A stretch of DNA of 64,000 nt from an uncultured Chloroflexia bacterium (GTDB taxonomy: Bacteria; Chloroflexota; Anaerolineae; Promineifilales; Promineifilaceae). The translations under genes and the position numbers were made by a program. Below are positions 1 to 64,000 of this stretch, piece after piece. The notes below the pieces were generated by a model, which saw only the letters and a list, made by a program, of their open reading frames with translations, did not search any database and was not told where the DNA came from. How positions within the stretch are numbered: the first letter of the stretch is position 1; each line of letters opens with the position of its first letter. The stretch is from NCBI GenBank assembly GCA_963786145.1, contig CAWAYB010000002.1, positions 226,268-290,267 of the forward strand. The letters run 5' to 3'.

Positions 1-499
1 AGCCTTGATCTCCGCTTTGGGCACCGGCGTCGGTGAATCCTTCGACCTCACTAACCTGCGTTATGGGCGCGTCATCATCATGACCGATGCCGACGTAGAC
101 GGCAGTCATATCCGCACCTTGCTGTTGACCTTCTTCTTCCGCTATATGACCGAACTGATCGAAGAAGGGCATCTCTTCATCGCCCAACCTCCCCTGTATG
201 CGGTCAAGGAAGGCAAACAAATCCACTATACATACACGGAAGCGGAGAATGCCGCCTTGCTAAAGTCTCTGCAGGGCAAGAAGTACTCCCTGCAGCGCTA
301 CAAGGGTTTGGGCGAGATGAATGCCCAGCAGCTCTGGGAAACGACCATGGATCCCAGCGTGCGCACCCTTCTGCAAGTTGCAGTGGAGGATGCCGTCAGC
401 GCCGACCGCACCTTTGACATGCTCATGGGCAGTGAAGTACCGCCGCGTCGGCGTTTCATTACCACCCATGCTGGTGAAGTACGGAATCTCGACGTATAG
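1..499 (+). CDS. gyrB: DNA gyrase subunit B, C-terminal ~165 aa (5' end outside the window)
   Basis: The frame of ORF 5..499 is open to the window edge. The translation has GyrB Toprim/C-terminal signatures ([34 protein letters not shown]). Confidence 0.9.
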
Positions 500-553
500 C
501 GTGAAGGATCCTATTTCAAGACTGGCCGCCTTGTAGGGTGGCCAGTTTCTCTC

Positions 554-1429
554 ATGAAAATCGCCGTGCTATCCGATATCCATGGCAACTTGCCCGCTTT
601 GGAAGCCGTGTCCGCCGATATTGCCCTCTGGTCACCCGACAAAGTGATCGTCAATGGAGATACAGTGAACCGTGGGCCGCTCTCTGGGGCTTGCCTGCGC
701 TATGTCCTCCAGCGGCGCGACAGCGTGGGTTGGGTGCTCCTGCGCGGCAACCATGAGGAGTACCTGCTGGAGTGTGCGCGGCCGGACTTCCCTACCTCCG
801 GACCGGATTTTGAGCTGAATCGTTTCGCCTACTGGGCCTACCAGCGGCTAAACGGTCAGGTCGGACAGCTGGCACATCTACCAACCAGGTTCACCTGGGT
901 AGCCCCCGACGGCCGTGAAATCCGTGTCGTCCATGCTGCCATGAACAGCAATCGCACGGGTCTCTACGAAGAACTAACCGACGATGAATTGATCGAGCGG
1001 ATAATCCCGGCGCCCGCAGTGTTTGTAACCGCCCATACGCATCAGGCGTTTGTGCGCCAGGTGCAAGGTACCTTGGTGGTGAATACGGGTTCGGTTGGAT
1101 CGCCGTTTGACCGGGATTGGCGTCCAAGCTACGGCCGATTCACCTGGGATGCCATTTCCGGCTGGCACGCAACGGTCGAACGGGTACTCTATGATCGCTC
1201 CGCCATCGAAGAGGACTACGTATCATCTGGCTTTCTCGCCGAAGGCGGACCGCTGGCGCAGCTCATGCTGGTGGAACTGCGCCGCTCAGGTGGTCTAATC
1301 TTTCGCTGGGCCTCGCGCTACCAAGAGGCCGTCCTTGACGGTTCCATCAGTCTCGAAGAAAGTGTGCATCGTATCTTGCTGGATGAAGATGTTCGGCCGT
1401 TTGTCGGCGCACCAGGCTGGGACATATAA
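554..1429 (+). CDS. Metallophosphoesterase (calcineurin-like phosphoesterase family)
   Basis: 291-aa ORF. N-terminus is MKIAVLSDIHGN..., followed by GDTVNRGP and GNHE motifs typical of the metallophosphoesterase fold. Confidence 0.75.
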   Translation: MKIAVLSDIHGNLPALEAVSADIALWSPDKVIVNGDTVNRGPLSGACLRYVLQRRDSVGWVLLRGNHEEYLLECARPDFPTSGPDFELNRFAYWAYQRLNGQVGQLAHLPTRFTWVAPDGREIRVVHAAMNSNRTGLYEELTDDELIERIIPAPAVFVTAHTHQAFVRQVQGTLVVNTGSVGSPFDRDWRPSYGRFTWDAISGWHATVERVLYDRSAIEEDYVSSGFLAEGGPLAQLMLVELRRSGGLIFRWASRYQEAVLDGSISLEESVHRILLDEDVRPFVGAPGWDI

Positions 1430-1568
1430 GGCCACTTCACAAGCATAGCCTTTGCTCTTCTTCCATTGCTGGAATCCGCCAACTATGATAAAAATTCACC
1501 AGGGATAAACACCTGGCCATCACTTTGCGCTTTCGTACGGAACGCAAGCCTCTCCGGGAGAAACAAGG

Positions 1569-3353
1569 ATGACAACCGATAGCATCGCAGTACGGCTGCA
1601 AGAACAGGCCCGCATTAGACCAAACGCCCCTGCGTACTTTGAAAAGGTCGGCGAAGCCTGGGTGCCTACCACCTGGCGCGAATACGGGCAGCAGGTGCAG
1701 GAAGCCGCGCGTTCTCTCGTCGCCCTTGGCGTAGAGCCAGGTGGAGTAGTGAGCATTCTCGGCTTCAATCGCCCGGAATGGGGCATCATGCTGCTTGCAG
1801 CAATGTCTATCAACGGTGCCGGAGCCGGCATCTATACCACAAACTCGCCACCTGAAGTTCAGTACATCATTAATCACGCCGAAAGCCGGGTCGTCCTCCT
1901 GGAAAACGAGGAGCAGTGGCAAAAAGTAAATCAAATTCGCGGCGAGCTGCCGCTACTGCGCCATGTGGTCATGATGCGCGGCACAAAAATTGACGATCCG
2001 CTAGTGTTGACCTGGGAAGAATTTCTGGCCCAGGGTGCTACCATCGATCAAGCTCAGTTCGATGAGCGCTTCGCCGCAATTGAGCCCGAAGACCTGGCCA
2101 GCCTAATCTACACCTCAGGCACAACCGGCCCGCCTAAAGCCGTCATGTTATCCCACGACACTCTGGCCTTTACCGGCTACGAAGCGCCTAAGCTTTTTGA
2201 TTTGACCCCCAACGATCGGCTGGTCTCCTATCTTCCCCTATCGCACATCGCCGAGCAGATGTTCACCATTCACGGTAGCGTCACGGTCGGTTATGCTGTC
2301 TATTATGCCGAAGCCCTGGAGAAGCTGCTGGACAACCTGAAAGAAGTCCAGCCCACGATCATATTTGGCGTGCCGCGCATCTGGGAGCGATTCCAGAGTG
2401 GCGTGCAGCGCCAGTTGGATGAAACGACCGGCGCAAAAGCACGTATCGCTTCCTGGGCCATGGGCGTGGGGCGCCAGGTCTCTGATCTGCGCAATCGCGG
2501 CCAGGAACCTCATGGTTTGCTGGCCACACAGTATAAACTCGCCGATCGCCTCTTCTACAGCAAAGTCAAAACGGCGCTCGGTCTGAACAATGTCACCACG
2601 GCCGCCGTCGGCGCAGCTCCCGTGAATAAGCAAATTCTGGAGTTCTTCAGCGGCCTGGACCTGATTATCTATGAAGTTTATGGGCAATCGGAAGGCTGCG
2701 GGCCGACCACTTGGAACCATCCCGGAGCCACCAAATTTGGCGCTACCGGCCCCGCCTTCCCTCATACAGAAGTGAAGCTTGCCGAAGATGGTGAAATCTT
2801 GCTACGTGGGCGTAACGTCTTTTCCGGGTATTACAAGGAGCCGGCCGCCACGGCCGATACTCTGATCGACGGCTGGTTGCATTCCGGTGACCTGGGCCAG
2901 TTCGATGACGACGGCTTTCTGACTATCGTGGGCCGCAAGAAAGAAATCATCATCACCTCCGGCGGCAAGAATATCGCCCCGAAAAACATCGAAGCCGCAC
3001 TCAAGAATCTGGATCTTGTCGCTGACGCCGTCGTCATTGGCGAGGCCCGCAAATTCTTATCCGCCCTGGTCACCCTGGACCCGGAAGCAGCGGAGCGTTT
3101 TGCTCTCCAACACGGGTTGGAGGGACAGGTGCTGCACGAGCATCCGCTGGTGATTGGCGAAGTTCAGCGGGGCATCGACGAAGAGGTCAACCCCCAATTT
3201 GCGCGTGTCGAAAACATTCGCAAATTCACCATCCTGCCGCGCAGTTTCACCGTTCAGGACGGTGAGCTAACCCCCAGCCTGAAGATCAAGCGCAGGATTG
3301 TCTACGATCACTTTGCCGACGAGATCGAGGCCATGTACGCCGGTCTCGACTAG
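1569..3353 (+). CDS. AMP-dependent acyl-CoA synthetase (long-chain-fatty-acid--CoA ligase family)
   Basis: 594-aa ORF with the AMP-binding motif YTSGTTGPPKAV, plus GWLHSGDLG and a C-terminal ...LKIKRR motif. Confidence 0.85.
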   Translation: MTTDSIAVRLQEQARIRPNAPAYFEKVGEAWVPTTWREYGQQVQEAARSLVALGVEPGGVVSILGFNRPEWGIMLLAAMSINGAGAGIYTTNSPPEVQYIINHAESRVVLLENEEQWQKVNQIRGELPLLRHVVMMRGTKIDDPLVLTWEEFLAQGATIDQAQFDERFAAIEPEDLASLIYTSGTTGPPKAVMLSHDTLAFTGYEAPKLFDLTPNDRLVSYLPLSHIAEQMFTIHGSVTVGYAVYYAEALEKLLDNLKEVQPTIIFGVPRIWERFQSGVQRQLDETTGAKARIASWAMGVGRQVSDLRNRGQEPHGLLATQYKLADRLFYSKVKTALGLNNVTTAAVGAAPVNKQILEFFSGLDLIIYEVYGQSEGCGPTTWNHPGATKFGATGPAFPHTEVKLAEDGEILLRGRNVFSGYYKEPAATADTLIDGWLHSGDLGQFDDDGFLTIVGRKKEIIITSGGKNIAPKNIEAALKNLDLVADAVVIGEARKFLSALVTLDPEAAERFALQHGLEGQVLHEHPLVIGEVQRGIDEEVNPQFARVENIRKFTILPRSFTVQDGELTPSLKIKRRIVYDHFADEIEAMYAGLD

Positions 3354-3374
3354 CGCAGGGCACTGTACTCCCCA

Positions 3375-4475
3375 ATGTACCAGCGAATCGTGGTCAAGAT
3401 CGGCACGAGCGTGCTTACGGGCGGGACCCCCTATCTCGATCGCCCGCGTATGGTCGAATTGGCCCGCCAGTGCGCCGAGCTGCACGGCCGTGGCAAAGAA
3501 ATCATCCTCTGCTCCTCCGGTGCCATCGCCGTCGGTCGCGAACGGCTTGGCTTCCCGGAATTAGCCCCGACCATCAGCAACAAACAGATGCTGGCCGCGG
3601 TCGGCCAGAGCCGCCTGATGCAGATGTGGGAACGGTACTTTGAAATCTATGGCCTCCATGTGGGCCAAATCCTGCTCACCCGCGGCGACGTGGAACATCG
3701 CGGCCGTTTTCTGAATGCTCGCGACGCTCTGCAAGCCTTGCTCGACCAGCGCATCGTGCCTGTCGTCAATGAGAACGACGCCATCACCACCGAAGAAATC
3801 AAAGTGGGAGACAACGACAATCTTTCTGCGCTGGTGTCGATCTTGACCGATGCTGACCTCCTCCTATTGCTTACAGATCAGCCGGGTCTATTCACGGCCG
3901 ATCCGCGCACCGACCCCGGAGCTCAACTAATCACCGAGGTAGTCAAGATCGACGAAACATTGCGCAAACTGGCCGGAACCAGCGTAAGCGGCTTGGGAGT
4001 CGGGGGTATGGCCACCAAGCTCCAGGCCGCCGATGTGGCTCGCCGTGCCGGCACCGACGTAATCATCGCCTCCGGCCACGCTCCCGACGTCATCATCGAA
4101 GCCGTGGCCGGAGACAGACGAGGTACCCATTTCCCGGCCCTCGAAAACCCATTGGAAAGCCGCAAACGCTGGATCTATGCCGGACCCAAAACATCTGGCT
4201 ACCTTGTGATCGACACGGGCGCCCAGACGGCCCTATGCGAACACGGCCGTTCACTCCTGCCTGCTGGCATCCTAAGCGTTCACGGCGACTTCCAGCGCGG
4301 TGATACCATCATGATTAAGAGCCATTCCGGTGAAATCCTTGCTCGTGGCATCACCCGCTATTCCAGCACCGATATGAAGCAGATCAGCGGCTGCCAATCG
4401 GATGAAATCGAGGGCCGACTTGGCTACGCCTATGGGCCGGTAGCCATCCATCGCAACGACTTGATCCTGGTATAA
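3375..4475 (+). CDS. proB: Glutamate 5-kinase with C-terminal PUA domain
   Basis: 366-aa ORF. It starts [12 protein letters not shown], has the amino-acid-kinase core ([22 protein letters not shown]), and lies directly upstream of proA. Confidence 0.9.
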
Positions 4476-4515
4476 AGCAGTTACAATCTCACAAACTGCA
4501 AGGAGCATAGATAAA

Positions 4516-5781
4516 ATGACTGACCTGACCGCCATGGGCAAGGCAGCCAAGGTTGCCAGCAGAGACCTGGCTACACGTACAACGCTTGCCAAGAACGCCG
4601 CCCTCGCTGCCATCGCCGACGAACTGCAGGCACAGTACACGACCATCTTGACCCAGAACGCTCTGGACATCGTCGATGCGCGCGCCCACGGCCTCAGCGA
4701 GGCACTCGTTGACCGCCTGCTCCTAACTCCGGAGCGCTTGGCCGCTCTTGCCGCTGACGTGCGCCGGGTTATCGACCTGCCCGACCCTGTGGGCGATGAA
4801 ATTGAAGGACGTGTTCTGGAAAACGGGATGCGCCTGAGCCGCCGCCGCATCCCCATCGGCGTTCTGGGCGTCATCTATGAAGCGCGGCCCAACGTCACCA
4901 TAGACATTGCAGCCCTGAGCCTCAAAACGGGAAACGCTGCCATTCTGCGCGGCGGCAGCGAAACCCTGCGCAGCAACCTCGCCCTGGTGCAGGTAATTCA
5001 GGCCGCCCTGGAAAGCGCTGGCTTTCCAACCATGGCCGTGCAATATATTGCCGATCCCGACCGCGCCCTCGTAACAGAAATGCTGCGCCTGGACGAATAC
5101 ATCGACATGATTATCCCGCGCGGTGGGCAGAGTCTGCATCGCCTCTGCCGCGAACAAAGTACCATCCCCGTCATTACCGGCGGCATTGGCATTTGCCATA
5201 TCTACGTGGACGAGAGTGCAGACCTCAACCGTGCCGTAGACATCGTCGAAAACGCCAAGGTTCAGCGTCCCAGTGTATGCAATTCTCTGGATACGCTACT
5301 GGTTCATCCCGCTGTCGCCGCCGACTTCTTGCCCTTGGTAGCGCGGCGCCTGGCGCAGAGTGCGGTGGAGCTGCGTGCCGCGGGCACCGCCCTGGAAATC
5401 TTGCAAGCAGACGGGCACGATGCCACCGTTGTTCCCGCTGGTCCGGATGATTTCGACCAGGAGTGGTTGTCCCTCATCCTGGGCGTCAGGGTTGTGGACG
5501 GCCTGGAAGAAGCGATCGAGCATATCCAGCAGCATAGCACGGAGCACAGCGAAAGCATCCTGACCAACGATCTGCGCAGCGCGGAGCGCTTCGTCAATGC
5601 CATCAACTCTTCGGCCGTTTTCGTCAATGCCAGCACGCGCTTCAACGACGGCGGGCAGTTTGGCCTTGGCGCAGAGGTTGCGGTCAGCACCCAGAAGTTG
5701 CACGCGCGCGGCCCGATGGGTCTGCAGGAATTAACCACCTATAAGTGGGTCGGCATCGGCGATGGGCACATACGGTTGTAA
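4516..5781 (+). CDS. proA: Gamma-glutamyl phosphate reductase
   Basis: 421-aa ORF of aldehyde-dehydrogenase type ([34 protein letters not shown]). Adjacent to proB. Confidence 0.9.
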
Positions 5782-5795
5782 AGGAGGCACACACT

Positions 5796-6221
5796 ATGAA
5801 TCAACTCGAAGATGCAATCCGCTTGGCCCTGGAGGCGCATGCGGGGCAACTGGACCGCGCCGGGCAGCCCTATATCCTCCACCCCCTTCACGTAATGCTG
5901 CAGGTGGAGGGCCAGGATGCACAAATCACGGCCGTGCTCCACGACGTCATTGAAGACTCCTCCCTGGAACTGGCAGACCTGGCCGAGAAGGGCTTTAGCC
6001 CGCGTGTGTTGGAAGCAATAGACCTGATGACCCACCGGGAAGGCGTCAGCTACGACAATTATGTCCGCGGCTTGAATAAAAATGCGATAGCCCGGCAGGT
6101 GAAATTGGCCGACCTGGCCCATAACATGGATATGCGCCGTATGGCCAGCCCTCTGACCGACAGAGACCTCGATCGGCTGGCCAGATACCGCCGCGCCTGG
6201 GCAATTCTGAAGGGGGCGTGA
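5796..6221 (+). CDS. HD-domain hydrolase, RelA/SpoT-type (small alarmone hydrolase-like)
   Basis: ATG at 5796 is preceded by AAGGAGG (5781-5787). HD signature HPLHV...VLHDVIEDS is present. About 141 aa; start trimmed from ORF 5745..6221. Confidence 0.6.
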   Translation: MNQLEDAIRLALEAHAGQLDRAGQPYILHPLHVMLQVEGQDAQITAVLHDVIEDSSLELADLAEKGFSPRVLEAIDLMTHREGVSYDNYVRGLNKNAIARQVKLADLAHNMDMRRMASPLTDRDLDRLARYRRAWAILKGA

Positions 6222-6223
6222 AG

Positions 6224-8779
6224 CTACTCCTCTCGCGCCGCGTACAATTCGCGGTAGATGTCGAACCCGGCATAGATGCGCTCGATATACAGTTCAGTTT
6301 CTGCGAAGTCAATCGTATCCACAAATAGATCGAGGTCGCTCCCGGCTGTTTCATACCAGCGCGCCGCGTTGCCCGGACCAGCATTATAAGCAGCTAGCGC
6401 TGCATGCACATCCCCATTGAAGTAGGCCAGCTGTTGGGCCAGATAATAAGCGCCAAAGTTCAGCCCAACCCACGGCTTGAATAGATCGTCATTCTCATAG
6501 TTGGGCCAGGCCAACCTTTCCGCAATCCAGACACCCGTATCGGGAATAACCTGACTCAGCCCTTGCGCTGCCGCGCCGGACCGTGCAATGCTGTCAAACA
6601 AACTTTCCTGCCGCACCAATGAAAACTGCAGGCGGGGATCAAACTCGTACTGCTCGGCCAAAGGCAAGATGAAATCGGCGTAGTAAATTGGGTAAGACAG
6701 ACGGCCGATTGCTGGCGGTGCCTCCAGTTCATGCTGCCCGGCCAGGGTGAGCAGAGATACTCCAGCAGCAATAGATGACCGGTACAATCCCAAATCGCGC
6801 AAAAACAGGGCCAGCTGGTACGTTTCCAACGGCTCCCCGGCATATTCCTGGCGCAGGTCCTCCAATTCCTGCTGCGCTTCTGCCAGGAGCCCTAACTCCC
6901 ACAGCCGCTTCCCCACTAGCAAACGCTCGTCGCCTGCCAATTCAGGACTGAGAGCGCCAGCCACATCCGTTGCCTCCAGCTCAAACTGCTCTACCAGCCA
7001 AGCTTCCGCTTCCGCCGCGTCGCGCTCATCTCCGACGGGAATCACAAACGCGGGCTGCGGCGCAAACGGCAGAACGTCCTGCACAATATCCCTGGCGCGC
7101 AGCGCCTGATAGGCAATCGTACCCGGCTCGGCGGCCAGTTCCTCAATCTCTGCCCGGATTTCAGCCTCTTCCGACGGCACAAAACGCACCAGTTGTAGAA
7201 GGGCGGCGCTGCCGTATTGGCTCCTCGGATATTCGCGTGCCGCCCGCAGCCACAACTCCACGGCCGTGTCCTCGTCTTCGTTTTCCCACGCTAGGCTTCC
7301 TGCTTCATGGAGGGCCTCCGGTGCATCCACATGATCCGGATATGTCTCCGCCAGCCGCACGAAGCGCTCTATAGCCGCCTCGACCTCCCCCTGTTGCACG
7401 GTGAGCGCCGCGCTCCACCACGAAGCGAAAGGCGCTTGCTCACCTTCAGGATACTCGCTAGCATATTGCTCATAGAGGTCTACAGCCGTGGCCGCATCCC
7501 CCACCCTCGCCTGTAGCTTCGCTAGTTCCAGCAGGCCATTCTCCGGCTCCAGCTCCGCATACAATTCCATCTGTTCCAACGCTTGTTCCCTATTGCCGAG
7601 TGCCTCCTGCGACAATGCCAGATAGAGGTGCGTTTCCGGTTGGTAATCAACCGGATTTGCCGCCAAATAAGTGTTGAACGCTTCAATTCCCGGTGCATAG
7701 GCGGCCGCGTTGAAATCTACCAGACCGCGCTGAAAATCGTCTACAGGGACGTCGGCCTTCACCAGTTCCACCAGCCCCAGATAACTCTCGTATGCCCCCG
7801 GATACTCCTGAATGGCTGTTTGGAAGCGCTCATAGGCTGCCTCGATATTCCCGTTCGCCAGTTCCGCCGCCCCGGCCAGATAGATCATTTGCCCACGAGT
7901 TGCTTCCGTTTCTGCCAGATCGTGAATCGTGTCAAACTGGGCCACAGCCTGCGCCGTCTGGCCGTCGGCAAGATAAGCATCTGCCAGCAAACGGCGAGTA
8001 TTGATCTCCTTGAGTCGGTGCGCCGGGCTTTCCAGAGCCGACTCATAGGCCGTGATCGCAGCGCCGGTGCCACCAGATGCGCTGTGGGCCTGTGCAATTA
8101 GCGGGTACACGTACCCTCCCAGTTCCGGCGCCTGGGTTAGGAATTCACTGTAGGCTTCGATCGCTCGCTGGAAATCCTCCTGCGCCAAATACGATTGACC
8201 CAGGAAGAATTGGGTATCCCCAGGCGCGGAATCCGTAAACGCCAGTAGCTGATTGAAAATCGTGGCAGCATCCACCCACTGTTCTTCGGCCAGATAAGAA
8301 CGGCCAAGCTTATATAGCAGCTCCGCCTGCTCCTCCTCAGTCAGACTCGAGTCCTCGCGTAGCAGCTGGCTGAACTGCTCCACGACCGTCAGGTAATCAA
8401 GCGCAGCGAACGCCTCGTCGCCGATTTCCAGGCGCTTCGCGGGCACAGGCGTTTCTGAGGGCACGACCGTAGGCCCCGCCGGCGTGGCCGTAGCTATCGG
8501 TGCACTTGTGCCCGCCTGTTCCGTCACAAATGGTGTGGGCAGTGACCGCGTGGGCGCGGCGGGGTTCAGCGTCGGGGTCGGCAGTGCTGCGGCCTGTTCC
8601 AGTGCCGGCGCCAGAGTCGGCAGAGGCGTGGGCACGGCCGTGTTTAGCACTCCTTGTTCTCCCCCGCACGCTGCCAGCAAGAACACCAGCAAGATCACGG
8701 CTGCGAGAAACCTGCACCAACGTCGGGCGCTACCCTGGAAACAAATCATTCTCTTCGTGTCAGCTTGTTTCTGGCCCAA
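6224..8779 (-). CDS. Lytic murein transglycosylase with long TPR-like N-terminal region (lipoprotein)
   Basis: 851-aa ORF. Lipobox LLAAC near the N-terminus, and a C-terminal SLT domain (VRQESLFDS...GLSQVIP...AYNAGPGNAARW). Confidence 0.75.
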   Translation of the reverse strand: MGQKQADTKRMICFQGSARRWCRFLAAVILLVFLLAACGGEQGVLNTAVPTPLPTLAPALEQAAALPTPTLNPAAPTRSLPTPFVTEQAGTSAPIATATPAGPTVVPSETPVPAKRLEIGDEAFAALDYLTVVEQFSQLLREDSSLTEEEQAELLYKLGRSYLAEEQWVDAATIFNQLLAFTDSAPGDTQFFLGQSYLAQEDFQRAIEAYSEFLTQAPELGGYVYPLIAQAHSASGGTGAAITAYESALESPAHRLKEINTRRLLADAYLADGQTAQAVAQFDTIHDLAETEATRGQMIYLAGAAELANGNIEAAYERFQTAIQEYPGAYESYLGLVELVKADVPVDDFQRGLVDFNAAAYAPGIEAFNTYLAANPVDYQPETHLYLALSQEALGNREQALEQMELYAELEPENGLLELAKLQARVGDAATAVDLYEQYASEYPEGEQAPFASWWSAALTVQQGEVEAAIERFVRLAETYPDHVDAPEALHEAGSLAWENEDEDTAVELWLRAAREYPRSQYGSAALLQLVRFVPSEEAEIRAEIEELAAEPGTIAYQALRARDIVQDVLPFAPQPAFVIPVGDERDAAEAEAWLVEQFELEATDVAGALSPELAGDERLLVGKRLWELGLLAEAQQELEDLRQEYAGEPLETYQLALFLRDLGLYRSSIAAGVSLLTLAGQHELEAPPAIGRLSYPIYYADFILPLAEQYEFDPRLQFSLVRQESLFDSIARSGAAAQGLSQVIPDTGVWIAERLAWPNYENDDLFKPWVGLNFGAYYLAQQLAYFNGDVHAALAAYNAGPGNAARWYETAGSDLDLFVDTIDFAETELYIERIYAGFDIYRELYAAREE

Positions 8780-8782
8780 AGG

Positions 8783-9778
8783 CTACGCATCCGCATCGTC
8801 GTTTTCGTGGTCGAAGGCAGGGTCGGCCTCTGCCGCGGCAACTAGCGCAGCCGCTTTTGCAGCCTTCTCGTCAGCCAGATCTTCCGCGCGTTCTTCCAGG
8901 TCTTCCTCCACTTCTTTGATGATCGCCTCTGTGTCGCGCTTACCGGTCATCAACTCCCAGCCCACATAGAGCGGCGCCAGCTGCGTCAATGCCAGGGCCA
9001 GAGGCAAGATGGTACCGACCAGCTTGATCATCGACAGATTCGCTGCCACCTGGCCCTGAACCTGCCCCAGACTAGCACTAACTTGGTCGATAATGGCCAG
9101 ATAGTCATCTAGCAACGGGATGAAGGCTGCGATGTCCTCATTGATGGCCTCAAGATCGCCGGAAGCATTCTGCAAGTCGCCCCCGACCACCCCCAGGTTT
9201 GCTGTCGTTACCTCCAGATCAGAACGCAGTGAGCGCAGCTGCTCCGGCAAACCGTCCAGGCTGGTGCCGATCGCCGCAAGCGATTCATCGAACGGCTCAA
9301 CCGGCTGGTAGTCAATCCCTAAATCAAAATCCAGCGTGATCGGGTTGAAAGGAATCGGGATTGTCTGGCTAACGCCAAAATCACTCAGTGCGGTCAGCGC
9401 ATCATCGACCACGCCCCCGACTGCGGCGATATTAGGAATAGCCGCCTGTACGGCCTCGATATTCTGCGGGGCCTGCTGGGCGATTACGTTCGTAATCCCC
9501 TCCATCAGCGGCTGCGTGTCGTAGATCGTTTGTGCCAGGCTGTCCGTAGTTTGCGTCGCTGTGCTCATGGTTGCATTGACTGATACCAGCGTCGCCTGCG
9601 TCTGCTCCAGAGTAGACGAAACCGTGGCCAACGTTTCATCCGTTAGGGCCAGGGCATTGTCCAGACCAATCGCTACTGAGTCAACCACCGGTCCTATGGC
9701 AAACGCAGTAACTAGAAGCAGGATCAACACGATCAGCGAAGCTATCAATATGACAACACCCAAAATTCGTTTAAACAT
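8783..9778 (-). CDS. Hypothetical membrane protein (N-terminal TM, Ala/Thr/Gln-rich helical region, C-terminal TM, acidic tail)
   Basis: Start chosen at MFKRIL (ATG at 9778) behind GGAGGA. I recognise no family. Confidence 0.45.
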   Translation of the reverse strand: MFKRILGVVILIASLIVLILLLVTAFAIGPVVDSVAIGLDNALALTDETLATVSSTLEQTQATLVSVNATMSTATQTTDSLAQTIYDTQPLMEGITNVIAQQAPQNIEAVQAAIPNIAAVGGVVDDALTALSDFGVSQTIPIPFNPITLDFDLGIDYQPVEPFDESLAAIGTSLDGLPEQLRSLRSDLEVTTANLGVVGGDLQNASGDLEAINEDIAAFIPLLDDYLAIIDQVSASLGQVQGQVAANLSMIKLVGTILPLALALTQLAPLYVGWELMTGKRDTEAIIKEVEEDLEERAEDLADEKAAKAAALVAAAEADPAFDHENDDADA

Positions 9779-9988
9779 CTTGTCCTCCGGTTGATTTATG
9801 CCCGGCCCCCTTAGCGGCACCGTACAACCTTAGTTATACAATGATCGCCGCAGTTTGTGCAGGTCTGAACGCAAACATGGACCACTTGTGCGCCCTGTTA
9901 CCCTACTACAGCCGATGCCCGCCTGAATCCTGCCATCTCCTTCGAATCGCAGCCGCGGCACGAAGTCATTCAGCATACACTACTGCCC

Positions 9989-10624
9989 TTATTCCGGACC
10001 CGTCTCAACTGCATATACAGAACTGCGATCAATGATTCCTGTTTGCTGCTTTGCTTCCGCAAGGATTTTCCATAAGCGCTGGAATGCATCATAAGCAGCT
10101 CCCGCATAAGGGCCAGGGGTTTCATCAAATGGAGTCACGGCCGTATACGCTTCCACAAACTCGTCCGTCAGATTTGCCGGATCAGCAGCCCCATATGGCT
10201 CTTCTCCTCCGACCAGGTAGGCTAAACCACTCTGGTCATAGCGGCGCCCGGCTACGGCCGTTGTCTCCGGCAGCCAATTCCCCACCACGGCCACAACCTC
10301 CGGATCGACCAGCAGTGAATTAGCCGTGGCTGCCGCAAACTCCGGGCTTCCGCCGTCATCCAGCGCTACCAGGGCCACCCGTGTGCCGTCGATCCCCCCT
10401 GCCGCATTGATCTCGCGTACGGCTAGGCGCGCACTGTAAAGCACATCATAGCCAATATCGCGATGGCGCCCCTCAAACGGTGCCACCAGCCCAACCTTCA
10501 CCACCGGCACCACACTGCTGCACGCCGCCACGATCAGCAGCGAAACCACGCCCAGTCCCAGAACCACCCGGCGTGTCAACTCTGCCTGTCGCGTTCCGAA
10601 ATACTCAGCGGCAGCGCGCCACAT
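9989..10624 (-). CDS. Shortened Leu/Ile/Val-binding-protein-like (type 1 periplasmic binding fold) lipoprotein
   Basis: Lipobox IVAAC. The N-lobe motif (KVGLVAPFEG...REINAAGGIDG) and a C-terminal PBP-like segment (AAYDAF) are present. Only ~211 aa, so the middle lobe appears missing. Confidence 0.4.
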   Translation of the reverse strand: MWRAAAEYFGTRQAELTRRVVLGLGVVSLLIVAACSSVVPVVKVGLVAPFEGRHRDIGYDVLYSARLAVREINAAGGIDGTRVALVALDDGGSPEFAAATANSLLVDPEVVAVVGNWLPETTAVAGRRYDQSGLAYLVGGEEPYGAADPANLTDEFVEAYTAVTPFDETPGPYAGAAYDAFQRLWKILAEAKQQTGIIDRSSVYAVETGPE

Positions 10625-11798
10625 TTTCCAGGTGTTCCTCGTAGGTGCGGCCAAATTTGTGGCGTCCCGGCGGCTCAGACTGGCAATCCAGCACGAAAAA
10701 CAGGTAATCCGTCTGCTCCGGTTGTGCCGCGGCCTGCAGCGATGCGATTCCCGGACTGGCAATCGGCCCTGGCGGCAGGGCGGGAATCATATAGGTGTTG
10801 TAAGGATGGTCAATTCGCAGATCATTCAGCGACAGAGGCGCCTTCCACCAGATGTCTCGATCCGCTTGATATCCGATAGCATACTGCACCGTGGGGTCCG
10901 CCTGCAGCGGTATGCCCGCCTGGACGCGGTTAACATACACGCTGGCGATCCGCGGCCGTTCCTCATCGGTGAATGTCTCGCGCTGCACAACCGAGGCAAT
11001 AGTGACGGCTTCATGCAGCGAAAGGCCAAGCGCGCCATATGCTTGCCGCATGGCCGGCGTTACCTGCCGATCGAAGTTTTGCAGCATCTGATCCAGCAGT
11101 TCCGCAGCGGTTTCATTCGCCGCAATCGTATACGTATCCGGAAACAGATACCCCTCCAACGATACTCCATCAGGCAGCGAATTCAGAAATGGATAGCGGC
11201 TTAAATCAAACGGCCGTTGACGGCGTGTCAGGGCTAGAAACTCATCCGCATCGATACGCCCCGGCTGGACTGCCTGCAAATAGGCTGCGACTTCCTCCAG
11301 GCGCATACCCTCCAGGAAACGCAGGGCCACATCTTGCGCCGAACCTTCAGTGATCGTGTCAGCCAGGATGGGGACCGTCATGCTTCCGTCCAGTGTGAAC
11401 CGCCCGGCCTGCAGCCGCGAATCAAGTCCATGGTAGCGCAGATAATTGACGAACAACTCCTTGTTCTGCAGTAGCCCTGCCGCCTCCAGCTCGCCCACCG
11501 TTTGGTTGGCCGTGGCTCCAGGCGCAATCTCAAAGGCCACCTCGCCCGCCGCGCCGATCGGCTGCTGTAACTCCGCGCGATGCGCGATGAGATAGTTCTG
11601 CAATAGCAGCCGTCTCACCGGATTCAAGTCGGGGTTCGCCGCCCCAAGGTCGATGCCGCTCTGCTCAATCGATGCCTGCCACCGGCCCCCCAGGACTGCC
11701 AGCGCCCCGAACAACACGCCTACCAGTAGCAGCAGGAATAGCATCGTGCGCCAACAGCCCCGCCCTCCGCGCCCGGATGACCTACTCATCGAACTCAT
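10605..11798 (-). CDS. mltG: Endolytic murein transglycosylase MltG (YceG-like)
   Basis: N-terminal TM followed by YceG signatures (ASVVQRET, LQADPTVQYA, YNTYMIPALPPGPIASPG). Start position uncertain (M23/M26 of ORF 10605..11864). Confidence 0.85.
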   Translation of the reverse strand: MSSMSRSSGRGGRGCWRTMLFLLLLVGVLFGALAVLGGRWQASIEQSGIDLGAANPDLNPVRRLLLQNYLIAHRAELQQPIGAAGEVAFEIAPGATANQTVGELEAAGLLQNKELFVNYLRYHGLDSRLQAGRFTLDGSMTVPILADTITEGSAQDVALRFLEGMRLEEVAAYLQAVQPGRIDADEFLALTRRQRPFDLSRYPFLNSLPDGVSLEGYLFPDTYTIAANETAAELLDQMLQNFDRQVTPAMRQAYGALGLSLHEAVTIASVVQRETFTDEERPRIASVYVNRVQAGIPLQADPTVQYAIGYQADRDIWWKAPLSLNDLRIDHPYNTYMIPALPPGPIASPGIASLQAAAQPEQTDYLFFVLDCQSEPPGRHKFGRTYEEHLENVARCR

Positions 11799-12234
11799 CC
11801 CCCTGTTCAATGGCGCGCTGCATATCCAGAAACTCCTGCAAAAACACGGCCGCGGCAACCGCATCTACTTGGTCGCGCATGCGCCTCCCCTGTCGCCCCC
11901 GCTCGAATAGGCTGGCTTCCGCCTGCTTCGTGGAAAAGCTCTCATCCCAGAAGACTATGGGGATGGAGATATGTTCCTGCAATTCGGCCGTATAATCTCG
12001 CACCCACGCTGCACGTTCGCCCTCAATGCCATGCAGCGGAATCGGCAGCCCCATCACCAACAGGGTAATATCCTGTTCTTCGATCAGACGCCCGTATCGC
12101 TCGTAATCCTCGCGGCGCGACTTGCGCTGCATCACGGAATGGGCGGCGGCGATCAGCCGCGTCGTATCGCTGATAGCCAAACCGATGCGCTTCTCGCCCA
12201 GATCAATCGCCAGGACCTTCCCCTTTGTTTCCAT
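11782..12234 (-). CDS. ruvX: Putative pre-16S rRNA nuclease / Holliday-junction-resolvase-like YqgF
   Basis: N-terminus METKGKVLAIDLGEKRIGLAISD and C-terminal DQVDAVAAAVFLQEFLD are typical of the YqgF/RuvX family. Confidence 0.85.
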   Translation of the reverse strand: METKGKVLAIDLGEKRIGLAISDTTRLIAAAHSVMQRKSRREDYERYGRLIEEQDITLLVMGLPIPLHGIEGERAAWVRDYTAELQEHISIPIVFWDESFSTKQAEASLFERGRQGRRMRDQVDAVAAAVFLQEFLDMQRAIEQGDEFDE

Positions 12235-12321
12235 AACGTCGATAGGATAGCAAAAAAGGGTCATTTTGACCCTTCATTTGCCACACGATCCCTGTGCCCT
12301 CAGGTGCACCTAAGCTGCGCT

Positions 12322-15024
12322 TCAGGCTTTCTCCTGCATCACCGCCGCTTCAATCAGACCGGGTACGCTTCCCAGTGCCTGCGGCAGCTTTTCCGCATCC
12401 CGACCGCCCGCCTGGGCCAGGTTCGGCCGTCCCCCACCGCCGCCGCCGACAACACGCGCCACCTCGCGCACGAGATCGCCTGCCTTAACGCCTAGACTGA
12501 TCGCATCATCCGTCACCGCGGCAATGATTAACGGCTTGCCCTCGCTCACTGTCGCCAGCACCACTGCGCCCGAAGATACCTTGTCGCGGAACCAATCCGC
12601 CATCTCGCGCAGGATATCCACTCCGGCAACATCAACCTGCGCCACCAGCAGGTTAACGCCCGCGACTTGCTGTACCTGATCTAGCAACGTACCGAACTGG
12701 ATACGTGCCAGCTTGCGCTGCAGGTGCGCCTGTTCCTTCAACAGCGCTTTCTGCTCGCTCAGCAGCCCCTCCAGGCGCGCGACAGCCTCCCCGGCCGGAG
12801 AGTTCAGCATGTGCAGCAGCTCATCCAGCAGTTCCAGCCGCTGGCTCACAAGCGCCTGCGCCGCCGCTCCCGTAACCGCTTCGATCCGCCGCGTTCCTGC
12901 CGCCACCGCGCCTTCGCTGACCAACACAAATTGGCCGATATCATTGGTCTCCGAAACGTGCAGCCCGCCGCATAGTTCATAACTATATGCCTGTGGTCCG
13001 CTTTCTTCACCCACGCTGACCGTGCGCACGATCTCACCGTACTTCTCACCAAACAGGGCCATCGCCCCCTGGCTGATTGCTTCCTTCTGGCCCATGAAAT
13101 TGATCTTCACCGGCAAGTTCTGGGTGATTACATGGTTGATATCTGCCTCAATCGCCGCCAGGGTTGTGTCGTCCACAGCTTCGCCATGCAGAAAGTCAAA
13201 TCGCAAGCGATCCGGCGCCACCAGCGATCCCGCCTGCTGGACATGCGGACCGAGGTGCGCACGCAGCTCCTTATGCAGCAGGTGCGTTGCCGTGTGGTTG
13301 CGCCGAATGTTCCCCCGCCGCACATCATCAACCTCCAACACAACCTCATCTCCCAACGTCAAGCTGCCGGACAACATCTCGCCTCGATGTACTACTATGC
13401 CAGGCACAGGTTTGTGGGCGTCTAAGACTTGGAACACGGCCGTACCATCCGCCAGCAAGATCTGCCCCGTATCGCTCACCTCGCCACCCGCCTCCACATA
13501 AAATGGCGTCGCCGCCGTGATCAGTTCACCTTGTTCCCCGGGCCCAAGCTGCGAAACCAGCTCCCCTTCCTGCACCAAGCCCACCACCTCTGCGACCAGG
13601 CTCGCTCCTGTATAAGGATCGTACTCCACTCCGTCACCCAGCTGTCCGCTGGAGACTAATTCGCTCAGCAGCCCCGCGTACACCGAATCCTCGGTATCAT
13701 ACTTGCCAAAAGCGCCGGAGCCGCTCGCCAGCGCGTGCGCAGCCCGTGCTTCGTTATATCCCTGCACATCGATCGTCAACCCACGGCCATGGATCAGATC
13801 GCGCGTGATCTCCAACGGTAGCCCGTACGTCGCATAGAGCGAAAATGCCGTCTCCCCCGAGATCTCGGTTTCGCCACGCTCGCGCAAATCTTCATACACT
13901 TCCAGCAGCTGCACAATTGCCCTGTCCAGCGTGCGCGCAAAACGTGTCTCTTCCTGGGTCAAGGTGCGCAGGATATGCTCTCGGCGTTGGCGCAGTTCAG
14001 GGTAGACCTCACCCATCTCGTCGATATACACCTCCGCTATTTCGGCCAGGAATGGCTTCTGGAAGCCGATTTGGCGGCCGAAGCGGGCCGCGCGGCGGAT
14101 CAACATGCGCAAGACATAGCCCGCGCCAGTGCTGCCGGGCCGTACGCCGTCACCCAACAGAAAAGTAGCTGCACGGCCGTGATCCGCAATCACGCGGTAG
14201 CCGACATAATTCTCTTCTCGCTCCTCGTCCGTGTCCCCCAGCAGTTCCTGCACTCGATCTAGCGCGGGCAAGAATAGGTCCGTTTCATAGTTGGTTTCCA
14301 CGCCCTGCATGATCCGCGCCAATCGTTCGAAACCCATGCCCGTGTCCACCGATGGCTTGGGTAGCGGGGTCAGGCTGCCGTCCGCTTCGCGATTGAATTG
14401 CATGAACACTAGGTTCCAAAACTCGAGGAACTCCTCATCGTCATCCGCATTCAGACGTGCCGGGTCGCAGCTCTGCATGTCGCCAATATAATAGAAAATC
14501 TCTGAATTCGGGCCGCACGGTCCCGTCTCGCCCATTTCCCAGAAATTGTCCTTCTTGCCAAAGCGCAAGACCTTCTCCGCCGGCAAATACTTCTGCCACA
14601 GTTCGAACGAGTCATCATCATCCGTATAAATGGTGGCCCACAAACGGTCCGGTTCCAGCTCCAATACGCCGGTCACGAACTGCCAGGCGAGGTCAATGGC
14701 GCCTTCTTTAAAATAGTCGCCAAAGGAAAAATTACCCAGCATTTCAAAAAACGTGTGGTGGCGCGGCGACGGCCCTACGTTTTCCAGGTCATTATGTTTG
14801 CCGGTCACACGCATACATTTCTGCGACGTCGTCGCGCGAGAATACGGCCGTTTCTCTTTCCCCAGGAACACATCCGCAAACTGGTTCATACCCGCGTTGG
14901 TAAAGAGCAGTGTAGGGTTGTCGTGCAGCGGCAGCGGCGCGCTGTCCACAATCTCATGCCTATGCTCCTCAAAGAACTCCAGAAACGCCCGCCGCAGTTC
15001 ACTACTTGTCGTTGGTTTCATCAT
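12322..15024 (-). CDS. alaS: Alanine--tRNA ligase
   Basis: 900-aa ORF with a class II AlaRS N-terminus (FLEFFEEHRHEIV...FTNAGMNQF), the editing-domain HxxxH motif (HTATHLLH) and a C-terminal DHHA1-like GGGGGRPNLAQAGG. Confidence 0.95.
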   Translation of the reverse strand: MMKPTTSSELRRAFLEFFEEHRHEIVDSAPLPLHDNPTLLFTNAGMNQFADVFLGKEKRPYSRATTSQKCMRVTGKHNDLENVGPSPRHHTFFEMLGNFSFGDYFKEGAIDLAWQFVTGVLELEPDRLWATIYTDDDDSFELWQKYLPAEKVLRFGKKDNFWEMGETGPCGPNSEIFYYIGDMQSCDPARLNADDDEEFLEFWNLVFMQFNREADGSLTPLPKPSVDTGMGFERLARIMQGVETNYETDLFLPALDRVQELLGDTDEEREENYVGYRVIADHGRAATFLLGDGVRPGSTGAGYVLRMLIRRAARFGRQIGFQKPFLAEIAEVYIDEMGEVYPELRQRREHILRTLTQEETRFARTLDRAIVQLLEVYEDLRERGETEISGETAFSLYATYGLPLEITRDLIHGRGLTIDVQGYNEARAAHALASGSGAFGKYDTEDSVYAGLLSELVSSGQLGDGVEYDPYTGASLVAEVVGLVQEGELVSQLGPGEQGELITAATPFYVEAGGEVSDTGQILLADGTAVFQVLDAHKPVPGIVVHRGEMLSGSLTLGDEVVLEVDDVRRGNIRRNHTATHLLHKELRAHLGPHVQQAGSLVAPDRLRFDFLHGEAVDDTTLAAIEADINHVITQNLPVKINFMGQKEAISQGAMALFGEKYGEIVRTVSVGEESGPQAYSYELCGGLHVSETNDIGQFVLVSEGAVAAGTRRIEAVTGAAAQALVSQRLELLDELLHMLNSPAGEAVARLEGLLSEQKALLKEQAHLQRKLARIQFGTLLDQVQQVAGVNLLVAQVDVAGVDILREMADWFRDKVSSGAVVLATVSEGKPLIIAAVTDDAISLGVKAGDLVREVARVVGGGGGGRPNLAQAGGRDAEKLPQALGSVPGLIEAAVMQEKA

Positions 15025-15256
15025 TTCACTCCACGATAGATCCGTACGATTCTATCCTAGCAACCAAAAACCGCCAGACTGGTTCCCCTGTCTGGCGGTC
15101 GTTCAAGCCTCTTGCTTTTCGGTGCAAATCAGGCAGCGCAACACTCCAGACCATAGGTCCGGGCTGCAGCGGCGGCAGCGAACATGCCCTTCATAATACT
15201 CGTGACTTGCCTCATCATCGCGCACAAATGGTAACAAACACGGTGCTGGGTGTCAA
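15025..15256 (-). promoter_or_regulatory. alaS 5' leader: candidate promoter plus ~200-nt leader ending in an intrinsic terminator (attenuator, possibly T-box-like)
   Basis: On the minus strand: TTGACA (15256-15251), a 17-nt spacer, then TACCAT (15233-15228). The leader contains GATGATGAGG and GAGTA elements and ends in the terminator at 15098-15066. Confidence 0.35.
15066..15098 (-). terminator. Intrinsic terminator-like hairpin 42-74 nt upstream of the alaS start
   Basis: Perfect 9-bp stem CCGCCAGAC/GTCTGGCGG (15071-15079 / 15090-15098) with a 10-nt loop. It is followed on the minus strand by TTTTT (15070-15066). Confidence 0.55.
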
Positions 15257-15266
15257 CCTGCCGCGC

Positions 15267-16536
15267 ATTGCCGCAATAAAAATGTTACCGAAGACAAAGT
15301 GGTTGTCTCAAAATAGATGTTACCTTCGTCGCCATGATGAAGGAACCGAAAATGAGTCAACAAAGCAAACGGGAATTGGTCGAACGCATACGGCACCGCT
15401 ACCTGCAGGGGAGCCGGGCGGAGAAGACAAGGATTTTGGATGAATTCGTTGCTGTTACCGGGCTACATCGCAAATCAGCCCTACGTACGCTGCGCCAAGG
15501 ATATCAGCGAGGGCGGGAGCAACGGGGTCGTCCGCGAACCTACACGGGTGCCAGCGTTGGCGCCCTAAAAACGGTCTGGCAGATCTGTGGTTGCATCTGT
15601 GGCAAGCGCCTGCAACCCTTCTTGCCAGAAGTAGTACCCATCTTGGAGCGGCATGGCGAACTACAATTGGATGCGGAGACCAAGGCGTTGTTACTACGAA
15701 TGAGCGCGGCCACGATTGACCGCAAGCTGCGACCGCATAAGGAACGCCAAGGGCGTGGCCTAAGCACAACCAAACCTGGAACATTGCTTAAGCACTCCAT
15801 TCCCATACGGACCTTCACGGAGTGGGATGATGTCAAACCTGGTTTTGTGGAGATAGACCTGGTTGCCCACTGCGGAGACACTACGGAAGGGCAGTACTTG
15901 AACACACTGACGGCGACAGATATCGCCACGGGCTGGACCGAGTGTCTTCTGCTGCGCCAACGCAGCCAATTGGCGGTTGAGGCGGCGATGGGCAGCCTGC
16001 AACAACGTCTGCCCTTTCCCCTCTTGGGTATCGATTCTGACAACGATAGTGTCTTCATCAACGGCACGCTGAACCGTTACTGTGTCACGAATCACATCAC
16101 GTTTACCCGTTCGCGGCCTTGGAAGAAGAATGACCAGGCTTGGGTGGAACAGAAAAACGGCGTTGTCGTGCGCGGCACCATCGGGTATCGGCGTTACACT
16201 TCGCCGGCTGCGGCGGCCCTGTTGCAAGGTATCCATCTCGACCTGCACGCCTATGTGAACTTCTTTCAGCCCGTTCAGAAACTGGAGGAGAAACGGCGTG
16301 ATGGCGCGAAAATCTACAAGCGTTATGATCCAGCGAAGACGCCCTACCAACGGACGATGGCCGACGACACTGTGAGTGGCCTGGGCAAGGTGCGTTTGCA
16401 ACAGCTCTACCGGCCACTCAACCCAGCTCAACTAAGGCGTCAGATTGATGACAACTTGCGGCGATTATGGCAGCTGCCAGAGTAACACTATTTATGAGGC
16501 AACGATTACCACTTGGGTAACGTTTTGTTGGCAATA
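15267..16536 (+). mobile_element. Insertion sequence (single rve/DDE transposase gene); boundaries approximate
   Basis: The transposase ORF is flanked by imperfect inverted termini. Left: ATTGCCGCAATAAAAATGTTACC...AAGTGGT (15267-). Right, reverse complement: ATTGCCAACAAAACGTTACCCAAGTGGT (-16536). No target-site duplication identified. Confidence 0.45.
15334..16485 (+). CDS. Transposase, integrase-core (rve, DDE) type with N-terminal HTH
   Basis: 383-aa ORF. It has an HTH-like N-terminus and a catalytic core resembling retroviral-integrase-fold transposases (FVEIDLVAHCG..., LGIDSDNDSVFIN..., WVEQKNG). Confidence 0.8.
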   Translation: MMKEPKMSQQSKRELVERIRHRYLQGSRAEKTRILDEFVAVTGLHRKSALRTLRQGYQRGREQRGRPRTYTGASVGALKTVWQICGCICGKRLQPFLPEVVPILERHGELQLDAETKALLLRMSAATIDRKLRPHKERQGRGLSTTKPGTLLKHSIPIRTFTEWDDVKPGFVEIDLVAHCGDTTEGQYLNTLTATDIATGWTECLLLRQRSQLAVEAAMGSLQQRLPFPLLGIDSDNDSVFINGTLNRYCVTNHITFTRSRPWKKNDQAWVEQKNGVVVRGTIGYRRYTSPAAAALLQGIHLDLHAYVNFFQPVQKLEEKRRDGAKIYKRYDPAKTPYQRTMADDTVSGLGKVRLQQLYRPLNPAQLRRQIDDNLRRLWQLPE

Positions 16537-16660
16537 CGACTGCCCTAAACTGAGTTCCGTCGCGGCAATCCTCACAGCCATCCATACTTTATGTCAACGT
16601 GAATAGATTGAATCTCCAAAAATGGATTCAATCTGTTCATCTGGCGACCTCTCCGCCTCA

Positions 16661-17614
16661 TCATTCGTCTTGAGGGTGTTGCCGGTACCAGTTTACCGTT
16701 GCCGCAATAGCTTCCGGCAGTGGAGTCGGCCTCAACCCAAACGTACCCTCAAAGTCCGAACTGTCAACGACATACGGCTTCTCAAAGGAATATGCCATTT
16801 CGACGGACTCCCTCGCCTCTGGAATGAACAAGCCTGCCAGACGCAGCATCGTCTTGCTGAGGCTGCTCACTTTCGGCGCAGTGCCCAATTCCCTGAAGAC
16901 CAGCTCCGCAAACGCACGCTTGGTAATGTCAGGCTGATCATTAGGCACATGCCAGGCGCGTCCAAAGCCCCGCTCATCCCCACCAAGGATGACCATAGCC
17001 CGGCCAAAGTCGCCGATGAAGGTGTTGGTATGCGGCAGGTCTGCATCTCCCATCACTTGCGCGGATTTACCGGCCAGCGCCGGATAGAAGAGGCGCTCGC
17101 CTACGGCCGAATCAAGCGCCCAGGGTCCAAAGAAGTCCGATCCTCGGGCGATAGTCACTGGCAGCTTGCCCGCTTGATGGGCCGCAAGGGCTTCTTCCGC
17201 CATCTGGGCGCGCACCCGCCCCTTGCGCGTCTGCGCCGCATACGGCAGGTCTTCGGAAATACGGCCGTTGACCGGACCATACATGTACAGGTTATCACCT
17301 ATCACCAGCCGCGCTCCACTGGCCGCCGTACCATTCAAGATCGCAGCCTGCATTGGCGGGAACTTCTCCGCCCACTCCGTATAACCCGGCTGGGCGCACT
17401 GGTAGACCACAGCCGCATCACTCGTCAACTCAACCACATTTGCTTCGTCGTAGGCATCACCGGCCACGATCTGGACCACGTCGGATGCCTCCGCCATATA
17501 CCCGCTCCGATTGACCATCCGCACCGCTTCCCCGCGCACCATCAACTCTTCCATGACCGATCGACCAAGCGGTCCCGTACCAAAAACAACATGAACCTTT
17601 TTCTCAATTGCCAT
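16661..17614 (-). CDS. NAD(P)-dependent epimerase/dehydratase-family (extended SDR) protein
   Basis: Rossmann motif VHVVFGTGPLGRSV near the N-terminus; ~317 aa. Start taken at MAIEKK (alternative at 17632). Confidence 0.75.
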   Translation of the reverse strand: MAIEKKVHVVFGTGPLGRSVMEELMVRGEAVRMVNRSGYMAEASDVVQIVAGDAYDEANVVELTSDAAVVYQCAQPGYTEWAEKFPPMQAAILNGTAASGARLVIGDNLYMYGPVNGRISEDLPYAAQTRKGRVRAQMAEEALAAHQAGKLPVTIARGSDFFGPWALDSAVGERLFYPALAGKSAQVMGDADLPHTNTFIGDFGRAMVILGGDERGFGRAWHVPNDQPDITKRAFAELVFRELGTAPKVSSLSKTMLRLAGLFIPEARESVEMAYSFEKPYVVDSSDFEGTFGLRPTPLPEAIAATVNWYRQHPQDE

Positions 17615-17774
17615 CACTTTTCCTTCTGCCATTCAGGCGCCACCACACCGCGACACCCAACATCGTCATCTGTCTGTCGCCTTCACAACGGCCAACACCA
17701 GCAACAATACACCCTGACACAGTGTCAGAGTCAAGCCCGAATGATTTTGCAGCTTCAAGATTGTGCGAAAGGAA

Positions 17775-18653
17775 TTAGCTTCTGTGAGTGCGTTGATAGG
17801 GTGCGTTGCTTTCGACCGGCACCAGAATTTCAAATACAACGGGGGTGCGAACATCGTCAGCGCATACTTCCATCTCACGCCCAAAAAGATGAATCTCGCG
17901 ATAAGGCCCGTTGCTCGCGAATCCATTGACGCCCAGCCAAAGAAATAGTTCACTCACTACTTCGGGGATATCCAGTATTGACCCATTGTGAACAATGCTG
18001 GCCACCTGAGAGGCCGCCGGCAGTTCCAGCTTCTCGAAGGGAGGCAGCAGGACCGTTTCCCGATATTCACCTTCGGGCAGCACAACTGCCACTGACATAT
18101 CAATATGGCGCTCATCGTAGCCCTGCAAATGATAAGCGACGACCTCCTGACCGGGGGAAAGACGCTCTATCTCGATGAGTCTATACAGTTGCTGCAGCAT
18201 CTCGCTTCGGTAAGATGGCATTTGTTCCAACGTCGGTACCACGCGCCGGACGGTAAGCAGATCCTGGCGCGGCACCTTCTTCAGGACAACATCGTAGGCA
18301 GGTGCCGGCTCAGGTCGCGCTAAACGGCGCAGATGCGCATCAATCCGCTGCAGGCGTGTCCCTTCCTCGCGCAGAGCTGCCTCGACTTCGCGCTGTTTCT
18401 TCCGCAGCATCTCCTGCAGCTGCGCCTGCGGCAGAGCCTCTTCCGTCAGCAGCGTGTTAATCTGACCCAGCGAAAGGCCGAGATCACGCAGTGCTAGAAT
18501 GCGATGCAGACGCGACAATTGCTCGATCTCATAGTAACGATAGCCACTCCACTCGTCCACATGGCCGGGCTTCAGCAGGCCAAGCTTGTCGTAGTGGCGC
18601 AGCATGCGCACAGATATCTGACCTATTTGCGAGAAATCGCCAATCTTCAACAT
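17775..18653 (-). CDS. MerR-family transcriptional regulator with C-terminal GyrI-like effector-binding domain
   Basis: Start at MLKIGDFSQIGQISVRMLRHYDKLGLL (ATG at 18653), a classic MerR HTH. Followed by a coiled coil and a ~150-aa GyrI-like C-terminal half. Confidence 0.8.
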   Translation of the reverse strand: MLKIGDFSQIGQISVRMLRHYDKLGLLKPGHVDEWSGYRYYEIEQLSRLHRILALRDLGLSLGQINTLLTEEALPQAQLQEMLRKKQREVEAALREEGTRLQRIDAHLRRLARPEPAPAYDVVLKKVPRQDLLTVRRVVPTLEQMPSYRSEMLQQLYRLIEIERLSPGQEVVAYHLQGYDERHIDMSVAVVLPEGEYRETVLLPPFEKLELPAASQVASIVHNGSILDIPEVVSELFLWLGVNGFASNGPYREIHLFGREMEVCADDVRTPVVFEILVPVESNAPYQRTHRS

Positions 18654-18702
18654 CTGGACATTGTAGCAAACAACCGAACGGCCGTGCCATGGTCGCGCGT
18701 GC

Positions 18703-21700
18703 CTACCGCTCGATTTTCTCCTGCAGCGGCACGCGGTCCTCGGCGAACCGCACGCCGCTGGCGCCGTCAACGGCCGTCAGCCGCGAGTATGCCGCCCCAT
18801 TTGGTCTATAGAATCCCACCCCGACTTCAAAATCCCCTGGCCCGACCCCAGCCAAGTCCAGAGTGACTGTGTCCGCCACGACCTCGCCGGGCAGCCACTG
18901 GCTTGGGGGATAGCTGTTATTCCGCGGCATACCATCTACTTGCGCGGCGATTTGCTCGGTCTCCGGATCGAAGATGTGTACGAAGCGGGTGACGTCCTCG
19001 GTGACGGGCGCAGGCGCCTCCCAGTACAACGTCACCTCCAGCGTGTCCCCATCTTGTCTCCAGGTATACCCGTGCAGACGGATGTTTCCTTCAAACACGG
19101 CCGTTTGTCGGCTTATCGATTGCGGCAGGTCAAAGAGCGGCTGGTTCTCCTGCCACACGGACGTTTCATCCTGGATAGTCACCTCACCCAGGCGGCGCGT
19201 TAGCATTACATCGCCGCTCTCCACTTCATATAAGCGCGCCACAAGTGCCAAGGGCACGCCCTCGGGTGTATTTGCCGGTAGCTGCAGCGTCAGCCAATCG
19301 TGAATCCATTCTCCTGGCGTCCATTCACTGCTGGGTAAGAATCCATATCCAGGCTGTGTATCCAGTTGCGCCAGCCAGCTGCCATCTTCATCCAGTAGCA
19401 GCAGTGATGCATTATAGTTCTGGCTGAGCGAAAGCGCGGTAGACCATGCCAGCCGCACGTCCAGCGCCTCAGGATCGCGAAAGGCAACCCGTGTAGCCTG
19501 GACATTCAGTGCTGCGTCTCGCGCCTCTGGCACCGCTACTTGGGGAGTCACCCTCAGCGGCCGCAGGAACAAGTCACCGCGAGTCTGTCCGGAAGGCATC
19601 AGAGGACGCCCCACGGCGAAAGTCAGGCGCGGGATCATCAAACCTGCCGGACTATCCTCCGGCACAACCAAGTCGAAAGAAAGCATTTCCCGATCGAGTG
19701 TCTGCGTCTCTGTGGCTATAGGTTCGGGCAGCGGAGTAATATCCGGCCTTGCCAGCGCCGGTGAACCTAGCGCCAGGGTCAGCACATCCTCATTTGCGCC
19801 TAAGAATACCACAGTGATCCGCACAGTCTCGCCCACTTGTACCGTATCCCGATCATATTCGTAGCCCTGCAAGCGCACCCCGTTATTGAAGAGCACTCCA
19901 TCTTGATCATGGTGCAGATAGGCCATCTGTCCGAAATCCCAGGTCAGGTTATCGGTGGTCAAGGGCTGCACCGGCCAGGCGCGTAAGATCAGGGCTAGAC
20001 CCACCAGCAGTGCCGCGAAACCTACTGCATAGCGTGCAAGCGACAAATCACCACGTGCCTTGTAGAGTATGAACAGAACCGACAACAAGCCGGCCAGGGA
20101 TAGCATTTCAGCGCCAAGGCGCACGGCCGTCCGCTCCAGCTTCAGGGTAACAGTATGTACCCCGGCTGGAAGATCCAGTGCGATCAGACCACTACCCGGC
20201 GATGGGCGCAGCTCACTGGTCTGGCCGTCCACCTCCGCCACCCATCCCGCCCACGCCATAGTTGGGAAGACGGCCGTTGCACCGTCCCTACCTACGTCCA
20301 CTTCCCACACCTGGCGTTGTGTCTGGCGCTCCCGCAATCGCACGGCCAGCAGCTGGCCCGATAGCGACCGGACCACATCACGCGTTTCCGCATTGAGCCA
20401 GGCGCTGGTGTAAAACCGTGGCTGCATCGTGGGCGGGAGGTACTCCGCGCTCACAGTGCTGCCGATATTGCCGCCAAACCACTCGTATTGGGCCAGCCTT
20501 TCTGCCGTGACATCACTGTCATCTAGCAGTAGCTCGTCCGTTTGCAGACCGGACATGCCGCTGATGACCAGCAGTACAACCGCGGTGATCGACACGACCC
20601 GGCAGAACGGCAGTAGCGCCAGCGCCCCAATTGCTAACGCCGCAGCAAACGCCTGCACCGACAAAAATCGCCAGGGAAACTGCGTGAACGACAGCAACGG
20701 CAGATGATCCCACAGCCATTCAGACCAGGACGTGATCATGAACGTCGCTACGACCAAGGTCAAAAGAATAAACAATGCGGGGACCATACCAACCGCTTTT
20801 TGCCGCCATGCGGCCCAGGTCAAAGTAACCGCACCAATCACCGCAGCCAATCCCTGAACCAACCCCATACTGAACGCCCCACCACCGGCAACACCATACT
20901 CAAAGACGAAGCCTCTTTGCACCAGGTCCGGGCCGCGAAAATGATTGCTGTAATGGAAATAGCCAGCGGTCACCGGACCCAGCTGCGCAAGTCCCCGCTC
21001 AGCCAGCGCCGGGATGACAAACCAGGCAGACAGGGCCAAAGCAAGCAATCCAGCCAACAAAGGCGGTCCCAACAACCTTACCTGCGCTGCCAAGGAAGCA
21101 TCTTCGCCAGCCAGCCGAGCCTCATACAACCAACCTAACCAGCGCAACGTCAGGAACAACAGCAGGAAAGGGGTAAAGATGAGCGCGGAAATGTTATGGC
21201 TGAGCAGGAGCGCCGCGTATGCTAGGGTAAAGGCTAGAAAACGGCTGTACGGAAAGCCCCCTTCCCGCAATTCAAACAAGCGGTCTGCCGTAAGAATGAC
21301 CCACGGATAAAGCGCCATAGCCCAGAACTCCGCTAAGGAATCCCCGCGTACATACACGTTGACCATGTGAAACGGAGCGACCGTGTAGGCGACGGAAGCC
21401 AGCAGAGCGGCCCAGCGGTGACGATACCAGCGCTCAGCCAGAAGGTAAACTCCCCAGACTGCAGCTATAAAACCAGCCACCTGCGTCAGTTCTATGGCGT
21501 GTACAAAGCTTGACCCCAGAAAGCGGAATATAACAGCGATATAAATGGAGAGGGGAGCATAGAAGTTGTAGAAGGGATAGCCAAAGCCATAATTAGCATC
21601 TGGCATCCAGCGCGCGGGGAAATGGCCGTCACGCAGGGCAATCTCGAGCTGCTGCACGCGTTGCAGTAGGAAGGGACTGTCGCCGCCACCGCGCGTGTTG

Positions 21701-21864
21701 AGCAATCCCGGCTCGCCGATAAGCGGCCAGGCCGCGGCAAGAGCCAGCGCCACGGCACCCAGGGCAAACCACGGGATGCGGTGAAGAATCTGTCTTACGA
21801 GTGGGGGGCTGGCTGGTACGGATGTTGACATGACCGCTGCGCCAATGGGGTCAGGCAGGAACAC
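18703..21864 (-). CDS. Large polytopic membrane protein, probable GT-C-fold glycosyltransferase with big extracytoplasmic C-terminal domain
   Basis: 1053-aa ORF. About 12 or more predicted TM helices in the first ~600 aa, then a beta-rich soluble region. Family assignment is by architecture only. Confidence 0.5.
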   Translation of the reverse strand: MFLPDPIGAAVMSTSVPASPPLVRQILHRIPWFALGAVALALAAAWPLIGEPGLLNTRGGGDSPFLLQRVQQLEIALRDGHFPARWMPDANYGFGYPFYNFYAPLSIYIAVIFRFLGSSFVHAIELTQVAGFIAAVWGVYLLAERWYRHRWAALLASVAYTVAPFHMVNVYVRGDSLAEFWAMALYPWVILTADRLFELREGGFPYSRFLAFTLAYAALLLSHNISALIFTPFLLLFLTLRWLGWLYEARLAGEDASLAAQVRLLGPPLLAGLLALALSAWFVIPALAERGLAQLGPVTAGYFHYSNHFRGPDLVQRGFVFEYGVAGGGAFSMGLVQGLAAVIGAVTLTWAAWRQKAVGMVPALFILLTLVVATFMITSWSEWLWDHLPLLSFTQFPWRFLSVQAFAAALAIGALALLPFCRVVSITAVVLLVISGMSGLQTDELLLDDSDVTAERLAQYEWFGGNIGSTVSAEYLPPTMQPRFYTSAWLNAETRDVVRSLSGQLLAVRLRERQTQRQVWEVDVGRDGATAVFPTMAWAGWVAEVDGQTSELRPSPGSGLIALDLPAGVHTVTLKLERTAVRLGAEMLSLAGLLSVLFILYKARGDLSLARYAVGFAALLVGLALILRAWPVQPLTTDNLTWDFGQMAYLHHDQDGVLFNNGVRLQGYEYDRDTVQVGETVRITVVFLGANEDVLTLALGSPALARPDITPLPEPIATETQTLDREMLSFDLVVPEDSPAGLMIPRLTFAVGRPLMPSGQTRGDLFLRPLRVTPQVAVPEARDAALNVQATRVAFRDPEALDVRLAWSTALSLSQNYNASLLLLDEDGSWLAQLDTQPGYGFLPSSEWTPGEWIHDWLTLQLPANTPEGVPLALVARLYEVESGDVMLTRRLGEVTIQDETSVWQENQPLFDLPQSISRQTAVFEGNIRLHGYTWRQDGDTLEVTLYWEAPAPVTEDVTRFVHIFDPETEQIAAQVDGMPRNNSYPPSQWLPGEVVADTVTLDLAGVGPGDFEVGVGFYRPNGAAYSRLTAVDGASGVRFAEDRVPLQEKIER

Positions 21865-21930
21865 CTGCGACGAACGGCCGTTTGCAGGACCACTCGCTCA
21901 TCTTTTCCGTTCTGTCATGCAGTTTCCTGC

Positions 21931-23271
21931 TTACTGACCGCGCAGCAAGAAAAACAAAAGCGCACCCAGCAGCACCACACCGACCAGGATCACCACCAAG
22001 CCACTCACAGCCAGGAGGTCAAACCCCCCTGTCTCAGAGGGCGCTTGAGCAGCTTCGGCAACCGTAGCCACCACCTCAGCCGCACCTGCTTCAGGCGCGG
22101 TCACAGGTTCCTCCTGACGCAAGCGGCTGCCAAACTCCAGGCCCGTCGTCATATTATCGGCCACAGAGACAACCGCATTAGCCGCCGTGGTAATTTCCAG
22201 GCGCCCTGGAACCTCTTGCGCTACTTGATAGGCACCGGGGGCGAGCCCATGAAAACAGGTCGGAAGATCGGTGCCATCCGAAATTGCCTGGCCCACTATT
22301 GCCGACTGGCTGGCAACAGAAAAGGTGACCCCGGCCATAAATCCCTCACTAGCATCGTGCAGCCCGTTTGCATCCTCATCATAGAAAGCATTAACGCAAA
22401 TTGTGCCGCCCGTCATGCCCGCAGGTTCAGCAACCTCAGACGGCTGTTCAGGTTCCGGTTCGGTGTCCTGCTGAGGTTCCTCTGGGGCATCGGCCACGGC
22501 CACGGTCGTGGGTTCAACGACCGGTGCGGTTGGTTCCAGCTCCGCCACCGCAGCGGGTGTTTCCGTGGCCGCAGGTGCTGGGGCTCGCGTCGGCGCCGGC
22601 GCGGCGCTGACCGCTACCAATTCCGCCTGGTCGTACCAGGTATCCATAAATTGGCGACATTGGTTCACGTTGGGCACGCCGAAGTTGGCCGACGTAAATA
22701 CCGTGATCCTCTCCCCGGTAGCGGTAGTCTCCACACTCACCTGTTGCCAAGCATCGTGCGGGGAAGTAGAGGCGCCCCACACTACATCAGCATCATTCCA
22801 CTGCCCACTGCCATTGGGGTCAATCCCCGCGCGCACATTCATATTGACGCCAGTATCCGACGGCTCTGGCGACCCCTCATTGCTGGCTCGACCTTTCGCC
22901 GCAAATGTAAAGCGATAAGTTACGCCCGGCGCAACATCCACCGTCTGAGAGACTCCTCCTGACCAGGTGTCCCAGTTGTTACCCACGTATTGCGAAGTCA
23001 CTCCCCCGTTTACAAAACTGCCCCCGGTTTCCACATTCCACTTGGGTTTATACTGGTACCCAGAGAGGCACTCTTCATCCTGCTTCTCTTTCTGTAAGAA
23101 CCAACTCGTCCAGCCTTCTGCCGCACCATTGACAAACGGCTGTTCAAATCCACCGTTTGTCAACAAATTACCTTCCTGTGCAAGCGGCGCAGCAGCAACC
23201 TTTGGTAAATCATTAACCCAGATCGTCAAAGCCAGGATCAGACTGGAAACTATCAAAATGCTCTTCTTCAT
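21931..23271 (-). CDS. Secreted, C-terminally anchored surface protein (CBM-like beta-sandwich, P/E/A-rich linker, SdrD-B/Cna-B-like domain)
   Basis: Signal peptide MKKSILIVSSLILALTIW. The linker PAPTRAPAPAATETPAAVAELEPTAP... is followed by ICVNAFYDEDANGLHDASEG... and a final TM helix. Confidence 0.45.
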   Translation of the reverse strand: MKKSILIVSSLILALTIWVNDLPKVAAAPLAQEGNLLTNGGFEQPFVNGAAEGWTSWFLQKEKQDEECLSGYQYKPKWNVETGGSFVNGGVTSQYVGNNWDTWSGGVSQTVDVAPGVTYRFTFAAKGRASNEGSPEPSDTGVNMNVRAGIDPNGSGQWNDADVVWGASTSPHDAWQQVSVETTATGERITVFTSANFGVPNVNQCRQFMDTWYDQAELVAVSAAPAPTRAPAPAATETPAAVAELEPTAPVVEPTTVAVADAPEEPQQDTEPEPEQPSEVAEPAGMTGGTICVNAFYDEDANGLHDASEGFMAGVTFSVASQSAIVGQAISDGTDLPTCFHGLAPGAYQVAQEVPGRLEITTAANAVVSVADNMTTGLEFGSRLRQEEPVTAPEAGAAEVVATVAEAAQAPSETGGFDLLAVSGLVVILVGVVLLGALLFFLLRGQ

Positions 23272-23292
23272 CTCTTACCCTTCGCAGCAACA

Positions 23293-24219
23293 TCAACCTT
23301 GTGCGTTTCGTCTTGAAGCAAAAAACAAGGTTAACACAGCGAGGCTTAACAACAAAACAAAACTAGCAATGGCTAAGAGAAGCCAGCGAGACGAAGAATC
23401 TGCGAATCCCGTCTCAGATGCTGTCAACGTTGGCGTGACTGGTGGTTCGACGGCGATCCGAGTCTGTAATTGCTGCTCCTGATCGGGTGTTGGCTCGCTG
23501 CTTGCGACTTGATAACTACCAAACGCCAGATTGAGCACGCTGCCGGCCGCCAGGTTCAACGCCCAATCCCCTTCGGTGGTCAAAATTTCATCGCGCAGTA
23601 ACGAGCGCGTCACATGATACACTCCCGGAATAAGACCTTTCAGGCAATAGGGTTCGGAGCGGCCATCAGTGACATAGTTGGCGACCACAGTCTCTTCGTT
23701 AAAGACTGTGAAGGCTACGGCGGCAAGCAGCGGTTCTGCCGAATCCAGCGTGCCGTCCCGGTTCTGATCATCAAAGGCAAGGATACACACGGCCGTTCGC
23801 GGCTTCTCCGCCGTGGCCGTCACCGTGGGTGGCGGTTTGGTAGCTGTGGGAACATCCGACGTCGATGTAGCCGGCGGGGTCACTCGACCTACGATCAACA
23901 GGTCTCCTGGCCGAAGCACCACATCCTCGGTCAAATCATTGAGTGCGAGCAACTCCGGTATCGTCAGCCCTGCCCGCGCCGCTAGGCTCCAAAGCGAGTC
24001 ATCGGGCTGCACCTCCACTACAATCTTGCCCTCCGCATCAGGTGTGCTTGTTGGCGCATCCTGGGCCGCGGTGGAATTGGCCCAGCTCATCAGCAAGATA
24101 ATCCACAGTGCGAGACATGCACTGAGTAAAACACCACGTAGAAGTATCTGCTCAAGATCGTTCTGTTTGCGAAACACCTTTGCTATTCTCCGTTCATTCC
24201 GGAAGGACAACCCAGACAT
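23293..24219 (-). CDS. LysM-domain surface protein with SdrD-B-like domain and C-terminal TM anchor
   Basis: LysM motif (DSLWSLAARAGLTIPELLALNDL...PGDLLIVG). The segment CILAFDDQNRDGTLDSAEP is paralogous to the neighbouring protein. C-terminal TM helix present. Confidence 0.55.
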   Translation of the reverse strand: MSGLSFRNERRIAKVFRKQNDLEQILLRGVLLSACLALWIILLMSWANSTAAQDAPTSTPDAEGKIVVEVQPDDSLWSLAARAGLTIPELLALNDLTEDVVLRPGDLLIVGRVTPPATSTSDVPTATKPPPTVTATAEKPRTAVCILAFDDQNRDGTLDSAEPLLAAVAFTVFNEETVVANYVTDGRSEPYCLKGLIPGVYHVTRSLLRDEILTTEGDWALNLAAGSVLNLAFGSYQVASSEPTPDQEQQLQTRIAVEPPVTPTLTASETGFADSSSRWLLLAIASFVLLLSLAVLTLFFASRRNAQG

Positions 24220-26155
24220 CGCCCAATGGTTCCCCGCTCTCCACCCCGCTTACAGGTAGCCGCTGTCCCGTCTCCGCGTCATAAAGGCCGATTGTAAGCT
24301 CATGAAGAGCCGGATCGTAGGTTTCATGTAAAGTAAGCACATGACGATCACGAAGCATCAGCCCTGGCCGCCACCAATTGGCGGACCACCGCCCGCCGCC
24401 AGGCGGGGCGTCATGCTGTCCGATAAGTTCGTCGGCGCCCGTCACATGGACAAAGGCGATCAGATTATCGGCCACCGCCCCCCCAGCTTCCCAGTATATA
24501 TCAACCTGGATCTGGGTTGGGTTAAGCACGGTCACATCCGTCTGGCGCAAGAAAAGCTGGTTGCCGAAGGCCACCCGCCGTGCTGCTGTCACGGCCGTAC
24601 TGTCCTCCACACCATAACGCACATACAAAGGGTATGCTATCTCCTCCTGATCGCCACGGGCCCGGCTCCCGTCCTCCACAGTGATCAGCGCGACTGGGGG
24701 CAGCATACGAGCCACTGCATCCAAGTTGTCGTAAGGCCAGGCATAAATTGCGCCGGGTACAGCGGTCTGCAAACGAGACGCGGACACAGCGTCGAAACGG
24801 ACCAAGTTCCGCGTCTCCGTTACAAGATAGGAAATGGAAGGCCAACTGGACCAGAAGCGTTCATCCAGGCGCACATCACTGTCCGGCGCTTCGCGGTTGA
24901 TCTGCGCCGCCAGGTCTATGGCCGCCTTCTCAAAGGCAAACTCAACCTCCGGATCGCTGCCGTAAGCTGTGTAATCGCTTATGGTCAACAGCAGGCTTAA
25001 TCCCACAAGTCCGGCCACCAGCGCTGACTGCCCAGCAGCGGGAACGGGCAGTCGCCGTCCAAACCAGAACAAGCCGAGGGCCGGAAGATAGAGAACGCCC
25101 GGCAAAACCCCCATAGCGCGCAGAAAATGCGGCGCATCAGCCGCTAGGATCGTGGGGCCGAGCATAATCGTGGACCAAAGCAGAACCGTACTGGCCGGCG
25201 GTCGCCGCCACCTCCTGACACACCAACCTACGCCAATTAGAAACGGTATGGCCATCACCGTATCAAAAACCGGCCGTCCCGGCGGATTGTGCCGCAGGAT
25301 ATCATCACCCTGCCAGAAATACATCCCTAATGCGGCGCCCATCTGTCGCCATAAAGTGGATATGACCGAGCCACCGCTCACATCTGGATTAAGGATGGAC
25401 ACCTGGCCCGTCCGGCCCAGCAACAGTACGGGTTCGCGCCAATACGTAACCAACAAGGGCAGCACAACAATCACGATGCCCAGCACAAACCACAGAATGC
25501 CCGGCCAAAGGCGCCTTCCGCGATCAGTCAGGAGCAAATAAACCGCCAATGCCAGCAAAAGCAGCGGCGTGAAACGCGCCACTAGGTAAGTGTAGAAAGT
25601 AAGGCCGGTCAACACCCCGCTCGCAAACCATAGCCAGGCGCGCTGCCTCCTGTAGGCCAACGTGCCCAGCCAGAAAGCCAGCGCAATTAGGGGCACAAAT
25701 AGGATCGGGCGCAGACCGACACGGCTGAGATGTATCGGCCACAGAGTAATCGCCCATAACCAGGCCGCAATGAGACCCACCCTCGTGTCGAACCACGATT
25801 TGCCCAACAAAAACACAGGTATTGTCGTCAGGCCACCAATTACAGCTGCAGCCACGCGCACGGCAAAGGTCGTCTGGCCAAAGAGAAAGACCGCAACGGC
25901 CGTTAAATAGATGTAGAGCGGTTCACGGCCGTTATTTGCGGTGAAGATAATTGACCGATTCCCTTCCAGCACGCGCAGTGCATCCAGCCCATTATAAGCC
26001 TCGTCACGATAGAGACCAGGTGGCAACTGATCCAGGTTCCAGAGCCTCAACAGCAGGGCCGCTGCAACCGCCAATAGCAACAAAGCCCACTCCAAATTGG
26101 AGGGGCTCAGGAGCGAATTTGAAACTGATTGTAGGCGCTTGTGCATTGTTGTCAA
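24194..26155 (-). CDS. GT-C glycosyltransferase (family 39 / ArnT-PMT-like)
   Basis: 653-aa ORF. N-terminal LYRDEAYNGLDALRV motif, many TM helices, and a C-terminal soluble domain. Confidence 0.6.
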   Translation of the reverse strand: MTTMHKRLQSVSNSLLSPSNLEWALLLLAVAAALLLRLWNLDQLPPGLYRDEAYNGLDALRVLEGNRSIIFTANNGREPLYIYLTAVAVFLFGQTTFAVRVAAAVIGGLTTIPVFLLGKSWFDTRVGLIAAWLWAITLWPIHLSRVGLRPILFVPLIALAFWLGTLAYRRQRAWLWFASGVLTGLTFYTYLVARFTPLLLLALAVYLLLTDRGRRLWPGILWFVLGIVIVVLPLLVTYWREPVLLLGRTGQVSILNPDVSGGSVISTLWRQMGAALGMYFWQGDDILRHNPPGRPVFDTVMAIPFLIGVGWCVRRWRRPPASTVLLWSTIMLGPTILAADAPHFLRAMGVLPGVLYLPALGLFWFGRRLPVPAAGQSALVAGLVGLSLLLTISDYTAYGSDPEVEFAFEKAAIDLAAQINREAPDSDVRLDERFWSSWPSISYLVTETRNLVRFDAVSASRLQTAVPGAIYAWPYDNLDAVARMLPPVALITVEDGSRARGDQEEIAYPLYVRYGVEDSTAVTAARRVAFGNQLFLRQTDVTVLNPTQIQVDIYWEAGGAVADNLIAFVHVTGADELIGQHDAPPGGGRWSANWWRPGLMLRDRHVLTLHETYDPALHELTIGLYDAETGQRLPVSGVESGEPLGDVWVVLPE

Positions 26156-26277
26156 AGCGGGGCAAGTATAGCAAAATAGCCTTTCGAGTCAATATGCGAC
26201 GCGTTAGCGTTCGCCCGGGAGGCTCCGTACTTGTTACTCTGTGCCGGCTCAACACCTTGAATCTAGCGGCTAATTGT

Positions 26278-27384
26278 ATGCGTGTACTCATGCTTTCCAA
26301 GGCTTGCCTGGTGGGATCCTATCAGACAAAGCTTGAGGAAATCGCGCGATTTGATGATATCGAGCTGCGCGTCATCGTCCCTCCCAGTTGGAATGATCCG
26401 GCAGGAGCGGTTCATCTGGAACGTAGCCACACGCAGGGTTACGATCTCTTGGTCGATCCAGTCCGCTTCAACGGGGATTTTCATCTCCATCATTACCCAA
26501 AGTTTAAGGAACGCCTGCGTGAATTTCAGCCTCATGTCGTTCATCTAGATGAGGAGCCGTACAATCTGGCAACCTGGATGGCCTGGCGGCAGGCAAATGC
26601 GCAAGGAGCGAAAACGCTCTTCTTCAGTTGGCAAAACCTGTATCGCCGCTACCCCCTGCCGTTTCGCACGCTTGAGCAGCAAGTGCTGCAAGGCGTTGAT
26701 TACGCGCTCCTGGGCAACCAGGATGCGCTTCAGGTCTGCCGTAAGAAAGGCTATCATGGCCCAGCGCGCGTTATTCCCCAGTTTGGAGTGGATCCGCAGA
26801 TCTTTCACCCGCCCGGCACCAAAGATCACGGCCGTGCGCTGATCATTGGCTCCGCTAACAGGCGCCTGGTTCCGGAAAAAGGCGTAGACCTACTTCTGCA
26901 AGCCCTCGCCGACCTGCCGGGTATCTGGCGCCTACACATCGCCGGAGACGGGCCCGAGAAAGCGGCGCTGATGAAGTTGGCTCAACAGCTAGGCGTTGCT
27001 GAGCGAGTTTCCTTTGACGGCGCGATTTCATCCGTGCAAATGCCTGCCTACCTTAGAGAGCTGGACATTCTGGTGTTGCCTTCGCGATCCCTGCCCAATT
27101 GGAAGGAACAGTTTGGGCGCGTCCTGGTGGAAGCAATGGCCACGGCCGTGCCTGTCATTGGCTCCGACAGTGGTGAGATTCCAAATGTCATTGGCGATGC
27201 CGGCCTCATCTTTGCCGAAGGAGATGTCGGCGCGCTGCGCGCGCATTTGTTAGAATTGATGCAAGCGGAAGAAGTGCGGCACGCGCTAGGACAGCGTGGC
27301 CGCCAGCGCGTGCTGGATTATTACACCCAGGCACAGATTGCTCAGCAAACCGCTGACGTTTACCGCGAGATGTTGACCACGTAG
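26278..27384 (+). CDS. Glycosyltransferase family 4 (GT-B fold)
   Basis: Start at MRVLMLSK (ATG at 26278, inside ORF 25951..27384). The C-terminal half has the GT1/GT4 EQFGRVLVEAMATAVPVIGSDSGEIPNVI motif. Confidence 0.8.
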   Translation: MRVLMLSKACLVGSYQTKLEEIARFDDIELRVIVPPSWNDPAGAVHLERSHTQGYDLLVDPVRFNGDFHLHHYPKFKERLREFQPHVVHLDEEPYNLATWMAWRQANAQGAKTLFFSWQNLYRRYPLPFRTLEQQVLQGVDYALLGNQDALQVCRKKGYHGPARVIPQFGVDPQIFHPPGTKDHGRALIIGSANRRLVPEKGVDLLLQALADLPGIWRLHIAGDGPEKAALMKLAQQLGVAERVSFDGAISSVQMPAYLRELDILVLPSRSLPNWKEQFGRVLVEAMATAVPVIGSDSGEIPNVIGDAGLIFAEGDVGALRAHLLELMQAEEVRHALGQRGRQRVLDYYTQAQIAQQTADVYREMLTT

Positions 27385-27440
27385 GACGATTCCTTCCTGT
27401 GCAGCTTGGTCCTGGTGCTCATCGGCACCTTGCTCAAACA

Positions 27441-28463
27441 ATGAACGAACAACTTCCCGATCTTCCACCAGGAGCAGAACCGCGATCAGGCTGGCCACTG
27501 ACTCGGATTGCCGGCCTTGGCCTACTGCTATTGGTCATAGTTGCCGCCATCTATATCGCCGTCGGCTATTTCGCCTGGCAGAGCGGGCAGATCTTGCGCG
27601 ACGAACGCCTCAGTCAGCAGAAGACGGAACAATTGACCCGCCAGGTGGGGCTTGCACAAGAGGATATTGCCGCAGGTAGTTACAATCTGGCCATCCATCG
27701 GCTGGACTGGGTTCTCGAACGCGACCCTGCTAGCAGCGAGGCCGAGGCATTGCGCCGCCAGGCTCAGGCCGCCCTGAAAACCGCGCTCACTCCCGCTGCG
27801 CCTCCCTCCCCCACACCCCTTCCAGAACCAACGCTGGCGCCCGGCGATGTTATCGACCCTGCTGTTGAGCTGCAGCGCCTTCAGCGGCTGGACGATCGCC
27901 AGCAATGGGAGCAGTTGCTCGCCGGGACGCTTGTCCTGCAGCGCCAATTTCCTGACTTCGAGCGCTTCGAGACAGATCGGCTCCTATACGATGCCTACTT
28001 GAACCTGGGACTTCAGAATATTCAAGGCTCTCAAATCGAAACCGGCATTTATCACTTATCGCAGGCCGAGAAGCTTGGCGACCTTCCGCAGGAAGCGCTC
28101 GATTACTGGCTGTGGGCTGAACTCTATCTAGAAGGAATTGCCTACGTCGGCGTGAACTGGGGGGTTGCTTCCAGCGTCTTTCGGGAACTCTGTCTCGCCG
28201 CTCCGTTCTATCAGAACGCGTGCGACCGGCTTTTCGCTGCCCTTCTCGCGGAAGGAGATCGGTACCGCCTGAGCGGTGAGTACTGCCCTGCCGTTGACTT
28301 GTATCGTGAAGCGCGTCAGCACGGCAGCGGAGCTGCCCTGAACCAGAATCTGTCAGATTCACAGGAGGGCTGTGCCCTGGCTACCCCCACGCCTATGCCC
28401 ATCTCAGATACACTGCCCATCACAGGTACCGTGCCTCTTCCCCTGCCAGCGCCAAATGAATAG
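27441..28463 (+). CDS. Hypothetical single-pass membrane protein with TPR-like extracytoplasmic region
   Basis: Start at MNEQLPDL; TM helix IAGLGLLLLVIVAAIYIAVGYFAW. Helical repeat-like remainder; no family recognised. Confidence 0.4.
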   Translation: MNEQLPDLPPGAEPRSGWPLTRIAGLGLLLLVIVAAIYIAVGYFAWQSGQILRDERLSQQKTEQLTRQVGLAQEDIAAGSYNLAIHRLDWVLERDPASSEAEALRRQAQAALKTALTPAAPPSPTPLPEPTLAPGDVIDPAVELQRLQRLDDRQQWEQLLAGTLVLQRQFPDFERFETDRLLYDAYLNLGLQNIQGSQIETGIYHLSQAEKLGDLPQEALDYWLWAELYLEGIAYVGVNWGVASSVFRELCLAAPFYQNACDRLFAALLAEGDRYRLSGEYCPAVDLYREARQHGSGAALNQNLSDSQEGCALATPTPMPISDTLPITGTVPLPLPAPNE

Positions 28464-28502
28464 CTTTCGTACAATCAAGAACGCGTCGTTATAATCAAAC
28501 TG

Positions 28503-29894
28503 ATGGCTGAACCTGGGGAACCCTTAAGCGAGAGAGAGCTTGATGTCCTGCGCTGCGTTTCCCGCGGTGCGTCCAACAAAGAAATCGCTTCCGATCTTTC
28601 AATCAGCGAGAACACGGTCAAAGTACACCTTCGCAACATTTTCGCCAAACTTGAGGTCTCTTCGCGCACCGAAGCGACCACGGCCGCCATCCACCAGCGC
28701 TACATCACTGTGCCGGGGCAGGAGGGCACGGCCGATTTTGAAGACCCAGAACTCGCTTCTCCAACAGAGGTGCCGCCAGGGACATCTGGGCCCGCAGCCG
28801 ACCCACTGCTTCAAACCGCTGGTCCTCAAAGTGACAATGCTTCCTCCGGTTCAATGTGGCGCAATCTGGTCGTTTCAGCCTTGCTGCTCACGTTTATCGC
28901 CATCGCCGCCTTGGTAGGTTGGCAGATGCTGCAGCAAAACCAAGTCTCTGCAACACCCGAGCTTTTCGCCGAATCGCCCATTGAGAATACACGCTGGCTG
29001 CGAAGCAGGCCCATGCGCGAGGGACGTGCGGATATGGCGGTGGCTTCGGTAGGCCTGGATGTCTACCAGATTGGCGGGGAGACCGCCAACGGCGTGGATG
29101 GCGTCGTGCGTGCTTTCAACAGCCGCGACCTAACCTGGCGAGATATGGCTGGCAAACCTACCCCCGTGGCCGGTGCCAGCGCTGCTGAACTATACGGCGA
29201 GATTTATGTGCCTGGTGGACGACTGGCTACTGGCGAGCTTTCAGCCGCGGTTGAAGCATACAGCCCCGCCCAAAACGCCTGGCGCCCAATCGCCGCCTTG
29301 CCAAGTCCCTTGACAGACAGCCTCACGCTGAGCGATGGATCGTTCTTGTACGTCCTTGGGGGCTATGATGGAGACACGTTTCTAGACACGGGGTATGTAT
29401 ATGATCCCGCCGCTGACAGTTGGCGTCCTTTGCCACCGCTGCCCACTGCTCGCGCTTTTGCCTCGGGCGGTACACTGACTGGGCAGCTTTACGTGGTAGG
29501 TGGTCAAAATGAAAACGGTGCCTTGGCCGACTGCCAGCGTTATGATCCAGCCGCTGAGGCTTGGAGCGACTGTCCTCCGTTGCTGGCTGCCCGATCCTCC
29601 GCAGGATCGGCTGTTCTGCTCAATCGCCTCTATATTATCGGGGGTAGTGCAGAAGGAGACGGCGTGACCTTCAGTGAAATGTATGATCCCACCACCGCTA
29701 CCTGGCAAGTGATTAACACCCCTTCGCTCGCTGAAGCAGCGGGCTGGCCCGACCTCGGGGTTGGGCAGGTGGAAACGCGCATCTATGCCCTCGGTGGGCG
29801 ACAGGACGAAGTTCTTTTGGATACCACTTTCGTCTTTGCGCCCCTGGTCTATCAGACCTATATTCCCGCTGCTTCTTCGGCCGACAACGAATAA
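28503..29894 (+). CDS. Membrane-spanning one-component regulator: N-terminal LuxR-type HTH, one TM helix, extracytoplasmic Kelch-repeat beta-propeller
   Basis: HTH: LSERELDVLRCVSRGASNKEIASDLSISENTVKVHLRNIFAKLEV. TM helix: WRNLVVSALLLTFIAIAALVGW. Then ~6 Kelch-like repeats (LYVxGG / IYxxGG with W-R/W-Q pairs). Confidence 0.7.
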   Translation: MAEPGEPLSERELDVLRCVSRGASNKEIASDLSISENTVKVHLRNIFAKLEVSSRTEATTAAIHQRYITVPGQEGTADFEDPELASPTEVPPGTSGPAADPLLQTAGPQSDNASSGSMWRNLVVSALLLTFIAIAALVGWQMLQQNQVSATPELFAESPIENTRWLRSRPMREGRADMAVASVGLDVYQIGGETANGVDGVVRAFNSRDLTWRDMAGKPTPVAGASAAELYGEIYVPGGRLATGELSAAVEAYSPAQNAWRPIAALPSPLTDSLTLSDGSFLYVLGGYDGDTFLDTGYVYDPAADSWRPLPPLPTARAFASGGTLTGQLYVVGGQNENGALADCQRYDPAAEAWSDCPPLLAARSSAGSAVLLNRLYIIGGSAEGDGVTFSEMYDPTTATWQVINTPSLAEAAGWPDLGVGQVETRIYALGGRQDEVLLDTTFVFAPLVYQTYIPAASSADNE

Positions 29895-29933
29895 AGCAGA
29901 TCCGCCAGCTTAGAACCTGGCTAACCGATAACC

Positions 29934-30284
29934 CTAGATCGGGCCCAAATCGACAGGAGTGCCGCGTTTCTCCACTACCTCATCAAATGAATCTGCATAG
30001 TACCAGGTCAAAAGCTTGGCATCTGACCAGGGCTTTAGCGCCGCCATGAGCTTCATGCCTACTGCGGAAGTGATCGACAATTGAAAACTTCGCTCCGTGG
30101 CAAAGTAGAGCGAAAAAGCCATATGGAAACGTGAATCACCACCCGGCTTACCTTTGATCCGACTGACTTCTCGTCTCACCAATCCCGGCAGCTGCTCCGC
30201 CAAGGGCAAATGAACAGTAGAAAAAAAGTTCTCTAGCGCTTCTTCGTCATCAACCCGGTAGTAGATGGTAGTAAATTCAAACAC
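29934..30284 (-). CDS. EthD-family protein
   Basis: 116-aa ORF. The pattern TTIYYRVDDEEALENFFSTVHLPLAEQLPGLVRREVSRI matches the EthD/TIGR02118-type alpha+beta barrel family from memory. Confidence 0.6.
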   Translation of the reverse strand: MFEFTTIYYRVDDEEALENFFSTVHLPLAEQLPGLVRREVSRIKGKPGGDSRFHMAFSLYFATERSFQLSITSAVGMKLMAALKPWSDAKLLTWYYADSFDEVVEKRGTPVDLGPI

Positions 30285-30302
30285 GATCGAATTCCAGCTT
30301 TG

Positions 30303-32162
30303 CTACTCCTGGACAGCAGAAGCCGGCCAGAGCAGCACCAGTTTTTCAATCAGTGCCGTGCGGCTCGCCTGGTACGTATCTTCATCCAGTCTGCCCGCTT
30401 CATAGGCATCGTCCAGCTCAGCAACCGCAACCAGCAGTTCGTTGATTTCGCTCGGGGATTTCTCGACTTCCTCTTCTCGCCAGCTGCGCAGTGTATAGGC
30501 CGCGCCGCCCACCGCAAGCAAGAAGATCGCTCCGCCAAACAAGAGCGCGGCCGTATCATTCATACCGCCTACTGCCCCACTACCGCCCACCGTCGCCGCT
30601 GCCGGTGCCGCAGGGCGGCCGCTCAGCTCAAATCGTATCGTATCTCCCGCCGTCAATCCCGGCCGCGCATAGCTTGTCACCGTTCCCGCGTTGCCCATCT
30701 GCTGTGTGCCTTGGCTGGTCCAACCTTCCCCTTGCAGTTCTACACCCGTATCCGGCATCACTACCGTGGCATTGGCCGTCTCGTAGAAGACCGGGTGCTC
30801 CAGGACCATCCCGTCCTCATATGGCAGATCATACGTCACCAGCAAATTCATCGCCCCATCCCCAGGCCGGATCGGCACTGTGTCTGCATATCCTTCTCCT
30901 ACAGGAATCACTTCCGTCGCGGGCAAAAAGCTCTCGAAGGATCGAAAAGAGCGCTGGAACTCGACATTTTCCGCGCCCGAGGGTAAACGGATTTCCAGGG
31001 TGCCTTCATCCGACACCCCGGATTTGCCAATAAAGACGGCCGGGTCCCGGTTGCTAAGCACATAAATCTCACTGACCAGGACACGTTCGCCGGCAAAATC
31101 CAGCAGCATATGCACCTGGTCAATATTCACCGCAGTGGGATCGCTCGTCGTCTCATAAACCGTGATCGGCATGTCAAGTTCAGGATCACGCCTCTCCAGA
31201 CGATCGGGATTGCTGCTGAAGTTCAGGTCGTTGAACTCCGTACTTGCCAGATAAACCCAGTCCGGCGAAACGCCCGTCAGGTCAAAGCTGAAACGGCCAT
31301 CCGGACCAATTTCCGCCGTCATCGTATCCGCTTGCTGTAAATCCGATGTGAAGGCACGCAAAAGCACTGTTCCCGCTGTAAGCGCCTCACCGGTCGAACC
31401 ATTGACGACCAGCCCCCCGATACGTGCGGCCTCAATCGGCGCGGCCGCCGCCTGCGGGTCGACATAAAAATAGCTGAACGTGCGCGCATAATCGGTTACA
31501 TCCCACAGGGCATCTTCATCTAGATCATAATCATGATCTACAACCGCCGGGTCTTGCATTCCCGCGAACACCATTTCATTGCTGCGATTAGACCAGTAGC
31601 GCAGGTCAGAAAGATCAGTAGGCGGCGCCGAGGAGGACGCTGCCTCCGGACCATCTCCCGCTCCCATCTGGCCGTGACAGCTAAGGCAGTTTTCTTCATA
31701 TACGGCCGTTCCGCGAGCCAACGCCTCCGGTGCCGTTCCCAGACTGTACACCGCCGCTACCAGATCCCACTGATCGGCCGGAGCAATAGGATTGCTGCTC
31801 GCCGGTCCAAACGGCGGCATCCCCGCGTCCAGGCGACCCTCGTTGATCGTCTGGAACATCGTCGCCGGAAGTGCGGCCCGTAAATACGCTGGATCCGTGA
31901 AATTGCGTGGTGGCTTGGGTAAATTGGCTGTCAATTCGCCATCACCCTGGCCGGCGGGCCCATGGCAATTCGCGCAGCGGTCGGCAAAGAGAGGCAGTCC
32001 ATTCTCGGCATCAGGCTTGGCCGGCGGTTCCAATGGTTCCTGAGCTGCAGCGCGGCCGTTTATCGCCAGCGCCAAGGCAAAAGATACACATAATAGGGCG
32101 AGCAGAAGGAAGGTGCGCTGCGAAGTAGTGCGCCGCGCTTCGTTGATCTCGTTATTCATCAT
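30303..32162 (-). CDS. Membrane-anchored dihaem cytochrome c fused to a large beta-rich extracytoplasmic domain
   Basis: Signal peptide, two class-I-like haem sites (CANCHGPAGQGDG, CLSCHGQMGAGDG with distal MPPF), ~350 aa of beta-rich sequence, a TM helix and a short cytoplasmic helix. Last gene of the ccm operon. Confidence 0.7.
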   Translation of the reverse strand: MMNNEINEARRTTSQRTFLLLALLCVSFALALAINGRAAAQEPLEPPAKPDAENGLPLFADRCANCHGPAGQGDGELTANLPKPPRNFTDPAYLRAALPATMFQTINEGRLDAGMPPFGPASSNPIAPADQWDLVAAVYSLGTAPEALARGTAVYEENCLSCHGQMGAGDGPEAASSSAPPTDLSDLRYWSNRSNEMVFAGMQDPAVVDHDYDLDEDALWDVTDYARTFSYFYVDPQAAAAPIEAARIGGLVVNGSTGEALTAGTVLLRAFTSDLQQADTMTAEIGPDGRFSFDLTGVSPDWVYLASTEFNDLNFSSNPDRLERRDPELDMPITVYETTSDPTAVNIDQVHMLLDFAGERVLVSEIYVLSNRDPAVFIGKSGVSDEGTLEIRLPSGAENVEFQRSFRSFESFLPATEVIPVGEGYADTVPIRPGDGAMNLLVTYDLPYEDGMVLEHPVFYETANATVVMPDTGVELQGEGWTSQGTQQMGNAGTVTSYARPGLTAGDTIRFELSGRPAAPAAATVGGSGAVGGMNDTAALLFGGAIFLLAVGGAAYTLRSWREEEVEKSPSEINELLVAVAELDDAYEAGRLDEDTYQASRTALIEKLVLLWPASAVQE

Positions 32163-32171
32163 AGGTTGGCG

Positions 32172-32711
32172 CTACGTGGTCGGTTGGGGAAGAGGGACAG
32201 GATGGCCGCAGCGCGCGCAGAAGCGATCTCCCTGATCAAGCTCCTGGCCACAGGTTGTGCAATAGCCACCACGGCCGTTGCTGCCCGCCGGCACGACCCC
32301 CGGGCTGGGCGCCGGACGGCTCCGCAAAGCGACAATCGCTTCATTGATCTGCGCGATAACGTCGGCTCCTGCAGTAGCTTCCGGTAGCTCATCCAGCTTC
32401 TTGAGCGTGTCCGCGGCCTGTTCCATCAGGAAAACTCGCTGCAATTCATAGACTTCCTGCGGAATCTTGTTCGTTTCATAATCAAAATCGAGAGCCCGAA
32501 TCTGATCCAGGATCGCCGCTTTCTGATCAAGCAGCTGTTCTCGCGGCGTGAGCGGCCTGGCTTCAGCCGGCGCGGGCCGCAATAACGGCCGTGCAACTAC
32601 CATAATAACGATGACCAGCAGCGCCAGTCCAACTAAAAGAGAAGCGACCGTTAAGAGAGACATAAAGATACCAGCTAGCGGCTCCAAGCCCGAAGGCAGG
32701 GGCTCACCCAA
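32172..32711 (-). CDS. Membrane protein with cytoplasmic helical segment and C-terminal zinc ribbon (possible CcmI-like accessory protein)
   Basis: N-terminal TM, then LLDQKAAILDQIRALDFDYETNKIPQEVYELQRVFL, and a C-terminal CTTCGQELDQGDRFCARCG ribbon. Sits inside the ccm operon. Confidence 0.45.
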   Translation of the reverse strand: MGEPLPSGLEPLAGIFMSLLTVASLLVGLALLVIVIMVVARPLLRPAPAEARPLTPREQLLDQKAAILDQIRALDFDYETNKIPQEVYELQRVFLMEQAADTLKKLDELPEATAGADVIAQINEAIVALRSRPAPSPGVVPAGSNGRGGYCTTCGQELDQGDRFCARCGHPVPLPQPTT

Positions 32712-32726
32712 CTATCTATGGGGAGG

Positions 32727-33317
32727 CTACCCACCTTCCTGCAAGAGGCGCTGGATAACACCATTCAACATTGTTTCATTCAGCGGCCCGATCTGTACAT
32801 GCCCGATAACGCCATCTTTGCCGATGAAGAATGTCTCCGGCACGCCCGTGATTTCGTAACTATCAGAAATGTCTGTGCCCAGGTCAGGCCCATTGGGGTA
32901 ACTGATGCCAAACTCCTTCATATAGGCAATCGAGTTCGGCTCCACATCTGCGTAGGCGACGCCGAGAAAGATCACATCATCATTCTGATACTGCCGCCAC
33001 GCATTCTCAATCAATTCAGCTTCCAGGCGGCATTCTACACACCACGCCGCCCAGAAATTCAAGACCACGACATTGCCACGCATATCCGAGAGGTTTGCAG
33101 CAGGCATATCTTGCCAGGTATAGCCATCAAAGAATTCGATGTCGAAGTCCGGCGCGGGCTGACCCGCCTCAGGGCGTGTTGCATTTGTCCGAATCAGCGC
33201 CCAGCCCAGGAGTGCCAGCAAGGTCAACAGAGACGCCCAGAGTAACACAGTCCCCCAACGAATTCCACCTGCTTTGCCTGTCTCAGCAGGCACCGGCGTT
33301 TGGGTCATTTCACTCAT
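32727..33317 (-). CDS. ccmG: TlpA/ResA/CcmG-type thiol:disulfide oxidoreductase (cytochrome c maturation thioredoxin)
   Basis: TM anchor plus a thioredoxin fold with VVVLNFWAAWCVECRLE (WCxxC). The start MSEMTQ overlaps the ccmH stop (ATGAGTGA). Confidence 0.8.
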   Translation of the reverse strand: MSEMTQTPVPAETGKAGGIRWGTVLLWASLLTLLALLGWALIRTNATRPEAGQPAPDFDIEFFDGYTWQDMPAANLSDMRGNVVVLNFWAAWCVECRLEAELIENAWRQYQNDDVIFLGVAYADVEPNSIAYMKEFGISYPNGPDLGTDISDSYEITGVPETFFIGKDGVIGHVQIGPLNETMLNGVIQRLLQEGG

Positions 33318-33831
33318 CTTTTTTACCGAGTTCATCCTCAATTCGCGCCAGATAGTCATCTGCGGCCAAAGGGGTATTTTGCTTCGTCTGCACGGCCGGC
33401 GCATCTGTGAACACGGCCGTTCCCTCCGCGCTCGCCGGTACCGCGCTCAGCCTGCGCATGGCCACGCTAAACAATAGCGCCCCTAACAGAATGACAACTA
33501 CCGGCAGGATCCACAACATTACCAGACTGATCCCGCGTCGCGGCGGATTCGCCAGCACACCGTCCCCATATTGGCGGCCGAAATAATCAAAGATTTCTTG
33601 TTTGCTCTGACCTTCCGCCAGCTTTGTACGAATCAATTCGCGCCAATCTGCGCAGGCCTGCGTCTGGCACACATCCAGGGGCGTGCTCTCGCAAACGGGG
33701 CAGTACACATCTCGCGCGATCTCGTTGACCTCATCATCGGTCACATTGTTATCCTGGGCCAACGCCGGCAGGGCAACCGCGGTTGTCAAGAGCATTGCCA
33801 GGAGAAGTATGCGCAGTAGTCTGGACATCAT
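33310..33831 (-). CDS. ccmH: Cytochrome c-type biogenesis protein CcmH/NrfF-like
   Basis: Signal peptide; CxxC motif in VYCPVCESTPLDVC; then IRTKLAEGQSKQEIFDYFGRQYGDGVLANPP and a TM helix. Confidence 0.8.
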   Translation of the reverse strand: MMSRLLRILLLAMLLTTAVALPALAQDNNVTDDEVNEIARDVYCPVCESTPLDVCQTQACADWRELIRTKLAEGQSKQEIFDYFGRQYGDGVLANPPRRGISLVMLWILPVVVILLGALLFSVAMRRLSAVPASAEGTAVFTDAPAVQTKQNTPLAADDYLARIEDELGKKDE

Positions 33832-33913
33832 CCTATCACTTCAGAAGCAGCAAAGACAACGCCATGCCCCGCACAGCGCTGCCTTCCTGCAAGCACTCTT
33901 CGTCCTACCGGGA

Positions 33914-35912
33914 TCAATCCGCCGCACCCAGCGCGGTACGGCGGGGATCCAGTACCAGCACCTTCTCCTCGCGTCGATCAGGCCAGGCAGCAATTAACGT
34001 GCCAATGACAAAGACGACGCCGCCCGCCCAGATCCAGTTAATCAACGGATTCAGATAAGCGCGGAACGTAGCTTGATTCGGTGTCAAAGGCTCCCAGTCA
34101 ACGAGCAGGACATAGAAGTCCTCCGTCACTGTCGAAACCGAGTCAGGAATCGTCATCGGCTGCATCGTGCGCGTATACAATTCCGAGCGTGGGCGCAGGG
34201 TCTCCACCAGACGGCCGTCTTTGTACACTTCGGCCGTTGCTTCGGTAATCATCAGATCGTCAAGGCCCGCGAAGCGGTCCACGGTATTGAACACCATCTG
34301 ATACTCACCCAGGGTGAGCGACTCACCGCTCTGCAAACGGATCTGGGTCTCTTGCTGGAACAGCTCCGTGCCAATGATCCCAAAGGCCATGATCAGCACG
34401 CCGATATGAATCCAGTAACCGCCATAGCGCTGCCGATTACGGGCCAGCAAGTTCATGTACGCTTCCCAGGGCCCCTCTCCACGGCGCATACGTGCTCGCG
34501 TACCTTTCCAGAACTCCAGCAGTGTCAGAATGGCTGAGAAGCCCACGATCCAGAAACCCAGTAACGCCCCCCAACTGCGCATGCCGAAGGCAAAGAGCAC
34601 AGCCACGAACAACGTTGCAACCAGCGCCGGCCATCGTACTCCCATCTCAATACGCTTCGCGCTGGAGCGATACCACATAGTCAAAGGCGCAACGCCCATC
34701 AACAAGAGCAGGAGCGCAAATAACGGCGCCAGCGCACGCTCATAGACGGGCGGTCCCACGAACCCTTTTTCCCCGGTAAACAGCTCGGAGATAATTGGGT
34801 AGTAAGTGAAAATAAAGACCACAGCCAGAATAGCAATGATCAGGAAGTTGTTGTACAAAAAGGCTGCTTCGCGGGAAGCCATCGACTCGATATGATTCTC
34901 AGAAGCGAGGTCCGCACGCCGCTTGCTCATCCAGTAGGCCGACAGCACAAACATGAACGCGATAAAGCCAAAGAACAAGGGACCGATCGCTGATTGTGCA
35001 AACGAGTGCACAGAAGAGATCACACCACTGCGCACCACAAACGTGCCCAGAATAACCAGACTATAGGTCAGGATAATCAGGAACATATTCCAGGTCTTGA
35101 ACATGTCTCGCTTTTCCTGAATCATCACCGAATGCAGGAAAGCGGTACCGGCGAGCCACGGCATTAGCGAAGCGTTCTCCACTGGGTCCCAGCCCCAATA
35201 ACCACCCCAGCCCAGGACATCATAGGCCCAACGTCCCCCAAGGATCAAACCCAAGCTCAAGAATAACCAGGCAACCAGCGTCCAGCGGCGGGTCGTCAAG
35301 ATCCAGCTATCATCGAGTCTGTTGGCCATTAGCGCGGCCATGGCAAAGGCATAGGGAATCGTGAACCCGACAAAGCCCAGATAAAGCATGGGCGGATGAA
35401 TGATCATCCCTGGATGGCGAAGCAGAGGGTTGAGGCCGTTGCCATCGGGTGGGACCACATCCAGCCGAGCAAAGGGAGTCTCGATGAAAACGACCAAGAA
35501 GAGGAAGAAGATTTGCGTCAGGCTGGCAACCATCAACGCGTAGGGCATCAACTCACGCTGTTCATCCCATTTGCGGGCCATGGCCGCGGCCGTAAAAGCC
35601 GCAAGCAGCAAGTTCCAGAACAGCAGTGAACCCGCTTGCCCACCCCACAAGCGCAGTTACTTTGAGATAGGCCGGCATATCAATACTACTGACACGCCAT
35701 ACATATTCAATGGAGAAGTCACTCCGCAGCAGCGAGATTACCAGCAGGAGACAGGCTGTGAAAACAAGCGGGAAGACAACAATCGTCGCATTCCGTGCGC
35801 TTTCCACCCAGGCGACCTGACCGGTCCGCTGTCCGTACCATGCTGCCACCACTGAAAAGATGGCACACAGGAAGGCCAGGACTAAGGCAAAATTGCCGAT
35901 ATCAGCCAGCAT
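33914..35912 (-). pseudogene. ccmF: Cytochrome c haem lyase CcmF, reading frame broken by an apparent single-nucleotide frameshift near 35643-35651 (pseudogene or sequence error)
   Basis: ORF 35562..35912 gives the CcmF N-terminus up to ...PAYLKVTAL. ORF 33914..35650 continues in another frame with WGGQAGSLLFW... and the rest of CcmF. The junction sequence on the coding strand is GCGCTTGTGGGGTGGG. Confidence 0.8.
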
Positions 35913-36409
35913 TATACTTCCGGCTCCATCTCCTCATAACGAGTCGGGCACTTCAGCATAAGACCGCCAGGGATAGAGGTAAACACGCCGTTTTCATCTC
36001 CACGTCCTTCAACCAGCGCCTGAGCCTGATGCTGTAGCAGATCAGGTTTCGGCTCATTGAGGACGACGACATGCAGCTTCTGTTCCGGCCGGGCATAGTC
36101 GTCGACAATATCAAACTCAAGCCGCGAATTCATCGCATCAATCTGGGTATACTGGATGGAGTCGCCCAGGACCCAGCCCGCCACACGCAAGTCGCGTCCA
36201 GCTAGGCGCGATTTATCGGCGTAGAACTCATCGACTGTCTTATACAACTGCGTGCTGCCGCTCATGGCATTCACAACCAGGAACGCAATGGCTGCAATCA
36301 GAACAGCACCGCCGATGATAAACTTCAACCGGCTGTTTTTGCTCGTTTGCGTTACGTCACTTTTTTGCGTCTTTGTCCACGATGCCTGTGTCATAACGTT
36401 CTCCTTCAC
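35912..36409 (-). CDS. ccmE: Cytochrome c maturation haem chaperone CcmE, CxxxY variant
   Basis: N-terminal TM anchor and an OB-fold core (LRVAGWV...VVLNEPKPDLL...EGRGDENGVF). The haem-binding position reads LKCPTRY instead of the usual H-x-x-x-Y. Confidence 0.8.
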   Translation of the reverse strand: MKENVMTQASWTKTQKSDVTQTSKNSRLKFIIGGAVLIAAIAFLVVNAMSGSTQLYKTVDEFYADKSRLAGRDLRVAGWVLGDSIQYTQIDAMNSRLEFDIVDDYARPEQKLHVVVLNEPKPDLLQHQAQALVEGRGDENGVFTSIPGGLMLKCPTRYEEMEPEV

Positions 36410-36924
36410 TCTGGGTTTCAGATTACCGGGACCGGGTGAGTACGCGCAGGATGATAAGATTCACAAGTGATTTCCATCGCCACCTTCTCTACGAGCCAAT
36501 GAAACCGGCCGTGTACGAGCAGGTTGCGGGAAAAGCCTGGTGGTAGTCAGGATTAAACTAACTACCTGTCCATACAGAGTCACCCAGCAACCGGAGCGGT
36601 TTACTGAAGGCATGCTCTGCAGGGCACACCTCGTGCGGATTATAGCGATTTCCAGCGATTGTCAATTCGCGTCTCATGCTGTTTTCAACAGCGGTCCATC
36701 CGTAACGCTTCCGATTATAGACCACATCTGCATGATTGCCAGCGTCATTCTACACCCTTTTGGCATGACTTTCATCACCAAGCCACGCCACGACGTCGAG
36801 AAGCTGTGGATAAAGAGAACGCAAGGATCCTCCACTCTCAAAGCCCTGACCCTGACCTAAGGAAGGACAGGCCCAGGGCGGCAAGAGGGTGGGGTGGCGG
36901 TGCTGAATTGGGCCGAGCGAGGGT

Positions 36925-36965
36925 GTGATCGAATTGTTTCGTTTTTGGAGAAACAATTCGATCAC
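36925..36965. repeat. Perfect 16-bp inverted repeat (hairpin/palindrome) in a long non-coding gap
   Basis: GTGATCGAATTGTTTC (36925-36940), a 9-nt spacer GTTTTTGGA, then GAAACAATTCGATCAC (36950-36965). No adjacent U-tract. Confidence 0.9.
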
Positions 36966-37294
36966 CTTGACATAATGTTTTTGATGGCCGGTTTTGAGTG
37001 GCCAATGGGCAAGGGAAAACCCACAACGATGGCGCTGCGTGCTGCGGGCCAGCGCGAAGACTTCGGAGGCGTCCAGGTTTAAGGACGATCAGGCCACAAG
37101 GCTTTTCCATTCTCAGAATCTCTTTTGGCTATACACCACAGAAAGCATACTTCGCGCGGCAGTATAACACTACTTTTCAGCAGCCTGCCGCTGCTCGTCC
37201 ATTCCCCACGATCCAAACATGCTATACTTACTGGCACTATTTCATGCGCAGAGGAGGCGGTCGCACGGAGCGTGTTCACCGCTGAGGAAACGGG

Positions 37295-37867
37295 ATGACT
37301 ATGTCTGAAATGGATGCACTACTCGACGCTCTGGACGACAGTCGTGAGCGGCTGCTGGTTGCCATCGAACCATTACCGGATCTGGCCCTGCTCGAGAAAG
37401 GCGCGGTAGGGGAATGGTCTATCATCGATATTCTGGTCAACCTGACGGCGTGGGAAGCGGAGTTGGTCACTGGGCTGATGCGCCTTGACCAGAATAAACC
37501 GCCGACCCGTTTGCTGGCGGCTTTAACCGATCCGGAGGCCTATGACCGTGAGCGATATGCCGAAAACCAGGATCGTGACCTGGACCAGATCTTCGATGAC
37601 TTTCAGTTGGTCCGCCTGAAGACTGAAGATTGGCTGGCTGGAATAACGGAGCGTGCGCTCACCGAAAAGCGGAAATACCTGGACGGCAGAACCCTGGCAG
37701 AGGTTGTTGCGGCTACCACCTTTGGCCGCGAGCGTCGAATCTTGGCGCAGATAGAGGCTTTTGCACAGCAGTGGTTAGATGAAGAAGAGCGGTTTGAGGA
37801 GAGCATCATTCCGCTCACGGCCGTAGATCTCACGATCATGGAAGACAACAATGACGACACAGATTGA
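37295..37867 (+). CDS. DinB/ClbS-like four-helix-bundle protein
   Basis: 190-aa ORF. The N-terminal pattern LLDALDDSRERLLVAIEPLPD...WSIIDILVNLTAWEAELV resembles DinB_2/ClbS-type proteins. Confidence 0.5.
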   Translation: MTMSEMDALLDALDDSRERLLVAIEPLPDLALLEKGAVGEWSIIDILVNLTAWEAELVTGLMRLDQNKPPTRLLAALTDPEAYDRERYAENQDRDLDQIFDDFQLVRLKTEDWLAGITERALTEKRKYLDGRTLAEVVAATTFGRERRILAQIEAFAQQWLDEEERFEESIIPLTAVDLTIMEDNNDDTD

Positions 37868-38831
37868 TCCCCTGGTTTTAGAAGCAGCCCAGCACACGGC
37901 CGTCATCACCGACCGCAGCGATCTTGGTATGCTGAAAATAACCGGCGCCACTCGCCTGGACCTCATTCACCGCATGTCTACGCAGACTGTGAAGAACCTG
38001 GAGTCCGGGGAAGGTACCGCAACGATCTTGACAACCGACATCGGGCGCATGATCGATCGCTTGATTCTCTATGCCGGCAGCGACACAGTCTATGCCCTGA
38101 CAGGTGAGAACAACAGTGACGCCATCGCGCGCTACTTGCTGCGCTTCGTATTCTTCAACGATGATTTCCACTTGCAGGACATCAGTGCGCGCACGGCCGT
38201 TTTCGGAATCTATGGACCGCTGGCGATGCAGATCCTGGGTGAAGAAGCCGGTTACCCCGAAGTAGATATCCCCCTTCACCATTGGCGCGAAGCCGAAATC
38301 GCCGGCGTCGACACCTATTTGCACCGTACCGATCCGATCCATGGCGGCGGCTACTTCGTCATGTGCGAAATGTCTCAGCGCGACGCCATCTGGCGCTATC
38401 TGACGGCCGTTGGCCTCGTCGAAGCGGACGCCCCCGCCTTCGATTACCTGCGCATAACCGCCGCCCTGCCCCGCTTTGGAACCGAAATTACCCAGGAATA
38501 CATCCCCCTGGAAGCCGGTCTTTGGGCCGACGTATCCTTCTCCAAGGGCTGCTACACTGGGCAGGAGATCATTGCGCGCATGGAAAGCAGGGGGCGCCTG
38601 GCAAAACGATTGCTGCCGCTGCGCGCCTCCGCACCACTTTCTGCGGGAACTGAAATCACAGCCAGGGGAAAGAACGTGGGCACGATCACCTCTGCCGCCG
38701 AGGGCCCCGCGGACATTGTCGCCCTGGGGTACATCAAAACCGGGGCGTTGGAGCCAGACGTTGATTTCGAAGCAGCGGGACAACCGCTGCAGATTGCGGA
38801 TGATCAAGCGCTTGCCAGCGCCGCCTCCTGA
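37851..38831 (+). CDS. ygfZ: Folate-binding YgfZ/CAF17-family protein (GcvT-like fold)
   Basis: 326-aa ORF with the family signature KGCYTGQEIIARM and a GcvT-like N-terminal half. Confidence 0.7.
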   Translation: MTTQIDPLVLEAAQHTAVITDRSDLGMLKITGATRLDLIHRMSTQTVKNLESGEGTATILTTDIGRMIDRLILYAGSDTVYALTGENNSDAIARYLLRFVFFNDDFHLQDISARTAVFGIYGPLAMQILGEEAGYPEVDIPLHHWREAEIAGVDTYLHRTDPIHGGGYFVMCEMSQRDAIWRYLTAVGLVEADAPAFDYLRITAALPRFGTEITQEYIPLEAGLWADVSFSKGCYTGQEIIARMESRGRLAKRLLPLRASAPLSAGTEITARGKNVGTITSAAEGPADIVALGYIKTGALEPDVDFEAAGQPLQIADDQALASAAS

Positions 38832-38924
38832 GGATCATTGGATGCACAATACGAGGAATCCGGCTTGGGTCAACTCCGAGAGGGGCTATTGCCGTTCAGT
38901 AACCTTACCCGACTTCGCTGAGCC

Positions 38925-40997
38925 ATGGACTTCCTGACGCCATTATTGCAGCAGAATCTCGTCGTCATCTATTTTTTCTATGGTCTGGCATTCTTCACGA
39001 TGGGCGTTGCCATCGCCATCGAATCCGGCCGATCTTCCGATTTCCCGTTTGCCCTGGCCATGGCCCCACTTGCCGCCTTTGCGATCTTGCACGGTTTGCA
39101 CGAATGGTTGGAAATGTTCCAACTGCTTAACAGTACAGGAGTTACCAGTGTTCCCGCCTGGACTCTCAACGACAACCTGCGCATTGCCCATCTAGCTTTC
39201 TCGTTTGCCTTTCTGATCATATTTGGGGTGCAGCTTATCTACGCCAACCACCGGCCGCAGGAAAACGGTCGTCTGGTAGCCTATACCGCGGCAGCAATCA
39301 TGCTGGCGATATGGCTCATCAGCGTATTGGCCACACGGGCACTCTATGGACTGGATCACCAGAGCACCATCGTCATCTCTGATGTCCTGGCCCGCTATAT
39401 GCTCGCCATACCCGGCGCGCTTTTTGCGGCCTGGGCCATCCTTCTGGAACAGCGCACCTTTCGCACCCGCGGAATGCCCGATTTTGGCCGCGCTTTGCTG
39501 GGCGCAGCCATAGCGCTGAGCCTCTATGGTATCGCCGGACAGCTGTTTCCGAAGCCCAGCGTTTTGTTCCCCTCCAATGTGCTGAACTCCCAGGTATTCC
39601 TGGAGATCACTGGTATTCCGGTGCAGCTGTTTCGCACCTTCTGCGCCATCCTCATGACGTTGTTTATCGTCCGTGCCTTGCGCGCCTTCGATTTGGAAAC
39701 ACAGCTCAAGCTGACCGCGGCGCAGCAAGCCCAGGAGCTGGCCCAGGACGAGTTGGGTGAGGCCATGCGCAATCTTTCGTCACTGTATTCCCTTTCCCGA
39801 GGCCTGGCAAAGACAATCAATGAAGAAGACGTACTAGCCGTGGCCCTCAACGAATTTGTCAACGCGGAGCCCCATATCGACGCAGGTATGATCTTCTGGT
39901 GTGTTGATGAGGATCATGAATCTGAGCCCGCGGTCATGACGCAGTGCCCTGCGGATCCTACTATTAAGGCCAATATGTACGCCCAGGCGGTAGCGGTTGG
40001 AAAGTTCGTCATGCAGAACGGTCAGGCGGCCTGGTGGGACGGAGAAAAGGCCGCCATCCTGGAAAATGAGTCGCAACTGGACCGCAACTTCTATGCCGAG
40101 CGGCCGGCAGGTTCTACAGCAGGCCATACCGTGGGTGTTGTCCTGGCCAGCAGCGGGAATCTGGACGGCAGCCTCGTCATGTGCACACGGCCGTCACAGG
40201 CTCCGTTTTCCTCCCGCGAGTATTCGCTGATCAATACCGCAGCGGAACAGATCAGTATTGCCGCCCAAAACGCGCGCCTGTACCGGGAGTTGCAGGATCG
40301 CGAAGAACTGCGCGGCGAGCTGCTTCATCAAGTTGTAACGGCCCAGGAAATGGAACGCCAGCGTATTGCCCGTGAACTTCATGACGGACCCGCCCAAACG
40401 CTAACCGCGCTCGGGCTCGGCCTCGCCGCTGCGCAGAGTCGTTTGCCGAATGCAGATGACAAAGTGGCTCAGCAGGTCGCGGACCTGCGTGAACTGTGCG
40501 GCACAGCGCTCACAGAACTGCGCGATGTACTGGCCGACCTACGGCCGTCTGTTCTGGACGACCTGGGCCTTGTACCTGCCCTGCGCGGCCAGGTACAATC
40601 CTTTGAAACGCGGAGCGGAGTCGAATCCAGCCTGCACATCAGCGAACCTGTTCTGCGTTTGCCCCCTGAAATCGAGACTGTCATCTTCCGTATCGTTCAG
40701 GAGTCGCTTAGCAACATCCAGAAGCATGCTTCGGCCCATGCTGCGCAGGTAGAGCTGACTTTTCAATCTGATCACGTGCATCTACTGATCAGCGATGATG
40801 GCCGCGGTTTTGACGTGCAAAATATGTTGCAGCGCAAGCCGCACCGGCGCCAGGCATGGGGCCTGTTGGGCTTGCAGGAGCGGGTTGCACTGGCCGGAGG
40901 CTCATGTACCATTACTTCAACACCCGGGCTAGGTACCATTATTGACATCGAAATCCCGGTGCAAAGCAGCGAAGGAAGGACCGTTGGAGAAAATTAG
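38925..40997 (+). CDS. Sensor histidine kinase (multi-TM input, GAF-like middle domain, HisKA_3 + HATPase_c)
   Basis: 690-aa ORF with ~6-7 N-terminal TM helices. H-box ERQRIARELHDGPAQTLTAL; G-boxes DDGRGF and GLLGLQERVALAGG. Confidence 0.85.
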   Translation: MDFLTPLLQQNLVVIYFFYGLAFFTMGVAIAIESGRSSDFPFALAMAPLAAFAILHGLHEWLEMFQLLNSTGVTSVPAWTLNDNLRIAHLAFSFAFLIIFGVQLIYANHRPQENGRLVAYTAAAIMLAIWLISVLATRALYGLDHQSTIVISDVLARYMLAIPGALFAAWAILLEQRTFRTRGMPDFGRALLGAAIALSLYGIAGQLFPKPSVLFPSNVLNSQVFLEITGIPVQLFRTFCAILMTLFIVRALRAFDLETQLKLTAAQQAQELAQDELGEAMRNLSSLYSLSRGLAKTINEEDVLAVALNEFVNAEPHIDAGMIFWCVDEDHESEPAVMTQCPADPTIKANMYAQAVAVGKFVMQNGQAAWWDGEKAAILENESQLDRNFYAERPAGSTAGHTVGVVLASSGNLDGSLVMCTRPSQAPFSSREYSLINTAAEQISIAAQNARLYRELQDREELRGELLHQVVTAQEMERQRIARELHDGPAQTLTALGLGLAAAQSRLPNADDKVAQQVADLRELCGTALTELRDVLADLRPSVLDDLGLVPALRGQVQSFETRSGVESSLHISEPVLRLPPEIETVIFRIVQESLSNIQKHASAHAAQVELTFQSDHVHLLISDDGRGFDVQNMLQRKPHRRQAWGLLGLQERVALAGGSCTITSTPGLGTIIDIEIPVQSSEGRTVGEN

Positions 40998-41640
40998 CCT
41001 GCTTCTGGTAGACGATCACGCCGTGGTGCGCTCGGGATTGCGGTTGCTTCTGGACGCCCAGGAAGACATGCACATAGTCGGCGAGGCAGAAACGGGGCAA
41101 GAGGCGCTGCGGTTGGTGGCTACTTTGCAGCCTGATATCGTCCTGATGGACATCAAGATGCCGGACATGAATGGGATCGAGGCAACGGCGGTTATCAAGG
41201 AACGTCATCCCAACACGGCCGTGCTGGCTCTCAGCATGTATGAAGACGACCAGTACTTTTTCGAAATGCTCAAAGCCGGCGCTTCCGGCTATATTCCCAA
41301 ACGTGCCGCCCCCGACGACCTGGTTCACGCCATCCGTACCGTCAGTAAGGGAGACGTCTTTCTATACCCGACCCTTGCCAAACGGCTCGTGCAGGATTAC
41401 CTCCGGCGCGTCGAGGCGGGGGAAGAGCTGTTCCATGACGACCTGACACCGCGGGAAAGAGAGGTTCTGGCTCTCATCGCCGAAGGCTATTCCAACAACG
41501 AGATCGCCGAAACTCTCGTGATCAGTTCCAAGACCGTGGAACGCCACCGCGAAAACATCATGCGTAAACTGGATTTGCACAGCGGCATCGCACTGGTCAA
41601 ATATGCGATCAAGATAGGTCTGATCGACCTCGACGACTAA
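40984..41640 (+). CDS. Response regulator, NarL/FixJ (LuxR-type HTH) family
   Basis: TTG at 40984 follows GAAGGAAGGA. Receiver domain (ISLLLVDDHAVVR...IVLMDIKMPDMNG) plus a C-terminal LTPREREVLALIAEGYSNNEIAETLVISSKTVERH. Overlaps the kinase stop. Confidence 0.85.
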   Translation: MEKISLLLVDDHAVVRSGLRLLLDAQEDMHIVGEAETGQEALRLVATLQPDIVLMDIKMPDMNGIEATAVIKERHPNTAVLALSMYEDDQYFFEMLKAGASGYIPKRAAPDDLVHAIRTVSKGDVFLYPTLAKRLVQDYLRRVEAGEELFHDDLTPREREVLALIAEGYSNNEIAETLVISSKTVERHRENIMRKLDLHSGIALVKYAIKIGLIDLDD

Positions 41641-41794
41641 CCTTTCCCGCCACAAGCACATCGATCCCCACAACATCAATGGGGCAAACTCCCCACACAT
41701 TAATGGCCCGATTCCCCGATGCGGAGGGCGGCTTGAACGTGTATCCTGGTAATAGTGGCAGGCATTTACAGAAGTCCTGTCACGGGAGTCAGCA

Positions 41795-42154
41795 ATGGGC
41801 GAAGCACAAGCAGCGGGCATCATGGTTCTGCTATTTGCCTTGCGTTGTATCGTGCCCCTGGTTCTGATCTCAGGCATCGGCTATTTCACCAACAGGTTGG
41901 TTGACCATTGGGAAGCCGAGGCTGCTGAGGGCAAGAGTTCCTCTAAACAACGGCCGCCCGCAGTAGCTGCGCAAAGTAGCTTATCCTTGCCCTGTTGGCT
42001 GGTACGCAACTGCGATCCGGCCACACGCAGCAGTTGTGCGGCAGCGCGCGAAACTTCTAAACCGTGCTGGGTCGCCCGCACCGCGCAGGAAGGGGCTTTA
42101 CCAACAGGCTGCAGCGCTTGTCCCATTTACAATGGGCAGCAGCTCGCCATTTAG
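41795..42154 (+). CDS. Small membrane-anchored protein with 6-Cys C-terminal domain (two PCW motifs, terminal CxxCP)
   Basis: GGGAG lies 7 nt before the ATG. TM helix GIMVLLFALRCIVPLVLISGIGYF, then NRLVDHWEAEAAEG. C-terminus: PCWLVRNCDPATRSSCAAARETSKPCWVARTAQEGALPTGCSACPIY. The N-terminus is paralogous to 45954..46136. Confidence 0.5.
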   Translation: MGEAQAAGIMVLLFALRCIVPLVLISGIGYFTNRLVDHWEAEAAEGKSSSKQRPPAVAAQSSLSLPCWLVRNCDPATRSSCAAARETSKPCWVARTAQEGALPTGCSACPIYNGQQLAI

Positions 42155-42271
42155 TTCAGGTTTGCACAGCGAGTGAAAGGTCCATCCAACCACAACTAGC
42201 TCGCTGTTGGTTCCAGTCGCAATTGGACCTTACTCCGGGGCCACCCGCAGCGGTCCAATCTGAGCCACGTT

Positions 42272-42316
42272 GACCAGGCATCCCGTGTCCTCTGGGTGCC
42301 TGGTCCTTCCTTTTGG
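42272..42316 (+). terminator. Intrinsic terminator-like hairpin after the small Cys-rich gene
   Basis: 9-bp stem GACCAGGCA/TGCCTGGTC (42272-42280 / 42297-42305) followed by CTTCCTTTTGG. Confidence 0.5.
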
Positions 42317-42450
42317 TTTAGCCGGGTTATTGAAAAGAAAATGTCCCGCTGCATATTCCTTCAGCAGGACACCAATTGTCCGTACGGGTGTGGTCCTCGA
42401 GTCAGTCTGATTGCCACGCGGACCGGTTTTCGCGCTGGAGCATTTGGACT

Positions 42451-42489
42451 GCGCTCTGCTCTTTCGACAGCCTGACCAGAGCAGAGCGC
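42451..42489 (-). terminator. Strong hairpin 10 nt downstream of the nrfD-like stop (no clear U-tract)
   Basis: Perfect 12-bp stem GCGCTCTGCTCT/AGAGCAGAGCGC (42451-42462 / 42478-42489). Confidence 0.4.
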
Positions 42490-42498
42490 GCCCTTTCT

Positions 42499-43767
42499 CT
42501 AGTCGCCGCTCGCAGCGTACCTAGGCTGCGGCAGGGCGATTTGTTCAGACTCTTCGGCCTCGGAGGCGGGAAAGCCATGGTCCACTACTTTAAGGTAGCG
42601 TACACCCAGGGTAAACATCAACAGGCCGTAGGCAACGACCCCTGCTCCGGCAGCCATCTCAATTCGCGAGGGAGAATAACTCGTATAGGCGGGGATGGTT
42701 CCCTGCATCAGATTATTGAGGACCACCAGTTGGCCGACAAGGTTCGTATTCCAGCGATAGGCAACAACCCCACCTACCACCAGGAACAGCGCGAGAACTT
42801 GGAGGCGGTCATGGCGGCGCAAACGGCCGCTGAGCAAGATCACCATCGGCACTACAATACCCAGCAAGATCTCACCACCCCAGAAGTGAAAAGCAAAGGC
42901 GCCGTGCGTCAACATCTCGAGCGCCTCGCTGCGTCCCGGGAGATAGGTGTATTCTGTGGCCAGGAAGTCCCAAACCCGTAGATAGAGATAAATGACCAAC
43001 GCCCAACCAAGGTAGTGCGCCACGGTATCGAGCAGCGAGGGGTTGACATTCGCTCTTTTGCTGGCGCGACCGGCCACTCTGGAGGCAAACACTGTCAGTG
43101 CCAGGCCACCCACGATGGCTGAAGCCATGAACAGGATCGCCAGACTTGGCTTGAACCAGAACGGCCGTGCCTTCAAAATTCCGTACGTGGCGCCCAGCGA
43201 TGACTGGTGCAGCATTGAGAACGTGAGGCCTGCCAAAGCCAGGAAAGGAGCCAATTTGTGCAGGCCGCCAAGCCTATGTCCCAATTTCGGCCAGCGCCCC
43301 TGGATCAGCGAAGACTCCCCTACAATCGGCGTCACTTCCAGGATCAGGACCGTGAAGTATAGGGCAACGCACATTGTGACTTCCCACAGAGGCGAGTGAA
43401 TGTTCCAGTAGACCATGCCGTGCCAGAAGCGATCCGGACGGCCGATATCGAGCAGCAAGGTCATGACCGCCATGCTGTAGCCAATCAGGCCGATGAACAC
43501 GGCCGTGCGCGCCACCGGCTGCAGCCTCTTCAGCCCCAGCAGATATACCGCCGCCGACAGTAGAAAAGCCCCGGCGCTGAGCGCGATACTGGACAGATCA
43601 ATCGAGATCCAAAGTCCCCACGGCACCAAATCGGTGAGATTCGTCACCACAAGACCCTGCGTGAAAACAGTGTATGCAGCGCCCAACCCAAGGACAATCA
43701 CAACCGAAAGGCCCAGCACCCACCAGAAAAAGGAATGCCGCAAAAACTCTAAACGGCCGCTGTTCAT
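42499..43767 (-). CDS. NrfD/PsrC-family polytopic membrane quinol-interacting subunit (module 1)
   Basis: About 422 aa and ~10 TM helices. Family-typical N-terminus (LVVTNLTDLVPWGLWISIDLSSIALSAGAF...DIGRPDRFWH). The ATG overlaps the upstream stop (ATGA). Confidence 0.85.
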   Translation of the reverse strand: MNSGRLEFLRHSFFWWVLGLSVVIVLGLGAAYTVFTQGLVVTNLTDLVPWGLWISIDLSSIALSAGAFLLSAAVYLLGLKRLQPVARTAVFIGLIGYSMAVMTLLLDIGRPDRFWHGMVYWNIHSPLWEVTMCVALYFTVLILEVTPIVGESSLIQGRWPKLGHRLGGLHKLAPFLALAGLTFSMLHQSSLGATYGILKARPFWFKPSLAILFMASAIVGGLALTVFASRVAGRASKRANVNPSLLDTVAHYLGWALVIYLYLRVWDFLATEYTYLPGRSEALEMLTHGAFAFHFWGGEILLGIVVPMVILLSGRLRRHDRLQVLALFLVVGGVVAYRWNTNLVGQLVVLNNLMQGTIPAYTSYSPSRIEMAAGAGVVAYGLLMFTLGVRYLKVVDHGFPASEAEESEQIALPQPRYAASGD

Positions 43768-44558
43768 GCGCAACCCTCCTCGCCGACATGTTGTGCCGGC
43801 AGATAGTAGATACGTGGTTCTGTGCCCAGGTCTTCCCGCAGGCGGAAAGATGGGTTCGCCGCCAGCAGCTGACTGACCTCAGAGTTAGGATTATTAAGGT
43901 CACCAAAAACGCGAGCTTTCTTGGTGCAGGCCACCACACAAGCCGGCGTTGCGGCCTGGTCAACACCGGGCGACAGCCCAAACGAAAGGCCGCGGTCGAT
44001 ACGCTGTACACAGAAGGTGCATTTTTCCACAACGCCTCTTGGCCGGCGCGGAACTTCCGGCTGACCCCAGGCGGGAACTGCAGGATTTTGGCCTTCAAAC
44101 GCCTGCCAGTTAAAAGAGCGCGCGCCATAAGGGCAGGCAATCTCGCAGTAACGGCAGCCGATGCAGCGCTCATAATCCATCGTCACGATACCGTCGCTGC
44201 GCTGGGCACTTGCGCCAACAGGGCAGACATGCACACACGGAGCATCGGCACAGTGCATACATTGCACCGGTAGATAGATCTCCTGACCGTTAATGGGCTG
44301 CGCTTTTTGTACCCGCGTCCAGGCGATGTCTGGCGAAACATCATTGTTTGCCTGGCATGCCAGCGTACATTGTTCACATCCGATACATTTCGACTGGTCG
44401 ATGACCATTGCCCAGCGATGGGTGCTTCGTGCTTCTTCAAGTGGGTCCGCTTCCACAGGCGTATCTTTTTGCGTCCAGGCCACACCTACCGTGGCGCTGG
44501 CCAAGCCTACGGCGCTAAGCTTCAGAAAGGAGCGGCGATCCAGAGTGCTGCTGTTCAT
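43764..44558 (-). CDS. Tat-exported 4x[4Fe-4S] ferredoxin subunit, NrfC/PsrB/DmsB family (module 1)
   Basis: Twin-arginine signal DRRSFLKLSAVGLA. Cys clusters CIGCEQCTLAC, CMHCADAPCVHVCP, CIGCRYCEIACP and CTFCVQR...CVVAC. Confidence 0.9.
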   Translation of the reverse strand: MNSSTLDRRSFLKLSAVGLASATVGVAWTQKDTPVEADPLEEARSTHRWAMVIDQSKCIGCEQCTLACQANNDVSPDIAWTRVQKAQPINGQEIYLPVQCMHCADAPCVHVCPVGASAQRSDGIVTMDYERCIGCRYCEIACPYGARSFNWQAFEGQNPAVPAWGQPEVPRRPRGVVEKCTFCVQRIDRGLSFGLSPGVDQAATPACVVACTKKARVFGDLNNPNSEVSQLLAANPSFRLREDLGTEPRIYYLPAQHVGEEGCA

Positions 44559-45480
44559 TTACTTGTCCTCCCTGCGGCGGCGGTACAGGTTCTCCGCAAA
44601 CGGCGCGATCACCACACCAAACATCAGGCCGATTGCGGCCGGCAGGAAATAGACCAGGGGATTGGCCTGCTGAGGCTCTGCCTCAATAGGCTGCTCCGGA
44701 GCCACCGTGGCCCGTACCATGTCGGTCCGGTAGCAGGCGACATCCTTGCTGGGCGCGAGACCTGCCTCCTGTTCCAGCGCCGCATGCATGTCGCCTTCGT
44801 GACACTGGTTACATGTTTGGAGGTCCACCTTGAAGCTGTGGCTGCGCGAGCCATGACCTTCACCGAGCGCGCCATCCTCCACGGTCAGGTGACAGTCAGT
44901 GCAAAGCAAGCCCCTCCTTGGCGTGTCCCGTAAAGGAGAAGAAGTGGGATTGATCCTGGTGGCACTGCTGGCAAAGGGCCTGCGCACTTTCGACACGCAG
45001 GTCGGCCGTATGCGGGTTGTGGCATTGGCTGCAGGCCATATCCTCGGAAGCGTGATGGCTGTCCTGCCACTCGCTGAATGTCTCCGTATGGCAGCTTCCG
45101 CACAGCCGCGAGGAAACATCTGTGGGCATATAGTTGTCCGGATGGTCATCCATCACGGGATAGTGACAGGCCACACAATCTACGCCTTCGGCGAGATACT
45201 CTCCTGTCGCTGCGTCATAACCGCTGGTGTGGCATGCCAGGCACTCAGCAGGTTGACCCTGCTCTTGCCAAGCAGCCTGAAACACCGGATCGGACAGTGC
45301 CTGGGAGTGCGCGCCATGCTCCCAATAATCGCGCAGCCCTTCGTGGCACCCAATGCATTCGTCTGAATCGCCCTCGGTAGGAGCATCCTGACGCGGCGGT
45401 GCCGCTTGCGCCACCGCCACTATGCTGACTAGCAGAAACGAACATATGAACCCTGCCAGGACTCGTTTCGCTATCTCCAT
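44559..45480 (-). pseudogene. Octahaem cytochrome c with C-terminal TM anchor (module 1), frame broken by an apparent 1-nt insertion in a G4 run (44911-44914)
   Basis: ATG at 45480 follows GAGGAGG. Six CxxCH lie in ORF 44896..45546 up to ...GHAKEG. Two more (CTDCH, CNQCH) and the TM helix lie in ORF 44559..45149. Deleting one G restores AKEGLLCTDCH, which aligns with the paralog 54837..55913. Confidence 0.8.
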
Positions 45481-45530
45481 TTGTACCTCCTCTTTGGTGA
45501 AGGTTATACCAATTACCTTCTGGACCAATT

Positions 45531-45545
45531 CCTGGTGAGCACCCA
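45531..45545. repeat. Copy A of an exact 15-nt direct repeat CCTGGTGAGCACCCA
   Basis: Identical 15-mer at 45909-45923, in the same intergenic region between divergent genes. Confidence 0.9.
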
Positions 45546-45908
45546 TCTCACAAGAATGAGGAAGCAGAACAGATATAGTGTAGCAAGACGGTCGTGTGGG
45601 GTAAATCAGGGATTGAGCCTATCCGTGGCTGGGGTCATGGCCCCTTCTTGGGCCACGTTTTGGGTAGCGCAGGCTGCAACCAGCCCAAAATTTGCCGGCC
45701 GGCCGTTCGCCTACCCACGCCCCCTGGGCGATATACCCCACTTCGTGGCCGAAAATCGACTTCTAGAGCTCGAATCATAGGCGCCGGTGGCTCGCGCCTT
45801 TCCGGCGATACCCCATAGAAGAATGGTTTCTTTACCCGATAGACCGGGGCAGACGGCCGTATTATGCTTTACTCAAGCAAATAAGTTTGAGGAAACGCAA
45901 TTGTTTGC

Positions 45909-45923
45909 CCTGGTGAGCACCCA
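45909..45923. repeat. Copy B of the exact 15-nt direct repeat CCTGGTGAGCACCCA
   Basis: Identical to 45531-45545. Lies 31-45 nt upstream of the ATG at 45954. Confidence 0.9.
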
Positions 45924-45953
45924 ACCAGCAGCTAGTGAAACGATAGGGGATAA

Positions 45954-46136
45954 ATGATGAGCATTTCAGCGGCAGCGGCAGTAGTAATATTTCTTTTTAT
46001 CTTGCGCTTTGCGATGCCTCTGGGAGTCGTGGGTGGCCTGTGTTACCTGCTTAATCGCACCTGTGACCGGTGGGACGCTGAGGCTGAAGAGGCCAGGCGC
46101 GCCCAACAGGCGCAGCAAAGTACTCTTCAGACGTAA
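45954..46136 (+). CDS. Small single-TM membrane protein, N-terminal paralog of 41795..42154 (lacks the Cys-rich tail)
   Basis: AGGGGA precedes the ATG. The sequence ...AAVVIFLFILRFAMPLGVVGGLCYLLNRTCDRWDAEAEEA aligns with ...GIMVLLFALRCIVPLVLISGIGYFTNRLVDHWEAEAAEG. Confidence 0.45.
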   Translation: MMSISAAAAVVIFLFILRFAMPLGVVGGLCYLLNRTCDRWDAEAEEARRAQQAQQSTLQT

Positions 46137-46174
46137 CGGACCACAGGAACCAGCCTGCGATTGCACAGCAGGAT

Positions 46175-46210
46175 CAAAAAAGGCCAAGTCTTGATGACCT
46201 GGCCTTTTTC
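46175..46210. terminator. Bidirectional intrinsic terminator between convergent genes
   Basis: AAAAAAGGCCA (46175-46186), a 13-nt loop, then TGGCCTTTTT (46200-46209). A/T tracts on both sides. Confidence 0.6.
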
Positions 46211-46235
46211 GTTACCTTCAAGAAGTCAATACTGG

Positions 46236-48473
46236 CTAGCTTTCCGGCGCAGCAATCTCAGCCCGTGTCATACCCGCTGTGCTGCCACCAATGTTGGCCA
46301 GCGAGTCGTACAGTAGTTGTAACACGTAGTCTGCGTTATGCGCAAAAGCGCCAGGGTCCTTGGCTGTGTACTGGTAGTTGTAGGCGGCACGAAGCAATTT
46401 GGGCGTCCAGGTATTGAAACCATTTTCGCGATTGACCTCATCCGCGTCTGCAACACCGTCACCGTTCAGGTCTGTGAAGAAGTACGGGTAAGCCGACGGC
46501 GACCAGATGATGCCGCTACCAACCGTGTTAACGGCATAGGCCTGCATCGCCGCGTACAATGCTTCACGCATCGTATCCACTTCGCCGGCAATACCTTCTT
46601 CTACATCACCGTCACCGTCATAGTCGACCTCGCTCACACGAATGCTCGTCAGGTCATCCTTGACTTCGACACCCTCATGGCAATCACCGCATTCTTCAAC
46701 TACAACTTCCAACTCGTGAACGCTGTGACATTCGGTGCAGGTGTCAAACCCAGGCACGTGCTCGTTGCGACCGCTGTATTCCTGCCCGTCATACTGGTAT
46801 CCACCCTGCGCCTCGCTCCCGAAGAGCGTCGCGCCGGCGGCAAAGTAGTGGACATTCAGGAAACGCAGCGCATCTGATTGCTCATCGTCCGTCAACTCGC
46901 CAATCAAGCGATTCACGCTGACGGTAGATTCACGTCCTTGATGGCAGTTGATGCAAAGATTGCTGCCCGGATCGTCAAGCGAAAGCATAGCGCCGCTGGG
47001 GAACTGTACCTGCTCAAACTCGTAGATGGAGTAATCTTCCAAGTTGCTGTGACAGGTGGCACAGTTCAAACCGTTGGCCGGATGCTGTGAGATGGCTACG
47101 CCTTCCGTTGCATACAACGGCAGGCCGGCAGCGGAGTGGCACTTGCTGCAAGAGCCGGGCACCATTCCATCCTCATCCCAATGACGGAACGCCTCTTCTG
47201 AACCGGCGAAATGACCATGATCGATGCGTCTGGCATTGGTCAGATCAATCGGTTCAGCAATCGCTCCATTCAGATCCTCAATGGAGTCATAGAGCAGCTG
47301 GATGATATACTTTCCGCCATGCGCGAACCGGCCCGGATCCTTCAGCGATACCTGGAAGTTGTAAGCCGCTTTTGTCAGGCGCGGTGACCAGGCATTGTAC
47401 GCATTATCGAAGACAGCCTCATCCTCACCGGCTTCACCGTCCCCATTCCCGTCAATGAAGAAATAGGGATAGCTGGCCGCGTTATAGGCGATCGGCGTTC
47501 CGGTCACTTCTGTGGCATAGGCCTGCATTGCTGCATACAGCATGTCACGCATGCCTTCTATCTCGTAGTAGATACCTTCTTCGATGTCCCCGTCACCGTC
47601 ATAGTCAACGAGGGAGCCATTCATGCGCACGTCCACGAAATCGTCGACGGTTTCTACGCCTTCATGGCAGGATTGGCAATCTGCTACTTGGACTTCCAGC
47701 GTGTGCGGATCGTGGCAGGAATTACAGGTGTTGAACCCTTCCACATGGTCAAAACGGGCATCGTAGGACTTGCCGTCATATTCGAAGCCACCTTTGGCCA
47801 ACGTTCCATATTGCGTCGCTGCCGCAGCATAGTAGTGGATATTGGAGAATCCAAGATCCTCACTTACGGCATCAGGCGAATCGACCATGCCGGCCTCTTC
47901 GATTTTGGCGTTGACGCTGACCGTCGATTCCCGGCCCTGATGGCACTGCATGCAGCGGGCCTCAGCCCCAAGACCGGTGAGTTCAATACCGGAGGGCATG
48001 ACCACGCTGGTCATATTGAAGGTGCCTTCGTTATGGCAGGCTTCGCAGGTAACCGTGGTGCCGATGGGGGCGGGATTATCTACAACACCCGCTTCTGTGC
48101 CGTCAGCACCTACATAGTCCAGATATCCAGGCGTGCTGTGGCACTTGGCACAGGACGTGGGAACTTCTGCAGGATCGTCTTCGTTCCAATGGACAAATGC
48201 TTCCGCTTCGGCGTCATTGTGCGGGGATGCTGCCCATTGTTCCTCGAACGGGACCACATCCACGGCCGTTTCCGGCTCCATCATCACTTCTACGACACGC
48301 GTCACCTCAACCTGCACCTCCGGCCCAGGTACTTGAACCTCGGCGCCCGGTATTTCTACGACACGCGTCACTTCGACGGTCTGCGGTTCTTGGCTGCATG
48401 CCACTACCACAAGACTTAATAGTAGCAGCGTGCCCAAGAGCAGGAAATACCGTCTCTTCGGACAACACTTCAT
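46236..48473 (-). CDS. Decahaem cytochrome c lipoprotein with internal duplication (2 x pentahaem unit)
   Basis: AGGAGG RBS; lipobox LVVVAC. Ten CxxCH motifs: CAKCH, CEACH, CMQCH, CNSCH, CQSCH / CSKCH, CATCH, CINCH, CTECH, CGDCH. Each half also carries DYDGDGD(I/V)EEGI and QLLYDS motifs. Confidence 0.85.
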   Translation of the reverse strand: MKCCPKRRYFLLLGTLLLLSLVVVACSQEPQTVEVTRVVEIPGAEVQVPGPEVQVEVTRVVEVMMEPETAVDVVPFEEQWAASPHNDAEAEAFVHWNEDDPAEVPTSCAKCHSTPGYLDYVGADGTEAGVVDNPAPIGTTVTCEACHNEGTFNMTSVVMPSGIELTGLGAEARCMQCHQGRESTVSVNAKIEEAGMVDSPDAVSEDLGFSNIHYYAAAATQYGTLAKGGFEYDGKSYDARFDHVEGFNTCNSCHDPHTLEVQVADCQSCHEGVETVDDFVDVRMNGSLVDYDGDGDIEEGIYYEIEGMRDMLYAAMQAYATEVTGTPIAYNAASYPYFFIDGNGDGEAGEDEAVFDNAYNAWSPRLTKAAYNFQVSLKDPGRFAHGGKYIIQLLYDSIEDLNGAIAEPIDLTNARRIDHGHFAGSEEAFRHWDEDGMVPGSCSKCHSAAGLPLYATEGVAISQHPANGLNCATCHSNLEDYSIYEFEQVQFPSGAMLSLDDPGSNLCINCHQGRESTVSVNRLIGELTDDEQSDALRFLNVHYFAAGATLFGSEAQGGYQYDGQEYSGRNEHVPGFDTCTECHSVHELEVVVEECGDCHEGVEVKDDLTSIRVSEVDYDGDGDVEEGIAGEVDTMREALYAAMQAYAVNTVGSGIIWSPSAYPYFFTDLNGDGVADADEVNRENGFNTWTPKLLRAAYNYQYTAKDPGAFAHNADYVLQLLYDSLANIGGSTAGMTRAEIAAPES

Positions 48474-48566
48474 AGGTTTACCTCCTTTCCTTAATTGCGC
48501 GACAAGAGATTCTTGCCAGGTCTCGTCGCATTCTCCATTAAAAAGTCTGGCCCTGTGGGCCTCGTT

Positions 48567-49433
48567 CTACGGTAACGGTGTTCGTGTCACCGGTACGAAA
48601 ACTTCTCGGGTAACAGCAGGCAGTGTAGTAATGGCCGTCTCCTCAAACGTGAAAAGGTAGACCAGCACCGCAAAAATCACCGTGCCCAGCACCGCGCTCA
48701 CGATCAAGAAGTTGCGTTGTCTGTGCCCGGGCGCATCCAAAGCTGCCCCAGGAAACGGATCGCCGCCAGCCTCCAGCCGTTCCAACTCCAAGGCGTGTTC
48801 CTCTTCCATCTGGTCACGCGGCAGCGAACCAGTCCACATGCTGGGGTTGAAATTCTTAATTAATACATTGTACAGGTGCCAAATAACAATGGACACGGCC
48901 GCCAGGATCGCCTCGCCGCCATGTGCCGCCTTCGCTGCCGGGATAAACTGCCCGGGCAAGAAATTGGTCACAGCGATCGGGTTCCAAAGCATGAACCCGG
49001 TCACGATCATCACGCCGGTGCCCCACACCACCGCCCAATACTCGAACTTCTCGCCGAAATTGAACTTGGGCATCCTGGGGTGGTGCGCCACCAGGCCCAA
49101 ATTATACCCCACCCAATTCTTTAGATCGATAGCATCCTGCCACGTGGGCAATACACGCATCCGCTCCCGCTTGACGTACAGACGATAGGCGGAGGTAAAC
49201 AGATGATACACCGTACCCAATACCAGGAAAAACGCGGAATAACGGTGTACGATGCGGACCGTTTCAATACCGCCCATGGCATTGATCATGCTCTGTGAAA
49301 TATCCGCAGCCGCATATTTCTGGGGGATGCCCGTGATACACAGCAGGGTAAAACTCAGCAGCAGGATGATATGCTCGATCCGCGCCATGAGGCGGAAGCG
49401 CGGGAATTGTTGTTGCTCTTCAACGGAGTTCAC
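48567..49433 (-). CDS. Membrane di-haem cytochrome b, FdnI/HydC (Ni/Fe-hydrogenase b-type cytochrome) family
   Basis: 288-aa ORF. Family-typical ARIEHIILLLSFTLLCITG...RIVHRYSAFF...KFNFGEKFEYWAVVWG...HGGEAILAAVSIVIWHLY, with 4-5 TM helices. Confidence 0.8.
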   Translation of the reverse strand: MNSVEEQQQFPRFRLMARIEHIILLLSFTLLCITGIPQKYAAADISQSMINAMGGIETVRIVHRYSAFFLVLGTVYHLFTSAYRLYVKRERMRVLPTWQDAIDLKNWVGYNLGLVAHHPRMPKFNFGEKFEYWAVVWGTGVMIVTGFMLWNPIAVTNFLPGQFIPAAKAAHGGEAILAAVSIVIWHLYNVLIKNFNPSMWTGSLPRDQMEEEHALELERLEAGGDPFPGAALDAPGHRQRNFLIVSAVLGTVIFAVLVYLFTFEETAITTLPAVTREVFVPVTRTPLP

Positions 49434-49435
49434 AA

Positions 49436-51109
49436 TTATTCGCTCCTTGAGGAAGACCCCAACCGCGTGCGCACACGCCGGTATACATCGGTCATCACGA
49501 GAAATGCCAAGCCGCCGGCCGTCAGCGGGATGATGATTTGATAGAACAGATTCACCAGGTAGACCAGTGTGTTATGCTCCAGCGAAGGCTCGAAATGGCT
49601 GGTCCAGGCGTTCGGGAAGTTCGCGGTGGCATCCGGATGGCACTGCTGGCAGGTCACCAACAGGTTCTCTTTAATTCCTGCGTCGGGATCGTCCGGGCTC
49701 TTGATGTTGTGCACACCGTGGCAGTCATAGCACACGGCCGAATTCGGGTGCGCGTTTGGATCTTCAGGGTCAAACAACATCGTTGTCGTACCGTGGAAAT
49801 CGGCCACGTAGGTGTTGAAGACCTCAGTGGAGATGTCGTACTTGTCCATCAACTCCTGATCCGCATGGCACTCGGCGCAGAGCAAAGGCGAACGCACGCG
49901 GAAGAGCGTCGTGGTTGGATCGGCGATGTCATGAACGCCGTGGCAATCGATGCATGTCGGCACATCTTCATTGTCATCCAACAGCAGCGCCTCACCGTGC
50001 ACGCTTTCGGCGTACTCCTGGTAGATCTCGCTGTGGCACTGCTCACAAATCTGGGAAACGCGTGCGCGCGGTTCGTCCGGCACAGGCGTATCGTGCGCGC
50101 CGTGACAATCTGTGCAAACGGCCGCGTCCAAATTTCCCTCCATTAGGGCATCGCCGTGTACACTGTCCAGGCTCTTCTCGAAGTTACGCTCATGGCAACT
50201 GCGGCAAGTTTGGTTGCGCAAAATGGTATATTCACGCGCGCTGTCTACTTCGACCGGCTCATGCGGGAAGCGGTAATCCGTGTGGCAATCGGCGCATATC
50301 AAGGCATCCCACTCGTTACTGGCGCCGTGCACCGAGTCATGCAGTGCCTGGGCATCCACCGTTAGCGACACAACCTCACCGTCTGGAAACTCCATCGTCA
50401 GGCCCGGTTGGCCATGACAAGCCAGGCAGTAGTCACTGTTGACCTGCTGCTGTGCAAACAGCCCACTGTTGATCAGTGCCGTAAGCGCGGCAGCATCCAC
50501 CTGTTCAATGCCTGATTCGGTATGGCAGGTAACGCAGGCTTCGGTACCTTCACCGGCGCGCATTTGCTCTTTAGTCAACACCTCATGCGATCCATGACAG
50601 TCTGTGCACGCCACCGGGTTCTCTGAATCAGGTCCAGGATGACTGGTTACATGGGGTTCCTGGTGGCAGGTCTCGCAAGCAGTGGACTGCGCAAGCTCAA
50701 ATTCACGCAAGTCAGCCGCCTCTTGCGGCGGGTGCGGGAACTGGTATTCTGCCGGTTGGTGGCAGCTCGTACAGGCCAGGGGGTTCTCGGCCTGGTCACC
50801 GTGGGCAGAAGCAGCCAGCGCGTCCATATCCACAACTGCGGGCACGCTTTCTCCTGACGGGAAGGTGACAACCGCTTCTGTGTCTACGTGACAGCTGCGA
50901 CAGGCAAGATCGCTGGCCGGGTGATCCTGCGGCAGTGGCCGATCCTGGGCCACGAGCAAACCCTGCCGGGTGAAGGAGGGTGATTCCGTACCAGGATCTG
51001 CCTGGACCGCGTTCGGAGGGAAGACAAAAAACGCCGCCACCGCACAGAAAACGATGGTGCTGGCGATTAGCCCAAAAGCAAGAGCCTTTTTCTGCGATGT
51101 AGGGTGCAA
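49436..51109 (-). CDS. 14-haem cytochrome c with N-terminal signal/anchor and C-terminal TM helix
   Basis: TTG start follows AAGGAG. Fourteen CxxCH motifs counted by eye. C-terminal helix LVYLVNLFYQIIIPLTAGGLAFLV. Stop lies 3 nt from the cytochrome b start. Confidence 0.85.
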   Translation of the reverse strand: MHPTSQKKALAFGLIASTIVFCAVAAFFVFPPNAVQADPGTESPSFTRQGLLVAQDRPLPQDHPASDLACRSCHVDTEAVVTFPSGESVPAVVDMDALAASAHGDQAENPLACTSCHQPAEYQFPHPPQEAADLREFELAQSTACETCHQEPHVTSHPGPDSENPVACTDCHGSHEVLTKEQMRAGEGTEACVTCHTESGIEQVDAAALTALINSGLFAQQQVNSDYCLACHGQPGLTMEFPDGEVVSLTVDAQALHDSVHGASNEWDALICADCHTDYRFPHEPVEVDSAREYTILRNQTCRSCHERNFEKSLDSVHGDALMEGNLDAAVCTDCHGAHDTPVPDEPRARVSQICEQCHSEIYQEYAESVHGEALLLDDNEDVPTCIDCHGVHDIADPTTTLFRVRSPLLCAECHADQELMDKYDISTEVFNTYVADFHGTTTMLFDPEDPNAHPNSAVCYDCHGVHNIKSPDDPDAGIKENLLVTCQQCHPDATANFPNAWTSHFEPSLEHNTLVYLVNLFYQIIIPLTAGGLAFLVMTDVYRRVRTRLGSSSRSE

Positions 51110-51221
51110 GCAATAACTCCTTGCTGAACTATCTCACGACCAATCCTGCGCCCCAGACGAATAACAGTCAGAAGCGCAGGGTTTGTTCTTGGACTATGCA
51201 GCCGCGGCCGTGGAGCGAAGC

Positions 51222-52514
51222 CTAATTCGCGCCAGCCGCCTCGCCTTCCACCGGCGCCACTTCTTCCACAGGCGGAACATGGTAGCCACGGGCCACAGCC
51301 TGCAGCTCTTCGTCCGTTACCTCCGGCCCAAAACCGTCTGGATTGTGACAACTGCGGCAAGCAAAGCTGAGCGAAATCTGCGGCACGGAAACGAGTCCAT
51401 CGCTCGTTTCGACAAACTGTTCGATCTGTTCCGGATCAATAGCCACCGCATGAGTACGGAGATCGCCAGTGAACTGTTCCGGGGCGCCGACAGCGCTCTG
51501 GATCAAATGCGGCATATGGCAGCCAAGGCAATCCACTGCAATCCGATCGTGCACCCCACCATCATCATTGGCAGCCTCAGCAAAGTGGCAGTTCTCACAT
51601 CCCACGCGCGTCGTCGCTACGCCGGCAGCCGCTAATTGCACAACGCCAGTATGTGGATCATGGCAGGAAACACAGTCCAAAACAGCGTGCTTGCCGGGGA
51701 ATAGATCCTGGTACTCGTCCTGATGCTGAATGAAACCTTCCGACGCGCTGACCGGACCGATGTCCCCGCGGGTATGGCAAGAAGTACAGGCTTCCGCATC
51801 ACGATCAATGATTGGCCGGATGGAAGCTGGGTTGTTGACGTGTAGACTGCCAGGGCCATGGCACCCTTCACACTGCACCCCGGGAAAAGCGAATGTACCT
51901 ACCATGCCAGGCATTCCATCCTGATTGCCTTCCGGACTGTATCCCGTAGTGTGGCAGGAACCACAATCATAGGCTTGTTCTTGTCCCGGATGGTAGGCGA
52001 CCCAGTCGTCGCCCAGATCCAGATCTGGATTTTCAAGATTGTATTGTGTGGTTGCCTCTTCACCGCCCGTGATGAGATAGCCCTCGTTATCAACAAAGCG
52101 TGCTTTCCAGTTATATCCACCAACGACATAGCTGATCTCATCCCATGTGAACCCTTCCGGTGGACCATCAAGTTCGCTAAAGGGATATTCTGGAGCTTGT
52201 CCGTCAACAACAGGGGTCAGTTGGTGCGGGTGGCCGCTGCCCATGAAGACATCAACCGTCTCCTGGTGGCATTCGGCGCAGGCTTCGCTGCCGACATATT
52301 GGGGGGGCTGGAAACTGACTCCGTCGGCGCCAGCAGGTCCAGCGGGACCCGCTGCACCGTCGCGTCCGGCAGGGCCAGGCAAACCTTGAGGGCCTTCCGG
52401 ACCAACTGGGCCGGCGGAGCCTTCAGCACCTGCACAACCGGCAATGACAAATGCCATCACCAATAGCAAAATAACTAGGCGTCTGCGATCCACAACACCC
52501 TCCTCAAGGTCCAT
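51222..52514 (-). CDS. Octahaem cytochrome c lipoprotein with N-terminal collagen-like (Gly-X-Y)11 segment
   Basis: Lipobox VIAGC, then GSAGPVGPEGPQGLPGPAGRDGAAGPAGPAGADG (aa 32-65). Eight CxxCH motifs follow: CAECH, CGSCH, CEGCH, CTSCH, CVSCH, CENCH, CLGCH, CRSCH. Confidence 0.85.
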   Translation of the reverse strand: MDLEEGVVDRRRLVILLLVMAFVIAGCAGAEGSAGPVGPEGPQGLPGPAGRDGAAGPAGPAGADGVSFQPPQYVGSEACAECHQETVDVFMGSGHPHQLTPVVDGQAPEYPFSELDGPPEGFTWDEISYVVGGYNWKARFVDNEGYLITGGEEATTQYNLENPDLDLGDDWVAYHPGQEQAYDCGSCHTTGYSPEGNQDGMPGMVGTFAFPGVQCEGCHGPGSLHVNNPASIRPIIDRDAEACTSCHTRGDIGPVSASEGFIQHQDEYQDLFPGKHAVLDCVSCHDPHTGVVQLAAAGVATTRVGCENCHFAEAANDDGGVHDRIAVDCLGCHMPHLIQSAVGAPEQFTGDLRTHAVAIDPEQIEQFVETSDGLVSVPQISLSFACRSCHNPDGFGPEVTDEELQAVARGYHVPPVEEVAPVEGEAAGAN

Positions 52515-52608
52515 CCGATGCGCAAAGACGAAAGTAGCCAGGCAACCAAAACCACCGATTACCCGTTTCTGTCGATTGTTCTTCCTAATGATACACGCTC
52601 AGTAATAG

Positions 52609-52631
52609 ATGACAATAGTGATCATTGTCAT
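52609..52631. promoter_or_regulatory. Operator-like inverted repeat upstream of the collagen-octahaem operon
   Basis: ATGACAAT, 7 nt, ATTGTCAT (52609-52616 / 52624-52631), plus a third half-site ATGACAAG at 52641-52648. It overlaps a candidate minus-strand -35 (TTGTCA), with TATCAT 16 nt downstream. Confidence 0.4.
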
Positions 52632-52715
52632 GCACAAAACATGACAAGGGGTGCTTGCCCGTCAGAAAGCTACGCATAAGCATGCATCGAAGAGGGATTG
52701 GATGGAGAAACGAAT

Positions 52716-52746
52716 GCAAAAACGGCTGTCGAAACAGACGGCCGTT
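52716..52746 (-). terminator. Intrinsic terminator after NrfD-like gene of module 2
   Basis: The minus strand reads AACGGCCGTC-TGTTTC-GACAGCCGTT followed by TTTTTG (one mismatch in the 10-bp stem). Located 46 nt past the stop at 52792. Confidence 0.55.
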
Positions 52747-52791
52747 ATTGCATGAGTTGATGGCGGCAGCTTTACGCTTTGTTACTCGCGC

Positions 52792-54024
52792 TTAATGCTC
52801 TTTGGTGCCAGTCGCATAGGGGAACAATGGCAGGTGCCGTACTCCGAGGGTAAAGGCCAGCAGTGCATATCCCGCAATACCCACACTCACCGCTACCTCT
52901 ACCAGTGAAGGAGAATAGCTGAGTACAATGATGTTCCCGAGGATGCCCGGTGACCAGCTTGGTGGCACAACCAGGCCAGAAAGGGTCACATTCCAGCGAT
53001 TCACGACCAGGCCAACTACGGCCAATCCCAGACCAAGAATTAGCGCCCGGTCATTGCGGCGCAGCGGCGGGTACAGAAAGATGAACGCCGGGATAATTGC
53101 GCCCAGAAATACCTCTACGAACCAGAAAGTGCGAGTATAAGGCGTCGTCAACTGCAGGCGTAGAAATGCATCGGCCGTGCCCGGCGTGTGGCTATAATAG
53201 GAAGTTGCCGCCCAATCCCACAGTTTTAAGTAGAGGTAAGCGAGCATCGCATAGCCGGAGAACCGGGCGATGCGCCACTTCAGCTCGTCACTAATCAGAT
53301 CTTTGTGGGTGAACTTTCCCGCCACAAGGGTGAGGAACAACGTCAGCGCAGTCCCCGCCGCAACGGCCGACATGATAAACATCACCGGCATGGAGGGTTT
53401 GTACCAGATCTCGCGCCCCGTCAACACCCCGTAGGTCGCCCCCAGAGATGATTGGTGCAGTAGGGACAGGGATAAGCCGACAACCGCGAAAGCCGGCGTC
53501 AGCCTGTGCAGGTAGTCACCAACAACCCGCAGCTGCGGCCAGCGATCAAAATACTTGCTGTCCAAGAGGATGGGTAAGAACTCCAGGAACAAGATCGTGG
53601 AATACAGGATGACACACCATGTGATCTCCCACAACACCGAATGGACGTTCCAATAGACCAGTGGATGCCAGAAGCGATCCGGCCGCCCAATGTCCATCGC
53701 CAGAGCAATCATTGCCGAGGTATAGCCAATGAAACCTACGAATACGGCCGCACGCGCGATCTCACGAAATTGGGTGAACTTGAACAGATAAGCAATGGCG
53801 GAAAAGGTAAACGCCCCGGCTCCCAGGCCGATGGCTGAAAGATCATGCGTAATCCACAGCCCCCAGGGAACCTGGTCGGTGAGGTTCGTAACCTGCAAGC
53901 CGTGCAGCAGGGTCTGGATTGCCCCCCAGATGCCAATCGCAATGAGGATAGCTAGCAGACCGTACCACATGGTGATCGGCGCAATGATTCTCCGTTCTTC
54001 GGCCGTTATTTGTCCAGCAGACAT
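52792..54024 (-). CDS. NrfD/PsrC-family polytopic membrane subunit (module 2)
   Basis: Start at MSAGQI (ATG at 54024, behind GGAGGAAG, 1 nt after the upstream stop). LQVTNLTDQVPWGLWITHDLSAIGLGAGAF...DIGRPDRFWH is paralogous to module 1. Confidence 0.85.
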   Translation of the reverse strand: MSAGQITAEERRIIAPITMWYGLLAILIAIGIWGAIQTLLHGLQVTNLTDQVPWGLWITHDLSAIGLGAGAFTFSAIAYLFKFTQFREIARAAVFVGFIGYTSAMIALAMDIGRPDRFWHPLVYWNVHSVLWEITWCVILYSTILFLEFLPILLDSKYFDRWPQLRVVGDYLHRLTPAFAVVGLSLSLLHQSSLGATYGVLTGREIWYKPSMPVMFIMSAVAAGTALTLFLTLVAGKFTHKDLISDELKWRIARFSGYAMLAYLYLKLWDWAATSYYSHTPGTADAFLRLQLTTPYTRTFWFVEVFLGAIIPAFIFLYPPLRRNDRALILGLGLAVVGLVVNRWNVTLSGLVVPPSWSPGILGNIIVLSYSPSLVEVAVSVGIAGYALLAFTLGVRHLPLFPYATGTKEH

Positions 54025-54025
54025 A

Positions 54026-54850
54026 TCAGACTTCCTCCAACGCTGGCCGTACATAATGGACTTTGGGCTGCGTGCCAAAATCCTCGCGCAACACAAAGGT
54101 GTCGTTATCTTCCAGGAAGCGCGAAATCGGGCTTTCCACATCGTTAAAGTCCCCAAAAACGCGCGCGCCGACCGGGCAGATGTTGACGCAAGCCGGTGTT
54201 ACCTGTGGATCGACCCCAGGCTTGAGGCCGTACTCCACAGCCCGGTCAATACGCTGCACGCAAAAGGTACATTTTTCAACCACACCACGCGGCCGCCGTT
54301 CCACTTCGGGCGTGCCCCAGGTCGGAACATATTCGTTTTCTTCTGTGCTTTGCTTCCAGTTAAAACGGCGTACGTCGTATGGGCAGGCAACCTCGCAATA
54401 GCGGCAGCCGATGCAGCGATCATAGTCCATCGCCACCAGCCCGTCTTCGCGCACCCAGGTTGCACCTACGGGGCACACTTTGACACACGGCGCTTCCTGG
54501 CAGTGCAGACACGGCCGTGTCATGAAGAAATCTGTCGCGTTCTCCGTGCGCTCGTCAAACCCGACATTCCAGCGCATATCGTCTTCCGGCACATCATTGA
54601 CAGCCTGGCAAGCCCACAGGCAATATTGGCAGCCGATGCACTTGGACAAATCAATGCCCATATGCCATTGATTGGCCGAACTCGCCTCCGTCTCGCGTGA
54701 CAAACCCTCGATCGCCTCGGCCGACAACGGTCCGCCGGAGAAAAGCTGTGAGACAACCACGGCCGCGCCGGTCACCCCGGCGATCTTCAGAACATCGCGA
54801 CGGCTCAGAAGCGCGGTGCCATCCTTTTTCTCCCCATCACCTTTCGTCAT
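54026..54850 (-). CDS. Tat-exported 4x[4Fe-4S] ferredoxin subunit, NrfC/PsrB family (module 2)
   Basis: Twin-arginine signal LLSRRDVLKIAGVTGAAVV. Cys clusters CIGCQYCLWAC, CLHCQEAPCVKVCP, CIGCRYCEVACP and CTFCVQR...CVNICP. Confidence 0.9.
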   Translation of the reverse strand: MTKGDGEKKDGTALLSRRDVLKIAGVTGAAVVVSQLFSGGPLSAEAIEGLSRETEASSANQWHMGIDLSKCIGCQYCLWACQAVNDVPEDDMRWNVGFDERTENATDFFMTRPCLHCQEAPCVKVCPVGATWVREDGLVAMDYDRCIGCRYCEVACPYDVRRFNWKQSTEENEYVPTWGTPEVERRPRGVVEKCTFCVQRIDRAVEYGLKPGVDPQVTPACVNICPVGARVFGDFNDVESPISRFLEDNDTFVLREDFGTQPKVHYVRPALEEV

Positions 54851-55913
54851 CGTGCTCTTCCTCTTCTGCCGCGACCGCTTCGGCATCCGCTTCCTGGCGG
54901 CGGCTCCGGCTGTTGTTGGCTACAATCCAGGCGGTCGATCCTCCCAGGACGAGACCAATGAGGCCTCCCTGGAACAGCAGTGTGGCGTTCTGGCTGGCTA
55001 GCGCGGATTCCAGGGCTTGAATCTGCTGTTGAGGTGACAGGCCGGTTTCTTTTTCAATCTGTTCCACAACAGGCATGTCTTCACTCGCTGCAGCGCTTTC
55101 GTTGCTTACGCTTTGTACGGTGCTGGCCCCACCCTCGTATCCGGGCAAGGAAAAGCCGGCATGCAAGGCATCGGTATGGCAAGCCACACATGTCTTCGGC
55201 GTAATCGTAAAAGCATGCCCCGTGGGTACGATTCCATCCGCCGGGGGAGTCTCGGGTGGGATCACCAGCGCATGGCAATCAACACAGCCAATATCCTTCG
55301 TGTGATGCGTATCTTCCAGGTACGCATCCATGGATTCGCCATGACAATTAATACACATGTCATCCGGATTCTCGAACAGAGCCTGTTGGCTGTGCGGATC
55401 ATGGCAGGCCGAGCAGCCGATGGTTTCCGTGGCGTGCCCGGTAAGCCGCCATTCCCCCAGAGTCGTGGTGTGGCACGTGCCGCAGTACTCGGTATCGGCC
55501 AGGATCGGCACCGGCGCCGACGGGTGGTCCGTCGCTACCTGGCCGTGGCAACCCTCACAGCTGATGCCTTCGGCGTCATATTCACCGGTGGACTGCACGT
55601 AGTTCGTGGTGTGGCAGGCCAGGCACTCTCCTGGCTCGCCCATACCCAGCCAACGCTCCTGAAACACCGGATCGCTGTACGCATTGGCGTGAGGGCTTGG
55701 CTCCCAATGACTGGAAACATCGAGGTGACAGTCCTGACACTCCTGCGTCGTATAGTACTCAACCTCGACAGCACCTTCGGGAACGGGTTCATCGTCCTGT
55801 CGTGAGTCCGCAGCGGCGGCAATCTGTACCGTTAACATCAGACTCACCAGCCCAACTGCAAGTCCTGCAAGAATGGCTCGTATGTAGGGCTGTAAGCGCG
55901 TTTTGTTACTCAT
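54837..55913 (-). CDS. Octahaem cytochrome c with C-terminal TM anchor (module 2, intact paralog)
   Basis: Start at MSNKTRL. Eight CxxCH motifs: CQDCH, CLACH, CEGCH, CGTCH, CSACH, CINCH, CVDCH, CVACH. C-terminal helix LLFQGGLIGLVLGGSTAWIVA and an acidic tail. Confidence 0.85.
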   Translation of the reverse strand: MSNKTRLQPYIRAILAGLAVGLVSLMLTVQIAAAADSRQDDEPVPEGAVEVEYYTTQECQDCHLDVSSHWEPSPHANAYSDPVFQERWLGMGEPGECLACHTTNYVQSTGEYDAEGISCEGCHGQVATDHPSAPVPILADTEYCGTCHTTTLGEWRLTGHATETIGCSACHDPHSQQALFENPDDMCINCHGESMDAYLEDTHHTKDIGCVDCHALVIPPETPPADGIVPTGHAFTITPKTCVACHTDALHAGFSLPGYEGGASTVQSVSNESAAASEDMPVVEQIEKETGLSPQQQIQALESALASQNATLLFQGGLIGLVLGGSTAWIVANNSRSRRQEADAEAVAAEEEEHDDER

Positions 55914-55988
55914 AACTCTCTCGCAGTGAGATACCTCTTGTGACACGCACCGGTATATCCAGGCGCCCGTCTCCTTGCCAAACTTTGC

Positions 55989-56933
55989 TCATGGTGAAGG
56001 AAGCGCATTCCGTTTCAGGGCCGCATTTGCTTCCTGCTGTGCAATCTCTCGGGCAATAAACTCCCAGAACGCTTCCTGAGCACCCGTTGCCGGCTTGCGC
56101 TTCTGGTAGCCGATGTGAATGTCGCGATAGATGTCGAGGCCACGGACGTTCACATGAGCTACACGGCCGTCGACCAACCTGGACACCACAATTTGAGAGA
56201 CGAAGCCAACCCCCAAACCCTCCTTCACAGAGAGTGCAATTGCCTCCGAACTTCCCAGAATGAGCATGGTGTCTAGATCTTCGATGTCCAGGCCAACGCT
56301 GGTCAGCCCCCTGCGCACCGCTGATTCAGTTCCCGAGCCTTCTTCTCTGAAAATGAATTCAGCCTCCAACAGTTCCGCTGGCTCAATTTCACCCCGGTCT
56401 GCCCACGGGTGATCTGCCGGAGCAATGAGAATTACCGGGTCAATCGTGAACCGGCGCGTCTCAACCGAGTTGCAGATCATGAACGGCTCACTGACCATCG
56501 CGATATGAACCTCGCCATCACACAGCATTTCAAATGCTTGCCCCTGCGAAGTCACGTTACACGATACACGCACCAACGGGAATTGACGGTGAAAACTGGC
56601 CAACAGCTGTGGCAAGATATATTTGCCTGGTGTCGTACTGCACCCCACTAACAAATGCCCGTGCACTTCGCCTTCCAGAGATTTCATCGTTTCCACAATT
56701 TGCACCGATCGCTCCACCATATCGCGCGCCAGGGGTAGCAGTGCCATTCCTGCTTCGGTCAGTTCCATATGCCGGCCCGAACGGTTAAACAGAGTCTGCC
56801 CGAGATTGAGCTCGAGAGACTGGATGTGCTGGCTTACGCTGGGCTGACTCATATGGAGCAGGCGCGCTGCCTGCGTGAAATTCAAGGTTTCCGCGGCGAC
56901 AAGAAACACATTAAGCTGGTGGGTATCTAACAT
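55989..56933 (-). CDS. LysR-family transcriptional regulator
   Basis: Start at MLDTHQLNVFLVAAETLNFTQAARLLHMSQPSVSQHIQSLE (classic LysR HTH), followed by a substrate-binding domain. Confidence 0.85.
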   Translation of the reverse strand: MLDTHQLNVFLVAAETLNFTQAARLLHMSQPSVSQHIQSLELNLGQTLFNRSGRHMELTEAGMALLPLARDMVERSVQIVETMKSLEGEVHGHLLVGCSTTPGKYILPQLLASFHRQFPLVRVSCNVTSQGQAFEMLCDGEVHIAMVSEPFMICNSVETRRFTIDPVILIAPADHPWADRGEIEPAELLEAEFIFREEGSGTESAVRRGLTSVGLDIEDLDTMLILGSSEAIALSVKEGLGVGFVSQIVVSRLVDGRVAHVNVRGLDIYRDIHIGYQKRKPATGAQEAFWEFIAREIAQQEANAALKRNALPSP

Positions 56934-57062
56934 GGTCGACCTCTTGTTTGTGAATATTGTAACAAAATCTATTATCAACTCAATAGTCTAGGTATCAAGT
57001 TTAATTGCTTTTCCTTATGGAGACCAAGAAGCAAAAGCTATAAGTAAAACCTTGTTTTGTAA

Positions 57063-57109
57063 TTGATTTGACTATTGATTTGGTTATACTTTTAGTGAAA
57101 TATTTCACT
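57063..57109 (+). promoter_or_regulatory. Candidate promoter and operator of the dodecahaem/rhodanese operon
   Basis: TTGATT (57063-57068), a 16-nt spacer, then TATACT (57085-57090). A perfect 16-bp palindrome AGTGAAATATTTCACT follows at 57094-57109. A tandem ATTGATTTG-ACT-ATTGATTTG overlaps the -35. Confidence 0.35.
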
Positions 57110-57169
57110 GGCGGTGCAGAATTTTGTGGTGGTCGCCCCGCTAGTCTCGATGGAAGTAAGGAGAGCACA

Positions 57170-58735
57170 TTGAAGCGAATATCTAGAAATCAGGGGGGGC
57201 TCTCTCGCTTGGCCCTCTGCTGCGGGGTGTTTGCCCTGGCGTGGCTGGCAGCTGGCTGCAGGGGCACAGGATCTGCGCCGGACACAGCCGTCGCCGGCGC
57301 CCCTCTGCTCGAACCAACGGCCGCCGGCGCCACGGCCACCAGGGAAGCAACGCCGGAACCAAAACCCACGGCCATGATTGCCGCCGCAGGCCCAGATACC
57401 TGCACTGACTGCCACACCGACAAGGACCTTCTGATTGATACTGCTGATCCGGTGGAGGAGGTAGTGAGCGAAAACGAAGGCGAAGGTTGAGGTGGTGAGG
57501 TGGCTCCGTTGGAGCCATGGGAAAAAGTACTCGTAGACGGCGAACTCTATCCGCCAACCGTTCATGGCCAGATCCCCTGCGCCGACTGCCATGCCGGCGA
57601 CCAAACAGCGACAGACAAGGCCGTTGCCCACGAAGGGTTAGTCGACAACCCCAGCAACGACCCCGACGCAACCTGTGGCGAGTGTCACCCTAACGTCGTG
57701 GCGATGAATGAATACAGCCTGCATACGAGCCTGCAGGGCTATTGGACCGTGCTCGATCAACGGGTCATACCTGAAGATCACGAGCAAGTCGAAACGATGT
57801 TCGGCAACCACTGCAACTCCTGCCATTCCAGTTGTGGCGAATGCCATGTCAGCCAACCCAATCTTGTCGGCGGTGGCCTGATCGAAGGACACCTCTTCAA
57901 TGAAACGCCTTCCATGACCCGTAACTGCACTGCCTGCCACGGCAGCCGCGTGGGCAACGAATACCTTGGCAAGCACGAAGATCTGCGCCCGGACGTTCAT
58001 TTCCGCCAGGGGCGCATGAGCTGCGTTGACTGCCACTCCGGCCATGAAATGCACGGTCAACCTGCCAATTGCGAGGAATGCCATACAGGTCCGGAAGCGC
58101 AAAGCGTGCCCCCCGCCGATCACCGTTACAGCGGCGTTCAGTCGCCACGCTGTGAAACATGCCATGTTCAGGTTGCTCTTGGTGACGATGGCATCGAGAT
58201 GCACGAGCAGCACTCCGGTGATTTATCTTGCCAGGTGTGCCATTCCATCGCCTATACCAGCTGTGACGGCTGCCACGTAGCCATCAGCGAGACCACTGGC
58301 AATGCGTTCTACGCCACGGACGGTTCCTACTTAGACTTCAAGATCGGCAAGAACCCGCTGCGCAGTTTTGACCGGCCGTATGAATATGTCACACTGCGCC
58401 ACGTCCCGGTTTCCACGGATGCCTTCGACTTCTACGGTGAAGCGCTGCAGAAGAATTTCGACGCGCTGCCGACGTGGACCTACACCACTCCGCATAACAT
58501 TCAACTCGAGACACCGCAGACGGAAAGCTGCGAAGCGTGCCACGAGAATCCTGATCTGTTCCTCACGGCCGATAAAGTGGCCGAGAACGAGCTGCAGGCC
58601 AACCTGCCCGTCATCGTCGAAAGGATCCCACCGCAAACTTTGCCAGAGGTCAGCATCGAACAATTGCTGGCCGATCCGACCACAGATATCCCTCCCGCCG
58701 AGGGTGATAGTGCTCCCGCGGAGAGTTCAAATTAG
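57170..58735 (+). CDS. Dodecahaem cytochrome c lipoprotein containing one in-frame TGA (57488-57490): selenocysteine recoding candidate, or a nonsense mutation
   Basis: TTG at 57170 follows AAGGAG; lipobox LAAGC. One CxxCH (CTDCH) lies before the TGA. After it, 11 CxxCH continue in the same frame (ORF 57500..58735), and that part has no signal peptide of its own. Confidence 0.65.
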
Positions 58736-58764
58736 GGTAAGCATACCCATTGAGGAGAAATGCA

Positions 58765-61428
58765 ATGAGAAAGTCTACTTTGTTCACGTTCATTCTGCTG
58801 TTGGGGCTGCTTCTTGCAGCCTGTGGCGGCTCCGCCGCCACAGCGCCGGATGCGGCTGCACCTGCGGCCACGGCCGTTGCGGAAGTTGTCGAAGAAGCTG
58901 TCGCTGAAGCAGAACCCGTCGTAGAAGAACCAGTAGTCGAGGAACCGGCGGCCGAGCCGGAAGCCGAAATGCCCGCCGAGACAGGCGCCGCTGATCTGGA
59001 TACCGCCTATGCAGCCTTCCTGGGCGGGATGGAAGCCTATAACACCATCGGCATTGACGAAGTCAACGAAATGATCGCCGAGGGCAACGCCCCCTTCTTG
59101 CTGGACGTCCGCGAACCCGGCGAACTGACCGAGAACGGCTGGATCGAAGGCGCGGTCAATATCCCGCTGCGTGAAGTCGCTAACAGCATCGCCTATTTGC
59201 CCAGCTTTGACACCCCCATTGTGAGCTATTGCGGCAGCGGTTGGCGCTGCACCATCGCCCTGACCGCGCTCGAAGCTCTGGGTTGGCAGGACGTGAAGGG
59301 TCTCAAAGGCGGCAGCTTCGGTGGCTGGGTGGAAGCCGGCTACCCGATCGCCGAAGGCGAAATCCCCACGCTCGTCGAACTCAACGCCGCCGAACCTGAT
59401 CCGGCTCTCCTAGCTGCTATGCAAGAAATGCTCAGCGAGGTACCGGAGGGCTTCGGCGTCATCACTGACGAACAGCTCGATACAGAGCTGGTAGAAAACC
59501 CTGATCTGATAGTCATCGACGTGCGGACCCCCGCAGAGGTCGAGGAGCAGGGCTATATGGACGCGCCCAATCTGCTGTTCATTCCTCTGGAAGAGTTTGT
59601 CGCCAGCCAGGATATGTGGCCCGCGGAAAAAGACGCGCCCATCGTGGTCTACTGTGGCAGCGGCCACCGTTCCACCATCGCCATGAGCATCCTCTGGTCC
59701 TATGGCTATACCGACGTACGCAGCCTCAAAGGTGGCTTTAGCGAATGGGCCGCCGCCGGCTACCCGTCCGTGGACGTTCCCGAAACGGCCGTGGGTGAAG
59801 GCAGCCCGCTGAATCCAGGTTTTGTCACATTCCTTGCGGGCATGGAAGCCTACAACACAATTGGTCTGGAAGACGTGAGCCTGGCACTTGCCGAAGACCC
59901 ACCCCCCTTCCTGCTTGACGTTCGTGAACCGGGCGAAATCGAAGAAAACGGTTATATCGAAGGCGCGGTCAACATTCCCCTGCGTCAGGTTGCCGACAAC
60001 ATCGCCTACCTGCCCAGCTTTGACACCCCCATTGTCAGCTACTGCGGCAGCGGTTGGCGCTGCACTATTGCCCTTACCATTCTTGAAGGCATGGGCTGGG
60101 AGAATGTGACCGGCCTTAAGGGCGGCAGCTTCGGTGGCTGGGTTGACGAAGGATACCCGGTGGCCGAAGGCCTGCCCCTGGAGCCAATGGAATTGAACGC
60201 GGCCGATCCCGATCCGGTACTCGTCGCCGCTGCCCAGGAAACGCTGAGCAACGTGCCCGACGGCTTCGGCGTCATTACCGTCGATGATCTCAACACTGCC
60301 ATTGTGGAAAACCCGGACTTGATCCTGATCGATGTGCGCACCCAGGAAGAAGTAGAGAAGAATGGCTATATCGATGCGCCAAATGTTCTCTTCATCCCTC
60401 TGGAGGAGTTCATTGCCGACCAGGACATGTGGCCCGCCGACAAAGACGCGCCGATCGTGACCTACTGTGGCAGCGGCCATCGCTCCACGATTGCCATGAC
60501 CATCCTCTGGGCCAACGGCTACAGCGACGTACGGAGCATGAAAGGCGGGTTCAACGAATGGACCGCCGCAGGCTATGCCACAGTGGGAGCGCCTGAAGCC
60601 GGGGAGACCGAGACAGCTTCTGCCCCCGTCGATCTGGACGCCGCCTTCGCCACTTTCCTGGCCGATATGGAAGTGTATAACACGATTGGCCTGGAAGATC
60701 TGAACCTGGCCCTGATCGAAGACCCGCCGCCGTTCCTGCTTGATGTGCGCGAGCCAGCGGAACTGGAAGAAAACGGGTACATCGAAGGCGCGGTCAACAT
60801 TCCATTACGTGAGGTTGCCGACAATATCGCTTACTTGCCCAGCTTTGATACGCCCATCGTAAGTTACTGTGGCAGCGGCTGGCGCTGCACCATCGCCCTT
60901 ACAGCCCTCGAAGCGATGGGTTGGCAGGATGTTAAGGGTCTGAAGGGCGGCAGCTTCGGCGGCTGGGTCGAAGAAGGGTACCCCTTCGTGGAAGGCCTGC
61001 CGTTGGAGCCGGTTGAACTGAATGCGGCCGATCCTGACCCGGCCCTTGTAGCCGCCATGCGGGAAATGCTGCAAAACGTTCCTGACGGTTTTGGTGGAAT
61101 TTCCGCCGATGATCTGAATCTGGCCATCATCGAAAACCCTGACTTGATCGTAATCGATGTGCGCACCGATGAGGAAGTGGCCGAAGACGGCATCATCGAA
61201 GCCGAAAACTGGATTCACATTCCTTTGGAATCCTTCATCGAGGAGATGGACCAATGGCCGGCTGACAAAGATGCTTCTATCGTCATCTATTGTGGCAGCG
61301 GACATCGTTCCACGATCGCCATGAGTATCCTATGGTCCTACGGCTACACGGATGTGAGCAGCCTGAAGGGTGGTTTCAGCGCCTGGGAAGCCGCCAGCTA
61401 CCCCGTTGCTGAATTCGCAGCTCCGTAA
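58765..61428 (+). CDS. Lipoprotein with six rhodanese domains (three tandem two-domain units)
   Basis: ATG at 58765 follows GAGGAG; lipobox LLAAC. Active-site loops CGSGWRC (x3) alternate with CGSGHRS (x3). Confidence 0.85.
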   Translation: MRKSTLFTFILLLGLLLAACGGSAATAPDAAAPAATAVAEVVEEAVAEAEPVVEEPVVEEPAAEPEAEMPAETGAADLDTAYAAFLGGMEAYNTIGIDEVNEMIAEGNAPFLLDVREPGELTENGWIEGAVNIPLREVANSIAYLPSFDTPIVSYCGSGWRCTIALTALEALGWQDVKGLKGGSFGGWVEAGYPIAEGEIPTLVELNAAEPDPALLAAMQEMLSEVPEGFGVITDEQLDTELVENPDLIVIDVRTPAEVEEQGYMDAPNLLFIPLEEFVASQDMWPAEKDAPIVVYCGSGHRSTIAMSILWSYGYTDVRSLKGGFSEWAAAGYPSVDVPETAVGEGSPLNPGFVTFLAGMEAYNTIGLEDVSLALAEDPPPFLLDVREPGEIEENGYIEGAVNIPLRQVADNIAYLPSFDTPIVSYCGSGWRCTIALTILEGMGWENVTGLKGGSFGGWVDEGYPVAEGLPLEPMELNAADPDPVLVAAAQETLSNVPDGFGVITVDDLNTAIVENPDLILIDVRTQEEVEKNGYIDAPNVLFIPLEEFIADQDMWPADKDAPIVTYCGSGHRSTIAMTILWANGYSDVRSMKGGFNEWTAAGYATVGAPEAGETETASAPVDLDAAFATFLADMEVYNTIGLEDLNLALIEDPPPFLLDVREPAELEENGYIEGAVNIPLREVADNIAYLPSFDTPIVSYCGSGWRCTIALTALEAMGWQDVKGLKGGSFGGWVEEGYPFVEGLPLEPVELNAADPDPALVAAMREMLQNVPDGFGGISADDLNLAIIENPDLIVIDVRTDEEVAEDGIIEAENWIHIPLESFIEEMDQWPADKDASIVIYCGSGHRSTIAMSILWSYGYTDVSSLKGGFSAWEAASYPVAEFAAP
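58990..61428 (+). repeat. Tandem triplication (~815-bp unit) inside the rhodanese gene
   Basis: Units start near 58990, 59810 and 60628. The protein repeats align almost residue for residue (AYNTIG...FLLDVREPGE...NIPLR(E/Q)VA(N/D)(S/N)IAYLPSFDTPIVSYCGSGWRCTIALT...). Confidence 0.85.
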
Positions 61429-61459
61429 GCACATTCTAGGGATAAGTCGCCTTGAAAAT

Positions 61460-61495
61460 GGGGGTTCCCTTCACTGGAAGGGGCCCCCTATTTTG
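61460..61495 (+). terminator. Intrinsic terminator after the rhodanese gene
   Basis: GGGGG..CCCTTC-ACTG-GAAGGG..CCCCC hairpin (61460-61488) followed by TATTTT. Confidence 0.55.
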
Positions 61496-61554
61496 ATCTC
61501 CCGTTGCCTCGCTCAGTCCCTGTTCATAAACTCGCTGGACCCCGGCGCTTAGGG

Positions 61555-61560
61555 TATAAT
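61555..61560 (+). promoter_or_regulatory. Consensus -10 hexamer (TATAAT) upstream of gyrA; no convincing -35
   Basis: TATAAT at 61555-61560, about 155 nt upstream of the proposed gyrA start. Confidence 0.25.
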
Positions 61561-61714
61561 TGGGGACAATGTAACAGCTATTTTCACCATGAAAATTCGC
61601 CCATCCTGATGGTGAGATCCCGCACCAAGTTTGTCAGAAACACAAGGATAGGAAAACACCCGTCACGGCCGACAGCCCCACAAATAGCGGCTGGCAAGTG
61701 GCAGGGAGGTTGGC

Positions 61715-64000
61715 TTGGAAATCGGTACGGTAAACAACATCGATATTGACGAGGAAATGCGCACATCGTACCTCGATTACGCCATGAGCGTCATCGTCGC
61801 GCGCGCGCTGCCCGATGCCCGCGATGGGCTTAAGCCGGTACACCGGCGCATTCTCTATGCCATGTACGACATGGGCATCCGTCACAATACTCCCCACCGC
61901 AAAAGCGCCCGTATTGTTGGTGAAGTGCTGGGCAAGTACCACCCCCATGGGGATACATCCGTCTATGACGCTATGGTGCGCATGGCCCAGGATTTCTCCA
62001 TGCGCTACATGCTGGTTGACGGTCAGGGAAACTTCGGCAGTATTGACGGCGACAGCGCCGCCGCTATGCGTTACACCGAAGCGCGGCTGGCCCGCATTTC
62101 CAATGAGCTGCTTGAAGACATAGACAAAGACACCGTCGATTGGGGAGCTAACTTCGATGACAGTCTGCAAGAGCCTGACCTGCTGCCTGCGCGCCTGCCC
62201 AATCTCCTGCTCAACGGCTCTTCGGGCATCGCCGTGGGTATGGCGACAAACATCCCGCCCCACAACCTTGCCGAAATCAGTGATGCCCTGATCTATCTAA
62301 TCGATCGGCAGGACGACGCTGACGAAGTTACTCTGGACGAGTTGATGGAGTTTGTCAAAGGCCCGGACTTTCCTACCGGCGGCATCGTGGTTGGCACCGA
62401 GGGGATTCGTAACGCCTTTGCCACCGGACGCGGCCGTATTATCATTCGCGCCGTAGCCACCATTGAAGAAAACCCGCGCCATCCCGGTCGCCAGCAGATC
62501 AACGTCACTGAGCTGCCCTTCCAGGTCAACAAGTCGCTGCTCATTGAACGCATCGCCGAACTGGTGAACAAGGGCGTCCTTTCCGATATATCGGACCTGC
62601 GCGACGCCTCCGACAGGCGTGGCATTTCCATCGTCATCGAGCTGAAACGCGGCACCCAACCCATGAAAGTGCTCAACCAGCTCTACAAACACACCAGCCT
62701 GCAAACCACCTTCGGCGTGCAGATGTTGGCCCTGGTTGACCGCCAACCGCGCCTGCTTTCCCTGAAACGCGCGCTGCAAATCCATATCGACCACCGCATA
62801 GAGGTTATTACCCGGCGCACTCGTTTCGAAATGGACAAAGCGCTGGCCAGACAACACATCCTGGAGGGCCTGCTCATCGCCCTGGATAATCTGGACGAAG
62901 TGATCAGGACCATTCGTGAATCCGAAAGTGTTGATGATGCGCGCGCCAGCCTGATGGCCGATTTCAACCTCAGTGAACTGCAAGCAAACGCCATCCTCGA
63001 TACCCAGTTGCGCCGCCTTGCCGCCATGGAACGGCAGAAGATCGTAGATGAACATCGGGAGATTTCCGAGCATATTGTCTATCTCCGCAGCCTCCTTGCC
63101 GATCAAAAGCTGATTCTTGGCCTCATCAAAGAAGACTTGGCAGCGCTGAAAGATAGTTATGGCGATGCGCGCCGAACCGAAATCGCCGTTGGCATGGATG
63201 CAGACTTCAATATGGAAGACCTCATCCGTGACGAAGATGTGTTTATTTCTATTACCAGACGCGGCTATGTGAAACGCACTCCCGTCGCCGCCTATCGCAA
63301 ACAGGCACGGGGTGGGAAAGGTCTGATTGGCATGAGCACGCGCGGCGAGGATGAACTGGAGCACCTCTTCTCGGCGGGAACGCTGAACAGCATTCTCTTC
63401 TTCTCCGACTACGGTAAGGTCTATTCGATCAAGGCCTACGAAATTCCGGAAATGGACCGTACCGCCAAGGGCAACTCGCTCATGAACATCCTGCCCCTGA
63501 TGCCGGAGGAGAAGATCACGGCCGCGCTGCCCGTCCACAGCTTTGAAGACGCTCAGTATCTGACCATGATTACACGCAAAGGCAGGATCAAGCGCGTCGG
63601 CATCGAAGCATTCGAGAAAGTGCGCCCAAGCGGTCTGATAGCTCTTTCCCTGGATGATGATGACCGACTAGGTTGGGTAAAGTTGACCCATGGCGAACAG
63701 GATCTGATCATCGTCAGCGAACAGGGCAAAGGCATCCGCTTCAGCGAAGAAGATGTGCGCGAAATGGGGCGTGGAGCGGCCGGTGTGAACGCTATGCGCC
63801 TGGACACCTGGGATAATATCGCCGGGGCTGATGTGGTTGAGCCTGGTGACGACCTCTTCGTCATTACAGAAAAAGGCTATGGCAAGCGCACTGACCTTGA
63901 CGAATACCGCCAGCAAAATCGCTATGGCCAGGGTGTTCGCGCGATGATCCTTGATCCCCAGCGCACGGGCAAAATCGTCGGCGCGCGGGTTGTAGCCAGC
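61715..64000 (+). CDS. gyrA: DNA gyrase subunit A, N-terminal 762 codons (3' end outside the window)
   Basis: Not in the ORF track because there is no stop inside the window. My hand translation from TTG at 61715 (AGGGAGG lies 5 nt upstream) gives ...[36 protein letters not shown]...[26 protein letters not shown]. The frame stays open to 64000. Confidence 0.9.

Follow-up and report, generated by a model that had tools for sequence, protein, structure and literature searches.

The region spanning positions 57170–58738 (forward strand) of the analysed window, a stretch of 64,000 nucleotides of genomic DNA, very probably constitutes one gene for an exported, lipid-anchored 12-haem cytochrome c, in which codon 107, an in-frame UGA, is most likely decoded as selenocysteine (Sec). 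Comparison of orthologous sequences revealed that the TGA is conserved and that the hairpin following it is constrained as RNA, and also showed exchange between Sec and Cys at the site, a shared gene architecture and a link to a neighbouring rhodanese gene. In these alignments more than 70 Anaerolineae species share the TGA and the hairpin. The cytochrome apparently belongs to an undescribed selenium-containing family that databases list as two broken genes, and a literature survey from the selenoprotein, SECIS, multiheme and rhodanese angles found no description of an Anaerolineae Sec/multihaem cytochrome family.

Architecture of the gene and its product

The complete read-through coding sequence (57170–58738, stop codon at 58736–58738) specifies a Sec-containing dodecahaem lipoprotein of 521 residues with U107 and 12 CxxCH motifs. 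TTG at 57170 was taken as the start codon, and the Shine–Dalgarno-like sequence AAGGAGAG was read directly upstream of it (57158–57165, forward strand); the ORF listing gives an earlier TTG at 57068. From the chosen start, the part upstream of the TGA (57488–57490) comprises 106 codons and translates into a lipoprotein signal peptide, MKRISRNQGGLSRLALCCGVFALAWLAAGC (57170–57259), that ends in the lipobox LAAG-C (Cys codon 57257–57259), followed by haem-binding motif 1, CTDCH (57401–57415), the sole CxxCH before the TGA. The downstream part contains 11 CxxCH motifs and no signal peptide. These findings confirmed the initial annotation, which had read the TGA in frame (VVSENEGEG-TGA-GGEVAPLEPWEK) and had assigned the only export signal and one CxxCH to the upstream part and the other 11 motifs to a signal-less downstream part. 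Its argument that the halves belong together was also supported, because full-length relatives are single ORFs and the export signal is present in the upstream half alone.

The cytochrome was matched by the Pfam families Cytochrome_C7 (PF14522; 48.7 bits, cutoff 24.8) and Cytochrom_c3_2 (PF14537; 44.4 bits, cutoff 25). The same layout, with a lipobox and one CxxCH upstream and usually 11 CxxCH downstream, was found in nearly all of the 79 sequences parsed, and a lipobox-like motif precedes the TGA site in about 70 of the 79. Every Cys of the mature protein is located in a CxxCH motif, so Sec, at the only other conserved Cys-type position, would be its sole thiol- or selenol-type side chain. 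The family also shares 12 invariant non-motif His residues for 12 haems, so that Sec as a distal haem ligand, although conceivable, is not required. In an AlphaFold2 model of a Cys-type homolog (P0118; pLDDT 80, pTM 0.74), the Sec/Cys loop scored a pLDDT below 50; together with the His count, this means that Sec is not placeable beside a particular haem. A Foldseek search of the PDB gave no match at E ≤ 0.001, hence no structural assignment is made.

Conservation of the TGA codon

The identity of codon 107 was examined in 79 sequences taken from species-level genomes of the Anaerolineae, Ardenticatenaceae, Promineifilaceae and Leptofilum, with protein identities of 51–94% (median 61%). The codon is TGA in 75 of them. 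When extra loci were added (about 80 species-level Anaerolineae genomes), the comparison that the initial annotation had proposed, whether orthologs carry TGA or Cys at this position, returned TGA at 76 and Cys codons at three (L082–L084) of 86 orthologous sites. The full-length homologs P0087, P0092 and P0118 carry G-C-G-G-E at the site, encoded with TGC, TGC and TGT, respectively. The remaining seven sites have TGG, CGA or TTA, or, in two diverged genes, ATG or TTT. TGG, CGA and TTA are each single-base neighbours of TGA, a pattern consistent with repeated losses from a TGA ancestor. Paralogs and variants carry R, L, W, M, H, S, I or F at this position, suggesting that residue 107 is not indispensable for the fold.

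A genome scan returned at least 581 relatives. About 100 of the best 120 database homologs begin just past the TGA and are thus split in the same way, and the full-length single-ORF homologs align straight across it. Moreover, the reading frame across the junction is kept in 76/76 TGA genes, with a spacer of constant length.

A conserved hairpin downstream of the TGA

The TGA is followed by a candidate SECIS core at 57502–57516 (forward strand), defined by sequence comparison and RNAalifold, in which a 6-bp stem (GGCUCC/GGAGCC) closes the apical loop GUU (57508–57510). RNAalifold applied to the orthologs predicted exactly this 6-bp stem, formed by positions +15 to +20 with +24 to +29 and capped by G21, U22 and U23; the stem is separated from the UGA by 11 nt, the loop G lies 21 nt from the U of the UGA, and the core has a folding energy of −9.1 kcal/mol. 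The hairpin drawn in the initial annotation, GUGGCUCC-GUU-GGAGCCAU (57500–57518), has 8 bp, of which seven are Watson–Crick pairs and one is a G·U pair. It is present as drawn, and its inner 6 bp and GUU loop are conserved, but the two outer pairs were not supported by the orthologs. The U14–A30 pair beside the core is kept in 37 of 72 distinct sequences, and the outermost G·U pair, though invariant, is uninformative on structure because both of its bases are fixed by Val and Trp codons. The resemblance to published bacterial SECIS elements held up in the 6-bp stem and in the loop G at 21 nt; such elements are stem-loops just 3′ of the UGA with a stem of 6–8 bp and a conserved loop G about 20 nt downstream (PMC4605307).

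Codon usage was then compared over the 132 degenerate amino-acid columns with a conservation of 95% or more. Codon entropy is zero in exactly five of these, the consecutive codons GTG GCT CCG TTG GAG of the hairpin, whereas the median is 1.0 bit, the lowest value beyond the five is 0.42 and third positions flanking the hairpin vary at 1.1–1.95 bits. Synonymous sites of the hairpin are frozen in this way only in genes that carry the TGA. Among the 72 distinct sequences, one stem pair is G-C in 68, C-G in three and G·U in one. The compensatory flip from G-C to C-G had at least two independent origins and altered two amino acids, changing VAPLEPW to VPPLEAW. Furthermore, all 76 TGA genes have retained an intact hairpin, compared with one of 10 non-TGA genes (Fisher p = 2e-11). 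The frozen synonymous sites, the flips and the loss of the hairpin together with the UGA demonstrate, at the level of sequence comparison, an RNA-level constraint beyond coding.

The 71-nt fold around the hairpin is thermodynamically unexceptional relative to shuffled sequences (z = −0.29), and 0.35 occurrences of the exact 15-mer with up to two mismatches are expected by chance in 64 kb. The case for a hairpin beyond chance therefore rests on evolutionary data and not on thermodynamics. Covariation is confined to one pair, so that the argument is mostly one of invariance, part of which could be attributable to relatedness. No SECIS or other RNA family of Rfam matched, either in the whole window at gathering thresholds or within 57400–57620 at E ≤ 10.

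Genomic neighbourhood

The gene that begins 27 nt downstream of the cytochrome, and is probably co-transcribed with it, encodes a six-rhodanese lipoprotein (58765–61428, forward strand) with the lipobox LLAAC and the active-site loops CGSGWR and CGSGHR. Pfam Rhodanese matched it in six stretches (E = 6.8e-96), and NCBIfam rhodanese models matched it as well. A gene for a multi-rhodanese lipoprotein follows the cytochrome in 72/72 Sec/Cys-type loci, compared with 0/6 loci carrying another residue (p = 4e-9); of the Cys-type genes, one had a flank long enough to be scored, and the partner was present. The restriction of the rhodanese gene to Sec/Cys forms points to sulfane-sulfur or selenium chemistry. 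The association is thus stronger than the sulfur/selenium setting that the initial annotation had claimed from the neighbour.

On the reverse strand, a divergent LysR-family regulator (55989–56978; Pfam HTH_1 and LysR_substrate) is located beside the cytochrome in 70/80 loci. It is followed by genes of a putative quinone module, comprising another multihaem cytochrome c (54837–55946; Pfam and NCBIfam matches; syntenic in 55/80 loci), a DsrO/QrcC/NrfC-like 4Fe-4S ferredoxin-type subunit (54026–54886; Pfam Fer4 families, NCBIfam DsrO at 205.9 bits with a cutoff of 200; 59/80 loci) and an NrfD/PsrC-type integral membrane quinone-interacting subunit resembling QrcD/HmcC (52792–54156; Pfam NrfD, E = 2e-33, with a QrcD-like NCBIfam match below cutoff; 59/80 loci).

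The 64-kb window and about 1 Mb of orthologous flanks (≤6 kb per side at 80 loci) yielded no selA, selB, selD or tRNA-Sec gene. In these searches, tblastn with E. coli SelA and SelB (NC_000913.3) and with SelD gave no match in the window or the loci, and ARAGORN detected no tRNA-Sec in either, a gene not expected in such stretches. tRNA-Sec and selenoproteins are known in the Chloroflexi, where tRNA-Sec is sometimes of an unusual 8/4 fold.

Alternative explanations

A sequencing or assembly error, or a pseudogene, could be suspected because the initial annotation reported frameshifts elsewhere in the window. This explanation has a negligible probability and is effectively refuted by the comparative data: 75 further assemblies, independent of this one and produced in many studies on many sequencing platforms, have the same TGA at the same codon, in line with the earlier view that the TGA is probably not a read error, and both flanks of the TGA are under strong purifying selection. 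An alternative genetic code, with TGA read genome-wide as Trp or Gly, is just as improbable. TGG does occur at the site in at least three relatives, but in the window TGA is the terminator of 12/39 long ORFs, the neighbouring LysR gene among them, and this ordinary use as a stop refutes the explanation. In addition, no other credible in-frame TGA was detected in the window or the 80 loci: the conserved candidates in about 1 Mb of flanks were off-frame or antisense artefacts or adjacent-gene junctions, and none indicated a second selenoprotein. The locus might also be what gene callers and RefSeq annotate in almost all genomes, namely two real genes, a 106-residue monohaem lipoprotein and a separate 411-residue 11-haem protein translated from GTG at 57500, with GAGG (from TGA-GG), 7 nt upstream of that GTG, acting as a ribosome-binding site for translational coupling. 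We consider this very unlikely. Covalent attachment of haem to CxxCH occurs outside the cytoplasmic membrane, and a downstream product made separately would lack an export signal. GTG 57500 is buried in the conserved hairpin, the junction frame is kept without spacer variation in 76/76 TGA genes, and wherever a homolog has a sense codon at the site its gene is one uninterrupted ORF. Under Sec decoding, the 411-residue ORF of the gene callers, with its start inside the hairpin, would be an annotation artefact.

Unlikely too, although less so than two separate genes, is a SelB-independent programmed read-through, in which the hairpin would promote near-cognate decoding of the UGA (for example, by tRNA-Trp, tRNA-Cys or tRNA-Arg) and no selenium would be involved. 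The outcome would be a regulated mix of the short monohaem lipoprotein and the full-length cytochrome. Tolerance of W, R, L, C and other residues at position 107 in relatives would suit such a mechanism, as would a window and orthologous flanks in which no Sec machinery was found and a hairpin that no Rfam SECIS model matches. However, the size, the spacing and the G/U-containing loop of the hairpin are those of bacterial SECIS elements, and we know of no established bacterial mechanism by which hairpin-stimulated UGA read-through is kept over such evolutionary distances. Moreover, the G-U-G-G motif is retained as G-C-G-G in Cys forms, which are likewise paired with the rhodanese partner, whereas in forms with other residues the motif has disappeared along with the hairpin and the partner. 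This contrast is the pattern expected of a catalytic Sec/Cys rather than of a neutral linker residue. Decoding of codon 107 as Sec thus remains the preferred reading.

Proposed mechanism and implications

Under Sec decoding, and judging from anatomy, a ribosome that has arrived at the UGA would have the 15-nt hairpin GGCUCC-GUU-GGAGCC, beginning 11 nt further on, at its mRNA entrance, and the G/U loop of the hairpin would be offered to the winged-helix domains of SelB. SelB would then bring Sec-tRNA(Sec) in competition with RF2; where termination at the UGA won, only the 106-residue monohaem lipoprotein would be produced. SelB dependence, the actual insertion of selenium and the chemistry are what we infer from the conserved features described above.

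Haem 1 and the 11-haem body are separated by a glycine-rich loop, G-x-G-U-G-G, that holds the proposed Sec. By analogy with known systems, Sec107 may serve as the catalytic nucleophile, a function less certain than the recoding itself. The adjacently encoded six-rhodanese lipoprotein would pass sulfane sulfur, as persulfide or polysulfide, or perhaps selenium, to Sec to form a Se–S adduct, which would be reduced, or in the reverse direction oxidised, via the haem wire. Electrons would in turn move between the haem wire and the quinone pool by way of the cytochrome/4Fe-4S/NrfD module, whose genes are divergent from that of the cytochrome. This functional proposal for the cytochrome is drawn by analogy.

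It is conceivable, and we suggest it only tentatively, that multihaem selenoenzymes evolved independently a second time, and that the cytochrome represents this second class, which would be widespread in Anaerolineae and characterised by a lone Sec without a partner Cys on an N-terminal glycine-rich loop, a supply of sulfane sulfur (or selenium) from a dedicated six-domain rhodanese lipoprotein, a 12-haem wire, a Qrc/Hmc-like quinone link and a minimal 15-nt SECIS. Such a class would imply an unrecognised respiratory (or oxidative) pathway for polysulfide, sulfur or selenium in Chloroflexota of sediments and wastewater. On that reading, the 15-nt, sequence-invariant SECIS dictates the peptide VAPLEP; it would be a compact RNA signal that fixes not only the codons but also the residues of the peptide it overlaps.

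If Sec decoding is correct, this locus is wrongly annotated in hundreds of Anaerolineae genomes, with one 12-haem selenoprotein now recorded as a small "hypothetical" lipoprotein and a signal-less "cytochrome c3 family protein". Anaerolineae, Ardenticatenaceae and Promineifilaceae abound in activated sludge and sediments, and their poorly understood sulfur/selenium metabolism would gain a testable hypothesis. The family also offers a natural experiment, since the hairpin and the rhodanese partner both accompany Sec-type genes and are both missing from the types with other residues.

Comparison with known systems

The candidate SECIS resembles those of E. coli fdhF and Moorella fdhA in being a coding-region hairpin immediately 3′ of the UGA, with a 6-bp stem, an apical loop in which G precedes U and a distance of about 20 nt between this G and the UGA. 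The minimal SECIS of E. coli is a 17-nt upper stem-loop, with an obligatory distance of 11 nt from the UGA and the loop nucleotides G23/U24; here, the spacing is also 11 nt, and the loop nucleotides are G21/U22. In contrast to the fdhF/fdhA type, the Anaerolineae hairpin, a candidate SelB ligand, is shorter (15 nt), has a triloop and contains no bulged U. It is also sequence-invariant across very divergent species and not merely conserved in structure.

Extracytoplasmic, haem-based sulfur redox chemistry is carried out by the His/Cys-haem enzymes TsdA and SoxAX, and in the polysulfide respiration of Sud/Psr a rhodanese-type carrier gives sulfane sulfur to a reductase with an NrfD/PsrC-type quinone module. 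A chalcogen nucleophile, a rhodanese-type sulfur donor and an NrfD/PsrC-type module connect these systems with the Anaerolineae locus in an analogy of logic alone. The locus differs from Sud/Psr in the absence of a molybdopterin subunit, and the cytochrome differs from TsdA and SoxAX in conserving no Cys ligand.

Sec forms are also annotated in two haem-related families of CxxCH-containing proteins, the octahaem tetrathionate reductases (TIGR04315) and the GSU2204-family CXXCH proteins (NF041027) (PMC13188914). Membership in either was rejected because neither model matched the cytochrome. None of the NCBIfam selenoprotein models matched it, and the NCBIfam matches obtained were all far below cutoff (ExtM, 18.7 bits with a cutoff of 800; GSU2203 decahaem, 25.7 with a cutoff of 325).

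The closest parallel is MccSep, or ExtKL (GSU2937-2936), of Geobacter sulfurreducens, a Sec-containing multihaem cytochrome c that acts as a polysulfide reductase (PDB 9WT8-9WTC; NCBIfam NF040886; Mihara et al., Sci Adv 2026, PMC13510729). Both are exported multihaem c-type cytochromes; each gene was recorded as a pair of ORFs on either side of an in-frame UGA, and a SECIS-like hairpin follows closely behind the UGA. Both have Sec- and Cys-type homologs, many of them recoverable only by reading through the UGA, and both belong to gene clusters with a rhodanese-like lipoprotein (ExtH in the case of MccSep). Nevertheless, membership in the MccSep/ExtKL family was rejected because no sequence relation was detectable: the Anaerolineae family profile did not recover 9WT8 or 9WT9 at E ≤ 10, with both present in the searched library, and NF040886 gave no match to the Anaerolineae cytochrome at E ≤ 0.01. 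MccSep has five haems and CxxCH motifs instead of 12, and its Sec belongs to a C-terminal Ig-like domain, where it occupies a D-G-U-P loop, whereas that of the Anaerolineae protein would lie near the N-terminus in G-x-G-U-G-G. A strictly conserved non-motif Cys (C239), the ligand of the active-site haem, stands beside Sec in MccSep, but the Anaerolineae cytochrome has no conserved free Cys. MccSep is a soluble periplasmic protein of Desulfobacterota and Nitrospirota, whereas the present cytochrome is a lipoprotein of Chloroflexota (Anaerolineae), and, unlike in the MccSep cluster, its partner carries six rhodanese domains. If our reading is right, Sec was recruited into multihaem cytochromes at least twice, with MccSep, described in 2026, as the only characterised case. 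The occurrence of a rhodanese-type carrier beside both Sec cytochromes suggests a general logic, in which a selenol nucleophile combined with a haem wire would cleave or form chalcogen–chalcogen bonds outside the cell.

In-frame TGA in the 12-haem cytochrome gene

Translation of the frame at 57170–58738 (+ strand) yielded a single protein with one interruption, the TGA at 57488–57490 (residue 107), which sits in the junction DLLIDTADPVEEVVSENEGEG-TGA-GGEVAPLEPWEKV. By sequence reading, a Shine-Dalgarno-like AAGGAGAG precedes the TTG start at 57170, and the part upstream of the TGA comprises a lipoprotein signal ending in LAAG-C, a low-complexity linker and the haem motif CTDCH (57401–57415), its single CxxCH. 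The part 3' of the TGA carries 11 more CxxCH motifs without an export signal, so that translation confirmed the split described in the initial annotation. In nearly all orthologous loci a lipobox and a single haem motif likewise precede the TGA, and 11 haem motifs usually come after it. The Sec-type (TGA) loci L024, L053, L065, L070, L071, L075–L077 and L080 reach a total of 13–14 haems through one or two additional CxxCH motifs in a C-terminal extension. The downstream part of L051 reaches 1,021 residues, possibly through fusion with the following gene.

Gene callers consistently begin a 411-residue ORF at GTG 57500, inside the hairpin described below, because a GAGG formed by the TGA and the conserved Gly codons (57489–57502) lies 7 nt before it; this arrangement could in principle permit re-initiation after termination. 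The RefSeq label for the Candidatus Leptofilum copy (protein match P0022) is a 401-residue "hypothetical protein".

Conservation of the TGA codon

A protein search recovered more than 1,500 relatives of the fused protein. About 100 of the best 120 were 383–440 residues long and started at or just after MAPLEPWEK, and these short forms are same-place cuts by gene callers. Among the matches listed, 18 relatives were full-length, with C (3), R (4), L (3), W (3), M (2), H, S and I in the TGA column. Orthologous DNA was then aligned from 80 loci, one per species, of Anaerolineae, Ardenticatenaceae, Promineifilaceae and Candidatus Leptofilum MAGs, the site being covered in 79 sequences (78 loci and the window). 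An in-frame TGA occupied the exact codon in 75 of the 79, and Cys codons also occurred. The TGA orthologs share 51–94% protein identity (median 61%), and the junction motif is E-(N/S)-(E/K/S)-G-(E/V/A)-G-TGA-G-G-(E/D/S)-V-A-P-L-E-P-W-E-K.

The initial annotation had judged the TGA probably not to be a read error, and its recurrence at the same codon bears this out. In addition, TGA serves as the normal stop of 12 of the 39 long ORFs in the window, which therefore uses the standard code. Given the conserved TGA, the conserved layout and the stop-codon usage, sequencing error, a pseudogene and an alternative code are excluded for practical purposes. After six loci were added for the full-length forms, the tally was 76 TGA and 10 non-TGA sites, the latter being TGT, TGC and TGC (Cys), three TGG, CGA, TTA, ATG and TTT. 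Eight of these 10 codons are single-base neighbours of TGA, as expected if TGA had been the ancestral codon and was lost repeatedly.

The hairpin downstream of the TGA is constrained as RNA

With the T of the TGA numbered +1, RNAalifold returned exactly one helix (G15–C29, G16–C28, C17–G27, U18–A26, C19–G25 and C20–G24; loop G21 U22 U23), corresponding to the core GGCUCC-GUU-GGAGCC at 57502–57516. The longer hairpin initially drawn at 57500–57518 is present, but its U14–A30 pair was kept in just 37 of 72 distinct sequences and therefore lies outside the conserved element. The 15-nt core folds with −9.1 kcal/mol, and the free 71-nt RNA did not exceed its shuffled controls in stability (z = −0.29).

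Across 74 TGA sequences, variation was zero at third positions +15, +18, +21, +24 and +27 and at +22, a Leu first position; the adjacent third positions +6, +9, +12, +30, +36, +42, +45 and +48 showed 1.1–1.95 bits. As an internal control, 132 gene columns with a degenerate amino acid at least 95% conserved were compared in 72 Sec-type orthologs. Codon entropy was zero in exactly five columns, the consecutive GTG GCT CCG TTG GAG, with a median of 1.0 bit over the 132 and a lowest value of 0.42 after these five. Moreover, pair 16/28 was G-C in 68 sequences, C-G in three and G-U in one. The C-G flip alters two amino acids (VAPLEPW to VPPLEAW) and arose at least twice, in L012, whose closest relatives (86–88% identity) retain G-C, and in the L020/L022 clade. 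Pairing held in 94% of cells for the proposed structure vs. 38–50% for slid-register controls. Furthermore, the hairpin was intact in 76/76 TGA and 1/10 non-TGA genes (Fisher p = 2e-11, with independence overstated as the sequences are related). These comparisons indicate that selection acts on the hairpin at the RNA level solely where TGA is present. The one intact non-TGA hairpin, in L082 (TGT), suggests that its codon changed recently from TGA. The loop G is gone in L084 (TGC) and the first pair in L054 (TGG) and L086 (TTA), and both stem and peptide have diverged in L083, L034, L057, L079, L085 and L087.

In bacterial SECIS elements, a stem of 6–8 bp carries a loop whose conserved G falls some 20 nt past the UGA, and the hairpin is bound directly by the SelB winged-helix domains (PMC4605307). 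The present element agrees with this description, as had been proposed, having a 6-bp stem, a loop that opens with G and U in that order (its G being at +21) and a UGA-to-stem gap of 11 nt. The minimal SECIS of E. coli fdhF likewise requires 11-nt spacing and loop G23/U24. Neither an Rfam family nor a tRNA was found in the window, and the covariance-model check suggested earlier gave no match to any Rfam SECIS model; this places the hairpin outside the curated SECIS families and does not imply inability to act as a SECIS. We read it as a candidate SECIS belonging to no curated family. Searches of the window and the flanks of the 80 loci found no selA, selB, selD or tRNA-Sec, and the window and 80 loci held no second selenoprotein gene. 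As background at the level of the phylum, Chloroflexi include Sec decoders: an 8/4-type tRNA-Sec has been described (PMC5389517), and three Chloroflexi selenoprotein families were known by 2006 (PMC1794560). Overall, the selenocysteine reading of the initial annotation was upheld: the conserved TGA and the frozen hairpin strongly support Sec at this codon, which we consider very probable.

Rhodanese partner and gene neighbourhood

The adjoining six-rhodanese lipoprotein noted initially was found at 58765–61428 (+), 27 nt after the cytochrome gene. It matched NF041203 "rhodanese-related (seleno)protein" of NCBIfam with 184.8 bits summed over six repeats (cutoff 115). Its active-site loops all contain Cys (alternating CGSGWR and CGSGHR), and it has no in-frame TGA. 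The protein consists of three near-identical two-domain units, suggesting a recent internal triplication. Sequence motifs identified the next ORF as gyrA-like (DNA gyrase subunit A; 61688–64000, past the window end, +); long opposite-strand ORFs at 61634–62263 and 62297–63538 are antisense artefacts of it.

Divergent from the cytochrome gene, upstream, lie a LysR regulator, a multihaem cytochrome, a DsrO/QrcC/NrfC-type 4Fe-4S protein and an NrfD/QrcD/HmcC-type membrane subunit. Across the 80 loci, the rhodanese gene was conserved in 74, LysR in 70, and NrfD and the FeS protein in 59. Beyond the NrfD module, 46236–52514 (−) encodes a cytochrome b561-type membrane protein and three large multihaem cytochromes of 745, 557 and 430 residues that gave MtrC/MtrF-like domain matches; this cluster is syntenic in just 3–5 of the 80 loci. 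Close to the N-terminus of the 430-residue cytochrome is a collagen-like Gly-X-Y repeat (PF01391, E = 3e-6).

The rhodanese gene lay downstream of all 71 evaluable TGA genes and of the one evaluable Cys-type gene, and was absent after all six genes whose residue 107 is W, F, R or L (p = 4e-9, independence again being overstated among related sequences). Three features have been lost together in L054, L057, L079, L085 (+ strand copy), L086 and L087: the G-U-G-G motif, the hairpin and the rhodanese gene downstream. Both types stand side by side on the 7.6-kb contig of L085, where the TGA paralog adjoins the rhodanese gene, and the CGA paralog adjoins a LysR gene, after which comes a quinone-module-type multihaem cytochrome gene. 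The Trp/Phe/Arg/Leu forms appear to make up a separate paralog or functional class that does not depend on Sec.

Proposed function and comparison with known systems

All Cys of the mature protein lie within CxxCH motifs, and therefore Sec would be its sole free chalcogen nucleophile; 12 invariant non-motif His are available for 12 haems, so Sec is not required as a haem ligand. We propose that Sec107, on a flexible G-x-G-U-G-G loop, may act as the catalytic nucleophile, and that sulfane sulfur (or selenium) would pass between it and the rhodanese persulfide carrier. The Se–S adduct would be reduced or oxidised via the haem chain, with polysulfide, thiosulfate, tetrathionate and selenite as candidate substrates, and the NrfD-type module could link the haem chain to the quinone pool.

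No solved structure resembling the AlphaFold model of the Cys-type match P0118 (pLDDT 80) was found by Foldseek at E ≤ 0.001. Of the solved chains, PDB 28pb_A alone gave a marginal match to the family profile; it is a 278-residue "Cytochrome c" (E = 1.8e-4, haem 2–3 region). Our literature search found no description of the present cytochrome family. Haem-related selenoprotein families in a 2026 review include TIGR04315 and NF041027 (PMC13188914); membership of either was rejected, neither model being matched.

MccSep/ExtKL of Geobacter sulfurreducens is a five-haem periplasmic selenoprotein, annotated as two ORFs, whose Sec325 functions in polysulfide reduction beside a His/Cys-ligated haem and whose gene cluster contains the rhodanese-like lipoprotein ExtH (PMC13510729). 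The present gene shares with it the annotation as two ORFs and a rhodanese-type lipoprotein nearby. Unlike MccSep, however, the present protein has 12 haems rather than five, an N-terminal Sec in a dissimilar motif and no conserved haem-ligating Cys. Membership of the MccSep family was rejected on the haem count, on the lack of a match to its NCBIfam model NF040886, and because our family profile left the MccSep structures 9WT8/9WT9 undetected at E ≤ 10, though they were in the library searched. By analogy, we regard MccSep/ExtKL as the closest functional precedent, a likeness in outline and not one of family. The UGA recoding mechanism itself is canonical and Sec-containing multihaem cytochromes are already known as a kind; the apparent novelty lies in the protein family, in how strictly it is paired with a multi-rhodanese partner, and in its minimal, sequence-frozen SECIS.
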